Source of the DNA: a virus
Virus record (IMG/VR): IMGVR_UViG_3300047564_002270
Coordinates: 32,001 to 96,000 of that record
Reading direction: 5' to 3' (one strand)
Length of the DNA: 64,000 bases
The stretch's first letter is position 1. The number at the start of each line of letters is the position of its first letter. Both the position numbers and the translations under genes were made by a program. Of this stretch, positions 1-64,000 are shown piece after piece. Under the pieces are notes generated by a model. It was not told where the DNA came from and did not search any database. It saw only the letters and a program-made list of their open reading frames with translations.

Positions 1-1
1 A

Positions 2-103
2 ATGTCTTATCCAATTCCAACCAAACAGATTAGTAACCTTGATTGCCGCTATTGGCATATTGAGGGTGCTCCCCTGTTTGCGGATATGGAAAGACATATG
101 TAA
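2..103 (+). CDS. short ORF or 3' end of an upstream gene (MSYPIPTKQ...MERHM)
   Basis: Open frame from the window edge to TAA at 101-103, followed by a terminator. Confidence 0.4.
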   Translation: MSYPIPTKQISNLDCRYWHIEGAPLFADMERHM

Positions 104-124
104 GATGTTTAATCCATAAAAGCA

Positions 125-165
125 AAAAAGGGGAGAGAAACCAAAAGTTTCCTCCCCTTTTTTGT
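125..165 (+). terminator. intrinsic terminator
   Basis: AAAAAAGGGGAG...CTCCCCTTTTTT inverted repeat with T-tract. Confidence 0.7.
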
Positions 166-171
166 TGCTTG

Positions 172-227
172 TGACAGTTTCCTAAGTGTCCACCAACCTC
201 CCCTCAGAGTTCAAATGGTGGTATTCT
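172..227 (+). promoter_or_regulatory. tRNA-array promoter: palindromic TGACAGTT-N4-AAGTGTCC box plus extended -10 (TGGTATTCT)
   Basis: The same palindrome recurs at 11489-11508 next to a sigma70 promoter. Confidence 0.5.
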
Positions 228-286
228 ATACAAGTGGTTGAGAGACCACACCGAACATCGAAAACTGAATATTTACCACATTATAT

Positions 287-358
287 GGGTCTGTAACTCA
301 ACGGTAGAGTAACGGGCTTTTAACCTGGAAGTTGTGAGTTCGAATCTCACCAGACCCA
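287..358 (+). tRNA. tRNA-Lys(TTT)
   Basis: Cloverleaf, anticodon loop CT-TTT-AA, GTTCGAATC T-loop. Confidence 0.93.
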
Positions 359-362
359 TCGT

Positions 363-444
363 GGGAGGATTTCCGAGTGGCTAAAGGAACCTGACTGTAA
401 ATCAGGCGGCTCTGCCTTCGCAGGTTCGAATCCTGCTCCTCCCA
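363..444 (+). tRNA. tRNA-Tyr(GTA)
   Basis: Cloverleaf with long variable arm, loop CT-GTA-AA. Confidence 0.95.
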
Positions 445-448
445 CCTT

Positions 449-522
449 GACCCATTAGTGTAGCGGTCTATCACGCCACCCTGTCACGGTGGAGATCACG
501 GGTTCAAATCCCGTATGGGTCG
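449..522 (+). tRNA. tRNA-Asp(GTC)
   Basis: Cloverleaf, loop CT-GTC-AC. Confidence 0.95.
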
Positions 523-663
523 TTGAGAGTCAGTATTCTAACTCTCACGCATTCTTCAGAGGTTGCCAGTTTGCAGAAGAATGTTGTAGTAATAACTGGA
601 ATTGGGGAGGGATTTCCGCCCGATGATTTTAAATCATCACTTTGCGGGATACCCCTCCCATCT

Positions 664-735
664 GGTCCTATCGTCTAGTGGTGAGGACATCACTCTTTCA
701 CAGTGAAGACACGGGTTCAAATCCCGTTAGGACTA
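664..735 (+). tRNA. tRNA-Glu(TTC)
   Basis: Cloverleaf, TCACT/AGTGA stem, loop CT-TTC-AC. Confidence 0.95.
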
Positions 736-738
736 TAT

Positions 739-815
739 CCAGATGTAGCTCAGTTTGGTAGAGCCCTCCGTTTGGGGCGGAGTTGTCGGAGGTTCAAATC
801 CTTTCATCTGGACCA
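739..815 (+). tRNA. tRNA-Pro(TGG), CCA encoded
   Basis: Cloverleaf, CTCCG/CGGAG stem, loop TT-TGG-GG. Confidence 0.95.
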
Positions 816-888
816 CGGGGAGTAGCTCAGTTGGTAGAGCACGGGATTGAAGATCCTGGTGTCGGCGGTTCAATTCCACCCTCTTCGA
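816..888 (+). tRNA. tRNA-Phe(GAA)
   Basis: Cloverleaf, loop TT-GAA-GA. Confidence 0.92.
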
Positions 889-892
889 CCTT

Positions 893-964
893 GGAACCGT
901 AGCTCAGTGGTAGAGCACTCGGCTGATAACCGAGCGGTCACAAGTTCAAATCTTGTCGGTTCCA
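893..964 (+). tRNA. tRNA-Ile(GAT)
   Basis: Cloverleaf, loop CT-GAT-AA. Confidence 0.95.
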
Positions 965-968
965 CCTT

Positions 969-1058
969 GGAAGTGTGGCAGAGAGGTCTAATGCAGTGGA
1001 TTGCTAATCCGCCGATGTTCTTTAAGGGCATCCGTTGGTTCGAATCCAACCACTTCCG
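969..1058 (+). tRNA. tRNA-Ser(GCT)
   Basis: Cloverleaf with long variable arm, loop TT-GCT-AA. Confidence 0.95.
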
Positions 1059-1143
1059 TTGGAAACATTCTAGAAAATAGAGCCGATATTTCCTCTATCG
1101 AGGTTTGAATGTTCTCCTTGACCGTTGCGGGTAAACGGTCTTT

Positions 1144-1215
1144 GGCAGTGTAGTTCAGTGGTAGAACAAGAGATTCATACCCTCTATGTCGGTAGTTCAA
1201 TTCTACCCACTGCCT
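1144..1215 (+). tRNA. tRNA with CAT anticodon (Met or Ile2)
   Basis: Cloverleaf, loop TT-CAT-AC; no initiator features; T73 discriminator. Confidence 0.85.
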
Positions 1216-1216
1216 T

Positions 1217-1290
1217 GTGTCGTTAGCCTAGTGGTAAGGCAGTGGTTTGTGGAACCACCTAGATGGGTTCAATTCCCATACGACACCCCA
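1217..1290 (+). tRNA. tRNA-His(GTG), CCA encoded
   Basis: Cloverleaf, loop TT-GTG-GA, C73. Confidence 0.93.
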
Positions 1291-1300
1291 ATTCTACATT

Positions 1301-1332
1301 GTAGACCTTATAAATAAAATAAATAGGTCTAC
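1301..1332 (+). promoter_or_regulatory. T4-type late promoter inside a leader hairpin
   Basis: GTAGACCT-[TATAAATA 1309-1316]-AGGTCTAC, ending 4 nt before ATG 1337. Confidence 0.7.
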
Positions 1333-1336
1333 TAAA

Positions 1337-1771
1337 ATGAAGTGTAAGAATTGTGGAAAAGAGCATACTCCATCTAGAAATAGTATAGGAGTATATTGTG
1401 GAAACAAATGTCAACATGAGTTTCAAAAAAAACAAAGGATTTCTGATTGGTTATCTGGTGGGAAACTTCCAGGTAGGGGGGCATTAATTGAATACCTATC
1501 CGAAAATTTGGGTGGGTATAAATGTTCTACATGTGGTATTTCAGAATGGAATAATCTTCCTATTTCATTAGAAATAGACCACATAAATGGAAATCCACAT
1601 GATGATAGTTATGTAAATCTTCGTCTTATATGCCCCAATTGCCATTCCCAAACTCCTACTTTTAAAGGTAAAAACAAAGGGAATGGAAGAATTTCCTTAA
1701 TAGAAAGGAGGCGAGAAGATTATCATAGACAAAAACCGCCCGTTAAGCATTGTGGTGATGCAGCAGTTTAG
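1337..1771 (+). CDS. free-standing HNH homing endonuclease
   Basis: CxxC...LEIDHINGN...NLRLICPNCH motif. Start at MKCKNC; the ORF-track start at 1247 lies in tRNA-His. Confidence 0.9.
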   Translation: MKCKNCGKEHTPSRNSIGVYCGNKCQHEFQKKQRISDWLSGGKLPGRGALIEYLSENLGGYKCSTCGISEWNNLPISLEIDHINGNPHDDSYVNLRLICPNCHSQTPTFKGKNKGNGRISLIERRREDYHRQKPPVKHCGDAAV

Positions 1772-1808
1772 TAAACTGCAGAGAACAGTTCAATTCTGTT
1801 ATCGGGCT
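1738..1808 (+). tRNA. tRNA-Thr(AGT), atypical (A34, A8)
   Basis: GCCCGTT/ATCGGGC acceptor, GCAT/ATGC D-stem, GCAGT-TTAGTAA-ACTGC anticodon arm, AACAG-TTCAATT-CTGTT T-arm. Confidence 0.8.
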
Positions 1809-1880
1809 TCTGAGGTCGCCAAGCGGTAAGGCAGCGGGTTTTGGTCCCGCCATTCGTGGGTTCGAATCCTACCCTCAGAA
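1809..1880 (+). tRNA. tRNA-Gln(TTG)
   Basis: Cloverleaf, GCGGG/CCCGC stem, loop TT-TTG-GT. Confidence 0.95.
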
Positions 1881-1883
1881 CCT

Positions 1884-1958
1884 GTTGGGTTGGTGCAATT
1901 GGTAGCATCTCGGTCTCCAAAACCGAAGATCAGAGTTCAAGTCTCTGGCCCTTCGCCA
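1884..1958 (+). tRNA. tRNA-Trp(CCA), CCA encoded, mismatched acceptor stem
   Basis: TCGGT-CTCCAAA-ACCGA arm, G73; T:T mismatches at 2:71 and 3:70. Confidence 0.85.
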
Positions 1959-1960
1959 AT

Positions 1961-2032
1961 ACCCTGGTAACTCAGTGGAAGAGTGCTTCGCTACGAACGA
2001 AGAAGACGGGGGTTCAAATCCCTCTCAGGGTG
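1961..2032 (+). tRNA. tRNA-Arg(ACG)
   Basis: Cloverleaf, CTTCG-CTACGAA-CGAAG. Confidence 0.93.
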
Positions 2033-2033
2033 C

Positions 2034-2062
2034 TTGACAAATTCTTAAGAGTTTGTTACTAT
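2034..2062 (+). promoter_or_regulatory. sigma70-type promoter
   Basis: TTGACA-17 nt-TACTAT. Confidence 0.75.
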
Positions 2063-2068
2063 ATAAAG

Positions 2069-2214
2069 AGATAGAGGTTAAGTCCCTGTTACATCCTTAT
2101 GAGGTGTATCACACTTAATCCATCAAACGTAGGAAGTGCAATCCCTCTCGCTGGTTAATGCTAGATGAAGGATAAGGTGATTTTGTCCGCACATAGAAAT
2201 CCCTCCTACCACCA
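2069..2214 (+). ncRNA. candidate structured ncRNA ending in CCACCA
   Basis: Lies just downstream of a promoter; hairpins GGTTAAGT/ACTTAATC and TACATC/GGTGTA; GTAGGA/TCCTAC closes a multibranch domain; no credible ORF. Confidence 0.45.
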
Positions 2215-2262
2215 CAAATATTGGTAGATACGCTTATAAATAATACTAGCAAGTTTACCATT

Positions 2263-2730
2263 ATGAGAAAAAGAGCAGATTTAGATAATAACAAAGAATA
2301 TATTATAAAATCTTTGTTGAGTGGAGAAAAATCTCCAACGGATGTCTGTGTTGAATTTAATTGCAAATACGATACTCTTCGTGCCAGAACAAAAGAGTGG
2401 ATTCCAAATTATAAACCAGACTATACTTCAAAGATAAGAACTTGTGGTGGACAAAATAAACATCTTTCTTTGGAACAATATTATCTACATAAAAATAAAA
2501 AATGTAAAAGGTCTATTTTACATAGATTACTTGTAGAAGAAAGGGGTGATTTTTGTTCTGAATGTGGAGTTTCTTCTACTTGGAATGGTAAAGATTTAAG
2601 ATTACAAGTTGACCATATAAATGGAGAATGTTATGATAATAGACCTTGTAATTTAAGATTACTTTGTCCAAACTGTCATTCGCAGACAGAAACATTCTCA
2701 TCAAAACAATCATTAGCGAGAGTGGTGTAA
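2263..2730 (+). CDS. free-standing HNH homing endonuclease
   Basis: CSECG...LQVDHING...NLRLLCPNCH; ATG 2263 follows TATAAATA (2235-2242). Confidence 0.9.
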   Translation: MRKRADLDNNKEYIIKSLLSGEKSPTDVCVEFNCKYDTLRARTKEWIPNYKPDYTSKIRTCGGQNKHLSLEQYYLHKNKKCKRSILHRLLVEERGDFCSECGVSSTWNGKDLRLQVDHINGECYDNRPCNLRLLCPNCHSQTETFSSKQSLARVV

Positions 2731-2797
2731 TTGGTAGCCACGTTGCTCTTAGAAAGCAATGCTGAAAAGTGTAAGGGTTCGAGTCCCTTCTCTCGCA
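2716..2797 (+). tRNA. tRNA-Leu(TAG)
   Basis: Cloverleaf with variable arm, TTGCT-CTTAGAA-AGCAA. Confidence 0.92.
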
Positions 2798-2798
2798 C

Positions 2799-2827
2799 TT
2801 GACAATCAAACTAAAATAGTTTATGAT
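2799..2827 (+). promoter_or_regulatory. sigma70-type promoter
   Basis: TTGACA-17 nt-TATGAT, overlapped by inverted repeat GACAATCA/TGATTGTC. Confidence 0.7.
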
Positions 2828-2837
2828 TGTCTTATAA

Positions 2838-2909
2838 GCGGAGTTAGTTCAGCGGTAGAACGCTATCCTTCCAAGTTAGATGTCGTCGGTTCGATTCCGA
2901 TACTCCGCT
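2838..2909 (+). tRNA. tRNA-Gly(TCC)
   Basis: Cloverleaf, loop CT-TCC-AA, U73. Confidence 0.93.
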
Positions 2910-2929
2910 CTGAACCTTCGGGTTCTTAT

Positions 2930-3002
2930 TGCCCTATAGCTCAATTGGCAGAGCACGGAGCTGTTAACTCTGGGGTTCTTGGTTCGAGTCCAAGTGGGGC
3001 AG
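2930..3002 (+). tRNA. tRNA-Asn(GTT)
   Basis: Cloverleaf, loop CT-GTT-AA. Confidence 0.95.
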
Positions 3003-3157
3003 TTGGAAGGTCTGGAAATTTTCGGATCTTCCTCTAAATCCTAAAGTCTAGAATTTAGGTCGGGGACTTGATCACCCCCGTTCGGATAGGTAAGGAAAGT
3101 AAAAGGAGCATGGGCACCCTCTTTGCGGGGGAGATACCGCACCTGCCTTATCCTTAA

Positions 3158-3229
3158 CCTCTGGTAGTCTATTGGTAAGGACAGGCGGACAACGCACTTG
3201 GAAACTAGGTTCGATTCCTAGACAGAGGT
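3158..3229 (+). tRNA. tRNA-like gene with aberrant anticodon arm (pseudo or undetermined)
   Basis: Good acceptor CCTCTG/CAGAGG, D-arm and CTAGG-TTCGATT-CCTAG T-arm; anticodon arm AGGCGGACAACGCACTT is non-canonical. Confidence 0.7.
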
Positions 3230-3232
3230 CAC

Positions 3233-3304
3233 GGGCGATTAACTCAGCGGTAGAGTGCCTCCTTTACACGGAGATGGTCACTGGTTCGAATCCAGTATCG
3301 CCCA
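3233..3304 (+). tRNA. tRNA-Val(TAC)
   Basis: Cloverleaf, loop TT-TAC-AC. Confidence 0.95.
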
Positions 3305-3314
3305 TAAGAAATGA

Positions 3315-3352
3315 AAAAACCTCAGGAGCGGCCACCCCTGAGGTTTTATTTT
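3315..3352. terminator. bidirectional intrinsic terminator ending the first tRNA block
   Basis: AAAAAACCTCAGG-loop-CCTGAGGTTTTATTTT. Confidence 0.75.
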
Positions 3353-3437
3353 GACCACACACGTCCCGTTGAGGACATACGTATTTATACAATTTGAAAC
3401 AAATTAATCGTTTAAATTATTAAGGAGTTATAAAGTA

Positions 3438-3445
3438 TATAAATA
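3438..3445 (+). promoter_or_regulatory. T4-type late promoter
   Basis: Exact TATAAATA; a divergent copy lies on the - strand at 3382-3389. Confidence 0.65.
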
Positions 3446-3745
3446 AAATCAAGAGGAGCAATCCTCAGAGTTAGAGACAGCAGACGTATTACTCAGTGAT
3501 TCCTTTTTTGGTTCACTCATTAATGCTTCATTGGGTCTCCTAGATTTTCTTAGGAAAGTCTAAATCACACACGTCACGTATCTCTAACAGGAGATATGTT
3601 CAATCCCGAAGAGAAGTATTCCCAGAGGACTCGGCCAAAGTTCTCTGAGGCAAGGATTCTTCTGGCAATATGTCAGGGAAGGATTGTGCATATCTCTCCA
3701 AAATTACTTATATACACTTTCTTTCCCTTACGGAGAATAAAAAAA

Positions 3746-4648
3746 ATGGCTGATGTAACCGCTTACATGGGTGTAGACCCAGCACTTGCAGATATTCGCA
3801 GAGAAGGTTCTGTAGAGCGTGGAGAAATCCGCTACGATGTTGCTACTCGTGCTGGCGACATTCGTAGAGAAACCGCAGAAGGTATTAGCGAAGTTCGTTA
3901 TGACGTTGCTACCCGCACTGCTGACAACCGTTATGCTAATGCAATCGGTCAAAGCGACATTCGTAAAGAGCAAGCAATCGGTTTTGGTGATACCAGATAC
4001 GCTATTGCTGAGCACTCAGAAGCAACCAACCGTGACGTTTTAACAAGTGGTTTCAATACCAATGTTAAAGTAGACGAAGCTGCTGACAAAATTCAGCAAA
4101 GAGCTGCTGACTTCTACATTGCTGGTCAAGCAAGAGATTTTGATAACTCCCGTGATCTTGCTGCTCTGAAGGCATTCACAGATATGTCTTCTCAAAAACT
4201 CAGCAGTGAGATCCTTCTTGCTACTGAGAAGGCTGCTACTGCTAATGCTCTTGCGTCTGAAAAAGTTGCTGCTGCTGTAGCACTTGAGTCAGCAAGATTA
4301 GGCACTGCTGTAGCACTGGGTCAGTCACAAATCAGCAAAGAAGTTGCTGAAAGTAAGTATGACCTCAGTAAGCAAATGGCTTATGAGAATGAGAAGACCC
4401 GTGACCTCATCAACGACCTCAAGAACTCTGACCTTAACCGTCAGCTCATTGAGCGTAATAGTGATATTAACTATTATCGCCAAGATTGCAATCGTTGGGA
4501 AGGTCTGTATGGCAATGGCCAGTTTGCTCAACTTGCTTCACAAATCAATGCTCTGCAGTCAAACTTAGCAGAAACTCGCCAGGGTCTCTATAACTTTGGA
4601 ACCATGGCTGGTGTAGGTCAATCCTCAAACCAAAATCAGGTTCGCTGA
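3746..4648 (+). CDS. hendecad-repeat coiled-coil protein, unknown function (300 aa)
   Basis: RBS CGGAGA before ATG 3746; seven 11-aa repeats x[DE][IVNT]R[RYK]; codon usage resembles highly expressed genes. Confidence 0.85.
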   Translation: MADVTAYMGVDPALADIRREGSVERGEIRYDVATRAGDIRRETAEGISEVRYDVATRTADNRYANAIGQSDIRKEQAIGFGDTRYAIAEHSEATNRDVLTSGFNTNVKVDEAADKIQQRAADFYIAGQARDFDNSRDLAALKAFTDMSSQKLSSEILLATEKAATANALASEKVAAAVALESARLGTAVALGQSQISKEVAESKYDLSKQMAYENEKTRDLINDLKNSDLNRQLIERNSDINYYRQDCNRWEGLYGNGQFAQLASQINALQSNLAETRQGLYNFGTMAGVGQSSNQNQVR

Positions 4649-4666
4649 TTATTCATAGTTAAACTT

Positions 4667-4692
4667 GGGAGGGAAATATTCCCTCCCTTATT
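4667..4692 (+). terminator. hairpin/attenuating terminator after the coiled-coil gene
   Basis: GGGAGGGAA-ATA-TTCCCTCCC-TTATT. Confidence 0.6.
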
Positions 4693-4707
4693 ACAGGAGA
4701 ATTAACT

Positions 4708-5313
4708 ATGTCTATGGATGATTATGATAGACAACTTATAGAGCTAAATGCTCTTCTTACTGCTGCCAGAAGTCACGGAACCCAAGAGCAGGTGGATTTT
4801 GCTTTGCAAAATATTCAAAAGGCCCTGGGAAATGAGACTCCAAACGGTGGAACAAACATTTCTAATATTACTGTAAATGTCGAAGATGATGATTGCGATG
4901 ATGTGTGCCCACCTGGTCCTCCTGGGCCACCTGGGCCTCCTGGTCCTCCAGGTGAACCAGGACCTCCCGGTCCTCCAGGTGAGCAGGGACCTCCTGGTCC
5001 TCAAGGACCGATAGGAATTTGCAGTTGTAAATGCTCCACACGCCTTGTAACTACCAATTACACGGCAACCTGTGATGATTACTATATTGGAGTTAAATCT
5101 GATGGTCCAGTGACGATTTCACTGCCAGAAGAATGTACCGATTGCTGCGAATTAATTATCAAAGCAGAAATGGGACCTCCTCTTGGAAATAGGAAAGTTA
5201 CTGTTCAGGCAACAGGTGCCAGTTATATTGATGGCACAGACAAATATGTTATAGAAGTCCCGTATCAATCTGTGAATATTATTTGTAGAGATGGAGATTG
5301 GCACATCATCTAA
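4708..5313 (+). CDS. collagen-like protein (about 11-12 G-X-Y triplets, GPP-rich, Cys-flanked) with C-terminal beta domain
   Basis: [36 protein letters not shown]; RBS AGGAG. Confidence 0.88.
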
Positions 5314-5322
5314 GGAGAAAAA

Positions 5323-5934
5323 ATGGCTTACTTAGCACAACCTACCTCAAAGACAGAATATGGTGTTGTGGGTGTTGGTAGTTTTATCAATGTTCTTGAT
5401 GGGTTTATTTCTTTAGAACAAGATGTATCACCTACTAGTGTTGTATCTTTTTCTCAGGTTAATGTTGGAAATAAAGATGTAGTTACTTCAGTAAATCCAG
5501 TTGCTGGAGATGGCATCTCAATTACCGATTTAGTTTCGATAGGAAACACAGTTGGATTTGCGGTTTCAAATATAGGTGTTCTATCTTTATCTGCCGGTTC
5601 TGGAATTTCAATTTCCAATACCACCGGAAATATTACAATCTCGGCATCTGGTGCAGACCTGATTGCTACGATTGGAGTTACTGGTGCTTATACTGCAACT
5701 GCAAGTGATGAATATATTGGCGTTTTCAGTGCCTCTGCAGTCACAATTACTCTTCCCATTGGAATTACTGGAAGAGTTTATACAATTAAAGATGAATATG
5801 GTCAGGGATCTGGAAAGATTACAATTAAACCTTCTGGAGCAGAAAAGGTTGATAATTCAAATACTTATGTAATATCGGTGCCGTATCAATCGGTATCGGT
5901 GGTATTTCGTGGCGGACAATGGAGAATTATTTAA
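5323..5934 (+). CDS. fibre-like structural protein, C-terminal domain paralogous to 4708..5313
   Basis: AG(D/S)GISI repeats; shared YTAT..D.YIGV....VTI.LP ... YVI.VPYQSV....R.G.W.II. Confidence 0.8.
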   Translation: MAYLAQPTSKTEYGVVGVGSFINVLDGFISLEQDVSPTSVVSFSQVNVGNKDVVTSVNPVAGDGISITDLVSIGNTVGFAVSNIGVLSLSAGSGISISNTTGNITISASGADLIATIGVTGAYTATASDEYIGVFSASAVTITLPIGITGRVYTIKDEYGQGSGKITIKPSGAEKVDNSNTYVISVPYQSVSVVFRGGQWRII

Positions 5935-6680
5935 ATCTAAACTTTAAAGTCAGAAAATCACCTTCGGAAGAAAGTGATCTAATCTATAAGAGCGATAATA
6001 CAAAATGTATTCAAGAAATCGCTGACCTAAGACAGTGGGATACTCTTGTAGAAAATCAGGGAACCTTAAGTGCTTGTAGTGGTTCTGCCATTACAAGTGC
6101 CTATGAACTGATGGTAAAGCAATTGTATCCAGAACAGTCTGTGGAATTAAGTGATTTGTTTGTTTATTACAATGCTCGCTTGAATGAAGGAACAGTCAAT
6201 CGGGATATTGGAATTTACGTTAAGACTGGTATGAGTGTTCTAAAAGAATATGGTGTTTGCTCTGAAGATCTATGGCCTTATGATTTAGAAATGTGGGATG
6301 ATAAACCTCCCAATATTGCTTATGATGATGCTGAAAAAAGAAAAATTTTACAGTATCAAAAAGTAACCAGCACATATTATCTCACTGAAGTGTTGAGTGA
6401 CAACAAACCAGTTGTTTTCGGTATGGAAATATATGATAGTTTTATGGAATTAGATAACCGTATTTCGACTGTGCCATTCCCTTCACGTAAGGAAAAAAGT
6501 CAAGGTGGACACGCAATGTGTATGGTTGGTTACGACCTAGAAAAAAGACTTTTTCTTGCGAAGAATAGTTTTGGAACCAATTGGGGAATGGAAGGGTATT
6601 GTTGGGTCCCTTTTGATTACCTTAAACAGGAAGGATACGATGCGTGGATATTTGATATTCCACCCCAAGTAGGAACCTAA
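5919..6680 (+). CDS. papain-family (C1A, xylellain-like) cysteine peptidase
   Basis: DLR..NQG...AC (catalytic Cys), GGHAMCMVGYD (His), KNSFGTNWGMEGY (Asn). Confidence 0.9.
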   Translation: MENYLNLNFKVRKSPSEESDLIYKSDNTKCIQEIADLRQWDTLVENQGTLSACSGSAITSAYELMVKQLYPEQSVELSDLFVYYNARLNEGTVNRDIGIYVKTGMSVLKEYGVCSEDLWPYDLEMWDDKPPNIAYDDAEKRKILQYQKVTSTYYLTEVLSDNKPVVFGMEIYDSFMELDNRISTVPFPSRKEKSQGGHAMCMVGYDLEKRLFLAKNSFGTNWGMEGYCWVPFDYLKQEGYDAWIFDIPPQVGT

Positions 6681-6681
6681 A

Positions 6682-6831
6682 ATGTACGACTATTACCGAC
6701 CCTATGACTACTACCGTCCGTATGGATATGGATATCATAGGTATTATGATTCTTGTTGTTATAGACCTTGGTATTATGGACCATATTCGTATAGTTCATA
6801 TCCTTTTTATCCTTACAGACCTTATTACTAA
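6682..6831 (+). CDS. 49-aa tyrosine-rich peptide (21 Tyr), not in ORF track
   Basis: MYDYYRPYDYYRPYGYGYHRYYDSCCYRPWYYGPYSYSSYPFYPYRPYY; AGGA RBS; abuts both neighbours. Confidence 0.75.
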   Translation: MYDYYRPYDYYRPYGYGYHRYYDSCCYRPWYYGPYSYSSYPFYPYRPYY

Positions 6832-6851
6832 CAATTTAAATGGAGGAAATT

Positions 6852-7121
6852 ATGTTCACCCCCTACTATCCCTATAATAGGAATTATTATCAACCTTATA
6901 TGCCATATAGGCCCTATAGTCCTTATAATGGTTATTATCCAATATCTTCTTATAACTACATGAGAAATCAAATAGCTCAGAACTATCAGAGCATTTATAA
7001 CAGTGGATATATGACTGATGTCATTCAAAGTTCTGATATTAATCAAGTTGGTGCTGGATGTACAGTACCAATTCCTGGAGAACCTCCAGTTCCCCCGATA
7101 GAACCAATTCCAGTTATTTGA
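6852..7121 (+). CDS. Tyr/Pro/Asn-rich small protein
   Basis: GGAGG RBS before ATG 6852; YYPYNRNYYQPYMPYRPY N-terminus, Pro-rich tail. Confidence 0.75.
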   Translation: MFTPYYPYNRNYYQPYMPYRPYSPYNGYYPISSYNYMRNQIAQNYQSIYNSGYMTDVIQSSDINQVGAGCTVPIPGEPPVPPIEPIPVI

Positions 7122-7134
7122 AAGGTGATCTATT

Positions 7135-7557
7135 ATGGGATTTGGTATAACGAATAAACAAATTGCAGTTCTTGAATCTAGATTTCAATTTTATGAAAAT
7201 CTATCAAAAGAAATGTTGTACAAGTTAGAAAAAGCAGTAGATAGGATTACCGAGAGTAATCATACTGTTGCTATTATTCTTGAACGGCATGAAAATAGAT
7301 TAGACAGTACCGCACAATCAACTGAGTTAATTATCAAAATGATTGATGAGGTGCGTAAATCTGTTGATAAAAAAATAAATTTAGTTGAAAAAAAGATTGA
7401 AGATGTTTCTAGAATAAAATGGATGATTGTTGGTGTTGGAATGGCATCGGCAATTCTAGCAACTTCAATTTCTACTTTGGCATCTGGATGGTGGACTCCA
7501 GGTGAATTGGGATACAAAATGCAACACAAGTACGTTCCAACAGAAAAATCAAAATAA
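7135..7557 (+). CDS. coiled-coil protein with C-terminal transmembrane helix
   Basis: Heptad-like N-terminus, hydrophobic WMIVGVGMASAILATSIS; resembles a conserved cyanophage hypothetical. Confidence 0.8.
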   Translation: MGFGITNKQIAVLESRFQFYENLSKEMLYKLEKAVDRITESNHTVAIILERHENRLDSTAQSTELIIKMIDEVRKSVDKKINLVEKKIEDVSRIKWMIVGVGMASAILATSISTLASGWWTPGELGYKMQHKYVPTEKSK

Positions 7558-7603
7558 CGTAGCACCATCAGTTGCTTGATATAAATAATAACAAAAAAGT
7601 ATA

Positions 7604-8038
7604 ATGGAAACACTGTACAAACTATTGAGTGATGCTCAGTCATCACTCTTTGTTCTTTTTCATAAGACCTGGGTATTTCATTGGAATGTAGTTGGCAAAG
7701 ATTTCACACAACTACATCAACTGTTTGGTGGTCAATACGAAGCAATGTTTAGTGAGATTGATAGACTTTCAGAACATATGAGATACTTGAATGTTAAACC
7801 TTTGAGTTCTCTTTCAAGAATGCTTGAAGTAACTCAAATTCAAGAAGCAGCAAGTTCTACAACAGCAGACAAAATGCTTTCAGAACTTCTGGAAAATAAT
7901 GAAAAGTTCTGTGAAATGTTAAAAGAAATTTCCGAAGAAGCAGAAGAGCAAAAGTCTTATGCCACTGCTAATCTGGTTCAAGATCTAATGGAGTCTCACG
8001 GTAAATTTATTTGGCAATTAAGAGCACACTCCCAATGA
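7604..8038 (+). CDS. dps: Dps-family ferritin-like protein
   Basis: HWNVVG..F..LH.LF..QY......ID.LSE motif; late promoter TATAAATA at 7580-7587. Confidence 0.92.
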   Translation: METLYKLLSDAQSSLFVLFHKTWVFHWNVVGKDFTQLHQLFGGQYEAMFSEIDRLSEHMRYLNVKPLSSLSRMLEVTQIQEAASSTTADKMLSELLENNEKFCEMLKEISEEAEEQKSYATANLVQDLMESHGKFIWQLRAHSQ

Positions 8039-8190
8039 AAAAAACATTTAAACAATTTAAACAAACAGCATATGCTGGTTCAAAACCTCATACTGTGTAT
8101 AACCCTACTACTGGTAAAAAGACACATATAGAGGCAGGAAAAGCAATGGCAAAACGTTCTTCATCAAGTGCTGGTGGAGACGGGCAATAA
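8035..8190 (+). CDS. 51-aa basic protein with capsid-targeting-like N-terminus
   Basis: MKKTFKQFKQT...; ATGA overlap with the dps stop. Confidence 0.6.
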   Translation: MKKTFKQFKQTAYAGSKPHTVYNPTTGKKTHIEAGKAMAKRSSSSAGGDGQ

Positions 8191-8216
8191 ATAAACACTT
8201 ATAAGATGATAAAAAA

Positions 8217-8474
8217 ATGGAAAACTTAAGAATTAGATGTCGTTCCTGTAATAAGGAATTAGAGGGGCATCCTACTAAAACTGTGACATGTGGTTGTTCA
8301 AATATGGCAACCATCCGTGGAGGAGTCATTTCAGGAGTTGACTTATCCAATGTGGTTATGCTAAACTCTATGAATACCAAAACAAAATCTGGTGTTCTCT
8401 CAAACGAGGACATTGCCTGGCAAGAGGCAAGAAGACAACGTAAAGTTCGTAGATTAGATTTTGAAGTCCGATGA
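8217..8474 (+). CDS. small Zn-ribbon protein
   Basis: CRSC...CGC motif. Confidence 0.75.
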   Translation: MENLRIRCRSCNKELEGHPTKTVTCGCSNMATIRGGVISGVDLSNVVMLNSMNTKTKSGVLSNEDIAWQEARRQRKVRRLDFEVR

Positions 8475-8504
8475 GTATAAATAATACCAGTATACTAAAC
8501 TGGT

Positions 8505-8891
8505 ATGTTTGAAAATTTACCTCCAGTAACTCAAGGGTCGTTAGGTTTATCTTATGCTATTGCCTATCTGACTAAAAAAGGTTATAATGTCTCTGTTCCT
8601 TTAGTTGATAATCAAAGTTATGATTTGGTTTGTGAAGTTGATAGTGAATTAAAAAAAGTTCAAGTTAAGACCACAAGGTTCAAACAAAATTCTAATTACT
8701 GTATTCAACTAAAATCAGTTAGAGCAAATAGAACCGAAAACAATATACATAAATTTAATAATAAAGCATCAGATTATTTACTTGCTGTTACTGAAGTGGG
8801 TGATATTTATTTTATTCCTACCTCAGATATTGTGGCAAAAAACTCATTGTCTTTAGGACCAAAATATGAGTCCTATAAAGATAAATTATAA
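8505..8891 (+). CDS. PD-(D/E)XK homing-type endonuclease (I-Ssp6803I/PDDEXK_5-like)
   Basis: GYNVSVP....SYDLV.......KVQVKT motif; TATAAATA at 8476-8483. Confidence 0.85.
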   Translation: MFENLPPVTQGSLGLSYAIAYLTKKGYNVSVPLVDNQSYDLVCEVDSELKKVQVKTTRFKQNSNYCIQLKSVRANRTENNIHKFNNKASDYLLAVTEVGDIYFIPTSDIVAKNSLSLGPKYESYKDKL

Positions 8892-8978
8892 GGAAGGTCA
8901 ATCCGATTGGCGACGGAACCGCTCTTGAAAAGCGTTGAGGTGTTAAAGCCCTTGGGAGTTCGACTCTCCCACCTTCCG
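8892..8978 (+). tRNA. tRNA-Ser(TGA)
   Basis: Cloverleaf with long variable arm, loop CT-TGA-AA. Confidence 0.92.
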
Positions 8979-9087
8979 TTTTACTTAAGATTTAACAATT
9001 TTTTGAACTATGTTACAGTATGAACACAAACTTGACTTCTGAGACATATAAGTTATTATAACTAATACAATCAATCAAAAATTTCAT

Positions 9088-9237
9088 ATGGATCAACACA
9101 CCTATGATAATTGGGTGAAGATCAAAGAAACCTTTGAAACTTCTGGTAATACAAATAATATGTTTTACAAGAGAGCAGTTGAAATTGTAAAAACCAGAAG
9201 AGATCCTTTAGCAAAATTCCTTGGCGATGAAAAATGA
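9088..9237 (+). CDS. 49-aa hypothetical protein (MDQHTYDNWVKIK...)
   Basis: Open frame, coupled to the next gene; resembles small cyanophage/cyanobacterial proteins. Confidence 0.65.
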   Translation: MDQHTYDNWVKIKETFETSGNTNNMFYKRAVEIVKTRRDPLAKFLGDEK

Positions 9238-9437
9238 TGGAACCAGGTGATGAATTTATAAGTCGTGAAGAAGTTCAGGAGATGATTGATGCTGCTATCA
9301 GAAGACACAACCGTAATGCTTCTATCATTAGTATGTGCGTCGGTTGGGTGGTTCTTTCTTTATTTGCTGAGGGACTTTTGAGATTGATAGGAGTTATTCC
9401 ACCTTTAATGCCATGGCTTAAAATCACTTTAAACTAA
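9234..9437 (+). CDS. small membrane protein
   Basis: ORF track; one to two hydrophobic helices. Confidence 0.7.
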   Translation: MMEPGDEFISREEVQEMIDAAIRRHNRNASIISMCVGWVVLSLFAEGLLRLIGVIPPLMPWLKITLN

Positions 9438-9550
9438 TGGTTCAAATTTCAGAAAAAGATTTAAAAGAATTACAACAAAGAGTCCTTCAGCAAAAAATGG
9501 ATGAACTCTTTGAAGAACCTTCAACTTACGAGGATGAAGAAGATGAGTAA
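9437..9550 (+). CDS. 37-aa acidic peptide
   Basis: MVQISEKDLKELQQ...EDEEDE; TAATG coupling. Confidence 0.55.
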   Translation: MVQISEKDLKELQQRVLQQKMDELFEEPSTYEDEEDE

Positions 9551-9632
9551 ATTAATTTATACCTCAATGACTATTTTCGGTCTTACAGGTCTTTTTATTT
9601 TCTGGAGTCTCAATCATGCATATCTTCGATAA
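9543..9632 (+). CDS. 29-aa single-TM peptide
   Basis: MSKLIYTSMTIFGLTGLFIFWSLNHAYLR. Confidence 0.5.
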   Translation: MSKLIYTSMTIFGLTGLFIFWSLNHAYLR

Positions 9633-9816
9633 ACAAAGATATGCTTTTGCAATGTCTGCTTTTGTGAGAATGCATGGGTATTCTGTTTCTCATAATCATG
9701 ATATTAGACAGTTTTGTATTGAATGGTCTGGTTGGGATGTTTATGCTCCTTTAACGGGGCTTGATGAGGTTGATCAGTATTTTTATTACGAATATAAGAA
9801 TTGGAGAGGGAGATGA
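9616..9816 (+). CDS. hypothetical protein
   Basis: ORF track, overlapping chain of small genes. Confidence 0.6.
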   Translation: MHIFDKQRYAFAMSAFVRMHGYSVSHNHDIRQFCIEWSGWDVYAPLTGLDEVDQYFYYEYKNWRGR

Positions 9817-9929
9817 TATTTTATATTGTAGAAACACTTGCAGCGAGTCCAGTTTGGTTGTTTATGTGTGGTATGGGGTTGACAGTGGTTCCTTTTATTG
9901 GTATAATGTTCATACACCGAAATAAATAA
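9813..9929 (+). CDS. 38-aa TM peptide
   Basis: MIFYIVETLAASPVWLFMCGMGLTVVPFIGIMFIHRNK; GAGGG RBS, ATGA overlap. Confidence 0.55.
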   Translation: MIFYIVETLAASPVWLFMCGMGLTVVPFIGIMFIHRNK

Positions 9930-9937
9930 ACGTGTAA

Positions 9938-10011
9938 CGGGGTGTAGCGCAGTTTGGTAGCGCATCCGCTTTGGGAGCGGGAGGTCGTAGGTTCGAATCC
10001 TATCACCCCGA
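9938..10011 (+). tRNA. tRNA-Pro(TGG), second copy
   Basis: Cloverleaf CGGGGTG/CACCCCG, loop TT-TGG-GA. Confidence 0.95.
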
Positions 10012-10048
10012 TTGTCTTATGACATTTAGACATTATTGGCTTGAATTT

Positions 10049-10624
10049 ATGAGTGAACATAAAATTGCTAAATCTGCTGGACACTATGAGGAAGTTATTC
10101 CAGATGAGTTGATGGACTTGATTGTCAAGGAAGTAGAAAGTATTGATTATGAAGTTTTTTCAGAAGCCAGTATTGGAGATTCTGGAAGTTCTATTGTGGA
10201 AACTAAAACAAGAAATTCCAAGATCACTTGGTGGTATGAAGAACATTGGGTTTGTTCTATTTTTTCTCATTACTTTAATAAGGCAAATAGAGAGTTCTGG
10301 GAATATGATTTGACTTACTTGTCAGGTATTCAGGTGACGAGTTATGATGTTGGAGAGCATTATGGGTGGCACGCAGACTACGGAAATCCAGATGATTCAA
10401 ATCATACCCGTAAATTAAGTGCCACTTTACTTGTAAATGATCCTTCTGAATATGAAGGTGGAGATCTTGAATTTATTGATTATCATGGAAGAACTCTTGT
10501 TGCCCCTAGGGTGAAAGGAACTATGATTATCTTTGATTCTAGAATTCCTCATAGAGTAACTCCTGTAACTAAAGGAAAAAGAATTTCTTTAGTTTCTTGG
10601 ATGCTTGGTCCTAAACTTCGATAA
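10049..10624 (+). CDS. 2OG-Fe(II) oxygenase (prolyl-hydroxylase/PKHD-like)
   Basis: WHAD...RKLS...YEGGDL...HRVTPVTKGKRISLVSW. Confidence 0.9.
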   Translation: MSEHKIAKSAGHYEEVIPDELMDLIVKEVESIDYEVFSEASIGDSGSSIVETKTRNSKITWWYEEHWVCSIFSHYFNKANREFWEYDLTYLSGIQVTSYDVGEHYGWHADYGNPDDSNHTRKLSATLLVNDPSEYEGGDLEFIDYHGRTLVAPRVKGTMIIFDSRIPHRVTPVTKGKRISLVSWMLGPKLR

Positions 10625-10645
10625 ATTATAAATTAAGTTGTAGAT

Positions 10646-10873
10646 ATGGAAAACATTTCACCCACGATGGAAAAATTTAACGTAGAATATTTCCAGCAAA
10701 ATTTTGACGAAATCATGGAAAGAGTTGATAATGGTGAGACCTTTATTGTTCAAAGTGAATATGGGAATGCTATGTTAGTTCCATATAAAGATGTTGTAGA
10801 TGTGTTTGAAGACTCTAGAGTTTCTGAAGAAGATTTTACAAGACTTTACAGAGACCACGAAGAAGCCCCTTGA
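10646..10873 (+). CDS. Phd/YefM-fold-like small protein
   Basis: F..NFDEIMERVDNGETFIV......AMLVPY pattern. Confidence 0.6.
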   Translation: MENISPTMEKFNVEYFQQNFDEIMERVDNGETFIVQSEYGNAMLVPYKDVVDVFEDSRVSEEDFTRLYRDHEEAP

Positions 10874-10898
10874 CAAAGCGTTTCAGATCCGCTATTAT
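10870..10898 (+). promoter_or_regulatory. sigma70-type promoter
   Basis: TTGACA-17 nt-TATTAT. Confidence 0.7.
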
Positions 10899-10912
10899 AG
10901 ATCTGAACCTAA

Positions 10913-11000
10913 GCGAGTGAGACTTGGTAGTCAGAGGAGTCTTATAAACTCTTTCCGCCAGATTAGCGGCTTTGACCTGGTTCGAATCCAGGCACTCGTA
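10913..11000 (+). tRNA. atypical tRNA, anticodon TAT (nominally Ile), long variable arm
   Basis: GCGAGTG/CACTCGT acceptor, GGAGT-CTTATAA-ACTCT arm, CCTGG-TTCGAAT-CCAGG T-arm. Confidence 0.75.
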
Positions 11001-11025
11001 TTACTCATAACTTTCATAAATAGTT

Positions 11026-11421
11026 ATGAGTTATTTAAAACTTAATATGCCCAGAAAAAGAAAAACTTCTGCCGATTGTGATATAATACGAGAGTATCAA
11101 CGCAATTGGTTAAGAGATAAACTTAAAAGCGACCCAGAATACAGGGAACGACATTACGCAAACCGACAAAATAGAGCAAAACAAAATAAAGAAAATCTCA
11201 CAAAGTTAAAAGAAAATATTTGTTGCTCTGCTTGTGGTGAATATCATCCAGCATGTTGTATGGATTATCATCATTTAGACCCAAATATAAAAGAAAAAGG
11301 TGTATCACAAATGATACAGGGAAATTCTTGGAAAAAAATTCAAGAAGAAATTTCTAAATGTATTTTAGTTTGTGCAAATTGTCATAGAAAAATTCACGAA
11401 GGACTTATTACGCTCGTTTAG
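11026..11421 (+). CDS. free-standing HNH endonuclease
   Basis: CSACG...DYHHLDP...KCILVCANCHRKIH. Confidence 0.85.
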   Translation: MSYLKLNMPRKRKTSADCDIIREYQRNWLRDKLKSDPEYRERHYANRQNRAKQNKENLTKLKENICCSACGEYHPACCMDYHHLDPNIKEKGVSQMIQGNSWKKIQEEISKCILVCANCHRKIHEGLITLV

Positions 11422-11485
11422 CCATCTGGAGAAGGCAGCGTTCTCATAAAGCGCCATCAGGAGAGTTCGATCCTCTCAACGAGCA
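11412..11485 (+). tRNA. tRNA with CAT anticodon (Met or Ile2)
   Basis: Cloverleaf, GCGTT-CTCATAA-AGCGC, A73. Confidence 0.88.
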
Positions 11486-11488
11486 TAA

Positions 11489-11540
11489 GGACACTTCCGA
11501 AAGCGTCCTACTTGACTTCTCTAAGTCAAACCCTTATAAT
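11489..11540 (+). promoter_or_regulatory. palindromic box plus sigma70 promoter
   Basis: GGACACTT-CCGA-AAGCGTCC then TTGACT-17 nt-TATAAT. Confidence 0.7.
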
Positions 11541-11562
11541 ACTAAGGTCAACATTCAAAACA

Positions 11563-11778
11563 ATGACTCTCACTTCTAAATTTAAGAAAGACGTTCAGAC
11601 CCTTCGCGGTGCTGCAAATGGCGATTTCTATCTTGACGTAAAGAATCCAAAACTCTTTAAAAAAGTTCGTCGTTTTTATGAGCAAGAAGGTGTAGTATTC
11701 TCTGGTGATCCACTTGATGACTATGAAATGCTTATGGAATATGTCCTTGCCGATCTAGAATCCGTTGAGGTTGCATGA
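11563..11778 (+). CDS. hypothetical protein
   Basis: ATG 11563 downstream of promoter; cyanophage-type hypothetical. Confidence 0.75.
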   Translation: MTLTSKFKKDVQTLRGAANGDFYLDVKNPKLFKKVRRFYEQEGVVFSGDPLDDYEMLMEYVLADLESVEVA

Positions 11779-12017
11779 CAAAAGTTCTTTTAGAACGTGA
11801 AGAATACCGATTTGTTGAAGTTGGTATTATTGAGATAAACGGTAAACCTGATTACCGTCTTCAAAAGAAAAATGAATATACAAAACGATGGAATGACATC
11901 TATCTCTTTGATAATCAAATGCAGTGTTTGACTGCTATGGAAGACCATCAATATGCCCGTTGGTTAGATCCAGATAGAGTTCCTTGTTATATTAAAGATG
12001 ATGGGGATGAAGAATAG
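11775..12017 (+). CDS. hypothetical protein
   Basis: ORF track; GAGG RBS, ATGA overlap. Confidence 0.75.
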   Translation: MTKVLLEREEYRFVEVGIIEINGKPDYRLQKKNEYTKRWNDIYLFDNQMQCLTAMEDHQYARWLDPDRVPCYIKDDGDEE

Positions 12018-12205
12018 TCTCGGAAAGACTTAAAACCTGCCCTGGTCGGGAGCAAACCCCTTAGTCACGGATGGACTATAACAGAACTGGTGGAGTCAAG
12101 TATGACCCTATTATGAGTTTCCAGTTTCTCTAAAGAACTGGTGGTGCGGATGGGGTAACCCCGCCTGGTTTCCAATTTCCAGTTAAAGAATTGGTGGCGC
12201 GTGTA
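12017..12205 (+). ncRNA. manA-like RNA motif (3' half wcaG-like)
   Basis: Repeated hairpin/pseudoknot modules with (A)ACTGGTGG / AATTGGTGG; upstream of mannose-6-P isomerase and near tRNAs, the context described for manA RNA. Family named from memory. Confidence 0.7.
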
Positions 12206-12221
12206 AAGTAGGTTTATACAT

Positions 12222-12249
12222 AAGAGGAGAATAATTCTCCTCTTTTTTT
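12222..12249 (+). terminator. intrinsic terminator between the manA-like RNA and the sugar operon
   Basis: AGAGGAGAA-TAA-TTCTCCTCT-TTTTT. Confidence 0.7.
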
Positions 12250-12264
12250 GTATTTGAAATTTGT

Positions 12265-12603
12265 ATGGAAAAGGTAAAACGTCCTTGGGGATGGTATGAA
12301 AATCTTTTAGAAGATTCTGGATATAAAGTAAAAAGACTTTACGTTAATTCGGATCAAAGTATATCTTTACAGTATCATAATTTTAGAAATGAGCACTGGG
12401 TGGTAGTTTCTGGAGATGGTATAGTAGAAATAGATGGTGTTTCTAAGAATATCTTTTCTGGCGATTATATATTTGTTCCATTAAATTCTAAACATCGTAT
12501 TATTGGTGGAAAGTGTGGTATAATTATTGTAGAAGTTCAGATGGGAGAAGTGTGTGAAGAGACTGATATTGTCAGGATTGAAGATCAATATGGTAGAATA
12601 TAA
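12265..12603 (+). CDS. cupin mannose-6-phosphate isomerase (type II C-terminal domain)
   Basis: RPWGWY...SLQYH..RNEHWVVVSG...EVQ.G....E.DIVRIED.YGR. Confidence 0.9.
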   Translation: MEKVKRPWGWYENLLEDSGYKVKRLYVNSDQSISLQYHNFRNEHWVVVSGDGIVEIDGVSKNIFSGDYIFVPLNSKHRIIGGKCGIIIVEVQMGEVCEETDIVRIEDQYGRI

Positions 12604-12620
12604 GGAATTAAATTACTGAA

Positions 12621-13631
12621 ATGACTAAAAAAATTGCTTTAATTACTGGTATAACTGGACAAGATGGATCATATCTTGCTGAACTCCTTTTAGAAAAAGG
12701 ATATGAAGTTCATGGTATTGTTCGTAGATCTTCTTTGATTAATACTGATAGGATTGATCATATCTATAATCACATTCATCTTCATTATGGTGATCTTACG
12801 GATTCCACAAATCTTGTAAGAGTTATTCAGCAGGTTCAACCTGATGAGATTTATAATCTTGGTGCTCAGAGCCATGTAAAAGTTTCTTTTGAAATTCCTG
12901 AATATACCGGACAAGTTGATGCTCTTGGAACTCTTAGAGTTCTTGAGGCAGTTCGCCTTTTAGGAATGGATGACAAAGTTCGCATTTATCAGGCATCTAC
13001 TTCGGAACTTTATGGTAAGGTTCAGGAAATTCCTCAGACGGAGACAACTCCTTTTTATCCAAGAAGTCCTTATGGGGTTGCTAAAATTTATGGTTACTGG
13101 ATCGTTAAAAATTATCGTGAGGCATATGGACTTTATGCTTGCACGGGGATTCTTTTTAATCATGAATCTCCTCGCCGGGGTGAGACATTTGTTACTCGTA
13201 AGATCACAAGAGGTCTTAAGGCAATTTCTGAGGGCAAACAAACCGTTCTTAAACTTGGCAATCTAAATGCCCTTCGTGATTGGGGTCATGCAAAAGATTA
13301 TGTTGAAGCAATGTGGTTAATGCTTCAACAGGATGAACCTGATGACTTTGTAATTGCTACTGGTAAGCAATATTCAGTTCGTGAGTTTGTTGAAAGAGCA
13401 GCACCTTACTTTGGAATGAATATTGAATGGCAGTTTACTGATCAAGGAACTGAAGTTGGAATTGATAAAAATACTGGATTAGTGCGTGTAATGGTCGATC
13501 CTAAATATTTCCGACCTGCTGAAGTTGAAACTTTGTTAGGTGATGCCACAAAGGCAAAGCAGAAACTAGGTTGGGAACCTAAGATTTCTTTTGAACAATT
13601 AGTTGAGGAAATGTGTAAAAATGAATATTGA
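12621..13631 (+). CDS. gmd: GDP-mannose 4,6-dehydratase
   Basis: [39 protein letters not shown]. Confidence 0.97.
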
Positions 13632-14565
13632 TTCTAAAATTTTTATTGCTGGTCATCGAGGTTTGGTTGGATCCGCGCTTACTAGAAATTTAAAGGACCT
13701 TGGACATACTAATGTTCTTGGTGTAAGTAAATCTATATTAGATTTAACAAATCAAAATCAGGTTAATGATTTCTTTGAAAACGAAAGACCCGAGTATGTT
13801 TTTCTTGCTGCCGCAAAAGTCGGCGGTATTGGATATAATAAACAATGCCCCGCAGATTTTATTAGAGAAAATCTGCAAATTCAAACCAACGTGATTGATG
13901 CTGCATATAGAAATGGTTGTAAAAAACTTCTATTTTTAGGATCTGCTTGTATATATCCTAAACATGCGCCAGTTCCAATTAAGGAAGAGTATTTGATGTC
14001 TGGTCCTCTTGAAGAGACGAATATCTCATATTCATTGGCAAAGATTTCTGGATATCTAATGTGCAAAAAATATACTGAACAGTATGGGTTTTCTACTGTT
14101 TCTGTAATGCCAAATAATCTTTATGGTATCAATGATAATTTTATCATTGAGCAATGTCATGTGATTCCAAGTTTTATTAATAAATTTATTTCTGCAAAAG
14201 AAGATAACCAAGATATTGTAACTTGCTTTGGTGATGGAAGTCCAACCAGAGAGTTTTTATTCTCTGATGACCTTGCTGATGGTCTTGTGTTTTTGATGAA
14301 CAATTACTCTGATCCAGAAATTATTAATATCGGACCTCAGAGAGAGGTTAGTATTAAAGAACTTTCTGAATTAATTTCTAAGTTAGTTGAGTATACTGGA
14401 GAAATTTATTGGGATGTCAACAAACCAAATGGAACTCCTAGGAGAGCTTTAGATACTACTAAAATGGATTCCTTAGGTTGGAAGGCAAAAACATCACTTG
14501 AAGATGGTTTAAAAATTACAATTGATTGGTTTTTACAAAATAGGAGCAATTATGTCAGGGTATAA
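13621..14565 (+). CDS. fcl: GDP-L-fucose synthase / ColC-like epimerase-reductase
   Basis: [30 protein letters not shown]...K. Confidence 0.92.
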
Positions 14566-15718
14566 GTGGCCACTCATGAAAAACACTCTGTCAATCATGG
14601 ACAGAGTTAAATTGGCTAAGTTCATTTTAACTTCAGATAAATTTACTCAAGGTAAAAAAGTAAATCAATTTGAAGATGAGTGGTCAAAATGGATTGGTTG
14701 CAAACATTCTTTATTTGTAACATCTGGAAGTACTGCTAATTTTCTTTTGGTTGCTGCAATAATTGAAAAATTTAATTTACAGAAAGGGGATAAAGTTTTA
14801 CTCCCTGCTTGCACTTGGGTAACCAATATAAACCCTATTTTTCAATTAGGTCTTACTCCAATTTTTTGTGATGTAAATCTAGATGATTATAGTTTTGACA
14901 TTGAAAATTTAAAGCATATTTCCCAGACTCACTCTGATATTAAACTTGTTTTTGTAACTCATCTTCTTGGTATTCCTGCAAAAATAGAAAAGTATAAAGA
15001 GATTTTTCCAAATGCAATCTTTATCGATGATGTATGCGAATCTCATGGTTGTGTTGATTCTTTTGGAAATAAAATTGGATCTAATAGTTTAGGTGCAACT
15101 TTTAGTTTCTATTTTGGTCATCATATGTCAACTATTGAAGGTGGGATGATTTCCACTAATGATAGTGAACTATATGATTTGATGAAACTGAAAAGGTCTC
15201 ATGGGTTGGCAAGAGTGTCTGATAACTTTGATGAATACTCAAAGAAAAATCCAGAGATTGAAAAGTCTTTTCTGTTTGTGACTGATGGATATAATTTCCG
15301 AAATACTGAACTTGGGGCAGTTCTTGGTTTATCTCAACTCAAAAGGTTGGATAAGTTTATTGGAATTAGAAGAAATAATTATAAACAATTTGCCAATATC
15401 ATAAACAAACATAGTGATAAATTTTATCCAGTGGATTATAATTGGGGAAATAGTTGCTTCTGTTTTCCTTTCATTTGCAGGACTGCGGACGTAAAGAATA
15501 AACTAATTCAATTATTTGATAGGTATAAAATAGAATATAGACCAGTTGTCGGTGGGAATCTTTTAAGGCAACCTTATTTAAAAGGTTATACTATTTCTGA
15601 CAAAGTTGATAATTTTAATGTTGACATCATACACGAAAATGGAGTATATATAGGTAACAGTCAATTTGTTACAGAAAAGCAATTAATTCAAATTGATGAA
15701 ATATTAAAATTATTTTGA
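14552..15718 (+). CDS. PLP-dependent DegT-family enzyme, ColD/E1-type 3-dehydratase
   Basis: SGSTAN, DDVCESHG; FSFYFGHHMSTIEGG has His where aminotransferases have the Schiff-base Lys. Confidence 0.85.
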   Translation: MSGYKWPLMKNTLSIMDRVKLAKFILTSDKFTQGKKVNQFEDEWSKWIGCKHSLFVTSGSTANFLLVAAIIEKFNLQKGDKVLLPACTWVTNINPIFQLGLTPIFCDVNLDDYSFDIENLKHISQTHSDIKLVFVTHLLGIPAKIEKYKEIFPNAIFIDDVCESHGCVDSFGNKIGSNSLGATFSFYFGHHMSTIEGGMISTNDSELYDLMKLKRSHGLARVSDNFDEYSKKNPEIEKSFLFVTDGYNFRNTELGAVLGLSQLKRLDKFIGIRRNNYKQFANIINKHSDKFYPVDYNWGNSCFCFPFICRTADVKNKLIQLFDRYKIEYRPVVGGNLLRQPYLKGYTISDKVDNFNVDIIHENGVYIGNSQFVTEKQLIQIDEILKLF

Positions 15719-15726
15719 GGAAATTT

Positions 15727-16071
15727 ATGAGTAAATTTGGAGATCTTATCGATCAGTGCATTTCACAAACAGTAAATGAAGTTTTGTCTCAGAGAGAACT
15801 TCCAGATATTGAATATATTGCAACTGATAATCTTGGAGAAGTTGTAGAGAAACTTTCTATCCTTCATATTAGAACTTGGATGCTTGAAGATGCAATTCAA
15901 GAAGCAAAAACTGATGAAGAAATTGCTGAGTTAAAAAGAAAAATTGATATTTGCTTTAAAGTAAAAAGACCAAGACTTGTTCAGGCAATTAATTGCTTAG
16001 TTGAAGATGCAATTCATAATAATAAAAGCCTCAGAGAGGACTCTGTGAAATTGTATAAGGGTGTTGAGTAA
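15727..16071 (+). CDS. helical hypothetical protein (DUF4254-like)
   Basis: LGEVVEKLSILHIRTWMLED. Confidence 0.65.
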   Translation: MSKFGDLIDQCISQTVNEVLSQRELPDIEYIATDNLGEVVEKLSILHIRTWMLEDAIQEAKTDEEIAELKRKIDICFKVKRPRLVQAINCLVEDAIHNNKSLREDSVKLYKGVE

Positions 16072-17003
16072 TGAAAAATATTTGTTTTTTCTGCCATTTT
16101 CATAATGGGGATATTTTTCATGTGAAATCTTTTATTAAAGATATAACCTCAAAAATAGACACTGAATATTACATAGCTCATCCAAACAGTGAAATTATTA
16201 CCTGTGATATGGATCTTCAGTATATTAATATTCCTTTAAGTTGGTCTAAGTTTACGGAACAATATCAAGAGAATAGAAAATTATATGAAGATCATGTAAA
16301 TTTATTGCTTGGGAAAGAGCATACCAAGTTTATTGAGACTGATGATTGTTTCTACATCAATACTTGGATTGGTGGTTATTTTGGTAATGAAAATGAATAT
16401 AATGGAGAATGTTCTTTGAGAGGATTTTACAGAATGTTCTCTAAAATTTATGAAAAATTGAATGAGGTATTTAATACTAATTTAGAATTAGGGCAGTTAA
16501 ACGATTATCTTCCATTTGTTGATTATTCAAAAATAGATTGTAGTGAAGTTGATAAATTTTTAGAAAACAATAATAATCAAAAAATTCTTATTTGTAATGG
16601 TCCTGCTTGTTCTGGGCAAACAACTTATAATGGAAATATGTCTGAGATTATAGTTCCATTAGCTGAGCAGAATGAAGATAAAACTTTTATTTGTACTCAG
16701 AAATTTGATACTGAATTAAATAATATAAAATTCAGCAATGATATTATTAACTCAAATTCTTGCGATTTGAATGAAATATCTTATCTGTCAAAATTTTGCT
16801 ATTTAATTGTAGGAAGAAATTCTGGACCTTTCTGTTTTTCTACAACTTATGAAAATTTAAATAATAAAGATAAAACATTTTTGGCTTTTGGAACTAGAGC
16901 AACAGATTGTTTAGCTTACGAAATGGATATAAATTCATCTTTTGTTTTTGAATATTTTAACAGCGTGGATGATTTGTATAAATCAATATCTGAATTAGTT
17001 TGA
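16071..17003 (+). CDS. putative GT-B glycosyltransferase
   Basis: HNGD N-terminal motif, IVGRNSGP; located in sugar operon. Confidence 0.55.
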   Translation: MKNICFFCHFHNGDIFHVKSFIKDITSKIDTEYYIAHPNSEIITCDMDLQYINIPLSWSKFTEQYQENRKLYEDHVNLLLGKEHTKFIETDDCFYINTWIGGYFGNENEYNGECSLRGFYRMFSKIYEKLNEVFNTNLELGQLNDYLPFVDYSKIDCSEVDKFLENNNNQKILICNGPACSGQTTYNGNMSEIIVPLAEQNEDKTFICTQKFDTELNNIKFSNDIINSNSCDLNEISYLSKFCYLIVGRNSGPFCFSTTYENLNNKDKTFLAFGTRATDCLAYEMDINSSFVFEYFNSVDDLYKSISELV

Positions 17004-17014
17004 CATTATCTTAT

Positions 17015-18565
17015 ATGGAAAAATTTGCATTACTTGAAGTTGGGACTCCGCGTGGATTTCTTTCTAATTATACTACGGTATTAACTTCTTTTAGAAATTT
17101 AGTTAAGAATAAAAATATTGACCCAGAAAATATTTTTATTTCATCGAAAATGTTTTCTCTTTATGGTAATCCTGAGAATTGGTTTGATTCATCTAGGATA
17201 GTTGAAGATAATCCTGAAGAATTTATTTTATGGGATAGTGTAGATAACTTTGATCTATCTCTTTGGCCAACTACTACAGAGCTTGAACTTCAGGAATATA
17301 TTAAATATATTCCCTTTAACGATAGAATTCAACAGTTATTGACATTCGATAAAGTTGATTATTCAAATTGTCTTGGGATTCATTATAGGGGGACTGATAA
17401 TAGAAATGATTGTGGGCATACTGATTTTGTCTCTTTGGAAAAAACATTAAACTCTGCTTTAATTGAATTTAATGAAAACACATATGATTCTATTTTTATT
17501 GCTTCGGATGAACTTGGAGTTGTGGAGGAAGCTAAAGATTTCTTTTTAAAGGAATGTAATTTTAAAAACATACTTCACTTTAACCATATTAGAACAACAG
17601 GATATCAGGGGTTGCATTTTTCTGATTTTTCAGCAGACGAAAAAATAACTCTTGGTGATCAAGTTTTAGTAGACTCTACTACACTTTCAAAGTGTAAGAC
17701 TATAATTGGAAAAACTTCAAATATTGTAAATTATGCTAGGATTCTAAATCCAAATATTGAAATTTTATATCAAGATTTAGATAGCAATCGCTTACTCGGT
17801 AATTTGAATCAAACATTTAATCAAATTAGGATATCTGATATACAACCTTTTATTTTTAATTGGAAAAATCAATTTGAAAAAACTATTAAGACTGAAAAAT
17901 CTTTAAAAGAAATTTTTGGAGATGTGACTGTTATTAATAGTGATGAGGATAATACTAGAGAAGGTTGGATTGATTTAGGAGATAGTGCTTATTTTACCGA
18001 GCAGTTTACTAAAGCTTTGGAATTATTTAAAGACAATAAAAAAGTTTTAATGCATGTTCAAGGAGATACTGAGTATGATAATTATCTCGAATTGGTAAAT
18101 GATGCAAGAAAATATTATTCCATATATGAATGGGGTGTGTATGCTCCTGATATTACTAATGTTTGGTATACTTCAGAAAATGTGGATATTAATGGAATAG
18201 AATCCGAACATGAAAATATTAAAATGGTGGCGTGTACAGATGAAACTGTTTGGTTCATTCATAGGGATATTATAGAAGAATACTATGAAAGAAAACTTTT
18301 CGAAATCATGAATTCGGAAAAAATGAAAATGGGATGGGGTTGGGATTTGGTTATGAATTCTTTATCCTTTTTAAAGGGTAGACCTGTGATCCGGGATTAT
18401 AATCATCAAGTTCAACATAAGGAAGGAACAGATTATGATAAAGCATTTGCATCTCAAGAAATGACCAATCTTTGGTATAATCTTACCGATGACCTAAAAG
18501 AATGTATATCTTACATTAAGGGTGATCGAGAAAATTTAACAAAATATTTCAATAGCGATGGATAA
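17015..18565 (+). CDS. fucosyltransferase-like (NodZ/O-FucT type) domain fused to a second GT-like domain
   Basis: LGIHYRGTD, IFIASD, D...LSKC..IIGK.SN motifs. Confidence 0.75.
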   Translation: MEKFALLEVGTPRGFLSNYTTVLTSFRNLVKNKNIDPENIFISSKMFSLYGNPENWFDSSRIVEDNPEEFILWDSVDNFDLSLWPTTTELELQEYIKYIPFNDRIQQLLTFDKVDYSNCLGIHYRGTDNRNDCGHTDFVSLEKTLNSALIEFNENTYDSIFIASDELGVVEEAKDFFLKECNFKNILHFNHIRTTGYQGLHFSDFSADEKITLGDQVLVDSTTLSKCKTIIGKTSNIVNYARILNPNIEILYQDLDSNRLLGNLNQTFNQIRISDIQPFIFNWKNQFEKTIKTEKSLKEIFGDVTVINSDEDNTREGWIDLGDSAYFTEQFTKALELFKDNKKVLMHVQGDTEYDNYLELVNDARKYYSIYEWGVYAPDITNVWYTSENVDINGIESEHENIKMVACTDETVWFIHRDIIEEYYERKLFEIMNSEKMKMGWGWDLVMNSLSFLKGRPVIRDYNHQVQHKEGTDYDKAFASQEMTNLWYNLTDDLKECISYIKGDRENLTKYFNSDG

Positions 18566-19349
18566 AAATAAAGCAGTATTCAAATTAAATAATCTACCTT
18601 CGATATATTGGTTGAACTTAGATTCAGATACTCATCGTTGTCAATATATGGAAGGGCAATTTGATTATTGGGAAATCAAAAAGCATCATCGTATTTCTGG
18701 ATATGATGGAAGAGGTGATGATGTTTCTTCTTATTTGAAGGGGAGAATGCCTGATAATATGACTCAAAATGAGGTTGGATGTGTCTTGTCTCATTTAAAA
18801 GCAATTAAGCATTTTTATGAAGAAACTGACGATCCATATGTTCTTATTCTAGAAGATGATGTAAGTTTTGAACCTGTAAAATATTGGAGTTTTTCTTGGA
18901 CTGATTTTGTTGCAAATCTTCCTTATGATTGGGATTGTGTTCAATTAACAACTATATGTACTGGCGATATACATGTAAATCTTCATATCAGATTTATTAA
19001 TGATTTTTCTGCAGCCGCATATCTTATAACTAGGCATCACGCTGAAAAAATCGTTAAAAATCATATTAGGGGTGACAAATATAAACTTGATAACGGGGTA
19101 AAGCCTAGAGCAGTTTCTGAAGACCTTATTTTTGAATCTGGAAAAACCTATAGTGTTCCGATATTTTTGTATCGTTTGGATATGGGATCTGCCATTCACC
19201 CTGAGCATATTGAGATATTCCATAAAAATAGTCACGACGGTTTAATGAATTTTTGGAAAACTAGTGGATGTGATTTTAAAATATCTCAAATGATGACATA
19301 TGATCCTTATTTAAAGAGAATTACTCATCCTTCTGAAAAAACTTCTTGA
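18558..19349 (+). CDS. glycosyltransferase family 25
   Basis: IYWLNLD....R, EVGCVLSH, LILEDD, AAAYLIT. Confidence 0.88.
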   Translation: MDKNKAVFKLNNLPSIYWLNLDSDTHRCQYMEGQFDYWEIKKHHRISGYDGRGDDVSSYLKGRMPDNMTQNEVGCVLSHLKAIKHFYEETDDPYVLILEDDVSFEPVKYWSFSWTDFVANLPYDWDCVQLTTICTGDIHVNLHIRFINDFSAAAYLITRHHAEKIVKNHIRGDKYKLDNGVKPRAVSEDLIFESGKTYSVPIFLYRLDMGSAIHPEHIEIFHKNSHDGLMNFWKTSGCDFKISQMMTYDPYLKRITHPSEKTS

Positions 19350-19374
19350 CAAATCAATTATTCCACCTTATACT
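19346..19374 (+). promoter_or_regulatory. sigma70-type promoter for the porin
   Basis: TTGACA-17 nt-TATACT. Confidence 0.7.
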
Positions 19375-19491
19375 AAATAAGTGAGCGTGACGAAACCTCA
19401 ACTACTCGTTTGGTTACGTGAACTAAATCGGAAGATAGTCGGTCTTCCATTCATCCGCAGGTTAACTCTGCGAGAAAATATAGAGATACTT

Positions 19492-20952
19492 ATGTTTAAA
19501 TCCGCAATCGCAGCAACTCTAGCTGCAACCCCACTAGTCGCTGGTGCTGCGTTCGCAGAACCATTTGGTCAATATGGACCATATGTGGAATCACAAGTTA
19601 CTAGTATTAGTCAATTCTCTGATGTGCAACCAACTGATTGGGCATATCAGGCACTCAGCAACCTCGTAGAGCGTTATGGCTGCGTTGCTGGTTATCCTAA
19701 TGGCACCTATGGCGGTGGCAAGGCAATGACCCGCTATGAGGCAGCAGCACTTCTCAATTCTTGCTTGGATCGTGTGACGGAAGTTACTGATGAACTCAAG
19801 CGTCTTATGAGTGAGTTCTCTAATGAACTTGCTGTCATCAAAGGTCGTGTAGACGGTCTTGAAGCAAAGGTTGGTGAACTTGAGGCGACTCAATTCTCTA
19901 CTACTACCAAACTGAAAGGTGAAGCAACATTCGTTCTTGGTGGCGTTCCTGGTTATGATACCAAGAGTGATGTCAGCACTCGCACAGCATTTAACTATGA
20001 TGTTCGTCTGAACTTTGATACTTCATTCACTGGTAAGGATCTGCTTCGCACTCGTCTGCGTTCTTCTAACTTCAGCACTGATCCGTTTGGTTCTTCTTCA
20101 TCGCTGTTTAAACTTGACAAGGCAGACAACTTCTCAAGTGATAATGGAGATAATGTAGTCCTTGATCGTCTGTATTATTCATTCCCTGCGTTCAACAACA
20201 CCACTACTCTGACTGCTGGTGCTAAGGTTCGTAATACCGAAATGGCGTGGGTTCCTTCGGCATATAAGTCTGAAATTCTTGACTTCTTTGCCGTTGCTGG
20301 TGCTCCTGGTGTCTATAACAAGGCAACTGGTGCTGGTTTTGGTGCTCTGTATTCTGGTAAGAGTGGATTTGTTGCTGGTGTAAACTATGTTGCCCAAGAT
20401 GGAGACAACTCTGAAACTGGAGTATTTGATGAAACTGGTGCTCTGAATACTATGGTTCAACTTGGATATCGTGGTAAAAACTATGGTATCGGACTTGGTT
20501 ATCGTTATGGTACTCAGGGAACTCGTGTTCGTACTTATAACGGTCTAGATGGTGCCTCTGGTACTCTTGTTCCTGGACAAACTTCTAGTGGTTACTCTGC
20601 AAACGCTTACTGGCAACCTGAGAAGTCGGGTATTGTTCCTTCAATCACCGTTGGTTATGGTTGGAACACTGTAAGTGGCACTGAGAGTGCTGCTACTGAT
20701 AGTCAATCCTGGATGGCAGGTCTCCAGTGGTCTGATGTATTTGCCAAGGGTAACTCTGCAGGTATCGCTGTAGGTCAAGCACCCACTGGTGAAGAACTTG
20801 AGAAGGCAACAATGCTTGAAATTTTCTACAAGTATCAGGTGTCTGACAACATCAGCATCACTCCTGCGATCTTCTACGCTAGTGACAACCAGCGTCTGAA
20901 TGATAATGCCTCCAAGTGGGGTGGTGTAATCCAGACCAAGTTTACCTTCTGA
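19492..20952 (+). CDS. cyanobacterial SLH-domain outer-membrane porin (Som/OprB-type)
   Basis: Signal peptide; FSDVQPTDWAYQAL..LVERYGC SLH domain; coiled coil; FSTTTKLKGE; C-terminal Phe. Confidence 0.95.
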   Translation: MFKSAIAATLAATPLVAGAAFAEPFGQYGPYVESQVTSISQFSDVQPTDWAYQALSNLVERYGCVAGYPNGTYGGGKAMTRYEAAALLNSCLDRVTEVTDELKRLMSEFSNELAVIKGRVDGLEAKVGELEATQFSTTTKLKGEATFVLGGVPGYDTKSDVSTRTAFNYDVRLNFDTSFTGKDLLRTRLRSSNFSTDPFGSSSSLFKLDKADNFSSDNGDNVVLDRLYYSFPAFNNTTTLTAGAKVRNTEMAWVPSAYKSEILDFFAVAGAPGVYNKATGAGFGALYSGKSGFVAGVNYVAQDGDNSETGVFDETGALNTMVQLGYRGKNYGIGLGYRYGTQGTRVRTYNGLDGASGTLVPGQTSSGYSANAYWQPEKSGIVPSITVGYGWNTVSGTESAATDSQSWMAGLQWSDVFAKGNSAGIAVGQAPTGEELEKATMLEIFYKYQVSDNISITPAIFYASDNQRLNDNASKWGGVIQTKFTF

Positions 20953-20974
20953 TAAACTACTCATAGGTTGAGTG

Positions 20975-21003
20975 AAACCACCCCTTTCTGGGGTGGTTTT
21001 TTT
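20975..21003 (+). terminator. intrinsic terminator
   Basis: AAACCACCCC-TTTCT-GGGGTGGTTTTTT. Confidence 0.75.
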
Positions 21004-21005
21004 AT

Positions 21006-21061
21006 GTTATAAACTTCTTAACCAAATCTTAGTGGACTTCTCCTTTCGGATCTTCTATAAT
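21006..21061 (+). promoter_or_regulatory. cyanobacterial Pho box (SphR/PhoB) and -10 of pstS
   Basis: Three direct repeats at 11-bp period (GTTATAAA, CTTAACCA, CTTAGTGG) then TATAAT at 21056-21061. Confidence 0.65.
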
Positions 21062-21096
21062 TTCGGAGAAGTCTATTTTACTTCTAACAAATTTTT

Positions 21097-22059
21097 ATGA
21101 AACTTAAACACATTTTTGCAATTGGTCTTCTTGCTGCACCTACTGCTGCACTTGCAGGAACGACTTTGAACGGTGCTGGTGCCACCTTCCCCGCACCAAT
21201 TTATCAACGCTGGTTCCAAGATTATGCACGAACTTCTGGGAGTAGGGTTAATTATCAGTCCGTTGGTTCTGGTGCTGGTGTTCGTCAATTCCTTGCGGGC
21301 ACAGTTGACTTCGGGGCAAGTGATGAACCAATCAAAGCATCAGAAGCCGCTAAAGTAAAGCGTGGTGTTGTTCAGATCCCTATGGTGGGTGGAACGATTG
21401 CGATTGCCTATAACAAACCAGGATGCACTTTGAAACTCACTCAGAAGCAAACTGTAGACATCTTTGCTGGACGTATTAAGGATTGGAAGGCACTTGGTTG
21501 TGCTGCTGGTCCTATTCGCACCGTATATCGTGCAGATGGTTCTGGAACTACCTTTGCCTTTACCAACTCCCTGGATGCCTTTGGTGGTTGGACTGCTGGT
21601 GTAGGTAAGGCAGTTAAGTGGCCTACTGGTATTGGTGCAAAAGGTAATGAAGGTGTTTCTGGCACTGTTAAGACTACTCCTGGATCTATTGGTTATGTGA
21701 ACACTGGATTTGTAAAGGTAAATAAACTCCAAGCAGCAGCACTTCAAAACAAGGCAGGTAAGTTTGTTCTTCCTACTGCAGCTTCTGGTTCTACCGCACT
21801 GAATGGTATCAAACTGGATGCAAACCTTGCTGGTGAAAATCCCAATCCTGCTGGTGCAAATGCTTATCCAATTTCTACTTTGACTTGGGTTCTTGCTTAT
21901 AAGACTGGCAATGGTGCCAAGACAAATGATATCCGTGCTGCTCTTAATTATGCTCTGAGTTCTAAGGCACAATCGATTGCTGATGATCTTGGATATGTTC
22001 CTTTGAGTGGTTCTGTGCTTAACAAAGCAAGGATTGCTGTTGGGCGTATTGGTCAGTAA
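21097..22059 (+). CDS. pstS: phosphate-binding periplasmic protein
   Basis: GAGATFPAP.YQRW, YQSVGSGAG, DFGASD, RADGSGTT. Confidence 0.97.
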   Translation: MKLKHIFAIGLLAAPTAALAGTTLNGAGATFPAPIYQRWFQDYARTSGSRVNYQSVGSGAGVRQFLAGTVDFGASDEPIKASEAAKVKRGVVQIPMVGGTIAIAYNKPGCTLKLTQKQTVDIFAGRIKDWKALGCAAGPIRTVYRADGSGTTFAFTNSLDAFGGWTAGVGKAVKWPTGIGAKGNEGVSGTVKTTPGSIGYVNTGFVKVNKLQAAALQNKAGKFVLPTAASGSTALNGIKLDANLAGENPNPAGANAYPISTLTWVLAYKTGNGAKTNDIRAALNYALSSKAQSIADDLGYVPLSGSVLNKARIAVGRIGQ

Positions 22060-22085
22060 ATTCAAACAAAACTTTGAGTGGGGGC

Positions 22086-22132
22086 TTGACGCCCCTTTAT
22101 TTTTCCTATATAATTGTGTAACAATTCGTAAT
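22086..22132 (+). promoter_or_regulatory. sigma70 promoter with overlapping HLR1-like site
   Basis: TTGACG-17 nt-TATAAT; the reverse strand reads ATTACGAA-TT-GTTACACA. Confidence 0.6.
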
Positions 22133-22141
22133 AAAACGAAA

Positions 22142-22351
22142 ATGACTGTAACAAAAAATGAGTTTGGGCAAATGAATATGTTTGCCAAAGAACCTTCGAT
22201 GTATATGTCAAAGGAAGATCTTGAGCGTTATGGTATTGAACCCTATGCTGAGAAAGCGGAGAAAATGAATGGACGTTGGGCTATGGTCGGTTTTGTTGCT
22301 GGGATCATTTCTTATTCTATCACTGGCAACTTCTTCTTCGGAATCTTCTGA
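22142..22351 (+). CDS. hli: high-light inducible protein
   Basis: AEKMNGRWAMVGF motif. Confidence 0.93.
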   Translation: MTVTKNEFGQMNMFAKEPSMYMSKEDLERYGIEPYAEKAEKMNGRWAMVGFVAGIISYSITGNFFFGIF

Positions 22352-22360
22352 GGGTTGACA

Positions 22361-22447
22361 ATGACCTCAATCATCTTTACAATTACTAGTGTTGCCTTTT
22401 TTGTTTTACTGGCACACTCCGTAAATCAACTTTCTGAAACTTACTGA
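22361..22447 (+). CDS. 28-aa TM peptide
   Basis: [28 protein letters not shown]; TGATG coupling to petF. Confidence 0.5.
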
Positions 22448-22740
22448 TGACTACTTATAACATTACTCTTCAACATCCTGATGGCACTGAAAATGTAATT
22501 CAGTGCGAAGATGACCAATACATTCTGGAAGCTGCTGAAGAAGCAGGTCTTGAACTGCTTTACTCTTGCCGTGCTGGTGCTTGTTCTTCTTGTGCTGGTA
22601 AATTGGTAAGTGGCACTGTTGATAATAGTGAGCAATCTTTTCTGGATGATGATCAAATCGATGATGGATTTATTCTTACTTGTGTGGCATATCCTACCAG
22701 CGATTGTGTGATCCTTACTGAACAGGAAGAAAACCTGTGA
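22447..22740 (+). CDS. petF: plant-type [2Fe-2S] ferredoxin
   Basis: [10 protein letters not shown]...LTCVAYP. Confidence 0.96.
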
Positions 22741-23009
22741 GTGCTGGAATGTTAGGGCAATTTGCTATTGCTCTTGAAAAACTTGGATGGGACGCTAACG
22801 ATGAACTCTCTGTAGAGATCGGTGGTGTAGCGGTAACAGGAACTGCAACTCATCCAGATGCTAATGAGAAATGGGCAAAACCATTTGGGACCGTAACTTA
22901 TCACAATGATGCTTTCATTGTGATTAAAAACAAAACCAGAAGTCCTATGGTATTTTCCCAACCCAATCCTGAACTTAAACAACAACACCCCTATACTGGA
23001 GGAAACTAA
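22737..23009 (+). CDS. hypothetical protein
   Basis: ORF track, GTGA overlap. Confidence 0.7.
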
Positions 23010-23010
23010 A

Positions 23011-23130
23011 ATGAAAAATCTTTTTACTGAGAAAGCAGAACGTATTAATGGTTTGGCTGCTATGATTGGAATTATTGCTGCAATGGGTTCCTATGCCGTA
23101 ACTGGTCAAATTATCCCTGGAGTATTCTGA
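23011..23130 (+). CDS. hli: high-light inducible protein (39 aa, not in ORF track)
   Basis: AERINGLAAMIG...TGQIIPGVF; GGAGG RBS. Confidence 0.92.
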   Translation: MKNLFTEKAERINGLAAMIGIIAAMGSYAVTGQIIPGVF

Positions 23131-23195
23131 TTATGATTCGTGACATTTATAATAAAATCATTAACAATAATAAAGGACAAGGTGTGGAGGTTCCT

Positions 23196-23723
23196 ATGCG
23201 TAAAGAAAAATACGTTATCCCCCAAGTTGAATTTGTATTTCGTGAGAATGGTGAGTTTGTAACTCGTAAATCCGCAGAACTGTTCGATGGAAAGCGTGTG
23301 GTCGTGTTTAGTTTGCCTGGTGCTTTCACTCCTACTTGCAGTGCCTATCAGCTACCTGGATTCGAAGAGAGATACGACGACTTTATTGGTCTTGGCATCG
23401 ACGATATTTACTGCATCTCTGTTAATGATGGGTTTGTGATGAATGCTTGGGCACAAGACCAGAACATTGAAAAAGTAAAACTCATTCCAGACGGCAATGC
23501 TTACTTCACACGTTCTATGGGAATGCTTGTCAATAAGTCTAACCTTGGTTTCGGAGATCGCTCTTGGCGTTATGCTATGGTTGTGGATAACGGAGTCATC
23601 AGTAAACTTTTCCTTGAGGAGGGTATGCGTGACAACTCCGATACGGATCCATATGTGGAGAGCACTCCAGAAAACGTTTTTGAATATATTAAATCCACAA
23701 TCTTAGAAAAAGAATTGGTGTGA
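23196..23723 (+). CDS. type II peroxiredoxin (Prx5-like)
   Basis: SLPGAFTPTCS, SVNDGFVMNAW, RSWRY; GGAGG RBS before 23196. Confidence 0.93.
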   Translation: MRKEKYVIPQVEFVFRENGEFVTRKSAELFDGKRVVVFSLPGAFTPTCSAYQLPGFEERYDDFIGLGIDDIYCISVNDGFVMNAWAQDQNIEKVKLIPDGNAYFTRSMGMLVNKSNLGFGDRSWRYAMVVDNGVISKLFLEEGMRDNSDTDPYVESTPENVFEYIKSTILEKELV

Positions 23724-23783
23724 TGTTGAGGAGGGTTTAAACCCTCCTTTTTTAATAAATAGATTTGCTGAATAGGTAATCGT

Positions 23784-24476
23784 ATGAAAGTAGATCTTCA
23801 CAACTTCTTTTTAAATTATGATCCTAAAAATCCAAAGCATGTTGCTGCAGTAGAACAACTAGAAGTGGATTTGTCCAGTAAAGAACCTGATTTACTTGAA
23901 GATACTTCAAACTGGGTTAGAATTTTTAGAACTAAAGTTGATCCAGTTATTCCTGGAATTTTAAATGTTCCCTATTTTCCACAAACTGATAATTACAGAG
24001 ATGCTGATCGCACTTGTAATTCTTCCTCTTGTGCAATGTGTTTAGAATATTTTAAACCAGGCACTCTCAAAGGAGCAAAGGGAGATGATGCTTACATTCA
24101 GAAAGTATTTGCCATTGGTGATACAACTAATCACGATGTTCAAACCCGTGTTCTTAAGGATTACGGAGTTAATTCTGATTTTAGGTATAATCTTGGGTTT
24201 TCTGACCTTGATCGTGAGTTGTCTGCTGGGAGACCCGTTGCTATTGGCATACTCCACAGGGGCACTCTTTCTTCTCCTACTGGCGGTCACATATGTGTAG
24301 TGATTGGAAAGAAGGGTGAAGACTACGTTGTAAATGATCCTTATGGTTCTCTGAATGATGGTTATACAGGACCTGTTACAAATGGTAAAGGTGCTGTTTA
24401 CAAGAAGTCTGACCTTATGTATCGTTGGTTGACTAAAGGTAAAGATAAGACTGGTTGGGGTAGAATTTTCAAATGA
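23784..24476 (+). CDS. C39-like cysteine peptidase (putative peptidoglycan hydrolase)
   Basis: VPYFPQ..., CNSSSCAM, GGHICVVIG, VNDPYG. Confidence 0.8.
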   Translation: MKVDLHNFFLNYDPKNPKHVAAVEQLEVDLSSKEPDLLEDTSNWVRIFRTKVDPVIPGILNVPYFPQTDNYRDADRTCNSSSCAMCLEYFKPGTLKGAKGDDAYIQKVFAIGDTTNHDVQTRVLKDYGVNSDFRYNLGFSDLDRELSAGRPVAIGILHRGTLSSPTGGHICVVIGKKGEDYVVNDPYGSLNDGYTGPVTNGKGAVYKKSDLMYRWLTKGKDKTGWGRIFK

Positions 24477-25090
24477 CAATTAAATTCATTGATGCAGTAA
24501 AAAACCATAAGGATTTACCTCACCAAAATGATGCCTGGGCATTTCTTCAAGCAACTGTTCATAAAGAAGTTTTAGATGAGTTTTCAAGAAGATTTAGAAA
24601 TGAAAAGATAGACCCTACTCTAGAAGGACTTCCAATTCCTGGTGTAGATTTAATAAAAAAGTTTGAAGGATGCCATTTAAAATCATATTACGATCCTCTT
24701 ACTGGAGGACTTCCTATCACGATTGGGTGGGGAAGCACTCGCAGAAAAGATGGAACTCGTTTTATGATTGGGAATACTATTACTCAAGATGAAGCAGATG
24801 ATCTACTTTATTATCAACTGCGCCGTGAGTTCCTTCCTTCATTACAAAAAATACCTTATTGGAGAGAGATGAATGAAAATCAACAAGGCGCAATTCTTAG
24901 CTTTGCTTATAATCTTGGCGCTGATTTTTATGGAAGCCCTAACTTTAATACGATAACCAAAGCACTCAAGGAAAAGAGATGGGGTGATGTTCCTGCTGCT
25001 TTAGAACTTTATCGCAATCCTGGAACAAACGTGGAGGCAGGATTACTTCGTAGAAGAAAGGCAGAAGGTGCTCTGTGGTCTAAAAAGTAG
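24473..25090 (+). CDS. GH24 phage lysozyme (endolysin)
   Basis: LIKKFEG....Y.D......TIGWG; SFAYNLG; GLLRRRKAE. Confidence 0.93.
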   Translation: MTIKFIDAVKNHKDLPHQNDAWAFLQATVHKEVLDEFSRRFRNEKIDPTLEGLPIPGVDLIKKFEGCHLKSYYDPLTGGLPITIGWGSTRRKDGTRFMIGNTITQDEADDLLYYQLRREFLPSLQKIPYWREMNENQQGAILSFAYNLGADFYGSPNFNTITKALKEKRWGDVPAALELYRNPGTNVEAGLLRRRKAEGALWSKK

Positions 25091-25091
25091 T

Positions 25092-25427
25092 TCAGTAAGG
25101 TTTAGCAATACCCTCATTTAACATTTTTTCATTAATGGTTACTGGGTCTCCCACAAAATAAAGAGTTCCAAGTATTCTTCCATACTTATCTTCTTTTGTT
25201 GTTTCAATTACCCACTCTCCTTCACGGGAGAGTTCTTTTTTTAACCACTCTTTTGCCGCTAATCCTTTTGCCTTTTCTTCTAAATTTAAGGTCTTTGTTT
25301 CTGCTGTATTGATGCCTTTCAGACGAACTCTGTGAGATAGTGTAATACCAAATCCTAAATCAATATCTAAATCTACAGTGTCTCCATCAATGACTCTGGT
25401 GATCTTCTTGATCTTGTATTGATACAT
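25092..25427 (-). CDS. thermonuclease (SNase-like)
   Basis: RVIDGDT, VRL.GI.T.E, DKYGRILG. Confidence 0.9.
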   Translation of the reverse strand: MYQYKIKKITRVIDGDTVDLDIDLGFGITLSHRVRLKGINTAETKTLNLEEKAKGLAAKEWLKKELSREGEWVIETTKEDKYGRILGTLYFVGDPVTINEKMLNEGIAKPY

Positions 25428-25530
25428 TTAATTCATCTGTTGCTTCTTTAAGTATGTAGTAGATTATCCAAGCAACTCCAAGCAATCCAATACCTAACAT
25501 TATAATCACTGACCAAACTACTTCACTCAT
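25387..25530 (-). CDS. small TM protein
   Basis: MSEVVWSVIIMLGIGLLGVAWIIYYIL; start moved to 25530. Confidence 0.6.
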   Translation of the reverse strand: MSEVVWSVIIMLGIGLLGVAWIIYYILKEATDELNVSIQDQEDHQSH

Positions 25531-25816
25531 TTTTATTATCCTCAGGTTTCCTCTTAAGGTCCGCTTTAAGGGCGATGATAGTTGCAAGTAGAGACATTAG
25601 AGTTTGAACGGATTCTGAAGTATTATCGTCACACTTACTGGGTGGTTTTGCTCCAGTTTGATTAAATGCTTTGACTAGATACAAGTAATGAAGACTTGTC
25701 ATTACTTTAAAATTACAAATTATATAATTTGTAAAGGTCATACCAACGATTGATGCTGCGACAAAAGCAACTAACATTGGGACAATATTGTCAAGGGTGG
25801 GGTATTTAATTTTCAT
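25523..25816 (-). CDS. two-TM small protein (possible holin-like)
   Basis: Two hydrophobic segments and a charged C-terminus. Confidence 0.6.
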   Translation of the reverse strand: MKIKYPTLDNIVPMLVAFVAASIVGMTFTNYIICNFKVMTSLHYLYLVKAFNQTGAKPPSKCDDNTSESVQTLMSLLATIIALKADLKRKPEDNKNE

Positions 25817-26004
25817 CTTCCTTCTTGTTTATGTATCCAAGTCTTCAATTCATCTAAATATTTTCTTAACATTTCTGCTTTTGCGAGGTGCCACTCATCA
25901 CCGCTCTTGAAGTATTCTTGCGTGTGATTGTCGATGGCTTTTAGAATATTATGGATAGGAGCATTCCAAGGCTCACGCTTTGGAGTATTCCATTCTCTTG
26001 GCAT
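25813..26004 (-). CDS. hypothetical protein
   Basis: ORF track, GAGG RBS. Confidence 0.7.
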   Translation of the reverse strand: MPREWNTPKREPWNAPIHNILKAIDNHTQEYFKSGDEWHLAKAEMLRKYLDELKTWIHKQEGR

Positions 26005-26010
26005 AATTCC

Positions 26011-26112
26011 TCACTTTTTCTTTCCGCCGTTCTTTGCTTTCTTCGCAGTCGCATTACCTTGATTTTGTTTTGAAGGTCCTTTTTTTCCCTTCTTGTTAGG
26101 CGACTTAGACAT
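26011..26112 (-). CDS. 33-aa Lys-rich peptide
   Basis: MSKSPNKKGKKGPSKQNQGNATAKKAKNGGKKK; AAGGA RBS; late-like CATAAATA at 26136-26143(-). Confidence 0.55.
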   Translation of the reverse strand: MSKSPNKKGKKGPSKQNQGNATAKKAKNGGKKK

Positions 26113-26194
26113 TATTAGTCCTTATGATACATGAGTATTTATGGCATTGACATACTTATAAAAAGTATGATAGTATAAAAAAAAATTTATTAGT

Positions 26195-26770
26195 ATGCCA
26201 TCTTCGATAAATGTATTCAATGATATGATCAAAGATCATCTGCAAATAATTAATCCAAGCACAGTTTTGGATGTAGGTGCAGGTGCAGGAAAGATGGGAT
26301 ATCTTTGTAGAGAAGCAGTTAAACATTCTCGAATAGATTGTATAGAGCCAACCGAATCTTATATCGATACGTATAAATTAAATACAATTTATAATAAGGT
26401 TTATAATACATCAATTCAAGATTTTGCAACAAAACATTGTCAAAATAGATATGATTTAGTTATTTTTGGCGATATCTTAGAGCATTTATTTCGTTCTGAA
26501 GCCATTGATTGTTTGGACTTTATTCTCTATAGAACAAATTGGGCAATGATTGTTTGGCCCACAAACTTACCTCAAGATGATTGGGGAGATAATACTTATG
26601 AAATTCATAAATCAAATTTTAAATTAAATGATATTGCTTCAAAATTTGATGTTCTTTACTATAAGAAAAAGTTTTTGGGGTATCACAATAATAATTCTGA
26701 ATATCCTTCTTATGAACTTAATTATTGTCTTATGAGAGGACACGCTGCTAAGAGAAATATTTCCTTGTAA
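26195..26770 (+). CDS. class I SAM-dependent methyltransferase
   Basis: VLDVGAGAG; YDLVIFGDILEH. Confidence 0.88.
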   Translation: MPSSINVFNDMIKDHLQIINPSTVLDVGAGAGKMGYLCREAVKHSRIDCIEPTESYIDTYKLNTIYNKVYNTSIQDFATKHCQNRYDLVIFGDILEHLFRSEAIDCLDFILYRTNWAMIVWPTNLPQDDWGDNTYEIHKSNFKLNDIASKFDVLYYKKKFLGYHNNNSEYPSYELNYCLMRGHAAKRNISL

Positions 26771-26793
26771 TCGAAAAATTTGGGGAAGACCCC

Positions 26794-26864
26794 TTGACTT
26801 CCTTTTCAGGAAGTGTTATGATAAATACAACATCAAGTTAAGAACTGTTACAACTTCTTAATCT
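26794..26864 (+). promoter_or_regulatory. psbA promoter with triple HLR1-like repeat
   Basis: TTGACT-17 nt-TATGAT, overlapping late-like GATAAATA; GTTAAGAA/GTTACAAC/CTTAATCT at 10-bp period. Confidence 0.6.
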
Positions 26865-26868
26865 TTGT

Positions 26869-26945
26869 GCTCCCGTTAACCGAGACCTATGGGAGGGTAA
26901 ATCACGTCTCTCATATCCACACTGGAGGGTGGTGTGGAACATAAT
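26869..26945 (+). ncRNA. PhotoRC-II-like leader RNA
   Basis: CTCCC/GGGAG stem with loop GAGAC pairing to GTCTC; CCACACT/GGTGTGG hairpin; upstream of phage psbA. Family named from memory. Confidence 0.65.
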
Positions 26946-26989
26946 GATACTAGTTCGTCCCCCCGAACTCATATCTAACACTCTTACAA

Positions 26990-28069
26990 ATGACTGCTAC
27001 AATTTCACGTCAACGACAACTTAATACTTGGGACCAGTTCTGTAACTGGGTTACCTCAACCGACAATCGTCTTTATGTCGGGTGGTTCGGAGTCCTTATG
27101 ATTCCTTGCCTTCTCGCTGCTACAACTTGCTTCATTATTGCATTCATCGGTGCTCCCCCTGTGGACATTGATGGCATCCGCGAACCAGTTGCTGGTTCTC
27201 TGATGTATGGAAACAACATCATCTCTGGTGCCGTTGTTCCTTCTTCTAATGCTATCGGACTTCACTTCTATCCTATCTGGGAAGCTGCTTCACTTGATGA
27301 GTGGCTTTATAATGGTGGACCTTTCCAACTTGTTGTATTCCACTTCCTCATTGGCATCTATGCTTATATGGGTCGTGAATGGGAACTCTCCTATCGTTTA
27401 GGTATGCGTCCTTGGATCTGCGTTGCTTACTCGGCACCTGTTGCTGCTGCTTCTGCTGTATTCCTTGTATATCCTTTCGGTCAAGGTTCTTTCTCTGACG
27501 CTATGCCACTTGGCATTTCTGGTACTTTTAACTACATGCTCGTATTCCAGGCAGAACATAACATTCTGATGCACCCCTTCCATATGCTTGGAGTTGCTGG
27601 TGTGTTCGGTGGTTCACTGTTTTCTGCGATGCACGGTTCTCTGGTTACTTCTTCACTGGTTCGTGAAACCACTGAGAACGAGTCACAGAATTATGGTTAT
27701 AAGTTCGGACAAGAAGAAGAGACATACAACATCGTTGCTGCTCACGGGTATTTTGGTCGCCTTATTTTCCAATATGCTTCCTTTAATAACTCGCGTTCGC
27801 TTCACTTCTTCCTTGCTGCCTGGCCCGTTGTAGGCATCTGGTTTACTGCTCTTGGTGTTTCCACGATGGCTTTTAATCTCAACGGACTGAATTTTAACCA
27901 GAGCATTCTGGATAGTCAGAACCGTGTGGTTAATACTTGGGCTGATGTTCTCAACCGTGCTGGACTTGGTATGGAAGTGATGCACGAGAGAAACGCACAT
28001 AACTTTCCTTTAGACCTTGCTGCTGCTGAAGCAACTCCTGTTGCTCTCACTGCACCTTCTATTGGTTGA
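26990..28069 (+). CDS. psbA: photosystem II D1 (Glu130 form, intronless)
   Basis: Full-length D1: NRLYVGWFG...MGREWELS...[13 protein letters not shown]. Confidence 0.99.
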
Positions 28070-28088
28070 TAAACAACTCTTATCAAAA

Positions 28089-28113
28089 TGGGGTCCTTCG
28101 GGACCCTTTTTTA
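28089..28113 (+). terminator. intrinsic terminator (UUCG loop)
   Basis: GGGTCC-TTCG-GGACCC-TTTTTT. Confidence 0.8.
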
Positions 28114-28165
28114 TTGCTAAATAGTTAAAGTTATGCTATAATAACTTTAACAACTAAAAACGATT

Positions 28166-28600
28166 ATGAAAACTTGTAAAATCTGCAATCAACTAAAACC
28201 ACTTACGGATTTTTATCAAACCGTAAGAAATGGAAAACCATATGGTCATCACGGAAAATGTAAATCTTGCTATGTAAAAAAACAACAAGAGAATTATGAC
28301 CCTATTAAAAAACGAGATGAAAACTTGAAAAGAGTTTATGGTATTGGTATTGAAGAATATAATATTCTTTTAGAAAAACAAGGACATAAATGTGCTATTT
28401 GCAAATCTACCGACCCAAAAGGCAGAAAATCTGGTAGAGGTGGTGGAGTAGATGTTTTCTATGTTGACCACAATCATAAAACTGGTGAAGTAAGAGGTCT
28501 TCTTTGTAATGTTTGTAATAGGACGATTGGATATGTTAATGAAGATGTTGAGTTGATTAAGAGTATGATTGATTATGTTAAAAGGCATAAAGACGATTGA
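28166..28600 (+). CDS. F-CphI-like homing endonuclease (endonuclease VII family)
   Basis: LKRVYGI...Q...CAIC...VDHNHKTGEVRGLLCNVCN; directly downstream of psbA, as in S-PM2. Confidence 0.88.
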   Translation: MKTCKICNQLKPLTDFYQTVRNGKPYGHHGKCKSCYVKKQQENYDPIKKRDENLKRVYGIGIEEYNILLEKQGHKCAICKSTDPKGRKSGRGGGVDVFYVDHNHKTGEVRGLLCNVCNRTIGYVNEDVELIKSMIDYVKRHKDD

Positions 28601-28631
28601 ATACATAAATACCTAAAAAGTATCGATACAA

Positions 28632-28886
28632 ATGAAAACTTTTAGAGGGTTTATATTGGAGTGTGAATTGATTGAAATGGCTCAAAGAGAAAAACTTCCC
28701 GTAGGCAAAATGCTCAAGCAGGCTGCAAGACATAAAGACCCAGAACGAGTTGCAAGAATGGGTGAGGTTGCTGACAAGTATGATCCTGAAAAGTCCAAAA
28801 GAAAAGAGGAAGATAATAGACGAACAGGAGGACGTAAAAGAGATGCGGGAAGACCTAGAAGTAATGAACTTCAGGATAATTGGTAA
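28632..28886 (+). CDS. putative internal head protein
   Basis: MKTFRGFILE N-terminus like the T4 capsid targeting sequence; CATAAATA late promoter upstream. Confidence 0.6.
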   Translation: MKTFRGFILECELIEMAQREKLPVGKMLKQAARHKDPERVARMGEVADKYDPEKSKRKEEDNRRTGGRKRDAGRPRSNELQDNW

Positions 28887-28907
28887 ATTAAGATCTTCTT
28901 GATATTT

Positions 28908-28933
28908 GAGAGACCCGAAAGGGTCTCTTTTTT
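28908..28933 (+). terminator. intrinsic terminator (GAAA loop)
   Basis: GAGACCC-GAAA-GGGTCTC-TTTTTT. Confidence 0.8.
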
Positions 28934-28950
28934 ATGAGCACTAACACCCA

Positions 28951-29001
28951 TTGACATCCTCCATAAAAAACCTTATAATAAATATTACAAATCGTTAAGG
29001 A
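28951..29001 (+). promoter_or_regulatory. psbD promoter with HLR1-like repeat
   Basis: TTGACA-17 nt-TATAAT; ATTACAAA-TC-GTTAAGGA. Confidence 0.65.
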
Positions 29002-29005
29002 GATT

Positions 29006-30067
29006 ATGGTTTCATCTACAATTTCTCAACCTATTCAACAAAGGGGGTGGTTCGATGTCCTGGATGACTGGCTTAAACGAGATCGCTTTGTCTTTGTGGG
29101 TTGGTCTGGATTACTTCTTTTTCCCACTGCTTATTTGGCCCTTGGTGGTTGGCTTACTGGCACAACGTTTGTTACAAGCTGGTACACCCACGGGTTGGCG
29201 TCTTCTTATCTTGAAGGCGCTAATTTTCTCACAGCAGCTGTTTCGACGCCTGCAGATGCTATGGGTCATTCTCTTCTTCTACTTTGGGGTCCTGAGTCTC
29301 AAGGGGATTTTGTCAGGTGGTGCCAACTTGGGGGACTCTGGACTTTTGTGGCGCTCCACGGAGCCTTTGCTCTCATAGGTTTTATGCTCCGCCAGTTTGA
29401 GATCGCTCGTCTGGTAGGTATCCGTCCTTATAACGCAATCGCATTCTCTGGTCCTATCGCAGTATTTGTTTCTGTATTCCTGATGTATCCACTGGGTCAA
29501 TCCAGTTGGTTCTTTGCTCCATCCTTTGGGGTGGCAGCAATCTTCAGGTTCCTACTGTTCCTTCAGGGTTTCCACAACTGGACCCTCAACCCCTTCCATA
29601 TGATGGGAGTTGCTGGTATACTAGGAGGAGCACTGCTCTGTGCAATTCATGGAGCAACTGTAGAAAATACATTATTTGAAGATGGAGATCAAGCGAACAC
29701 ATTCAAGGCATTTGAACCAACACAAGAGGAAGAGACCTATTCAATGGTTACAGCAAACCGTTTTTGGTCACAGATTTTCGGCATTGCTTTTAGTAATAAG
29801 CGTTGGCTTCATTTTTTCATGCTGTTTGTACCTGTCATGGGGTTATGGACTAGTAGCATTGGTATTATCGGTCTGGCTCTTAATCTTCGTGCTTACGACT
29901 TTGTAAGTCAGGAAATCAGGGCTGCAGAAGATCCTGAGTTTGAAACCTTCTACACGAAGAACATTCTACTCAATGAAGGTCTTCGTGCTTGGATGGCACC
30001 TACAGATCAACCTCATGAGAACTTTGTGTTCCCAGAGGAAGTTCTACCGCGAGGTAACGCACTGTGA
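29006..30067 (+). CDS. psbD: photosystem II D2
   Basis: Full-length D2: [16 protein letters not shown]...[10 protein letters not shown]. Confidence 0.99.
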
Positions 30068-30198
30068 ACGCTCAGTATTTTCTATACTTAGTTCTATTTG
30101 TATTTGCTCTTATCATTATTCTCAATGAGGATCACGATAATGATGATGATCAAGACGGGGGTATTTTACAACCCGTCTATTCACAAGGACAAAGTTAA
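30064..30198 (+). CDS. 44-aa TM peptide with acidic DDDQDGG tail
   Basis: GTGA overlap with psbD; followed by a terminator. Confidence 0.55.
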
Positions 30199-30306
30199 AA
30201 ATAAATAAGAGGAGTTCTCTGAACTCCTTTTTTTTATGTTATTCATTCTCATAAGTTTCATACTCTTCGGATTTTTTATGTTTATTATGTCTATTACACA
30301 AGATTT

Positions 30307-30861
30307 ATGAAACGTATAATTTTTGCTATTCTTTTGGTTTTATTCTTTGTTCCATTAGAGTCTCAAAATAAAACTCTGAACAATTATGGAGTGAAGGATA
30401 GAACAATCACACCAACGTTGATAAGTAATACAGTTTCTAATATTCCTATCACAAAGGAAATGAGTTATAAGAAACTGGAAACTTTAGTCCCTTATATCAT
30501 AAAAGCAAGTCAGCAATTTAATATTCCAGAAAATGTTCTTGCTGCAGTTCTTTATGAGGAGATATTGCACCGCAAACCAGTTGATGTAAAGACCTTTGGA
30601 GTTGCGCAGATGGGAGTTCAGGAGTTAGTTATTCAAGGACTTCCACCAAAGAAGCAACTACTAGAAGATGATGAAGTATCTGTATGGTTACTTGCAAGCA
30701 AACTTCGCCGCCTTCAAAAGGAAACAGGTTCTTTAAAGACTGCGATTATATTGCATAATGGGTATTATGATTATTATGAGTCTATAAAAAAATCTGCAAA
30801 GGACACTAAAATATTATCTCTTTTAGAGCAACGTACTAGTAGAAAAACATTATTTGTCTAA
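30307..30861 (+). CDS. secreted lysozyme/transglycosylase-fold protein
   Basis: Signal peptide; ASQQFNIP...LAAVLYEE...FGVAQM. Confidence 0.6.
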   Translation: MKRIIFAILLVLFFVPLESQNKTLNNYGVKDRTITPTLISNTVSNIPITKEMSYKKLETLVPYIIKASQQFNIPENVLAAVLYEEILHRKPVDVKTFGVAQMGVQELVIQGLPPKKQLLEDDEVSVWLLASKLRRLQKETGSLKTAIILHNGYYDYYESIKKSAKDTKILSLLEQRTSRKTLFV

Positions 30862-31001
30862 TGATTACCTCCGAAACTCCATACAAACTAGCAGAAATTA
30901 TAAGAGATACTTGGCCAGGTCTTTACAGAAATCCACGAGTGTCTTATAATACTAAAAACAATATACAAGATGAACGAATATTGGATCGTAACAGAAAATA
31001 A
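30861..31001 (+). CDS. 46-aa hypothetical
   Basis: MITSETPYKLAEIIRDTWPGLYR; TAATG coupling. Confidence 0.5.
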   Translation: MITSETPYKLAEIIRDTWPGLYRNPRVSYNTKNNIQDERILDRNRK

Positions 31002-31242
31002 GACTGGAAGAATTATTGCTCACTGTGGGGATATTAATGATGCGATAATGATGGTTTCTTTTGATCCTCAACATCGCTCATATAGTCGTCATCGTTTTCT
31101 TATGGATCAGGTAATTGATATAACTTCGACTACTGATAAACAACTTCCAGGTCAACAAGGACTTCCTGCAGGTAAAGTAGAACAACTCAATCCTCATAGG
31201 GAAAAACTTCCAGAAGGACAACAAGAACCTGTAGTTGTATGA
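30970..31242 (+). CDS. hypothetical protein
   Basis: ORF track. Confidence 0.65.
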   Translation: MNEYWIVTENKTGRIIAHCGDINDAIMMVSFDPQHRSYSRHRFLMDQVIDITSTTDKQLPGQQGLPAGKVEQLNPHREKLPEGQQEPVVV

Positions 31243-31366
31243 ATAAAATAAAAAAAGTTATTGAATTCTTTGAAAGAGACTCTGATATTACTTTATATGA
31301 TGAGTGGCATTACATTTATATCACTATTAAAGAATGTATTAAAATATTAAAAAGTAATTAAATAAT

Positions 31367-33049
31367 ATGATAAAAGTATTATTCTTTGGTATAGAAACAA
31401 AAGATCATATGTGCGAATATGATTTTATCGTAAATGAATTACTTCCTAGTCAAGTTGAACGGGACGATTATTTTCTATCATTAGAAAATATTAAAAATAC
31501 TACTGAAAAATTTGATATTTTTGTATATTTCTGTAGAGAACCTCAAAATTATTCTTGGAGTTATATACCTACTTATAATGAAGTTTTAGAGGCTGTATTA
31601 AAAACAAATCCAGAAATTATAATACAATTATCTGATGAGTTTGTGAGTGAAGATTTGCAAGATCATAATAAATTAGCAAATTACTGTCAATTATTTTTAA
31701 GAAATTATCATCATAAAAATTATTTTTATACTGATAATACTGTGCATATTCCACTTGGTTATACGAATGAATGTAAAGTATTTCAAGAAAAGAAAGATTT
31801 AAATTGGTCTTTTTTGGGTGAGATTAAATCCGATAGATCCAAAATGATTACAAGTTTTTTAAACATTCCAAATCATTTTGTTGGTAGGTCTATGCCAAAA
31901 GATGAAATGTGTAAAATATATTCTAGATCAATTTTCGTTCCATGCGGCCGCGGTAATTCTTCTTTGGATTGTTTTAGACTTTATGAGGCATCTATGAATG
32001 GGGCTATTCCTGTTGTAGTTGGTTCTAAAAAAGAAATAGAAACTACATTTAAATATGAAAAAAATCCTCCTTGGATTTTTGCAACTTCTTGGGAGGATGC
32101 AGTTAAGACGTGTAAAGATTTATTGAATGATGAAGAAAAAATAATATCAATTAGAGCAGATATTTTATTATGGTGGCAAAATAGAATTAATGATATAAAA
32201 AAGATAGTTGAAAAATGTCTGATAGAAAATTCAGTAAATAAATTAAAAAACTTTCCGAAAATATATTGCGTAAGTTTGGAAGAAAATTCTCTTCGAAGGA
32301 ATATGTTATTAAGTGAATTTTCTAAATATGATATAGCAGAAATTAATTTTTTGTTATCTAAAAAATATCCAGATAATAATCATATAATAGAATCTGATTA
32401 TTTGGATGATGATATAGTTAATTTGAGAGGTGCTGACTGCACGGCGTCTCACATCAATATGTTAAATAAATGGATAGAAGATACTGATGATGACTATGCA
32501 TTCTTCTGTGAGGATGATTTAAGTTTAGAAACAGTTTCTTATTGGAATTTTACTTGGGACGAATTCTATAGTAAACTGCCAAAAGATTGGGAGTGTATTC
32601 AGTTATTCATTATAAGTGATCATTTTAAAGTTGAGTCTCTTGAAATAGCACCAAGAATGTGGAATTTTTGGGGAGCAACTGCTTATCTTATGAAAAAAGA
32701 TTATGCTAAAAAGATAGTTAATACTTATTATAAGAATAATAAATATGTTCTTAATCCCATAAACGAAACTCCAATACATTGTTATTGGAATCCTGATTGG
32801 ATGTTTCCTGATCAATCAATTGTAAGTGTTGAGTGCTGTTTATTTCATCATAAACTTCCAATTGTAGAAAATATTCTTTTTACTGGGATTGGAAAAGTAT
32901 ATAATTGTCCGATATTTATTGAAAATATTTCTATAGATTCTACTTTTGTTTCTGGGCATAAGTTTGGACATTTAGAATCTCATGAATCTATTTTGAATTC
33001 TTGGAGATTGCACAAACAAAATAAATTATCATTGCAGTTTATGGATTAA
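31367..33049 (+). CDS. fused glycosyltransferase (exostosin/GT47-like plus GT25-like)
   Basis: FVPCGRGN..DCFRLYEA...GAIPVV; second half IYCVSL...R, SH, FCEDD. Confidence 0.8.
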   Translation: MIKVLFFGIETKDHMCEYDFIVNELLPSQVERDDYFLSLENIKNTTEKFDIFVYFCREPQNYSWSYIPTYNEVLEAVLKTNPEIIIQLSDEFVSEDLQDHNKLANYCQLFLRNYHHKNYFYTDNTVHIPLGYTNECKVFQEKKDLNWSFLGEIKSDRSKMITSFLNIPNHFVGRSMPKDEMCKIYSRSIFVPCGRGNSSLDCFRLYEASMNGAIPVVVGSKKEIETTFKYEKNPPWIFATSWEDAVKTCKDLLNDEEKIISIRADILLWWQNRINDIKKIVEKCLIENSVNKLKNFPKIYCVSLEENSLRRNMLLSEFSKYDIAEINFLLSKKYPDNNHIIESDYLDDDIVNLRGADCTASHINMLNKWIEDTDDDYAFFCEDDLSLETVSYWNFTWDEFYSKLPKDWECIQLFIISDHFKVESLEIAPRMWNFWGATAYLMKKDYAKKIVNTYYKNNKYVLNPINETPIHCYWNPDWMFPDQSIVSVECCLFHHKLPIVENILFTGIGKVYNCPIFIENISIDSTFVSGHKFGHLESHESILNSWRLHKQNKLSLQFMD

Positions 33050-33067
33050 TTAAAGGAGAATATTTAA

Positions 33068-33307
33068 ATGAATTTTACAGTTTATTCGAAGCAAGGTTGC
33101 CCATATTGCGTAAAGATCAAACAAGTGCTAGAATTGGCAGGTCTTGATCACGTAGTTTACACTCTTGGAAGCGATTTTAATAGGGATCAATTTTACGAAC
33201 AGTTTGGTTTAGGTTCTACTTTTCCGCAAGTTGTTTTAAACGATCATGAAAATCTGGGCGGATGCTCTGATACAGTCCAATACTTACAGGAGAAAAAACT
33301 AGTTTAA
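33068..33307 (+). CDS. nrdC: glutaredoxin
   Basis: CPYC, TFPQV, LGGC. Confidence 0.92.
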   Translation: MNFTVYSKQGCPYCVKIKQVLELAGLDHVVYTLGSDFNRDQFYEQFGLGSTFPQVVLNDHENLGGCSDTVQYLQEKKLV

Positions 33308-33666
33308 TGGAAACTAATTTTTACGAAGTTTATAATGACGTAGAAAAAGCAATCGATTTTGCTTTTCAGGGAAAATTTGTTTTGAAATTTTATGATTATT
33401 TAAAAATTCGTAAAACAAAAAGATGTGAAGTTGAGGGATTTATCAAAAGTTTCACCGCAAATGAAATCGATAGTCTTGTTAGAGATTTAGATGATTATAT
33501 TGAAGGTGGTTCAGATGAAATTCATAAACAACTTCGTGAAGGTTATGGGCATATCCCAAAACCGCAAGCAAGGAAAATTAGAAATTATTTGTCTAGTATT
33601 TTAGAAGATGCCTGGAAATATAATTATGATAAACGACCAGGAAGGCGCAAAAAGAAAACTAAATAA
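33307..33666 (+). CDS. conserved cyanophage hypothetical
   Basis: ORF track, TAATG coupling. Confidence 0.75.
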   Translation: METNFYEVYNDVEKAIDFAFQGKFVLKFYDYLKIRKTKRCEVEGFIKSFTANEIDSLVRDLDDYIEGGSDEIHKQLREGYGHIPKPQARKIRNYLSSILEDAWKYNYDKRPGRRKKKTK

Positions 33667-33700
33667 GTTAGATCCTCATATTAATCGGGGATTTGAATTG

Positions 33701-33838
33701 ATGTTAAGAACACATAATAGAAAGGAGAGGCCATCAAGACCAAAAACATTTCACATTCGTTTTGGTAAGATGTTATCTCTCTTTCGAAGAGAGATACATT
33801 TAAGTTTTGATTTTCATTTAGATATTACTAAGAAGTAA
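33701..33838 (+). CDS. small basic hypothetical
   Basis: ATG 33701 in the 33608 frame. Confidence 0.5.
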   Translation: MLRTHNRKERPSRPKTFHIRFGKMLSLFRREIHLSFDFHLDITKK

Positions 33839-33854
33839 CTCTCGGAGAAAAACA

Positions 33855-34085
33855 ATGTTAGCAGTAGCTCTTACTCTAGGAACATTAATATCAATTATGT
33901 TTTTCTTTATGGGAGGCGTTTTGGGTTGGATGTTAAAGCAATATACATTTGAAAAAAATTATGTTGCATATACTCACCCAGAAATGTTTGATAATAATGG
34001 CAATTTAATACCCGATGAAATTTTAGCAGTAAGGTTTGAAAATGACTATGATAGCGACGACAACGAAGAAGAAGACGACGAATAG
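33855..34085 (+). CDS. small membrane protein with acidic tail
   Basis: N-terminal TM helix, HPEMFD..G. Confidence 0.7.
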   Translation: MLAVALTLGTLISIMFFFMGGVLGWMLKQYTFEKNYVAYTHPEMFDNNGNLIPDEILAVRFENDYDSDDNEEEDDE

Positions 34086-34638
34086 TGCTCCTATTCCTAA
34101 ACTTCAACCCAATCCATTTCAGCACGAAATTTTAGAACTTGCTTCGAAGCAGAGAAGCAATACGAAAAAAATAGAAGTTCTCAAAGAATATCGTAATGAT
34201 GGTCTTGTGACTCTTTTCATCATGAATTACGATGAAAGTGTAATTAGTGCTCTTCCACCAGGTCCAGTTCCTTATGCTGGTGCTGAAGATCAGACTTCCC
34301 TTGGTGGAAATATGACTGACATGATTATGAGTAAGGCAAAAAATGAAGGTATGAAGAGTAATGGATATTACGGGACTGAAAGTTTTGCCGAGGATATGTT
34401 AAAGACTTCTATTCGTAATGAGTATAAGAACTTTTACATTTTTGTGAAAGGTGGGAGTAATTCAATGTCTCAGATGCGTAAGGAGAATATCTTTATTAAT
34501 ATGCTACAAGGACTTCATCCCCTTGAAGCAGAATTGATGTGCCTTGTAAAAGATAAGAAACTTACCGATAAATATAAAATATCTTTTGATGTTATAAAAG
34601 AAGCATATCCCGATATTGTTTGGGGAGGACGTTCGTGA
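34042..34638 (+). CDS. conserved T4-like phage hypothetical
   Basis: LPPGPVPY; KENIFINMLQGLHPLEAEL. Confidence 0.75.
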   Translation: MTMIATTTKKKTTNSAPIPKLQPNPFQHEILELASKQRSNTKKIEVLKEYRNDGLVTLFIMNYDESVISALPPGPVPYAGAEDQTSLGGNMTDMIMSKAKNEGMKSNGYYGTESFAEDMLKTSIRNEYKNFYIFVKGGSNSMSQMRKENIFINMLQGLHPLEAELMCLVKDKKLTDKYKISFDVIKEAYPDIVWGGRS

Positions 34639-34982
34639 GTAGACTTCGTGATGTAGTAAAAAAGGCGCAGGAGAATTCTATGGCTGATGAAAAACGAGAG
34701 AATGGAAATAATTCTGCGCAATATGGTTGTGATATTCTTCTCCAAAAAACAACTCTGGAGCAGGCAAAGGATAAAAGTTTTCCAAATGATGCATATTTAA
34801 TTTGGTATAACGTAGGTGAAGAACAATGCCTTGATCTAGTTAGAGGTTCTAGAGTTCGTATTTTTGATATGTATTATGATAAGTATGGTCCTGGTGCAGT
34901 TAAAAAAATTGACTGGGGATATGGAACAGTAAGCCCTAAGATGTGGGGATATAAAGAACCTGAGAAGAAGAAAAGACGATGA
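34635..34982 (+). CDS. hypothetical protein
   Basis: GGAGG RBS and GTG at 34635. Confidence 0.7.
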   Translation: MSRLRDVVKKAQENSMADEKRENGNNSAQYGCDILLQKTTLEQAKDKSFPNDAYLIWYNVGEEQCLDLVRGSRVRIFDMYYDKYGPGAVKKIDWGYGTVSPKMWGYKEPEKKKRR

Positions 34983-35173
34983 GTAATGGTTTTGGAAGTG
35001 AAAAAGTAAAAGTTTCTTTAAGTGAAGCAGAACTAAATAAACTGATTAAAAAATATAAAGGTCTTCGTAAATATATGAAATCCCCACTTTACCAAGTTAA
35101 GGTAATGGATGGAACTGAAACTGTAGTTTCGGAACTCATGGATGAATATAACCAAGACCCCATAGATTTGTAG
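34979..35173 (+). CDS. hypothetical protein
   Basis: ORF track, ATGA overlap. Confidence 0.65.
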   Translation: MSNGFGSEKVKVSLSEAELNKLIKKYKGLRKYMKSPLYQVKVMDGTETVVSELMDEYNQDPIDL

Positions 35174-35184
35174 GAAAAAAATTG

Positions 35185-35511
35185 ATGGGAAAGCATTATC
35201 TACTTAACTTGTATGGATGCTCGTTTGTCCTTTTGGACGACGAGCGTTGTCTTATAGACTTACTAGAAAACGCGGCGGCTGCTAGTGGCGCTACGGTAAT
35301 TCAAACTATTTCAAAAAAGTTTGAACCACAAGGAGTTACAGTTTTATGTCTTTTATCTGAAAGTCATATTAGTATTCATACTTGGCCTGAGGATGGTAAA
35401 GCGGCAGTGGATGTCTATACTTGCGGAGATTGCAATCCAAAGATTGGTTGTGATATAATTATTCAGCAGTTATATGCTACTAGTCATACGTTAAGTTATA
35501 TTGAACGGTAG
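35185..35511 (+). CDS. speD: S-adenosylmethionine decarboxylase proenzyme
   Basis: F.PQGVT...LLSESHISIHTWPE...AAVDVYTCG. Confidence 0.96.
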   Translation: MGKHYLLNLYGCSFVLLDDERCLIDLLENAAAASGATVIQTISKKFEPQGVTVLCLLSESHISIHTWPEDGKAAVDVYTCGDCNPKIGCDIIIQQLYATSHTLSYIER

Positions 35512-35546
35512 TCTTTTATACAAAACTTTCCGGTAAATATTAATAA

Positions 35547-35640
35547 CGTTCATCCCTATGGGACGGAAGTAAGCCGACGCGGAACGGATCGTTCATTCGC
35601 TATTCGCAAATAGCGAACGCAAACGCCGACTGAAGGAACG
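35547..35640 (+). ncRNA. tandem glutamine riboswitch (glnA-type aptamers)
   Basis: Two units, each CGTTC...GAACG with internal hairpin; CGGAAGTAAG in unit 1, GCCGACTGAAG in unit 2. Confidence 0.75.
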
Positions 35641-35671
35641 CTCTTTAGCCTCAAAATTAAGGAGAACCCTA

Positions 35672-35836
35672 ATGTCAAAAGTTGTATATCGTGGTGTTGA
35701 ATACGATACCACAAATCGTCCAAATCAAAAATTTAAAATTGAACCTCACGTAGAAATCTATCGCGGATCAATGTTTTATGTTGATGAAAATGGAAACAAA
35801 CTCCATATGGAAAAATCCAAAGGAGGTGTGAAATGA
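35672..35836 (+). CDS. DUF4278-like YRG peptide (54 aa, not in ORF track)
   Basis: MSKVVYRGVEYD...EIYRGS; AAGGAG RBS; directly after the riboswitch. Confidence 0.8.
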   Translation: MSKVVYRGVEYDTTNRPNQKFKIEPHVEIYRGSMFYVDENGNKLHMEKSKGGVK

Positions 35837-35934
35837 ATACCTACTTTGTTAGTTACCTAAAGAAAAAAGCAAAGAAGGAAAAACTTCTTAAAGATGCACA
35901 ATTAAATATGGCAAAGCAACCACAAGTTGCATAA
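35833..35934 (+). CDS. 33-aa basic peptide
   Basis: MNTYFVSYLKKKAKKEKLLKDAQLNMAKQPQVA; GGAGG RBS; terminator follows. Confidence 0.65.
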   Translation: MNTYFVSYLKKKAKKEKLLKDAQLNMAKQPQVA

Positions 35935-35995
35935 ATTACTGGAGGATTGACAATCCTCCTTTTTTTATGTAAAATCAAAGAAAACTAATTCGCCA

Positions 35996-36175
35996 ATGAA
36001 TGTTGAAAAAGTTAAATTAATTATCAAGAATATGGAATTATTAGTTCAAGCTCTTCAATTGGAAATTGAAGAAGCAGAAAAGAAACCTAATAATGTCATT
36101 AAATTAGATGAGTTGTTCGGCAATCGCCAAGATAATTTGAGTGATTATGAACCAGACTATTACGAGGAACCATAA
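35996..36175 (+). CDS. 59-aa hypothetical
   Basis: MNVEKVKLIIKNMELLV; TAATG coupling to the next gene. Confidence 0.65.
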   Translation: MNVEKVKLIIKNMELLVQALQLEIEEAEKKPNNVIKLDELFGNRQDNLSDYEPDYYEEP

Positions 36176-36366
36176 TGTATGAAGATTTAACCGCTTTTGA
36201 AAGAGCACTTGCTAGATTTGGGGATAAGGTCCAATATGTAATTGGACTTGAGATTACCAATAGAATGAGTCCTGAGACTGCATATCAGGAAATTAAAGAG
36301 ATGATGAAGGAACTTAAAAAACTTCGTAAAAAAGAAAAAGAAACTTGGGAGATTGAAACTGAATGA
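36175..36366 (+). CDS. hypothetical protein
   Basis: ORF track, GAGG RBS. Confidence 0.7.
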   Translation: MYEDLTAFERALARFGDKVQYVIGLEITNRMSPETAYQEIKEMMKELKKLRKKEKETWEIETE

Positions 36367-37115
36367 AACCTATTAAAGCAAAGGATCTACTAGAACTTGA
36401 CAAGCATCTTGAAGTGGTTAAACTTCAGGGGTATCCCATTCCAGAACAAGTCATTTGGCAGGCAGGAAAGGGTGACTATTCTGAGGTTCCGATTCATAAG
36501 GTTCAAGTTCCTAATAATCATGAATGTGGTGAATGGATTGTTGAGCAACTACTTGCGAATGACAGAGGTCACTGGGGTCCGATTGAACATCCTGGAATTA
36601 CTTTTTCTTGTTCCGGATTTGTTCATAACGTAATTGTTCAGGCAAGAACTCACCGTATTGGAACAAGTTGGGATGTTCAATCTCAGAGATATACTGGAAA
36701 GCGTGTCGTTAAAGTTGCCAAGAAAGAACTTGATATTGAAGAGGTCTTCTACGTGCGTCCTGAGGGGTTCTACACCAACCGTAAGGGTAAGAAGTATGAA
36801 TGGACTCAACAGCACCGCCAACGCAAACTAGGGCGCATTCTGAGTGAGTGTGAGGAGTATTATGAGTATTATGAACAGGGAATGTGTGAAGAACATATTC
36901 GTGATTACCTTCCTCAGGCAATTCGTCAGAACTTTGTAGTTTCATTCAATCTTAGATCTGTTCTTCACTTTATGGATCTTCGCTCAAAATTAGATGCTCA
37001 ACTTGAAATTCAAGCATTGTGTGATGCAATTGCTCCACATCTGAAACTATGGGCACCAAATGTTTGGACATATTATGAAGAAAAGAGACTACATAAAGCA
37101 AGACTTTCTCCCTGA
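36363..37115 (+). CDS. thyX: FAD-dependent thymidylate synthase
   Basis: HWGPIEH, RTHRIGTSWDVQSQRY, NLRSVLHF.DLR....AQLEI. Confidence 0.93.
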   Translation: MKPIKAKDLLELDKHLEVVKLQGYPIPEQVIWQAGKGDYSEVPIHKVQVPNNHECGEWIVEQLLANDRGHWGPIEHPGITFSCSGFVHNVIVQARTHRIGTSWDVQSQRYTGKRVVKVAKKELDIEEVFYVRPEGFYTNRKGKKYEWTQQHRQRKLGRILSECEEYYEYYEQGMCEEHIRDYLPQAIRQNFVVSFNLRSVLHFMDLRSKLDAQLEIQALCDAIAPHLKLWAPNVWTYYEEKRLHKARLSP

Positions 37116-37120
37116 TTCAT

Positions 37121-37279
37121 ATGAAAACATGGTGCATTAAAGATCATCTTACAGGACATGTATTTAAAACTCTTATGACTGAAGAAGAGTTTCAACAATT
37201 CCTCAAAGAAAATCCAGACTTTGATGAGTGCGTTGATTGTATAGAATGTGACGATGCACCGTCAATTTGTATTGAATAA
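37121..37279 (+). CDS. 52-aa hypothetical, loosely similar to the next gene
   Basis: MKTWCIKDHLTG...FLKENPD. Confidence 0.55.
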   Translation: MKTWCIKDHLTGHVFKTLMTEEEFQQFLKENPDFDECVDCIECDDAPSICIE

Positions 37280-37307
37280 ATAAATTCACATAATATGGAG
37301 TTTTAAA

Positions 37308-37553
37308 TTGGCAACATATCCCGTTATTAATAAGACCACAGGTGAACAAAAAGAAGTTAATATGAGTGTTCACGATTGGGATCAGTGGAAAAAAGATAAT
37401 CCAGATTGGGATAGAGATTGGTCTGACCCTTCAACTTGCCCTTCCTCCGGCGAGGTAGGAGATTGGAGAGATAAGCATATCAATAAAAATCCCGGATGGG
37501 GAGAGGTTCTCAAAAAAGCATCAAAAGCAGGCGCTAGTAAATCACAAATTTAA
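37308..37553 (+). CDS. conserved T4-like hypothetical upstream of phoH
   Basis: MATYPVINKTTGE...NPDW...GWGEVL; GGAG RBS. Confidence 0.75.
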   Translation: MATYPVINKTTGEQKEVNMSVHDWDQWKKDNPDWDRDWSDPSTCPSSGEVGDWRDKHINKNPGWGEVLKKASKAGASKSQI

Positions 37554-37562
37554 TTCACCAAT

Positions 37563-38330
37563 ATGGCAAGAAGAAGAAAGAGCAGTGGCGACATTCAACC
37601 CATTGGTATTGGGATGACCAATGCTAGGGCAATGCGTAAAAGAAAAAACCAGATTAATATTGAAAATCTTTTAGAGATTGATCCTTTAACAGATAATCAG
37701 ACAAAATTATTCGACTCCTTCGATACGGGGAAAAATATTGTCGCTTACGGTGCAGCAGGAACTGGTAAAACTTTTATCACCCTATACAAGGCACTTTGTG
37801 ATGTTCTTAATGAAAGAACTCCTTATGATAAAATTTATATCGTAAGATCTCTTGTTGCTACTCGTGAGATTGGATTTCTTCCAGGAGATCACGAAGATAA
37901 GTCATCGCTTTATCAAATTCCATATAAGAATATGGTGAAGTTTATGTTTCAGATGCCAGATGATGCGGCATTCGAAATGCTTTATGGTGGTCTAAAAACA
38001 CAAGGAACAATCAGTTTTTGGTCAACTTCTTTTATTAGAGGAACAACTCTGGATAATGCAATCATTATCGTTGATGAATTCCAGAACTTGAATTTCCACG
38101 AATTGGATTCTATTATTACTCGTGTTGGACAAGATTCTAAAATTATGTTCTGTGGTGATGCAACTCAATCAGATCTCTTGAAAACAAACGAAAAGAATGG
38201 TATTATTGATTTTATGAAGATCTTAAGAATTATGCCTTCTTTTGATGTTATTGAGTTTGGTGCAGAAGATATCGTTCGTTCTGGTCTATGTAAAGAGTAT
38301 ATTCTTGCTAAAATGGAATTAGGATTGTAA
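37563..38330 (+). CDS. phoH: PhoH-family ATPase
   Basis: GAAGTGKT, IGFLPG, RGTTLD, DEFQN, GDATQSDL. Confidence 0.96.
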   Translation: MARRRKSSGDIQPIGIGMTNARAMRKRKNQINIENLLEIDPLTDNQTKLFDSFDTGKNIVAYGAAGTGKTFITLYKALCDVLNERTPYDKIYIVRSLVATREIGFLPGDHEDKSSLYQIPYKNMVKFMFQMPDDAAFEMLYGGLKTQGTISFWSTSFIRGTTLDNAIIIVDEFQNLNFHELDSIITRVGQDSKIMFCGDATQSDLLKTNEKNGIIDFMKILRIMPSFDVIEFGAEDIVRSGLCKEYILAKMELGL

Positions 38331-39001
38331 TGTTTAATCATATTGAATTGGATCTTCCGACATTAGATCGGGAATTAATTGATGGAGTTCGTTATTACAA
38401 ATTACCAAACGGATCTAAAAAGTTAGTATCTATTACGTCAGTCACAAGCAATTTCAAAAAAGAATTCTTTGAGTCCTGGCGTAAAAAGGTTGGCGAAGTA
38501 GAAGCAAATCGAATTACTAAAAAGGCAACGAGTAGAGGAACTGATGCTCATACATTAATTGAGTATCATCTTAAAAATCTGAAATGCACTTCTGATGTTC
38601 TTCCTATATCAGAAATGTTATTTCAGATTTCTATTCCTACTCTAAGACGTATAAATAATATTCACGCATTGGAAGGTTCTCTTTATAGTGAATTTTTAGG
38701 TATTGCAGGAACAGTTGACTGTATTGCAGAATTTGATGGAGAACTTGCGATAATTGATTTTAAAACCTCAGCAAAACCAAAACCAAGAGATTGGATTGAA
38801 GGATACTTTGTCCAATGTTGTGCATATGCTTGTATGCTTCACGAATTAACTGGATTGTCAGTTAAAAAATTTGTGATCATTATGGCGTGTGAAAATGGTG
38901 AATGTGTTGTTTATGAGGAATATGATAAGACGAAATACATAAAACTTCTTGTCAAATACATTAAAAAGTTTGTTAATGACAAACTTCAACAAATTTCTTG
39001 A
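38330..39001 (+). CDS. PD-(D/E)XK (Cas4-like) exonuclease
   Basis: RGT..H; AGTVDCIAE....AIIDFKTS; Q..AYA. Confidence 0.9.
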   Translation: MFNHIELDLPTLDRELIDGVRYYKLPNGSKKLVSITSVTSNFKKEFFESWRKKVGEVEANRITKKATSRGTDAHTLIEYHLKNLKCTSDVLPISEMLFQISIPTLRRINNIHALEGSLYSEFLGIAGTVDCIAEFDGELAIIDFKTSAKPKPRDWIEGYFVQCCAYACMLHELTGLSVKKFVIIMACENGECVVYEEYDKTKYIKLLVKYIKKFVNDKLQQIS

Positions 39002-39076
39002 CTTTCTTTAATCAAAGAACTATAATATTGCAATCGTTTATGAGTTAAAAAATTGTCACCTACAATCTTAGAGTTA

Positions 39077-39346
39077 ATGGAGAACACAATCGAAAAAGAG
39101 TTTGAAAAAGTTTTAGAAGAAAAATTTTATTGCCCCACTAAATTTGCTCAAGAAGTAGAAAAAATAGTCCAAGAAAATCCCGATGTCAATTATATTGATG
39201 CTGTGATTATTTTTTGTGAAAGGAATAAGATAGATTTAGAGTCAGTTCCTAAACTTCTTTCAAAACCATTGAAAGAAAAAATTAAGTTTCAAGCAATGGA
39301 ACTCAACTTTTTGAAAAAAACTTCACGAGCACGTTTAGTATTTTGA
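39077..39346 (+). CDS. gp33: late transcription coactivator gp33
   Basis: F...VE.......YIDA....CE...ID.E....L.S..LKEKI..A..LNFL; promoter TTGACT-17-TATAAT at 38998-39026. Confidence 0.88.
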   Translation: MENTIEKEFEKVLEEKFYCPTKFAQEVEKIVQENPDVNYIDAVIIFCERNKIDLESVPKLLSKPLKEKIKFQAMELNFLKKTSRARLVF

Positions 39347-39939
39347 AATTGGATCCTCTAAATTGTTATAAAACATATCTTGCTCTCAAAAATCATTTCA
39401 CAAAACCAAATTACGATTATCAAAAATATTGCGGAAAAGTAAAAGCATCCCTTCAAGCTTTCTATAAGCGTAAAGATAGGATGTGGTTTGAAAAAATGAG
39501 TCGACAAAAAACTGACGAAGAGATTATTAATTTTTTTGTTGCCAATTTTGTTTGTTGTGATGATCCACAGTCTCTTTGGATTGGTGAAATTATAAGAGAT
39601 GGTGAAACTAGATATAAGAATTGGAAAAAAAGAACCGAGTCGATTTCTTATTTCTTTAAAGAGGAAATCGATACGGTTTTTACGTCTAAGAATTTTGAGA
39701 ATATGTTTATGATCGATGGTAATAAACATCCTCAACTGTTAAAGGAACATCTTCAAGGGAAGATTTCTCTTGAGACTATGGTTATCTTGAACAACATTCT
39801 TAACTATAAAACAGACTTCGATAAAAAACTTCAAGATCCTGTATGGGAATTCGTTTCCCTAAGGATTTTAAAATATTCTTCCTTCCTACATACAGATATA
39901 TTTAAGTGTAAAAAAATGTTAAAGGAGTGTGTATTATGA
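39343..39939 (+). CDS. gp59: helicase loader gp59
   Basis: YKTYLALKNHF...YDY.KY.GK, ISLET. Confidence 0.9.
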   Translation: MKLDPLNCYKTYLALKNHFTKPNYDYQKYCGKVKASLQAFYKRKDRMWFEKMSRQKTDEEIINFFVANFVCCDDPQSLWIGEIIRDGETRYKNWKKRTESISYFFKEEIDTVFTSKNFENMFMIDGNKHPQLLKEHLQGKISLETMVILNNILNYKTDFDKKLQDPVWEFVSLRILKYSSFLHTDIFKCKKMLKECVL

Positions 39940-40277
39940 GTTTCTTTGACTCTGAAGTTGTGAGAGCAGAGATGTCCGAGATCTCTGAACTCCAGGAAGA
40001 GATCTACAAGAATGTTTTTAACTTCTTTAAAATGAGCAATAAAGATAAAATAGAGCACGTTAATCTTTTACAAAAACTTCTTCAAAAACAACAAATTCTT
40101 TATACTCGTTTAAGTCTTTCTGATGATCCAGAGGCAAAGGAGATGAAAGAACGTGTTATGGAATCTGCTACTATGATGGGTCTTCCCAAAGGAACTGACA
40201 TTAATATTATCTTTAAGAATATGGAAGCTCTTATTGATATGATGAAAGGACGTATTGACGCCGAGGGCAATCCCTGA
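39936..40277 (+). CDS. DUF1825-like protein
   Basis: FFDSEVV..E...RLSLSDDPEA. Confidence 0.8.
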   Translation: MSFFDSEVVRAEMSEISELQEEIYKNVFNFFKMSNKDKIEHVNLLQKLLQKQQILYTRLSLSDDPEAKEMKERVMESATMMGLPKGTDINIIFKNMEALIDMMKGRIDAEGNP

Positions 40278-40348
40278 TATACTAAGGGCAAGCGGCTGGG
40301 GGATCCGCACCAAAGTTAACCCACACAAGCCAAATACGGAGCATACAA

Positions 40349-41326
40349 ATGTCTTTCGCAAATCTTAAAAAGCAATCTAAACTTGGTTCTCTCACCGATA
40401 AACTGGTGAAAGAAGTTGAAAAAATGGGTTCTACATCTTCAGGAGAAGATACCCGTTTCTGGAAACCTACGATGGGTAAGGATAACGTAGGTTCTGCTGT
40501 TATTCGTTTTCTTCCTGCTCCAGATGGAGAAGATATTCCTTGGGTAAAAATGTTTGCTCACGGTTTCCAAGGTTCTGGTGGTTGGTATATTGAGAACTCT
40601 CTGACTACTCTTGGTCAAAAAGATCCTGTAACCGAATACAATCGCGGTCTTTGGAATAGTGGTAACGATAAAGATAAAGAAACTGTTCGTAAGCAAAAGC
40701 GTAAGTTGTCTTATTACAGCAACATTTATGTTGTAAAGGATCCTACCAACCCTGAGAACGAAGGTAAGGTCTTCCTGTTTAAGTTCGGTAAGAAAATCTT
40801 TGATAAAATTCTGAATGCAATGCAACCAGAATTTGAAGATGAGACTCCTATTAATCCCTTTGATTTTTGGGGTGGAGCAAACTTCCGCCTTAAGATCCGT
40901 AAGGTTGAAGGTTATTGGAACTACGATAAATCTGAGTTTGATTCTTCTGGACCTCTTCTTGATGATGACGATGCAATGGAAGCAATCTGGAAGAAAGAGT
41001 ATTCTCTCTCTGCTTTGATTGCCCCAGATCAATTCAAGACCTACGAAGAACTTGAGAAGCGCCTGAACTATGTTCTTGGCGTAGGTAAAGTTGCTCCTAA
41101 GTCTGCTTCTGCTGATGTGGAAGAAGAATACGAGTCTTATATGCCTAAGCGTTCTTCTGAAGAGAATGTGATGGAAGAACTTGAAGAGTCTTATCGGAAG
41201 AGTAAATCTGCTCCCCCAGTTCCTCAGAGTGTCAAAGAAGAACTCAATCGACTGTCCTCTTCTGCTTCCGATGATGAAGATGAAGACGATGCAATGAGTT
41301 ACTTCAAGCGTCTTGCTGAAGAGTGA
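40349..41326 (+). CDS. gp32: single-stranded DNA-binding protein gp32
   Basis: AVIRFLPAP, WYIENSLTT, FKFGKKIFDKI, NYDKSEF, acidic tail; promoter TTGACG-17-TATACT at 40255-40283. Confidence 0.96.
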   Translation: MSFANLKKQSKLGSLTDKLVKEVEKMGSTSSGEDTRFWKPTMGKDNVGSAVIRFLPAPDGEDIPWVKMFAHGFQGSGGWYIENSLTTLGQKDPVTEYNRGLWNSGNDKDKETVRKQKRKLSYYSNIYVVKDPTNPENEGKVFLFKFGKKIFDKILNAMQPEFEDETPINPFDFWGGANFRLKIRKVEGYWNYDKSEFDSSGPLLDDDDAMEAIWKKEYSLSALIAPDQFKTYEELEKRLNYVLGVGKVAPKSASADVEEEYESYMPKRSSEENVMEELEESYRKSKSAPPVPQSVKEELNRLSSSASDDEDEDDAMSYFKRLAEE

Positions 41327-41998
41327 TTAGTTCTCGTAAAGTCTGATATCATCAACTCTCTTAAGGGTGGGGTCAATGTATTGATCTCCACCCTCTTTAT
41401 ATGGCATTGTATTTTCCATATCATTCATAATGACAGGAACATAGTCTGATTTAAGTAGAAAAATATTTCTTTTTTTCTCTTCTTTTCTTACTTCATAATC
41501 ATAGTTTGAAATCGCAATAGTTATATTAAACTCCTGTTTATCTTGACCTAGACCATAATCAAAATATCTCACATTAAAAGATGATGGAACAGTTAGACCA
41601 GATTTAACGATAATATTTCCAGAACTATCTTTAACTTCTATGGTCTCATAGTGGTGAGTGCCATAAACAACATCATAAGTATTATATTTTTCTAGTAAGT
41701 ATTTGTCGAATGTTTCTTGACTCATTGGCCACTCATCATATACGTTAACTATATTATTTGACAAAAGAACGATCCAATCTAAAGAAGAATCTCCATAAAT
41801 TTTTTCAGCAATATTATCAGGTCTTTCGTCTCCGATGATGTTATATTTGGTAAAGAAGATTAGATTTCCAAAAATATCATCTCTAATTTTACCCCTTTTA
41901 AATAAATTTTTTGTTCTTGTGTAATTTGATATTTGATCTTGAGACGTATTTCTATTGATATATTCTAAATTTGGTAAGTATCTAAAGTAGTATGCCAT
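41327..41998 (-). CDS. gp53: baseplate wedge protein gp53
   Basis: YF..LP..EY; ERPD.IA..IYG...LDW.VLL.N; HHYET. Confidence 0.9.
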   Translation of the reverse strand: MAYYFRYLPNLEYINRNTSQDQISNYTRTKNLFKRGKIRDDIFGNLIFFTKYNIIGDERPDNIAEKIYGDSSLDWIVLLSNNIVNVYDEWPMSQETFDKYLLEKYNTYDVVYGTHHYETIEVKDSSGNIIVKSGLTVPSSFNVRYFDYGLGQDKQEFNITIAISNYDYEVRKEEKKRNIFLLKSDYVPVIMNDMENTMPYKEGGDQYIDPTLKRVDDIRLYEN

Positions 41999-42001
41999 TT
42001 T

Positions 42002-43363
42002 TTACCATCCCATTCCTGTTTTACCATCGCCCTTTTCATAATCTGGTTCGTAGATAGGATCAATCTCTCCGAAAGTCATACTTAAATCATATTGAGTCAT
42101 TGATCCTCCCTCAGCATAAGTCATATAATTTCCATCTGGTGAGTAATTAACAGAGAAATCTCTTAATGCTGCTACTTTAATTCTATTTAAGTATGGGTGA
42201 TTTTCTGCTCTATCTCCTCTTCCAGTGTAAATGTATCTTATTTTGAATACATTTGGCGCTAATAGGAATAGTTTTGATTGAGATAGACCAGGAACCATAC
42301 TCTTTTTAAAGTATCTGATGATGTCTTTAATCAGTTGTGCTTCTTTTGGTTCTCTTGGAGTCAGTTTAAAATTAAATGTAAAACTTCTTAGCATCGGTCC
42401 ATTGAATAATAATTCAAGGTTATTGTTTATTGCTCCTCCAATTGTTCTTGAAAGCAATCCTGGTCTTCCGACTGCTTGCTCCGTAAAATAATTGATTAAA
42501 AGTGCTCTTAATTCTGGACCAGCTGACTCAAAAGATTTTCCTACATCTCTAGTCGAGTTAGCAATTTCCTTAAAATAATTACCCACATCACCAGCACCTG
42601 CTGCACCAATTATATTATAAGCAGCACTTGCAAATGCTGCAGTGATTGGATTTAGATCTCCTGATCCCCAATCGACTGACATTGAGTCAACAATTCCCGA
42701 TTGAATTGGGAGGCAAATTGTTGCCAATGTTTCTGATTTTCTATCCTCCATTCCAGTTAAGGCAACACTAAAACGACCTGTTCCTTGCGTTCCAGCTGGT
42801 GCAAGACCAGATTTTTTATATGATTTAATTTCAAATTGGATATAATCACCACCAATACCTTGCCTATTTAAAGGATAAACAAGAAGTGTTCCTTTATCAT
42901 AATTGTTTATTCTCTGGGTTGCTTCTCCAAAGGGATTGGTATTTGCATCATAAGCAGATGTTCCTCCAGTATTTGGTGCTGCCGTTGACGCTGGGGCAGG
43001 GGGATCAGTTGCAGTTGCTGGACCAACTCCAGCAGTTTTAGCACCGTTAGATAAGTATGATTGAACGGATGCTTTTAATTTTTCAGTTGTTGCCGCATTA
43101 TATCCGGATATTTGTCCATTTGCAACATCTTGAATACTAGTATATTGAGATGTTGCAGCACCTGTTCCTCTTCGATATAATATATCTCCATTGTTTGCAA
43201 TCGAGATATACATTGTTTTGACAATCGGATCTGTACTATTTGGATCTAAAGGCACAAATCCATTCGTTGCCAATTTATTATTTCCATTCGCGTCCTTATA
43301 TGTATTATTTACAAAAGTTTTTTCGTTTGTAATTGTAGTATCTTTGACATTCCAAAAAGGCAT
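42002..43363 (-). CDS. gp48: baseplate tail-tube cap gp48
   Basis: I.LP....I.D..SV.W; N.N.ELLF.GP.LRSF.F.FKL.PR; P.VF. Confidence 0.88.
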   Translation of the reverse strand: MPFWNVKDTTITNEKTFVNNTYKDANGNNKLATNGFVPLDPNSTDPIVKTMYISIANNGDILYRRGTGAATSQYTSIQDVANGQISGYNAATTEKLKASVQSYLSNGAKTAGVGPATATDPPAPASTAAPNTGGTSAYDANTNPFGEATQRINNYDKGTLLVYPLNRQGIGGDYIQFEIKSYKKSGLAPAGTQGTGRFSVALTGMEDRKSETLATICLPIQSGIVDSMSVDWGSGDLNPITAAFASAAYNIIGAAGAGDVGNYFKEIANSTRDVGKSFESAGPELRALLINYFTEQAVGRPGLLSRTIGGAINNNLELLFNGPMLRSFTFNFKLTPREPKEAQLIKDIIRYFKKSMVPGLSQSKLFLLAPNVFKIRYIYTGRGDRAENHPYLNRIKVAALRDFSVNYSPDGNYMTYAEGGSMTQYDLSMTFGEIDPIYEPDYEKGDGKTGMGW

Positions 43364-43425
43364 CAGAAATTCCCCCTACGCGCAAGGGATGCAAGAACTT
43401 TACGTGATCTATTCCTTATTGACAT
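43363..43425 (-). CDS. 20-aa leader ORF coupled to gp48
   Basis: MSIRNRSRKVLASLARRGNF; TGATG overlap with the gp48 start. Confidence 0.35.
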   Translation of the reverse strand: MSIRNRSRKVLASLARRGNF

Positions 43426-43452
43426 TTTGACGATAAAGTTCTTTATGTATAT

Positions 43453-43908
43453 TTATAGACCTAATTCGTCCTCTGTGATAATTCTGAATTCTATTCTTCG
43501 ATCATCACACCATTCTTTTGCTGCTCTCCATTTAGCAACATTTTTTTCATAAGTTAGTGCTTCAGTTATATATGTTTTATTTTGTTTTTTTGGAGAACGA
43601 ACAGGTGGTTTAGTTTGTTTTTTTGGTTTGACTTCAATTAAATATTTTTTAATCAATCCATTTTGCTCTTGAACCTTGATAATAAAATCTGGATAGTATC
43701 TTCTGACCTTATTAGTTGTTGGATCTACATAAGGAATAAAAAATTCTTCACTTCCCCACTCTAAAATATTTACCTTTCGGTCACAATATCTCATAAATCG
43801 AAGTTCCCAAGAACTCCTGTAAATAATATTTCTTGGATCTCCTTTATATTTTTGAGGATTTTGTGGGTTAAATCTTCCCTGATGATACTTACTTTCCCGA
43901 TCTCTCAT
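43453..43908 (-). CDS. gp4: head completion nuclease gp4
   Basis: P.NP.KYKGDP..IIYRSSWE, RRYYPDF, IEVKP, AKW.AA. Confidence 0.93.
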   Translation of the reverse strand: MRDRESKYHQGRFNPQNPQKYKGDPRNIIYRSSWELRFMRYCDRKVNILEWGSEEFFIPYVDPTTNKVRRYYPDFIIKVQEQNGLIKKYLIEVKPKKQTKPPVRSPKKQNKTYITEALTYEKNVAKWRAAKEWCDDRRIEFRIITEDELGL

Positions 43909-43946
43909 ATCCTGACTACATAATATATAATAAAATATTTATCCTA

Positions 43947-44849
43947 ATGGCAGGAGCTGTAGCAAAGCATTATAAGGTTTCGGAAATTAAACAGAAATTG
44001 ATGCGTCCGGCGCAGACTTCTGTTTATATGGTAGAGGTATTAACAAACCAAGAAGTAAATTCTTTTGTTTCTAGTAGGGGAGTCAGTGAAGCAAAACATA
44101 AGGAAATGATTAATCTTGCTTGCTGTGAAGCAAGTCTTCCTGGATCTAGTTTGGCAACGCACGAAGTCAATAATGACTATCACGGATCAACTGAAAAAAT
44201 GGTGTATCGTAGAATTTACGATGACACTATTGATTTAACTTTTTATGTTGATCACGAATATGCAGTTATTAAATATTTTCAGGGATGGATGAATTTTATT
44301 GTTGGTGAAGGGGAATACTTTGACTCAGAGCAGTATAAAAATCCTGCAACTTTTTACAGGATGCAATACCCAAAAAGATACAAGAGTGACATTCACCTTA
44401 TTAAATTTGAAAAAGATGTAAGTAAAAATTCTCCCAGACCCACACTTCAATATCAATTTATACAAGCATTTCCGATCAATATTGTTTCTACTCCAATATC
44501 TTATGATGCAAGTGATTTATTAAAAATTACGGTTTCTTTCTCTTATGTTAGATATGTAATGACTAATAGATTTAGTCCTTCTTATCAAAATGCAACTAGA
44601 AAACCTCCCATCATAGGAGATCCTGCAGATCAAGCTACAATAAATGGAAATGCTTTAAGTCCTTCATATCCATTTACTCCAGGAGTTCCTGAGTTATATA
44701 CTGCAGCAACAGCATTGGACGGAACTCAATATTTTAATGACAGTTTAAGAAATTTACCAAATACATTTTCTTATAACTCTTTTGCACCAAATGCTTCTAA
44801 CCCACCAGTTGGTGATTTTGGAACTCCTGGAACCTCTGGATTTGCGTAA
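43947..44849 (+). CDS. tail tube-fold baseplate protein (gp54/gp19-like)
   Basis: C.EASLPG; LTFYVD; AFPI......SY......ITV.F.Y. Confidence 0.8.
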   Translation: MAGAVAKHYKVSEIKQKLMRPAQTSVYMVEVLTNQEVNSFVSSRGVSEAKHKEMINLACCEASLPGSSLATHEVNNDYHGSTEKMVYRRIYDDTIDLTFYVDHEYAVIKYFQGWMNFIVGEGEYFDSEQYKNPATFYRMQYPKRYKSDIHLIKFEKDVSKNSPRPTLQYQFIQAFPINIVSTPISYDASDLLKITVSFSYVRYVMTNRFSPSYQNATRKPPIIGDPADQATINGNALSPSYPFTPGVPELYTAATALDGTQYFNDSLRNLPNTFSYNSFAPNASNPPVGDFGTPGTSGFA

Positions 44850-44880
44850 TAAATAAAACACCTGAATTGTATAGGAGATT

Positions 44881-45600
44881 ATGCCTTTACCAAAGATTTC
44901 TACTCCGACTTATGAGTTGGAATTGCCATCAACTGGAGAATCAATTAGATATAGACCGTTCTTAGTAAGAGAAGAAAAACTTCTTGTTCTTGCCCTTGAG
45001 AGTGAAAACACTAAAGATATTACGAATGCAATTAAAACAGTTATTAAAAATTGCATTCAATCAAAAGGAATTAAAGTTGAAATTCTTCCTACATTTGATA
45101 TTGAATATTTGTTCCTTAACATTCGTGGAAAATCAGTTGGCGAAGAAATAGAAGTTAATTTGATTTGCCCAGATGATAGTGAAACAACAGTATTAACTAA
45201 GATTGCTGTTGATGATATTCAGGTTAAAAAGAATGAAGAGCATACTAATCAAATTAAGATTGATGATAATTTGATGATGGAAATGAAGTATCCATCATTA
45301 GATCAGTTCATTAAGAGTAATTTTGATTTTTCTTCTGGAAACAATATGGATCAATCTTTTGATTTGATTGTTTCTTGTATTGCTAAGATTTATAACGCAG
45401 AAGAAGTTTGGTCTTCATCAGATGTGACTAAGAAAGAACTTGTCGATTTCTTAGATCAAATGAACTCATCACAATTTAAACAAATTGAAAAGTTCTTTGA
45501 GACTATGCCTAAACTTTCCCACGAAGTTAAGATTACAAATCCAAATACAAATGTTGAAAGCACTGTTGTTCTTGAGGGGCTATCGAGTTTTTTCGCGTAG
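44881..45600 (+). CDS. gp26: baseplate hub assembly protein gp26
   Basis: MPLPKI.TPTYEL.LPS, RPFLV.EEK, FDIEYLFL.IR.KSVGE, EGLSSFF. Confidence 0.93.
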   Translation: MPLPKISTPTYELELPSTGESIRYRPFLVREEKLLVLALESENTKDITNAIKTVIKNCIQSKGIKVEILPTFDIEYLFLNIRGKSVGEEIEVNLICPDDSETTVLTKIAVDDIQVKKNEEHTNQIKIDDNLMMEMKYPSLDQFIKSNFDFSSGNNMDQSFDLIVSCIAKIYNAEEVWSSSDVTKKELVDFLDQMNSSQFKQIEKFFETMPKLSHEVKITNPNTNVESTVVLEGLSSFFA

Positions 45601-45602
45601 CA

Positions 45603-45776
45603 ATGGTCCATATGGACCTTGAGAATTATTATAAATTAAATTTTGCTTTGATGCAGTATCATAAATACTCATTGACCGAAATTGAAAACTTGATGCCTTG
45701 GGAACGTGATGTTTATGTTATGCTTCTAGAGCAGCACTTAGAAGAAGAAAGACAAAAACAACAGCAAAAACAGTAA
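45603..45776 (+). CDS. gp51: baseplate hub assembly catalyst gp51 (57 aa, not in ORF track)
   Basis: LENYYKLNFALMQYHKYSLTEIENLMPWERDVYV. Confidence 0.88.
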   Translation: MVHMDLENYYKLNFALMQYHKYSLTEIENLMPWERDVYVMLLEQHLEEERQKQQQKQ

Positions 45777-48569
45777 ATGGCAGTCGAGGATCCTACTAAA
45801 AAACAAATAGAAGAAGTAGATCCAGAAGTTGCCAAAATTCTTGGGTTGGAGGATAACTTTGACTTAGAATATGATGAGTATATGCAATTGTTGAGAGAAA
45901 CAATTGTTAAAAGTTCCTTCGATGAAAAGTCAAAGTTATCTGAAGATGATCTAGCAAAACTTGCTAACGAAAGAAAGAGAATAAGAGATCTTAAAGGATC
46001 TAAATTTACTGCAGCAAAAAAAGGAATAAATGTAGACTCTTTTTTTAATAAGAAACCTCAAGGTCAAGGGACAAATCAAAAACCCGTCACAGATCCTGCA
46101 AAGTTATTATCAGGATCTGGAGGTGCTTTAGCAAATTACCAACCACCAGAACCTGAACAAGAACAAGAAAAACAGGTAGATAATAATTCAAAAAAGATTG
46201 GGGAAATAGAAAAGTTTTTAAATGGATCTCTACTTGATATTGTAAAAGAAATTAGAGGATTGACCGAGAGTATCCTTTCTATATTACAAAAACAGTCTTC
46301 TGCTGATAAAAAGGGATCGGAATTATCAAGAAGAGAAAGAGAGAAGACTGGAAAGGAAGGTAAGGAGAAAGATTTAGAAGGCAAGAAGGAAGAGAAAAAG
46401 GGTTTAGGACTAATCAATAAAATTCTTAAACCCTTTACGAGTATCTTTGATACGATTAAGAATTTTATAATGATGGTTCTTCTTGGGTCTTTGGTTAATT
46501 GGTTATTTACTGTCTTACAAAATCCAATGACATTACTCAAACCTATACAGGGTTTGATTGATGGTATAACTGGTTTCTTTAATACAGTTATACAATTTAT
46601 TGATAAGATGGTTGTTCAACCGGTGAGAAATTTTATTGATGCAATTAATTCTGCATTGAATGGTTTTATTGGTCTTTTGAATGGTGCATTAAAAATGCTT
46701 CCGGGTTCCCCTCAAATAGGGTCTGCGAATATTCCTAACATTCCACAAGCTCCAGAACTTCAAGCACCCAATATTACTGGTGAACCAAAGAACCCAGAAC
46801 CTAAACCAACTGCAGGTCCACCAATTAATCTTAAATTTACTGGTGGAGAAGTTAGACCTCCAAAAGTAGTAAAAAAAGAAACTGGTGGATCTATTCCAGG
46901 AAATGCAGCAGATAGGAAAAAATTATCTTTTAATGATACAGTTTCAAGAGAGGGTGGAAATGTATCTTCTAAAACTACTTCATTCAATGTTTCTGGTCTA
47001 GGTCCCGATAAACATCTAACTGCTCTTTCAACTGGAGAATATGTATTAAAGAAAGGTGCTGCTGATTGGTTAGGAGGTCCAGTATATCTTGATAATATCA
47101 ATAAGATGTTTGGTGGAACAACTGAAAGAAAAGTTGCTAATCTTGGAGATATTAAAATTGAAGCGAAGTCGACTGGAGGTCAGATTGGTGGATCTAGTGG
47201 TTCCAATGGTGCTAGAGGATCTAGTGGTTCCAGTGGTTCCAATGGTGCTAGAGGATCTAGTGGTGCTAGTAGTTCTGGAGGTTCTTCAAATGGATTTAAG
47301 ATTGGTGATAGAATTTTTAGCCCGACAGAATATAGTAAGAATGTAATATCAACTCGTTATATTACAGTTGGTAAAAATCCTCCAAAATCATATGTTCTTG
47401 GATATGTTAGAGATAGTGCAAGTAGTGGAAAATATACTATTAAAATGGTCAATAAACTAGTGTCTTCTGCTGGATTGGGAAAGTTAGTTGGAAAAAGCGA
47501 CGAATTGACCGGAGTTCTTCCATCAAGTCCAGAAGGACAATCTATTTTAAAATCTGCAAACGTTGCTGATTATTTTAGAACTGTAGTTGGCACTGCAAAA
47601 ATGTTTAAACTCGAATTGAAATATGATAAAGATGCGGATATTCAATATTGGTATAATCAAGCATATCAAACACATTATAATGATTGGAAGGATAAATTAG
47701 GAGTATCTGATGAAAAGGCTAAGCAGATGGCATCAGTTGCTGCTGCTGAATTTGCAATATCTAAATCTAAAGGATCTAAAGGGTCTTGGTTGCCTGGATC
47801 ACCACAATCCAAAGCTCCTGAGTCTTTAAGATATCAAGGTGTTGAAACTGATAATCTATCGGGACCTGCATCTGCAGACTCTCCGGCAGCAGATGCTCCT
47901 AAAGACGATAAAACATTAAAATTTGATGATGCCGCTTTAACCTCAGGAACAATCTATGGGGACCCTGCAAAAGACTCTTATGCAAGTCCATCTACTCCAT
48001 TAATTCCTACTGGACCTGGATCTAGAAATCCTCAAAGTGAAACTGGAGAACCTAAGAAATCAACTCAATCTCAACCATCAACACCATTAATTCCTTCTTC
48101 ACCACCATCATCTTCATCATTATCTGAAGACCAACTTAATAAAATGTCGGTGGATCAATTGAGTAAAATGTTAGATCCATCAAAAGTTGGAGCATCTAAT
48201 CCAGCAGTTTTTGAAGCTGCTACAAGAGCTAGAGAAGAGGGTAAAGCACAAGGTCTTACTGGGGAAGTATTAGAAAAGAAAGTATTAATAGCATCTATTT
48301 TAGCAAAGAAAGGTGGAGCATCATCTGCTGTTTCTTCACCTACAACTTCTCCTTCTATAGCACCTGGGAAACCACCTAATATACCAGGTGTTCCCGAAAG
48401 TCAACCAAGTGTATCTATGTTGCCACTACCATCTGTTGGGAAAGGAGGAAACCCACAATCAGGAATGACAAAAACTGGATCAACACCTGTTGTTTATTTT
48501 AATTCTTATGACAGTAGTGAGGCTGCTATAATTACAACCGCAGCTCTTTATAACATCTGGGGAATGTAG
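45777..48569 (+). CDS. large tail/hub protein (tape-measure-like, low complexity)
   Basis: Amphipathic helical region, L..GEYVL motif, Ser/Gly/Pro linkers; follows gp26/gp51. Confidence 0.7.
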   Translation: MAVEDPTKKQIEEVDPEVAKILGLEDNFDLEYDEYMQLLRETIVKSSFDEKSKLSEDDLAKLANERKRIRDLKGSKFTAAKKGINVDSFFNKKPQGQGTNQKPVTDPAKLLSGSGGALANYQPPEPEQEQEKQVDNNSKKIGEIEKFLNGSLLDIVKEIRGLTESILSILQKQSSADKKGSELSRREREKTGKEGKEKDLEGKKEEKKGLGLINKILKPFTSIFDTIKNFIMMVLLGSLVNWLFTVLQNPMTLLKPIQGLIDGITGFFNTVIQFIDKMVVQPVRNFIDAINSALNGFIGLLNGALKMLPGSPQIGSANIPNIPQAPELQAPNITGEPKNPEPKPTAGPPINLKFTGGEVRPPKVVKKETGGSIPGNAADRKKLSFNDTVSREGGNVSSKTTSFNVSGLGPDKHLTALSTGEYVLKKGAADWLGGPVYLDNINKMFGGTTERKVANLGDIKIEAKSTGGQIGGSSGSNGARGSSGSSGSNGARGSSGASSSGGSSNGFKIGDRIFSPTEYSKNVISTRYITVGKNPPKSYVLGYVRDSASSGKYTIKMVNKLVSSAGLGKLVGKSDELTGVLPSSPEGQSILKSANVADYFRTVVGTAKMFKLELKYDKDADIQYWYNQAYQTHYNDWKDKLGVSDEKAKQMASVAAAEFAISKSKGSKGSWLPGSPQSKAPESLRYQGVETDNLSGPASADSPAADAPKDDKTLKFDDAALTSGTIYGDPAKDSYASPSTPLIPTGPGSRNPQSETGEPKKSTQSQPSTPLIPSSPPSSSSLSEDQLNKMSVDQLSKMLDPSKVGASNPAVFEAATRAREEGKAQGLTGEVLEKKVLIASILAKKGGASSAVSSPTTSPSIAPGKPPNIPGVPESQPSVSMLPLPSVGKGGNPQSGMTKTGSTPVVYFNSYDSSEAAIITTAALYNIWGM
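47189..47275 (+). repeat. tandem GSS/GSNGARGSS coding repeat
   Basis: AGTGGTTCCAATGGTGCTAGAGGATCTAGTGGT occurs twice. Confidence 0.8.
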
Positions 48570-48581
48570 GGGGATAGATAG

Positions 48582-51500
48582 ATGCTTCCTTTATTACTTG
48601 GCGCAGGAAGAATGTTAGCAGCAGGAGCAGCAAGAGGTGCTGCTACAGGGGCAGCAAGAGGAGCAATTGTTGGAGGAATTAAAGAGACTGTAAAGAAAGG
48701 TATTGTTGATGGGGCAAAGAAAAAAGCGACCTCATTTATTAAGAAAAAAACTACCAAAGCTAATAAGAAAATATCTCCAGATAAATTAATACCAAAAGGA
48801 AGTAAGGGTAGTGGCACTGGAGCATTAGTTCGTCGTAAGTCATCTGCAATTGTTCGTCGTCCAACTTCTGCTCTTGTTAAACCCGTCGATAAAGAAACTG
48901 GGGTAGAAGAAAAGCAACAAAAAGAAGAACAAAAACCCTTTGATGGTGGAGATCTAATCAAGGAATTAATTGCAATCAAAGAAACTTTGATTAAAATTAA
49001 AGGAGTTTTTGGATCTAATTTAGCAAATACTTTAAGAAATCAAAGAAGTCAAAGAATTCTTAGAAGTAAAGAAAAGGCATCTAAGAGAGAGGCAGAATTA
49101 GAGAAAAAAGGTCCTGAGAAAAAAGGTAAGATATTAGAGGGTCCTAAAAAGAAACTAAGTTTCTTTGATATGATTTGGAATTATATTAGTAATGTTTTAT
49201 TAGGAAGTCTTGCAAATTTCTTATTTAATTATGTTCCTCAGATTATTAAAATGTTTGGGGAAATTGCTAAAGGTCTTGAAAATCCTTTACAGCAATTAAG
49301 ATTAGGAATAATTGCTCTCACAACTTTATTCCCGAAACAAATTAAGTTTCTTGCTAAACTGACAGGGATGATCATTGGTCCCCCTGCAAGATTGATAGGA
49401 AAACTTTTATTAAAAGCAGGAGGAGTCGCTAAGAACTTATTTAAGAAAGCAGGAACTCTTGTTTTTAATTTAATTAAGGGCCCTCTTACAAATTTAGTAA
49501 AGAGAATTGGTGGAGAAGCATTAGAGCAAGGTATAAAATCAACTGCTAAAGGTGCTGTTAAATTTGCAGGAAAAGCAGCAGCAAAAGCAGGTACTGCTAT
49601 AGGAACTAGTGCTAGATTTTTAAAACGATTTAGAGCATTTTCTAAAATGTTTAAAAGAGTTCCAGTTATTGGGGCTTTGATTGGCATTGGTATTGATATG
49701 GCAATGGGAGAGCCATTGGATCGTGCTATTATAGGTGCTGCCGGTGCTAGTTTAGGTTCAGCAATTGGTGGATTAATAGGACAAGGTGTTATTCCAATTC
49801 CTGGTCTTGGTGCTCTTGTTGGTGCTGGTATTGGTGGTGCTATTGGTGATTGGGGGGCAAAAGAAATTTATAAAAATTTGTCAGGAAGAACTGGTCCAGT
49901 TGATAAGGCAAACCCAATTCCCGTTGAACGTCGTTATGCTGCAGGTAGAGTTGGTGGTGGTTCTAGATCTATGCCAAGTAGGACTACCAATATACAAGCA
50001 AAACCTGCAGTAGCAACAACTAAAGTTTCTGCCGATGTTGAAAGTAAGGCAAAGGAAGATATTCTTAAGGATGAGAAAAGTTTAAACAGATTTAAATCTC
50101 TCTCATCAACTTTTGCAGGAACTCCATTTATTGGTCAGTTATTGAAGATGGGTATTGATATTGGAATGGGAGCACAAGTTCAAAAGACACAGACTGATGC
50201 TGCTGCTCAAGACCTTGGATTTACTATTGGTAAAGCATTAGAAGATGATGAGTTTTCAGTTCCTGGTTTAAACAAAAGAATTATTGGACCTTTATCTAAG
50301 AATTTAACTGAGTGGGCAAAGAAAAGAATATTTTATGAAGTAAAATCAAGAGAAGGATTGTTCCCATCAATCGAAAAATCAAAAGACCAGGCAGGTAAAG
50401 CAGGTGAGGGTGGACAGCAACCAGCAACTGATGGTGGAGGAGTTAATATACAGGGAGGAGATGCTGATTTTTGGACACTGGCAGCAGTAGTTTCTAGAGA
50501 GGATGGTGATCCACAAGGACAGGCAGACGTTGCGCAGTCAATTTATAATAGACTTGCATCCGGTGCTTATGGTGGAAAAACTATAAAAGATTTAATTACC
50601 AGAACCTGGCAGTATGAACCAACTTGGAGATATCCAGGTGGTGCAACTAAAGGAAGAGGTAATCCTAATCCAGAATGGTTTAATATAAAAGATTTAGCTA
50701 GCGCAGCTGCTGCGACAGGAACTTCAGAATTCCACGTTTCTCAAGCTGCTAAAGCTATTCTAGATGCAAACCTTCAAAAAAATTCAAAAGAATTTGTTCA
50801 AGGAAGAACTGATTTTACTGGATACGCTAAATCTGCTAGAAGAGGTCAAATCCAAAGAAAGAGTGGTGACAATTATTTTGGATGGGACTTTAATTATTCT
50901 GGTAATAAAATAGCATTAGTCCCCAATTTCAATGCATCTGCATCATCTTCTTCTGGAGGTGGTGGAGGAGGAAAAAATGAACCTAACGTAGCTCAAAAAG
51001 ACAAAAAAATATTCTTACATTGGACTGCTGGCGGATATAATGATAATCCTAGTGGATTTGGATATAATGCTGTTTTTGATGGTAGTGGAAAGAAACAACA
51101 AATTCGCCCATATAATCAGGCAGGAGAGCATACTTGGCGTAGAAATGCAAATTCTGTAGGACTAGCAGTTGCTGCTATGGGTGGAAAAACTGATCCTTGG
51201 AGTGTTCCTCCTAAAGCAAATCAAATTTCAGCAATGACTGCTGAAGCTGCTAAAATTGCTAAATCTTGGGGTTGGAAAGCATCTGATGTTAATTCCAAAA
51301 ATATTATGACTCACGCTGAGATTGCAAAGATAGATGGTTATGGACCTGGATCTGGTGATAAACAAATGAGGTGGGATTTCCTTCAAACGGAAAAAGGAAA
51401 ACCTGATTGGTCTGGAGGAAATGAACTTCGTAGTAAGATTAAATCTTCTATGGGAGGTGGATATGGTTTTAATCATCAGCATATTGTTCCATCTTTTGCT

Positions 51501-52829
51501 ATGGGTGGAAATCACGTAGTAACTTCATCAATGGGGATGAGAAATTTTGCTCTATCTCCCGGTATGCATATGGGAGTTGACATTGCGGGATCCACTGGAG
51601 AACCTTTGCAAGCATTTACTGATGGAACTGTTGAAGCAACCTCTCCACCATCACCTTCTGCTGGTTATGGAAATTGGGTAAGTTGGATTGATAGCAATGG
51701 TATTGGGCATCTCTATGGGCATATGAACAAGCCTCCTTTTGTAAGAGCGGGTCAAAAGGTAAAGAAAGGAACTGTTCTTGGAGAACTTGGAAGCACTGGA
51801 AAATCTTCAGGACCTCACTTACATTGGGAAGCAGCAACAAATCCACAAGATACTGGAAGACCAAAGAGTTCAGTTCTTTCAAGATTTAATCCACTATCAA
51901 GATATAACAAAGAAGCTCCTTTTGGTGGAACTATTAAATCCGATGGTTCTGTTCCAGAAAGTTCAGGAACTTCATCCAACCACGATGCAGCACCTGGTTC
52001 AACTTCCCCAGGAACTTCGAGTTCAAATCAATTATCTTTCTCTGATAGTGCTCTGACTTCAGGAACAATCTATGGAGATCCTGCTAAGGGTGGTGGATCT
52101 GGAACTAGAGGTAAAATCGTAGAATACTTAACTGGAGATCCTAATAGTCCTAACATTGCAGGAAAAGCATATGATAGGGCAGGACACGGAACACCTGGCA
52201 ATTATCACGATCACGTTGCCTTTAATGATCGTCAGACTGCAATAGATGCTTATAAATTCTTTAAATCAAAAGGTGTAGATGTCACTGAATTTAAAGGATT
52301 TGGTAGTGTTGGTGGCCACGCAATAAATTCTTATCATTATTCCGGTTTAGCATTTGATATTCCAGGATATCAATGGGGTGGAAGTGGTCCTGTTGGTGAT
52401 AAAGATTATGCTGGGTCAAGAAAAGTTAGAGCACTTCTAAATGAATTTTTTGGAGGATCAATACCTGTTGGAAGTGGACCTCCTCCTTCAGATATTGCTC
52501 AAGGATCTCAACCAAATGCAGATGGATCGAATAATGGAGGATTACAGTTCTCTGAATCTGATTTAACTTCGGGAACAATCTATGGAGATCCATCAAAAGA
52601 ATTCTATAAAAAGGAGATGGCAAATATTGATCAACTCAAGCAAAAACCATCTTATGATCAGAGTGGGAAACAAAGTATAGTTATGTTGCCACCTATGCAG
52701 GCACAATCTGCACCAGGACAATCTGGTGGTGGTAGGGGTATTTCACCTATTTCTGGTGGGTTAAATAATAAAGAAGTTTCCGCGCTTTCTGTCCGTCAAA
52801 TTCTAGCATCAGCACTTTATAAAATTTAA
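48582..52829 (+). CDS. tape-measure-like virion protein with multiple peptidoglycan hydrolase domains
   Basis: GA-rich TM-like region; SleB-like (LAAVVSRE..VAQSIYNR..QYEP); amidase_2 (FLHWTAG..HTW.RN..THAE); M23 (HMGVD..YGHM..GPHLHWE). Confidence 0.85.
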   Translation: MLPLLLGAGRMLAAGAARGAATGAARGAIVGGIKETVKKGIVDGAKKKATSFIKKKTTKANKKISPDKLIPKGSKGSGTGALVRRKSSAIVRRPTSALVKPVDKETGVEEKQQKEEQKPFDGGDLIKELIAIKETLIKIKGVFGSNLANTLRNQRSQRILRSKEKASKREAELEKKGPEKKGKILEGPKKKLSFFDMIWNYISNVLLGSLANFLFNYVPQIIKMFGEIAKGLENPLQQLRLGIIALTTLFPKQIKFLAKLTGMIIGPPARLIGKLLLKAGGVAKNLFKKAGTLVFNLIKGPLTNLVKRIGGEALEQGIKSTAKGAVKFAGKAAAKAGTAIGTSARFLKRFRAFSKMFKRVPVIGALIGIGIDMAMGEPLDRAIIGAAGASLGSAIGGLIGQGVIPIPGLGALVGAGIGGAIGDWGAKEIYKNLSGRTGPVDKANPIPVERRYAAGRVGGGSRSMPSRTTNIQAKPAVATTKVSADVESKAKEDILKDEKSLNRFKSLSSTFAGTPFIGQLLKMGIDIGMGAQVQKTQTDAAAQDLGFTIGKALEDDEFSVPGLNKRIIGPLSKNLTEWAKKRIFYEVKSREGLFPSIEKSKDQAGKAGEGGQQPATDGGGVNIQGGDADFWTLAAVVSREDGDPQGQADVAQSIYNRLASGAYGGKTIKDLITRTWQYEPTWRYPGGATKGRGNPNPEWFNIKDLASAAAATGTSEFHVSQAAKAILDANLQKNSKEFVQGRTDFTGYAKSARRGQIQRKSGDNYFGWDFNYSGNKIALVPNFNASASSSSGGGGGGKNEPNVAQKDKKIFLHWTAGGYNDNPSGFGYNAVFDGSGKKQQIRPYNQAGEHTWRRNANSVGLAVAAMGGKTDPWSVPPKANQISAMTAEAAKIAKSWGWKASDVNSKNIMTHAEIAKIDGYGPGSGDKQMRWDFLQTEKGKPDWSGGNELRSKIKSSMGGGYGFNHQHIVPSFAMGGNHVVTSSMGMRNFALSPGMHMGVDIAGSTGEPLQAFTDGTVEATSPPSPSAGYGNWVSWIDSNGIGHLYGHMNKPPFVRAGQKVKKGTVLGELGSTGKSSGPHLHWEAATNPQDTGRPKSSVLSRFNPLSRYNKEAPFGGTIKSDGSVPESSGTSSNHDAAPGSTSPGTSSSNQLSFSDSALTSGTIYGDPAKGGGSGTRGKIVEYLTGDPNSPNIAGKAYDRAGHGTPGNYHDHVAFNDRQTAIDAYKFFKSKGVDVTEFKGFGSVGGHAINSYHYSGLAFDIPGYQWGGSGPVGDKDYAGSRKVRALLNEFFGGSIPVGSGPPPSDIAQGSQPNADGSNNGGLQFSESDLTSGTIYGDPSKEFYKKEMANIDQLKQKPSYDQSGKQSIVMLPPMQAQSAPGQSGGGRGISPISGGLNNKEVSALSVRQILASALYKI

Positions 52830-52834
52830 GATTA

Positions 52835-54178
52835 ATGTCAAATCAACAGGTTAATGCTTCCGATATTAAAACATTTACTATCTTTCCTACCAATGGAGAT
52901 GATAAAGATAAAGGAGTTGATATTGTAGCCTTAATTCAAGAGTTGAAATATTATGAAAATGTTCTATCAAACTCATTATCTTTGAGTGTTATTGTTGCGG
53001 ATAGTGGAGGATTGGAACTTTATAAAGATAATATGATAGGTATTTTGGACGGAATACCTATTAGAGGTGGAGAAAGAGTTGCTATAGAATTTTCAGACTC
53101 TCAAGAGAAAGAAACTACTTTATCTTTTGGCACTCATAGTTTTTATATTAATAGGATTAAAAACGTTAATCCTGGAACATCCAATGATGTCTTTATTTTG
53201 GAATTATGCACAAGAGAATTTTTGGCAAATGAACAAGCCAGAGTTGTTAAAAGATATGATGGAAAAATATCTGACAGTATTAGAACAATACTGACTGACC
53301 CAAAAGGTCTGAAGACAAAGAAAAATTTGGATATCGATGCAACAGTTCTTCCATATAACTTTATAGGAAATGACAGAAAACCTTTCTATATTTGCACTTG
53401 GTTAGCATCTAAAAGTGTTCCAGAAGCATCCGGAAAAATTAATGGTGCTGCCGGTTATTTCTTTTTTGAAACATATGACGGATTTAAATTTAAATCGATT
53501 GATGTTTTACTTTCCCAACCACCAAAGGATAAGAAAAAATTTGTTTATACTAACGCACCAAATATAGAAGGACCAACAGATTATACTACAAAGATTACCT
53601 ATGTTTCTATTGAAAGAGATATGGATTTGCAACAAAATCTTTTGATGGGAACTTATGCAAATCGTAGTTTGTTCTTTGATTTTTATGCAATGGATTATGA
53701 AATAAGAAATTATAATTTAAAGAACGATCAGAAGGATAAAATTAAACCTGCAGAAGATAATATATTATTTGTTCCTGATGAATTTACACAAACTCCATCA
53801 AGATTTATGAATTTACTTCTGGATCTTGGAGCATTGCCATCTGGAGAAACGCCAGACAAACAACTTGAAACTTGGAAAAATAATCCCAAGCAACCTAACT
53901 TTGATGCACCTCAGACAATGGTTCAAGCAATTATGAGATATAATCAACTATATACAATTAAGACTAACATTGTTATTCCAGGTGATTTTAGTCTTAGGGC
54001 AGGTGATATAATTGAATGTGATTTTCCAGATCTGTCTAAAAAGAACAGTAAAGAGCCAAATAAAGAGACGAAAGGATTATATTTAATTGCCAGTTTATGT
54101 CATAGGATTACACCCAATGATACTTATACAAGTTTAACACTCGTTCGTGATTCGTTCAACAGCACTACCATCAAGTAA
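52835..54178 (+). CDS. baseplate hub protein (gp27-like)
   Basis: YYENV, IRGGE, GYFFFET..GF.FKSID, IPG...LRAGD, G.YLI..LCH. Confidence 0.75.
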   Translation: MSNQQVNASDIKTFTIFPTNGDDKDKGVDIVALIQELKYYENVLSNSLSLSVIVADSGGLELYKDNMIGILDGIPIRGGERVAIEFSDSQEKETTLSFGTHSFYINRIKNVNPGTSNDVFILELCTREFLANEQARVVKRYDGKISDSIRTILTDPKGLKTKKNLDIDATVLPYNFIGNDRKPFYICTWLASKSVPEASGKINGAAGYFFFETYDGFKFKSIDVLLSQPPKDKKKFVYTNAPNIEGPTDYTTKITYVSIERDMDLQQNLLMGTYANRSLFFDFYAMDYEIRNYNLKNDQKDKIKPAEDNILFVPDEFTQTPSRFMNLLLDLGALPSGETPDKQLETWKNNPKQPNFDAPQTMVQAIMRYNQLYTIKTNIVIPGDFSLRAGDIIECDFPDLSKKNSKEPNKETKGLYLIASLCHRITPNDTYTSLTLVRDSFNSTTIK

Positions 54179-54179
54179 A

Positions 54180-54395
54180 ATGGACAGAACACTTCAGCAA
54201 CATATTAATGATGATCTTGATGAATTAAATAACCCAACTACTAGTGGTCAACGCCGTCGTCATCTTGAAGAAGAAGTTGAGGCACTTGAACAGTATCAAG
54301 TAAATCATCCTGATGAAAATTATGATCCAACACCATTAGAGTTATATTGCGATTCTAACCCAAGTGCCTTAGAGTGTAGAGTATACGATGATTGA
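54180..54395 (+). CDS. cp12: Calvin cycle inhibitor CP12
   Basis: C-terminal PTPLELYCDSNPSALECRVYDD. Confidence 0.9.
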   Translation: MDRTLQQHINDDLDELNNPTTSGQRRRHLEEEVEALEQYQVNHPDENYDPTPLELYCDSNPSALECRVYDD

Positions 54396-57333
54396 ACAGG
54401 AATTATTTAAAAAACATTTTCTAGGTAGAGATGGATTTGTCTGGTGGGTCGGGCAGATTGCCGATGCCAAAATGTGGAAGACAAATCAACCTGGAAAAAG
54501 AACTTTAACTAATGCAGATCATAAAGGATTTGCTGAAAGATATAGAGTTCGTATTATGGGATACCATACTGCTGACAAAGAAGCATTAAAAGATAATGAT
54601 CTTCCTTGGGCAACAATAATGTATCCCGTGACTGCAGGTTCTGGAGGAGCAACAGCATCTGAGTCGGCCCAACTTAGACAAGGAACTTTTGTCTTTGGTT
54701 TCTTTATGGATGGTGAAGATGGGCAAGTTCCCGTCATTATGGGAGTTCTTGGGTATAATGAATATACCACAGTAATGCGTAATGTTCCTCCAGTTCCTTT
54801 TCTTCCTTTTGATGGATATGAAAAATTAGATAGAAGATCTCAGCAGGCAATTAAAGAAAAAAAGGAAAAGGTTCAGGCAACTCAAGTAAAACCACCAGGA
54901 AGAACTCCTGTAGATCCACAACCAACAATTCAACAATCAACAGTAGGTCAAAATCAATCTAATCATTCTGCTCAAGAAGAGTCTCAAAAGAAAGAAGGAA
55001 ATATTCCAACACCTGAAGCAAAACCAAGACGTGATGGTCCCAATCAAATTAAAGGATTGCAAATTGATATTCGTAATCTAGTTCAAAAAGTAGAATTAAT
55101 TACAAGAGATCTTTCAAAATTTGGAACAGAACAAAAAGGATTAATTAATAAGTATTCCGAAAAAATACAAAAGGCAATGGATGAGGCAACTAAGTTTGTC
55201 TCAGAAAAAGTTAAGTGGATCGTTAAAGAATTAAGAAAAAATACTGTAGAGAGAGTTAATAATGCAGTAAAAGATACTTATTATTTCTTTTTCCCAAACG
55301 AAAGACCTAAAGTAAAAGCAGCACAGGATAAAGCATTAAATAAAATTTCCTGTGTCTTTGATAAAGTAGTTAAGGGTCTGTTTGGTTTAGTTGGAAAATT
55401 CTTAGGATCACTCGTTAGTAAAATTGTAAATGTTGCTGCTTGTGTGATTGAAAATTTTGTTGGTGGTTTGGTTGGGAAAATAGCAGGATTTCTTTCTGGT
55501 GCTCTTGATAATATTTTAACACCTTTAAATTCTCTACTTGGGTTAGTTTCAAGTATAGGTGCAGTGGGAAATTCTTTAAAAGGATTTAGTGGATTTAAAA
55601 TCGATGCCGTTGCAAATGTTTTTGAGTCAGTTAAATCTTTACGTGGTTTCTTTAGTTGTGAAACAAAACCAGTTTCTCAGGTCACTGACCAATGGAGTAT
55701 ATGGCAGGGGGCAGGTGATAATGGAGAGTCTCTTGCAAAATTAAAGTCAGTATTCGATAAAGCAAAGTCAGTTGGAAGTCAAGCAGTTAGTGCAGTAAAT
55801 CAAGTTACTTCACTTGGAGATTCTATTGGAAGTTCATTAAAGAGTTTAGATTTTTCAGATTTATTTGAGGATACTTGTAATGTTGGCGCAATCTTATGTG
55901 GTCCACCGAAGGTTTCCTTTTTTGGAGGTGGAGGTTTTGGGGCAGCAGCAAATGCTATTGTAAGTGCATCTGGGGATATTATTGGAGTTGATATGATTAG
56001 TCCTGGATCTGGTTATATTGATGCTCCTTTTGTTTCTTTTAGCGACCCTTGCGGAAAGGGTAGGGGTGCAGTAGGAAAAGTAGTTTTGAATAACTTTAAT
56101 AAAGGTGGATCCGGAACAGGACTTGGTTTAGATTCTACTCTAGTTAACTTAGCTAATCAAAATAATTTTTGGTCAGGAGACGAAAATCTAGCATTGTTTG
56201 ATCAGATTTCAAATTCAACTAATTTGGATCCAAATTCTTCAGCAGGAGGAACTGGAACTGACGGAACTGGAACTGGAACTGACGGAACTGGAACTGACGG
56301 AACTGGCGGAACTGGAACTCCAAATAATGATAATATTATTGGAGTCCCTATAGAAATATCTTTAGGTTCTTCTGGAATTGATTATGAAAATTCTTCAAAT
56401 GTTTCCACAATAGGAGGATCCGGAACTGGATTGACAGTCAATATAGAAACTGAGGATGATATTAATCTGGACGAAGATGATGCAATAGGTGGAGCAATTG
56501 TTAGTATTTCGATTTATGATCCTGGAGTTGATTATAAGGTCGGAGATATTGTAAGTATTGAAGGTGGTAGTGGAGGAACATTCAGAATTGATAAAGTTGA
56601 AGGTCCAGCATCTGGGATTGCTGTAAATTCTCAGACTCCATCTGCAGGGGGGATAGCGAGAGTTATTATTATAGATCCTGGAACTGGATATTTACCCGCC
56701 CCCGATGGTGATACTGGTGGGGAAGGAAGAATATGGAAAACAAAAGATCAAACAGAAGTGAGGAGATCGACTTTAGATTATGATAGACCTTACGATCCTG
56801 GTCAAACTATTAATTTAAATCCAGGAGATACAGTTAATCTTCCAATAGGATCTTCGGAAACTATTTCTGATGTAAATGGAAATATTCTGGAAGTTATTCC
56901 CGGTGGAGTTCCATATACTGTTTCCAATTCGGGGACAATTACTGCTCCTGTTGGAATTCAAACCTCTATTATACCAGAATCTCCTACGTTATCTAACGGT
57001 CAATATCCTGTCGTATTGGAACTTGAAGAAGTTTATGTGAAAAATTCTGGGTTTGAGTATAACCCAGAAGATAAAATTGTTATGGAACCAAATCTAGGTG
57101 CAATTTTAGAACCAATTTTTAATGATGTTGGATCCTTACTTGGAGTCAATATTATAAGAGGTGCAGAAGGATTTACTGAGATGCCTGAAATTTATATTGA
57201 AACTGAAACTGGTTATAATGCAGAATTGGTTCCAGTATTCAAGGTAAATAGAGTTGGAGATAATATTGATGTTATGCGTCCTTCCTTGGGAGAGAAAGTA
57301 ATTTCAGTTATTGATTGTGTAGGTAAATTCTAA
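54388..57333 (+). CDS. gp5: baseplate hub/spike protein, gp5 N-terminal OB-fold
   Basis: FVWWVGQI...RYRVRIMGYH...LPWA...VFGFFMDG...Q.P.IMG; repeated I...GSGY...P modules. Confidence 0.85.
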   Translation: MIEQELFKKHFLGRDGFVWWVGQIADAKMWKTNQPGKRTLTNADHKGFAERYRVRIMGYHTADKEALKDNDLPWATIMYPVTAGSGGATASESAQLRQGTFVFGFFMDGEDGQVPVIMGVLGYNEYTTVMRNVPPVPFLPFDGYEKLDRRSQQAIKEKKEKVQATQVKPPGRTPVDPQPTIQQSTVGQNQSNHSAQEESQKKEGNIPTPEAKPRRDGPNQIKGLQIDIRNLVQKVELITRDLSKFGTEQKGLINKYSEKIQKAMDEATKFVSEKVKWIVKELRKNTVERVNNAVKDTYYFFFPNERPKVKAAQDKALNKISCVFDKVVKGLFGLVGKFLGSLVSKIVNVAACVIENFVGGLVGKIAGFLSGALDNILTPLNSLLGLVSSIGAVGNSLKGFSGFKIDAVANVFESVKSLRGFFSCETKPVSQVTDQWSIWQGAGDNGESLAKLKSVFDKAKSVGSQAVSAVNQVTSLGDSIGSSLKSLDFSDLFEDTCNVGAILCGPPKVSFFGGGGFGAAANAIVSASGDIIGVDMISPGSGYIDAPFVSFSDPCGKGRGAVGKVVLNNFNKGGSGTGLGLDSTLVNLANQNNFWSGDENLALFDQISNSTNLDPNSSAGGTGTDGTGTGTDGTGTDGTGGTGTPNNDNIIGVPIEISLGSSGIDYENSSNVSTIGGSGTGLTVNIETEDDINLDEDDAIGGAIVSISIYDPGVDYKVGDIVSIEGGSGGTFRIDKVEGPASGIAVNSQTPSAGGIARVIIIDPGTGYLPAPDGDTGGEGRIWKTKDQTEVRRSTLDYDRPYDPGQTINLNPGDTVNLPIGSSETISDVNGNILEVIPGGVPYTVSNSGTITAPVGIQTSIIPESPTLSNGQYPVVLELEEVYVKNSGFEYNPEDKIVMEPNLGAILEPIFNDVGSLLGVNIIRGAEGFTEMPEIYIETETGYNAELVPVFKVNRVGDNIDVMRPSLGEKVISVIDCVGKF
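56245..56320 (+). repeat. GGAACT/GACGGAACT tandem repeat (Gly-Thr-Asp linker)
   Basis: Direct inspection. Confidence 0.85.
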
Positions 57334-57917
57334 TGGCAGAAAAGAAAAATTATCACGCCCATAGAAAAGGGACAAAGGATAGCGAAACTAAGAGAGGACA
57401 TATTCATAACGATAATGTTCTATCTGCTTATATGGTTCGTAGTGGATATGACTATCGACATTATATGACAATGGATGCAGATGCTCATAGAACTGGATGG
57501 ACGATCCTCAGATGCCCTGGAGCATTTAATGTTAAGGCAGGTGATGATATTCCATATAATTCAAATTCAATTTATTTTGAAGCAATTAATGGTGATATTG
57601 TTTTAAAAGCAAAAAATGGAAGAATTAAACTTGATGCTGAAAATATACAATTGATTGCTAAAGGCGGTAGTAATAAAACTGGAACAATTCTTTTAGAGTC
57701 TAACGAAGATATTACATTAAACTCTAAGAATATTAGATTGAATGCTGACTCTGTCTGTAAGTTCTTTTCTTCTGGATCGATGCAAATAGTAGCAGATGCT
57801 TCTATGGACATTTATGCAGGTCTAGCTGATTGTGCTACAGGAGCTTGTAAAATTAAAAAATCTAAATATCCATCTAAAATTGCAAAGATACATAATAAAG
57901 GAAACTTTGTAGTTTAA
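57333..57917 (+). CDS. spike beta-helix-like protein (gp5 C-terminal-like)
   Basis: GDIVLKAKNGRIKLDAENIQL beta repeats; coupled to gp5. Confidence 0.65.
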   Translation: MAEKKNYHAHRKGTKDSETKRGHIHNDNVLSAYMVRSGYDYRHYMTMDADAHRTGWTILRCPGAFNVKAGDDIPYNSNSIYFEAINGDIVLKAKNGRIKLDAENIQLIAKGGSNKTGTILLESNEDITLNSKNIRLNADSVCKFFSSGSMQIVADASMDIYAGLADCATGACKIKKSKYPSKIAKIHNKGNFVV

Positions 57918-57925
57918 TATAGAAA

Positions 57926-58714
57926 ATGGCATTTTCTTTCGATGATATTGCTATAGGAAAAAGATTTTTCCTTGGATTTGGAAAACCTGAAATTTTAGGA
58001 AGAGGTCCAGCAGAAATTCGTGGATCTATGTTTGCTGAAGGTCCTGCTATTTTTGGGAACGCTACAGCATTTCCTTCTATTTGGGCAACTGTAATGATTG
58101 GCCCAAATAAGAATAGAGATTCACCCCCCTGCGTAATTCCTGGAAATTTAGCTGCTTGTGGAGGAGTCAATAATTCTCCATACTCTCTTGCAGTCAAAGG
58201 AAATGCTGCTATTTTTAATCATTTAGATGTTTCCAGAAATATTACTGCAGGAACTAATATTTTCGCAGGGGGCAATATTAGAGCACAGGGTGATGTTGTT
58301 TCTCATTGTGGTGGACATCGTTTATCTAATAAGAAAAACTTTGATATTCCCCATCCATCAAAAGAAGGTTGGAGACTGAGACACACTTGTCCAGAAAGTC
58401 CTTCCAATGATGTTTATATTCGAGGTAGAGTTAAAAATAAAACCACAATCGAACTTCCAGAATACTGGAAAGATTTTGTAGATACTAAAAATATCACAGT
58501 TACATTGACTCCAATTGGTTCTCACCAAAGTGTAATCGTAAAGAGTTGGGATAATGAAAAAGTTTATCTCCAATCAAATGGTGGTTTGCCAATTGATTGT
58601 TTCTACACAATCTATGCAGAAAGAGTTGATGGTGACAAACTCATTCCCGAATATGAAGGATTGACGCCTGATGAATATCCAGGAGATAATGGTGAATATA
58701 ATATTAATACTTGA
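57926..58714 (+). CDS. structural protein with cyanophage fibre-type C-terminal domain
   Basis: KNFDIPHPSK...LRH.CPE.P...VY.RG...IELP.YW. Confidence 0.7.
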   Translation: MAFSFDDIAIGKRFFLGFGKPEILGRGPAEIRGSMFAEGPAIFGNATAFPSIWATVMIGPNKNRDSPPCVIPGNLAACGGVNNSPYSLAVKGNAAIFNHLDVSRNITAGTNIFAGGNIRAQGDVVSHCGGHRLSNKKNFDIPHPSKEGWRLRHTCPESPSNDVYIRGRVKNKTTIELPEYWKDFVDTKNITVTLTPIGSHQSVIVKSWDNEKVYLQSNGGLPIDCFYTIYAERVDGDKLIPEYEGLTPDEYPGDNGEYNINT

Positions 58715-58717
58715 TTT

Positions 58718-59386
58718 ATGAAGATCCACGAAGTTTTTCCCATAGTTGTTGCCCAAGACGAAATAGACGTTCATCAAGAATTTAAAACCAAATACTTTGA
58801 AGAACTTAAAACTCTTTGGTTTAATGGATATGAAAATGAGACTCCCGAAAACTCCGGGAGATGTGCTCTTCATTTAAATCCAAACTATAAATTTTTCTTT
58901 GAGTCATTAAAAAGATCTGTTACTAAGTATCTTGATTTGATGGAAGTTGATTCCCATAAATTAAGTTTTCATATTACTAAATCTTGGATTGGATATCATA
59001 ATAAAGATATACCTCAATTAAAACCACATACTCATAATGCATCTGATATTTCTTTTTGTTATTATATTTCTTCCGATCAATCTTCGGATAAATTCTGTGT
59101 TCATAACAAAGAAAACTTGAATGAGGTTTCAGATGCACTCTTTGAAACCAGTAATAAATATAATTTGATTAGGAAGTTTAATCGATACAACTGTGATTAT
59201 TATACAATTACCCCTCACGAAGGAACGGTTGTTATATTTCCCAGTAAATTAATTCACTCAACTTTAAAGAAGGATAATTTAACTGATAGATATGTAATAG
59301 CAGGTGACATTAAACTCTGTTTAAAAGAAGAATATAAATTATATCATCAGACACTGCCTCACCCAAATCAATGGTTGTCATTTTAA
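58718..59386 (+). CDS. 2OG-Fe(II) oxygenase-like (TIGR02466-like)
   Basis: SW......PHTH...IS..YY; P.EG.VVIFPS.L.H; R. Confidence 0.8.
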   Translation: MKIHEVFPIVVAQDEIDVHQEFKTKYFEELKTLWFNGYENETPENSGRCALHLNPNYKFFFESLKRSVTKYLDLMEVDSHKLSFHITKSWIGYHNKDIPQLKPHTHNASDISFCYYISSDQSSDKFCVHNKENLNEVSDALFETSNKYNLIRKFNRYNCDYYTITPHEGTVVIFPSKLIHSTLKKDNLTDRYVIAGDIKLCLKEEYKLYHQTLPHPNQWLSF

Positions 59387-59397
59387 GGAATTAAATT

Positions 59398-61887
59398 ATG
59401 AATGAAGAAGAATATCTTGCTATGCTATTGGAACAACAACTTGTTCCAGAAGATGCTCCCCCCGATCCACTACCGGCAGCAACACAGGATGTCTTCTTTA
59501 ATGTTGACAATGAGACAGGAACTGTCGGAATAGGAACTTCTCAAGCAGTCAATGCAAGAGTTCATATTGTATCTAGAGATCCTTTTCCTGCAGTTAGAAT
59601 CATTCAAAAGGGGACTGGAGATGTTCTTTTAATTGATAATAAAGATCTTGCAGATCAGAATGATCCTCCCACTACACCATACTTTAATATTAAAAATGAT
59701 GGAAGAATTGGTGTAGGAACAACAGTTCCATTAGCAGAAATGCATCTTGTCACTGAAGGTGAGGGTGATATTCTAATTGGTGGTGTCATAGGAACAGGAC
59801 CTTTAGTTTCTCCTACAGACTCTGGCATATTCTTTTCTGGATTAGGTAACACAGTTTCTTCAGGTCTTTTTACCGAAGTTGATGGGTTGTTAGTTGATCT
59901 CGCAGCAAACGTAGAACAAGTTGGAACCGTAGATACAAGTCGAGTTGGTGGAATTATTCGACTGGATACTCGTAAAGAAGGTGAATACAGTTCAGACCTT
60001 GGAGATTATAATAGCTTTACGCTCAAAGGGTATCCGATTGGACTGGGAACTACAGGAGAATATAATGTCTTAACCGCAAATCTTGATACTGCAGACATTC
60101 ATATTGCGCCTGTGAAGGGTGAAGTGTATGTAGGTGCATATTCTTCTACTACATCTCTTGGAATTGCAACGGATATTATTGATGAACAATATCGTTTTTA
60201 TGTAAATGGCAATGCTGGAATTGCAGGAACATTATCTCTTCCAGATGATTCTAAAATAACTGTCGGAGTCTCAAGTGATCTTTCAATATATCATGATCCA
60301 GTAACAAACAATAGTTATATACTTGAAAATAATACAACGGGTAACTTAGTAATTGCTGGTGATAATATTGAGTTTAAAGATACTTCATTAACAGAAAATT
60401 ACGCAGTCTTTACAACTAATGGTGCAGTAGAACTATACTATGATAATGTTAAGAAACTTGAGACAACTGCAGATGGTGTCTTTATTGGTGCTCTAGGATT
60501 TTCAACGACTGGAATTATAAGTGGACCTCAAGAAATTATAATCGATCCTGCAGTTGTTGGTGATGATACTGGAATTGTAAGAATTAAAGGGGACCTCTAT
60601 GTAGATGGTGGAACCACACAGATCTATTCTAGCGTTGTTATGATTGCCGATGCTAGAGTTGGAATTGCGACTACAATATCTGATAGTTTTTTACTAAATG
60701 ATGCTGGAATTGAAATTGGTATTGGAGCAAGTCAGAAGAGATTTGCGTATAATTATATAACCGATTCTTTAAGATCCTCAGAAAATATTAATATTTTCCC
60801 AATTGATAAGGTATATAAAATAGACGGAAATACTGTTCTGAGTATATCGACAGTCGGATCTTCTGTTACAACTTCTTCTTTGGAAGAAGTAGGAATCTTG
60901 CAAAGGTTGAGAGTTAGTGGTCTATCCACTCTAAATGACCTTTATGTGAGTGGAGTGGCTACTGTTCCTAATCTTAATGTTACTAATTTAAATCTACCTT
61001 CTGGAATAGCAACGATTGGTTATGCAACTATTACTGCAGCAAATATAGGTGTTGCTACGATTGGGTTTGGTTCAGTTCAAAATTTAATTGTTCCTACAAC
61101 TGGAATTGCAACAATTGGAATTGCAACAATTGGAATTGCAACAATTGATAATGCAAGAATTACAAATCTTGCTTTAGGAACTACTGATGGGTCTCCATTA
61201 GGTCAAGTTGGAATTTTGACAATTGCAGCACTGTCCCCATTTGGTCAATTTGGTGGTGGTTTTATTGGTTCTGAAGCTCAGGTTTTAATCGCAACTGGAA
61301 GCACATATTTTAACAACACTGGAATTGGTATAAGTTGGTCAGAATTTTCTCTTTCTGCTATTGGAGGAACTACTGGTATTGCTATCACAGCAGTTGACCC
61401 CCTTACAGATACTAGAGAATTTTATTTACCCGGAGTTCCTACTGAAGATGTAGATGGAGCGTTGAGTGGAGTTGCTATTGCGGCAACAATGTATGCGGGG
61501 GGATTGAAATATAGCCCATCAACTAGAACATTATCTGATTTAAATGGTAATTTCAGAGCAATTCCTCCAAGAGATCCAATACCAGAAGCAGCTCCTGCAG
61601 CTATTACATCAGCAGATGTCGGTAAATCTAGAATAGTTCTTAGTAATATTACTATACAGAATGGAGATTTTCAAGTCGGAGATGCAGTTACAATCGTAAA
61701 TAGAAATACTGTCACAATCAGTATTTTGACCGGAGGATCTACTCTCATTTTAGGTGCTCAAAATAGTAATACATCATCAAATAGAAACTTATCTAGAAAT
61801 GGTATTGCGACTTTATTATGTGTGGATAGGCAAGCCTCTGGTCCAGGGTTTACTAATACATTTTTAATTTCTGGAGTTGGTCTATAA
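59398..61887 (+). CDS. tail fibre protein
   Basis: VGIGT repeats, GAVELYYDNVKKLETT, GIATI repeats, C-terminal R.L...G.ATL...ISG.GL. Confidence 0.8.
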   Translation: MNEEEYLAMLLEQQLVPEDAPPDPLPAATQDVFFNVDNETGTVGIGTSQAVNARVHIVSRDPFPAVRIIQKGTGDVLLIDNKDLADQNDPPTTPYFNIKNDGRIGVGTTVPLAEMHLVTEGEGDILIGGVIGTGPLVSPTDSGIFFSGLGNTVSSGLFTEVDGLLVDLAANVEQVGTVDTSRVGGIIRLDTRKEGEYSSDLGDYNSFTLKGYPIGLGTTGEYNVLTANLDTADIHIAPVKGEVYVGAYSSTTSLGIATDIIDEQYRFYVNGNAGIAGTLSLPDDSKITVGVSSDLSIYHDPVTNNSYILENNTTGNLVIAGDNIEFKDTSLTENYAVFTTNGAVELYYDNVKKLETTADGVFIGALGFSTTGIISGPQEIIIDPAVVGDDTGIVRIKGDLYVDGGTTQIYSSVVMIADARVGIATTISDSFLLNDAGIEIGIGASQKRFAYNYITDSLRSSENINIFPIDKVYKIDGNTVLSISTVGSSVTTSSLEEVGILQRLRVSGLSTLNDLYVSGVATVPNLNVTNLNLPSGIATIGYATITAANIGVATIGFGSVQNLIVPTTGIATIGIATIGIATIDNARITNLALGTTDGSPLGQVGILTIAALSPFGQFGGGFIGSEAQVLIATGSTYFNNTGIGISWSEFSLSAIGGTTGIAITAVDPLTDTREFYLPGVPTEDVDGALSGVAIAATMYAGGLKYSPSTRTLSDLNGNFRAIPPRDPIPEAAPAAITSADVGKSRIVLSNITIQNGDFQVGDAVTIVNRNTVTISILTGGSTLILGAQNSNTSSNRNLSRNGIATLLCVDRQASGPGFTNTFLISGVGL

Positions 61888-61889
61888 TT

Positions 61890-64000
61890 ATGTCTATTAT
61901 TCAGATGTTATTCACTGGTGGTGGAACTTTTTTGAGTAATGAATTTCCCACCACAGGAAATGCTAAACCATTAACTACAGTAATTCCTTTCGTAGAAAGT
62001 AATTTTCTTATTCCTACCGGAGTTTCTAATATTACCGCTCAAGTATGGGGTGGTGGAGGAGCTTCTGGTTCTTGTTATTTTGGAACCAGTGGTGCCGGTG
62101 GTGGAGGTGGATACGTTTCTGCGTCTATTCCGGTTTCTGATTTGGGCATTACTGCTCTTACTATAAGATCGGGTGGTGGTGGAGGAAATCCAACTTATTA
62201 TACAATACCTTCAGATGAATATACAGCCCAAAACACTTCTACTATTGAATTTGTTGGAGGAGAATCTGCTTCAAGTGCCCCAACCTATAATACAATTGCT
62301 CTCAGAGGAACGTCTTCTTCTTCAAGTTCTTTATCAGTTTCTACGATTACTTTTGTTGGTTCAGTTTCTGGAACTACTGTAACTTCTTTAACTTTACCAG
62401 CAACTCAGGAAGGAGACATTGTTATAATAGCATCTGCTGCAGATCAAAATGCTGTAATTATACCTACAGGATACACATTTATTAACCTTGATGCAACAGC
62501 AGCAAGTTATACGCTATCATATAAAGTGATGGGAGCAGTTCCAGACACTGAGATTACTGGTTTGCAGGACACTAACGGCACCGGTGCTGGTGTAAGAAAT
62601 GTTGCTCACCTTGCTATGGTTTTTAGGGGAGTATCTGCAACAAATCCAATTATTGAAACTGCCGCTCCTATTAATAATGCTCCCATTTCAACTAATATAC
62701 TGTTACCAGATGTTACTGTGGATAGTGTTGGTTGTATGTCAGTTGCATTTGGATTTTTAGACGATGTTGGTGCAAATGTTACTGCCAGTCCTACTGGTTA
62801 TTCACCATCAATAAGTCAAATAGCAGATGCTATAGACCCAGCAAATCCAAACAATGATGAAGTGACTATTATGTCTGCATTCAGGCTTTTAACTGCTAGT
62901 GGATTGGAAAATCCTGACCAATTTACAGTTGATAACAATGATAATTATAGTTCATTTACATTAGCATTAAGACCCCAAAAGACTATAACCCCACCCTCAT
63001 CAACATTACCTTTACCAACAAACACTCAAGTGGGAGATTTTCTTTTAGTTGCCTCAGTTGCTGATGGATCTACCTTACCTTTAAATCTTCCATCGGCATT
63101 TGATGGTATAACTACGACTCCATACGCAAACATATCTAATGCCAATGCAACAAATACTGCTTCTTATAGGTTGTCCTGGAGAAGAGTGTCTTCATTAGCA
63201 GAAACTATAACCAACTTATCGACAGAGGGAATTATTGATAGTGGGCTTACTGGGATTGCTAATGGAGAACCGGCAGGGGTTGCGCATTTCGCAATGTCTT
63301 TTAGTAATGTAGACACACTTAACCCATTTATCAGTGCAGTATCTTCTGCAACAGGAAACCCAGATCCTCCAGCAACAACAAATTTGAATATTGGTGGATA
63401 TATGGCAGTTGCATTTGGATTTTTAGATAATGTAAGTCAAATTCCATCTACACTTCCAACTGGTTATGTTAGTGGTGGTGATATTAGAGTTGGAACAGAT
63501 GCAAATGGAGCTAATGAAGCATCTATAATGACTGCTTATAGAATAAGACCTAATACTGGTATTGAAAACCCAGCATCCTTCACAGTTTCGGGAACCAATC
63601 CATACACAGCAATCACTGTTGCATTAAGACCCAGTCTACAAAGTTCTGGTGCTTTAACCCAACTTCCTCTTCCGTTAGGGTCTGCTGCAGGGGACATTGT
63701 ATTTTGCTCTTCAGTTGCTGATGGAGGAACTTTAAATCCACCACCTGGTTTTATTGGGATTAGTTCAAGTGTTGGTAATGATAATGTTTCTTATCAATTA
63801 TCATATAAAATATTAGCAGCAGGAGAAACTTTAATAACAGGATTAACTCCAGCAGGGGCCATTGATGGCGGTGCCGGTGATGGAGATCCTGCTGGTGTTG
63901 CTCACGCTTGTTTAGTTTTTAGGGGATTTGATCCTGCAAGCCCACCAACCTCAACAATAGCAACTGGAACAGGAAACCCAGATCCACCAAACATTACAGG
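61890..64000 (+). CDS. tail-fibre-associated structural protein, truncated at window end
   Basis: MSIIQMLF...VWGGGG glycine-rich domain then repeated beta-rich domains; appears to run off the edge (frame not checked codon by codon). Confidence 0.75.
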   Translation, partial: MSIIQMLFTGGGTFLSNEFPTTGNAKPLTTVIPFVESNFLIPTGVSNITAQVWGGGGASGSCYFGTSGAGGGGGYVSASIPVSDLGITALTIRSGGGGGNPTYYTIPSDEYTAQNTSTIEFVGGESASSAPTYNTIALRGTSSSSSSLSVSTITFVGSVSGTTVTSLTLPATQEGDIVIIASAADQNAVIIPTGYTFINLDATAASYTLSYKVMGAVPDTEITGLQDTNGTGAGVRNVAHLAMVFRGVSATNPIIETAAPINNAPISTNILLPDVTVDSVGCMSVAFGFLDDVGANVTASPTGYSPSISQIADAIDPANPNNDEVTIMSAFRLLTASGLENPDQFTVDNNDNYSSFTLALRPQKTITPPSSTLPLPTNTQVGDFLLVASVADGSTLPLNLPSAFDGITTTPYANISNANATNTASYRLSWRRVSSLAETITNLSTEGIIDSGLTGIANGEPAGVAHFAMSFSNVDTLNPFISAVSSATGNPDPPATTNLNIGGYMAVAFGFLDNVSQIPSTLPTGYVSGGDIRVGTDANGANEASIMTAYRIRPNTGIENPASFTVSGTNPYTAITVALRPSLQSSGALTQLPLPLGSAAGDIVFCSSVADGGTLNPPPGFIGISSSVGNDNVSYQLSYKILAAGETLITGLTPAGAIDGGAGDGDPAGVAHACLVFRGFDPASPPTSTIATGTGNPDPPNIT

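Follow-up and report, generated by a model that had tools for sequence, protein, structure and literature searches.

A recurrent gene cassette in uncultured large T4-like phages with predicted rod, knob-bearing fibre and tyrosine-rich proteins

Related systems and general organization of the cassette

Gp52 of Pseudomonas phage Pa223 is a trimeric capsid spike anchored via its first 41 residues, for which its authors propose an adsorption-aiding role (bioRxiv 10.1101/2025.06.11.659172). Its structure (PDB 9ny6) is that of a small homotrimer comprising (i) an N-terminal attachment segment, (ii) a β-helical middle and (iii) a C-terminal knob. In the CBA120 protein TSP4 and in T4 gp10, a comparable domain is placed near the N-terminus, as a docking platform within a large baseplate or tailspike protein. 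Collagen-like virion proteins are reportedly well established, SPP1 gp12 being said to be a collagen-like capsid binder, while the whiskers of T4 consist of fibritin (wac), a late product that forms a long α-helical fibre and ends in a short, conserved element at its C-terminus. In the exosporium and spore coat of Bacillus, BclA, whose collagen stalk bears a globular knob at the C-terminus, occurs together with the small, very Tyr-rich proteins CotC and CotU, and V-CATH of baculoviruses is a viral precedent for papain-family proteases.

The cassette described here is located in a 64,000-nt stretch of viral DNA (the window; positions 32,001 to 96,000 of IMG/VR record IMGVR_UViG_3300047564_002270). 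It is flanked by tRNA-Val (3233–3304), with a bidirectional terminator 3′ of it at 3316–3347, and tRNA-Ser (8892–8978), and the baseplate genes begin near 42 kb, approximately 35 kb away, as expected from the original prediction, which had placed the operon in a tRNA region far from the virion genes. All seven predicted ORFs (O1–O7, plus strand), the late promoter, the leader of about 300 nt and the hairpin following O1 were recovered at their predicted positions. The sole minus-strand ORF longer than 100 aa in this region (7260–7646) overlaps the DUF7201 gene O7; the Pfam match of O7 argues for the plus strand as the coding one.

The T4-type late promoter motif TATAAATA (3438..3445, plus strand), read directly from the sequence, is followed 308 nt downstream by the ATG of O1. 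This motif, or CATAAATA / ACTAAATA, is found at the matching aligned position in eight related loci. The intervening 5′ leader of the operon (3446..3745, plus strand) is conserved, with long invariant blocks in a nine-sequence alignment, and RNAalifold analysis of these sequences predicted a structure of 60 pairs, 16 of them with compensatory changes. In its last stem, CTTTC is paired with GGAG of the ribosome-binding site. No Rfam family matched the leader at E≤1.

Gene linkage was counted in 34 distinct IMG/VR loci with sufficient flank. A knob-bearing fibre gene adjoins the rod gene in 32 of these, and the homologues form one coherent module instead of occurring singly, as they would have done had the original prediction been wrong on this point. 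A Tyr-rich mini-ORF was identified in 25 of the 34 loci, a second fibre in 20 and a C1 protease within the flank in 17, while a LuxR/GerE regulator heads the cassette in 14. Linkage of these genes was seen across more than 40 distinct loci, and the association of rod, knob fibres, Tyr-rich mini-proteins and C1 protease persists across lineages in which the rod is only 30–40% identical.

Dozens of large T4-like phages, all uncultured, carry the cassette. Its carriers include psbA-bearing cyanomyoviruses and also 190–400 kb contigs without psbA (Gp23 was present in three of five checked), so that the module is not specific to cyanophages. The cassettes occupy variable regions well away from the blocks of virion genes and are often oriented against their neighbours, and the module moves between genomic sites and phage lineages. 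It was absent from all cultured phage and bacterial genomes searched, and a search of one genome for each of 185,579 species of bacteria and archaea gave no match to the rod gene. The papers, collections and cultured phages searched contained no description of such a module, in agreement with the original statement that no similar system was known in cyanophages.

The rod protein and the knob-bearing fibres

O1 (3746..4648, plus strand) encodes a 300-aa protein with N-terminal 11-residue repeats, a long predicted helix and a conserved C-terminal tail of about 30 residues. Seven consecutive 11-residue repeats occupy residues 14–90 (self-identity of 28% at offset 11 and 42% at offset 22). Of the hendecad coiled coil originally proposed, the repeats were thus confirmed, but not the packing; the hydrophobic period of the region is 2.75 and not 3.67. 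The AF2 model is a single helix spanning residues 14–279 (266 residues, mean pLDDT 79.7), which would measure roughly 40 nm if straight, whereas the tail (residues 278–300) has a pLDDT below 50. Among the homologues (more than 862 in metagenomes, forming 101 clusters at 50% identity) the number of repeats varies, and the C-terminal third and the tail are conserved. No sequence relatives of O1 were found in Pfam or PDB; the likeness of the predicted helix and tail to T4 fibritin is by analogy only, and there was no sequence or profile match between the two.

The GC3 value of O1 (0.34, compared to 0.16–0.21 for the large virion and sugar-metabolism genes of the window) and its preferred codons (GCT, CGT, GGT, ACC, ATC, AAC and GAC) set it apart. 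This distinct usage is compatible with the high expression originally suggested, but also with a foreign origin. Between O1 and O2 there is a terminator-like or attenuating hairpin (4667..4687, plus strand; read directly), in which 4667–4675 pairs with 4679–4687 to form a GC-rich 9-bp stem with a 3-nt loop. The T-run is weak in the window (TTATTA) and the hairpin was not called by a consensus terminator scan. It is nonetheless kept in position, with changed sequence, in 9/9 loci examined. In eight related loci a T-run follows it, as it also does a hairpin of different sequence at this position in the distant locus L074. The conserved hairpin and the distinct codon usage suggest that O1 is produced in larger amounts than the proteins encoded downstream.

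O2 (4708..5313, plus strand) consists of an N-terminal helix, a Cys knot, 11 G-X-Y collagen triplets, a further Cys knot and a C-terminal knob, an architecture also obtained from an alignment of eight homologues. It matches Pfam Collagen with 31 bits (cut-off 27.2) and, via the collagen part, PHROG tail-fibre families; the protein has 11 Cys residues in all, including clusters on both sides of the triplets. Like SPP1 gp12 and collagen-like tail fibres, O2 is a small phage protein with a short G-X-Y stalk, apparently made with the virion. In contrast to them, it has flanking Cys knots, an N-terminal helix and a terminal knob, and is always paired with a rod gene. At one locus (L076) the N-terminal helix of O2 is joined as a unit to an O3-type protein, beside a Gp23-family gene.

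O3 (5323..5934, plus strand) encodes a short β-rich fibre or spike whose knob (residues 113–203) corresponds to that of O2: over its last 88 residues O3 shares 48% identity with the end of O2 (E 6e-21), which confirms the predicted sharing of a C-terminal domain between collagen and fibre proteins. There are 1060 homologues of O3, and the 120 listed are nearly all of 203 aa and at least 81% identical.

The O3 knob was modelled by AF2 with a pLDDT of 82–92, and the middle of the protein with low confidence. A structure search (VIA) matched the knob to phage spike and baseplate domains (Z 11–12, rmsd 1.6–2.4 Å, 83–91 residues). These include residues 79–175 of CBA120 TSP4, the Gp10-like (XD) domain (Z 11.9, rmsd 1.8 Å, 89 residues), the C-terminus of the Solidus tailspike (Z 11.6), a Klebsiella phage KP1 baseplate protein (Z 11.2) and residues 195–289 of Pa223 gp52 (Z 11.0, rmsd 2.4 Å over 90 residues). 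A Foldseek search agreed, its matches including the T4 baseplate proteins gp9 and gp10, which have the same β-sandwich fold. The BFVD matches at E≤0.001 comprise at least 350 viral proteins, with names including Gp9/Gp10 baseplate, tail fibre, pectate-lyase tailspike and collagen repeat, and Atlas matches are nearly all viral. No Pfam family matched at the sequence level (PF25692 reached only E 0.052). On the strength of the model, the domain common to O2 and O3 is identified here as an ordinary phage fibre/spike β-sandwich knob. The original prediction had named ordinary capsid or tail decorations as one explanation that would count against it; this explanation applies in part, as the knob fold is typical of phage fibres and spikes, and the match is limited to the knob.

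O3 parallels Pa223 gp52 in the predicted succession of N-terminal segment, β repeats and knob. However, the two are only 16% identical, the O3 middle is much shorter, and Pa223 lacks counterparts of the rod protein, the collagen, the protease and the Tyr-rich proteins. Unlike the internal platforms of TSP4 and gp10, the cassette knob forms the C-terminus of two small proteins.

The best reading of the cassette, to which we would give about an even chance, is that of a self-contained accessory fibre set, made late and carried on the virion. Several observations count for it: the modelled knob fold, otherwise found in phage fibres, spikes and baseplates; the analogy of O3 to gp52; the precedent of collagen-like virion proteins; gene linkage, the O1 helix model, the late promoter and the tail motif common to O1 and O6; the L076 fusion beside a Gp23-family gene and the protease–O1 fusion of contig P0341; and the absence of the rod gene from the bacterial and archaeal species searched. 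The fibres would most likely be mounted on the head, neck or tail periphery. O1 would form an oligomeric rod, to which O2 would be joined by its N-terminal helix, and since O3 is more than 80% identical across the homologues listed, the knobs probably bind a conserved ligand and not a fast-evolving receptor. This conservation, far above that usual for receptor-binding proteins, also counts against the virion-fibre reading, as do the position of the cassette (variable regions remote from the virion blocks, with an orientation often opposite to that of the neighbouring genes) and its dedicated LuxR/GerE regulator or structured leader, which are unusual for structural genes. No precedent was found in phage structural modules for proteins with 40–50% Tyr or for a papain-type protease. 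Moreover, a common fold confined to the knob is not proof of a common location.

Inspection of the translations revealed no N-terminal signal-like hydrophobic segment in any cassette protein; the products would therefore stay in the cytoplasm with the assembling virions until lysis. The lack of signal peptides would also suit a late intracellular structure, in which O1 filaments or Arg/Tyr-rich condensates organise virion assembly or packaging and the fibres act as assembly factors. The long predicted helix of O1 with its repeat architecture and the dedicated regulation of the module are consistent with this, and low-complexity sequence of Arg and Tyr is classically associated with the “stickers” of proteins that undergo phase separation. 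However, no cytoskeletons or condensates are known to contain collagen or β-fibre proteins with knobs, the structural relatives of the knob are all extracellular virion parts, and Cys knots beside collagen suggest an oxidising, extracellular setting. We consider such a structure very unlikely.

Tyrosine-rich proteins and the DUF7201 neighbour

O5 (6682..6831, plus strand) encodes a 49-aa peptide with 43% Tyr and two adjacent Cys residues; its homologues from 14 loci contain 36–53% Tyr. Within the Tyr frame of these 14 sequences, substitutions at codon positions 1/2/3 number 942/755/1812, and AGGAG is present upstream of the conserved ATG. Elsewhere, gene callers had picked an overlapping Ile/Thr-rich frame. 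O6 (6840..7121, plus strand; likely start at 6852, behind GGAGG) has a Tyr/Pro/Arg-rich head, followed by a C-terminal tail motif of the O1 type and a Pro-rich end. It is present in cassette contigs only, and L075 has a distant homologue. Alignment of O6 residues 37–69 with O1 residues 266–298 (hhalign probability 91.7%, E 7.9e-7, O1 family) indicates that the O1 tail motif recurs in O6, a relation first noted here. The excess of third-position substitutions, the distant O6 homologue and the tail match argue that both Tyr-rich ORFs are real genes, as had been assumed. In the virion-fibre reading, the common tail may dock O1 and O6 on one site, knob or virion, and the Tyr-/Cys-rich mini-proteins may be sticky or cross-linkable caps.

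The same proteins underlie the idea originally put forward, that of a proteinaceous matrix, cloak or aggregate assembled outside or around virions, in which O1 rods would be joined by trimeric O2/O3 connectors, hardened after lysis in oxic water by predicted disulfide and dityrosine bonds, and trimmed or dissolved by the protease where present. The apparent excess of O1 (terminator-like hairpin, codon usage), the 11 Cys of O2, the conserved Cys and 36–53% Tyr of O5/O6 homologues, and a network made possible by the O1/O6 tail and multivalent trimeric knobs would all agree with this, as would a self-contained, mobile module with its own regulator. The architecture also resembles that of Bacillus BclA with Tyr-rich CotC/CotU. 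This likeness is one of architecture only: the sequences proved unrelated in the searches, the 50 best structural matches of the knob include neither BclA nor C1q-type domains, the cassette has no exosporium-targeting N-terminus and, unlike the Bacillus coat proteins, the module is virus-only as judged from the genomes searched. In addition, the knob is of the type usual in phage fibres and spikes, the cassette genes that were read include no oxidase or peroxidase that could form dityrosine, the module can do without the protease, self-assembly is only predicted, and we know of no occlusion-like bodies in tailed phages. A matrix is therefore judged unlikely, and the original interpretation as a whole is partly supported.

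O7 (7135..7557, plus strand) encodes a coiled-coil protein of the DUF7201 family that ends in a hydrophobic helix (Pfam 88.7 bits; PHROG 451). It follows O6 in only some loci, and its DNA matches 78 cultured cyanophage records, all without the cassette. O7 was consequently rejected as a cassette member, and with it the membrane anchor that had been counted as part of the kit.

The C1 protease

O4 (5919..6680, plus strand) encodes a papain-family cysteine protease (Peptidase_C1, PF00112; 49.9 bits, cut-off 20.7). Residues 44–244 align to PDB 3OIS (E 4.5e-35), which we take to be xylellain, with the Gln/Cys/His/Asn catalytic positions in register, so that the enzyme, as anticipated, is predicted to be intact. 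It differs from xylellain-type bacterial C1A proteases in having neither a signal peptide nor an inhibitory prodomain, and in being embedded in a fibre operon and, in P0341, fused to the rod protein.

The catalytic residues are kept in 15/16 cassette homologues of O4; one lineage retains the cassette with the catalytic Cys deleted. A complete 400-kb genome with rod, fibres and Tyr-rich gene has no C1 peptidase anywhere. Since the protease is thus optional, maturation or dissolution by it, as put forward in the original prediction, is not the core mechanism.

The general retention of the catalytic residues and the P0341 fusion would also be consistent with a host-envelope attack or lysis module, in which the protease would be the active component, breaking down protein layers of the surface or cell-wall peptides during entry or lysis, and the fibres would only direct it to its target. 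A C1 domain indeed forms the N-terminus of a 753-aa protein of Alicyclobacillus phage MMB025, annotated as an endolysin, which also has glycoside-hydrolase-like and peptidoglycan-binding domains. However, because the protease is missing from the 400-kb genome, lies within the flank in only half of the loci (17/34) and has once lost its catalytic Cys, it is not the reason for the existence of the module, and this explanation is the least probable of those considered. As part of an accessory fibre set, the protease would instead travel with the rod as an optional passenger enzyme, given its fusion to O1 in P0341, and may trim proteins of the module or break down protein layers on the host surface.

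Location, gene content and distribution of the cassette

The window corresponds to bases 32001–96000 of an IMG/VR virus record of 159 kb with a completeness of 76%. Since it carries psbA and psbD, 23 tRNA genes and, from approximately 42 kb onward, T4-type baseplate genes, its source was recognized as a T4-like cyanomyovirus. Among the baseplate genes, an ORF of 1415 aa (positions 48582–52829), parts of which resemble metallo-endopeptidases and endolysins (PHROG, E-values as low as 2e-52), probably encodes a virion-borne cell-wall hydrolase.

The cassette is located between tRNA-Val (3233–3304) and tRNA-Ser (8892–8978), and all of the elements named in the original prediction were located at the coordinates given there. 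A late promoter motif, TATAAATA (3438–3445), situated 308 nt before the first ATG, is followed by genes encoding a rod protein (O1; 3746–4648), a collagen-like protein (O2; 4708–5313), a β-rich fibre protein (O3; 5323–5934), a C1 protease (O4; 5919–6680), a 49-aa peptide that is 43% Tyr (O5; 6682–6831), a Tyr/Pro-rich protein (O6; 6840–7121, with its start probably at 6852, after GGAGG) and a DUF7201 protein with a hydrophobic helix at its C-terminus (O7; 7135–7557). An HNH endonuclease ORF (2221–2730) runs into tRNA-Leu (2716–2798), and a PD-(D/E)XK endonuclease ORF (8505–8891) ends flush with tRNA-Ser (8892); HNH genes were also found near the cassette in loci L002, L006 and L041.

O7, which matches PF23831 (DUF7201) above threshold (88.7 bits, cut-off 27), had been proposed as the membrane anchor of the kit. 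DUF7201 genes are, however, widespread in cultured cyanomyoviruses: matches were detected in 78 cultured cyanophage records devoid of the cassette, and the gene follows O6 in some loci only. O7 is therefore a neighbour of the cassette (O1–O6), not a member of it, and the anchor role was dropped. In L020 and L022 the DUF7201 gene is missing and a Dps/ferritin-like gene lies directly after O6; the corresponding gene of the window (7604–8038; PF00210, 77.7 bits) is placed after the cassette and has its own strong sigma-70-like promoter (7576–7605).

The expectation that these genes travel together was borne out far beyond this phage. In close relatives (56–77% identity), identified in JGI, NCBI, ENA and Logan contigs, the order O1-O2-[O3]-O4-O5-O6 is kept, while the genomic neighbourhoods vary and the cassette often occupies the strand opposite to its flanks. 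Within IMG/VR, O4 and O6 were seen on cassette contigs only. A profile scan yielded 53 loci (41 distinct), and linkage was counted in 34 distinct loci, each with at least 3.5 kb of downstream sequence. A knob-bearing fibre gene lies beside the rod gene in 32 of these 34 loci, and 22 contain two or more ORFs with a knob (the C-terminal β-sandwich common to O2 and O3). O3-type proteins are encoded in 20/34, C1 proteases in 17/34 and Tyr-rich small ORFs in 25/34.

Specificity for cyanophages was not upheld, since five divergent carriers that were checked are contigs of 190–400 kb without psbA, three of which contain a Gp23 capsid gene. A tblastn search of 50,697 phage records with O1, O3, the knob and two divergent family members revealed no cassette-like match and no cultured carrier in this collection; the only hits were to repeats of APSE-1, at 25% coverage, and, for the isolated knob, a weak one (E 2e-3) to a Silvanigrella phage record that lacks annotation. 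O1 was not found among one genome each of 185,579 prokaryote species, and full-text literature searches returned no paper describing this gene set.

The collagen and fibre proteins and their common knob

In O2, a conserved helix at the N-terminus is followed by a collagen stalk, which differs in length among homologues, and by a knob like that of O3. Its 11 uninterrupted G-X-Y triplets, flanked by Cys clusters, together with a match to PF01391 (31 bits, cut-off 27.2; residues 69–102) confirm its collagen nature; the number of triplets differs among homologues, and a triple helix is predicted. SPP1 gp12, reportedly a collagen-like phage virion protein, offers a precedent. In locus L076, beside a Gp23-family gene, the O2 helix is joined straight to an O3-type protein, which suggests that this helix is a movable attachment unit.

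Candidate collagen-modifying enzymes are possibly encoded nearby: a prolyl-hydroxylase-type 2OG-Fe(II) oxygenase gene (9971–10624; PF13640, 62.8 bits) is located 3 kb downstream of the cassette, with two family-25 glycosyltransferase genes (18558–19349 and 31367–33049) beyond it, and a GT25 gene is also found near the module in L039. Genes of both types are common in cyanomyoviruses generally.

The last 88 residues of O3 are common to O2 (48% identity, E 6e-21), in agreement with the shared C-terminal domain noticed earlier. Across approximately 1000 environmental sequences, O3 stays more than 80% identical. The O3 knob (residues 113–203) was modelled with pLDDT values of 82–92, and an exhaustive structural search matched it, always at 16–22% sequence identity, to five phage virion proteins (Z 11.0–11.9, rmsd 1.6–2.4 Å over 83–91 residues). 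These matches include CBA120 TSP4 (residues 79–175; Z 11.9), the C-terminal domain of an Acinetobacter phage tailspike (Z 11.6), a baseplate protein of Klebsiella phage KP1 (Z 11.2) and the knob of the Pa223 capsid spike (Z 11.0). PDB entry 6o38, titled "chaperone-substrate complex" and presumably the phage Mu tail fibre, was matched with Z 8.9. Foldseek additionally retrieved T4 gp9 and gp10 and at least 350 BFVD viral proteins, whose names include Gp9/Gp10, tail fibre, pectate-lyase tailspike and collagen repeat. At the sequence level, the knob matched PF25692 below its cut-off (E 0.052; 14.4 bits, cut-off 25) and had no match among PDB sequences. The closest fold family is that of Gp10-like/XD and tailspike C-terminal β-sandwich domains.

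The closest solved architecture is the Pa223 capsid spike. Its protein, gp52, forms trimers in which a segment for attachment at the N-terminus precedes a triple β-helix, and the C-terminus is a knob termed TNF-like by the authors (bioRxiv 10.1101/2025.06.11.659172); O3 looks like a shortened version of this plan. The likeness to BclA and Tyr-rich spore-coat proteins suggested in the original prediction holds for architecture only; a Pfam search gave O2 no sequence match of this kind. BclA and C1q are absent among the listed structural matches of the O3 knob, whereas the TNF-like Pa223 knob does match; O2 may nevertheless be distantly related to the BclA-type C1q domain.

Judged from these structural models, the knob is the only component with a recognizable structural home, namely phage virion fibres, spikes and the baseplate periphery. 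Since the module also combines late expression with a lack of signal peptides and a restriction to viruses, a set of accessory virion fibres is the most economical reading, to which we would give an even chance. Fibre-like proteins would then be mounted on the particle, with the O2 helix contacting O1. Should fibres of the virion indeed be its product, then T4-like phages of an environmental group that is both large and abundant, including cyanophages carrying psbA/psbD, would have an appendage system seen in no cultured model, which would bear on how these phages find and hold their hosts. Among phage fibre and decoration modules, it adds two new protein families and an unprecedented accessory set. 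In L113 (a 239-kb contig), four knob-bearing ORFs were found in the module (5000–10000), suggesting an expansion of the fibre set.

The rod protein and the control of its expression

O1 contains seven tandem 11-residue repeats (residues 14–90), in which a 22-residue super-period is stronger. An AlphaFold2 model based on a 40-sequence alignment consists of one continuous helix (residues 14–279; mean pLDDT 79.7, >90 at residues 100–240) followed by 23 disordered residues; at 0.15 nm per residue, the helix would be approximately 40 nm long. The hendecad coiled coil that had been predicted is a putative one. The 11-residue periodicity is real, and an offset of 11 also gives the best self-match over residues 96–280, but hydrophobic residues in the repeats recur most strongly with a period of 2.75. 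Over residues 14–280, one of 3.65 (the hendecad expectation is near 3.67) comes only second, and the monomer model is a single helix.

With more than 862 metagenomic homologues, forming 101 clusters at 50% identity, O1 represents, by sequence comparison, a new family of rod proteins. The number of DIRRE-type 11-mers differs among its members, while almost no variation is seen in the C-terminal third or in the tail (...TRQGMVNFGTMAGVGQ.STSNNVR). Neither the O1 nor the O3 profile had a meaningful match among PDB sequences, and an ESM Atlas feature search returned only unnamed viral clusters with O1 and no usable match with O6.

The codon usage of O1 is indeed distinct: GC3 is 0.34, compared to 0.16–0.21 in the large virion and sugar-metabolism genes of the window, and codons ending in C/T are preferred, which fits high expression without proving it. 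A 9-bp hairpin follows the gene (4667–4675 paired with 4679–4687). Within the window its T-run is weak, and it was not called by a consensus terminator scan. Each of the nine loci examined, like the distant L074, has a hairpin at this position, with differing stem sequences and a T-run, which supports the proposed attenuation and O1 as the major product.

The leader (approximately 250–300 nt; 3446–3745 in the window) is more conserved than the coding regions. Its predicted consensus structure comprises 60 pairs, 16 of which show compensatory changes, and its long invariant blocks include GTATTACT, CATTAATGC and TGGCATTATGTCAGGGA; the final stem pairs with the Shine-Dalgarno sequence and would sequester it. 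No Rfam family matched this new, conserved and structured RNA, which, given the predicted fold, may be a riboregulator of O1 translation. In other lineages the upstream position is taken by a LuxR/GerE-type regulator gene (immediately upstream in 14 of the 34 loci). A small "Up" gene (7/34 loci; e.g. L002 7217–7570 and L006 7499–7762), absent from the window, precedes the leader in seven loci of the cyanophage type and encodes a protein of 87–117 aa with a hydrophobic segment, a basic C-terminus and no Pfam match.

The protease and the tyrosine-rich proteins

O4 was confirmed as an intact C1 protease. It scores above the Peptidase_C1 cut-off (PF00112; 49.9 bits versus 20.7) and matches PHROG 16701 (peptidase; E 4.7e-16). 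In alignment with the nearest solved relative, the bacterial C1A protease 3OIS (E 4.5e-35), the motifs NQG..SACSG, GGHAM and KNSFG fall on their counterparts, so that Gln, Cys, His and Asn of the catalytic site line up. Only approximately 35 residues precede the mature-domain match, with no I29 or signal-like segment; an N-terminal propeptide or secretion signal is typical of C1A zymogens, but is not required for family membership. The hydrophobic ...ILL ends of many homologues, considered as a docking motif, turned out to arise where the overlapping Tyr-rich gene begins and is read out of frame.

Of the 16 homologues from cassettes, 15 keep the catalytic residues. The exception is the L003 lineage (10145–10732 in L003; also L005 and L025), where the loss of two segments, including the catalytic Cys, has left a protein of 196 aa in three independent assemblies; O5 is kept in this lineage, and its O6 homologue has 26% identity to the window protein, compared to 42–53% elsewhere. 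A single 3-kb contig (P0341), for which an assembly error is possible, encodes a 549-aa in-frame fusion of a C1 peptidase with a complete O1-like protein, within which a ribosome-binding site and Met persist; downstream lie a hairpin and a collagen gene resembling O2.

A complete 400-kb genome carries the regulator, O1, O2, a Tyr-rich gene and O3, yet encodes no C1 peptidase in any part of its sequence. The protease is therefore optional in the module, and the Tyr-rich protein is not its dedicated partner. The same genome speaks against a protease-centred module for attack on the cell envelope, which we consider the least probable of the readings. O5 and O6 as cytoplasmic protease inhibitors resembling staphostatins were likewise rejected, since Tyr-rich genes usually follow the collagen gene, not that of the protease, and occur without the peptidase in this genome.

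Residues 37–69 of O6 are homologous to residues 266–298 of O1 (hhalign probability 91.7%, E 7.9e-7); O6 is thus a Tyr/Arg-rich head on the rod's own tail, a layout kept in divergent lineages. By this alignment, the tail is common to two otherwise unrelated proteins, while other Tyr/Cys-rich ORFs, such as O5, lack it. In a virion fibre, the tails of O1 and O6 would contact a common site.

A developed form of the originally proposed cross-linked matrix, or cloak, in which the virus would encode a kit for a self-assembling biomaterial, assigns these parts differently: abundant O1 rods would be joined by trimeric collagen and β-fibre connectors sharing one knob and closed by Tyr/Cys-rich caps that use the docking tail of O1, the whole surrounding virions or replacing ordinary decoration, with its own regulator or RNA leader as a switch. 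This proposal stays alive because several features are atypical of ordinary structural genes: a private regulator or leader, the placement of the module in variable regions, an O3 that has changed very little, the Tyr-rich mini-proteins and the presence of a protease. Set against the structural home of the knob, we consider it rather unlikely; if true, it would give tailed phages a new type of structure outside the virion. An intracellular assembly scaffold is, like the envelope-attack module, a weaker reading than the matrix and is regarded as doubtful. With collagen, a papain-type protease and Tyr-rich peptides side by side, the module is interesting, too, as a natural material that would assemble itself.

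The O5 frame was called into question by gene callers, which place an Ile/Thr-rich ORF at this site in related contigs. Among 14 O5 homologues, substitutions at codon positions 1, 2 and 3 of the Tyr frame numbered 942, 755 and 1812, respectively, and TAY-to-TAY changes account for the Ile/Thr swaps of the other frame. The gene is therefore the one in the Tyr-rich frame, as originally predicted, and the alternative was dropped. O5 and its relatives form a new class of mini-proteins with 40–50% tyrosine, for which standard gene callers choose an incorrect frame. Such genes are probably mis-annotated systematically; at the O5 position of L002 (10951–11046) and L006 (10192–10281), the public gene calls are out-of-frame Ile/Thr-rich ORFs of 29–31 aa.
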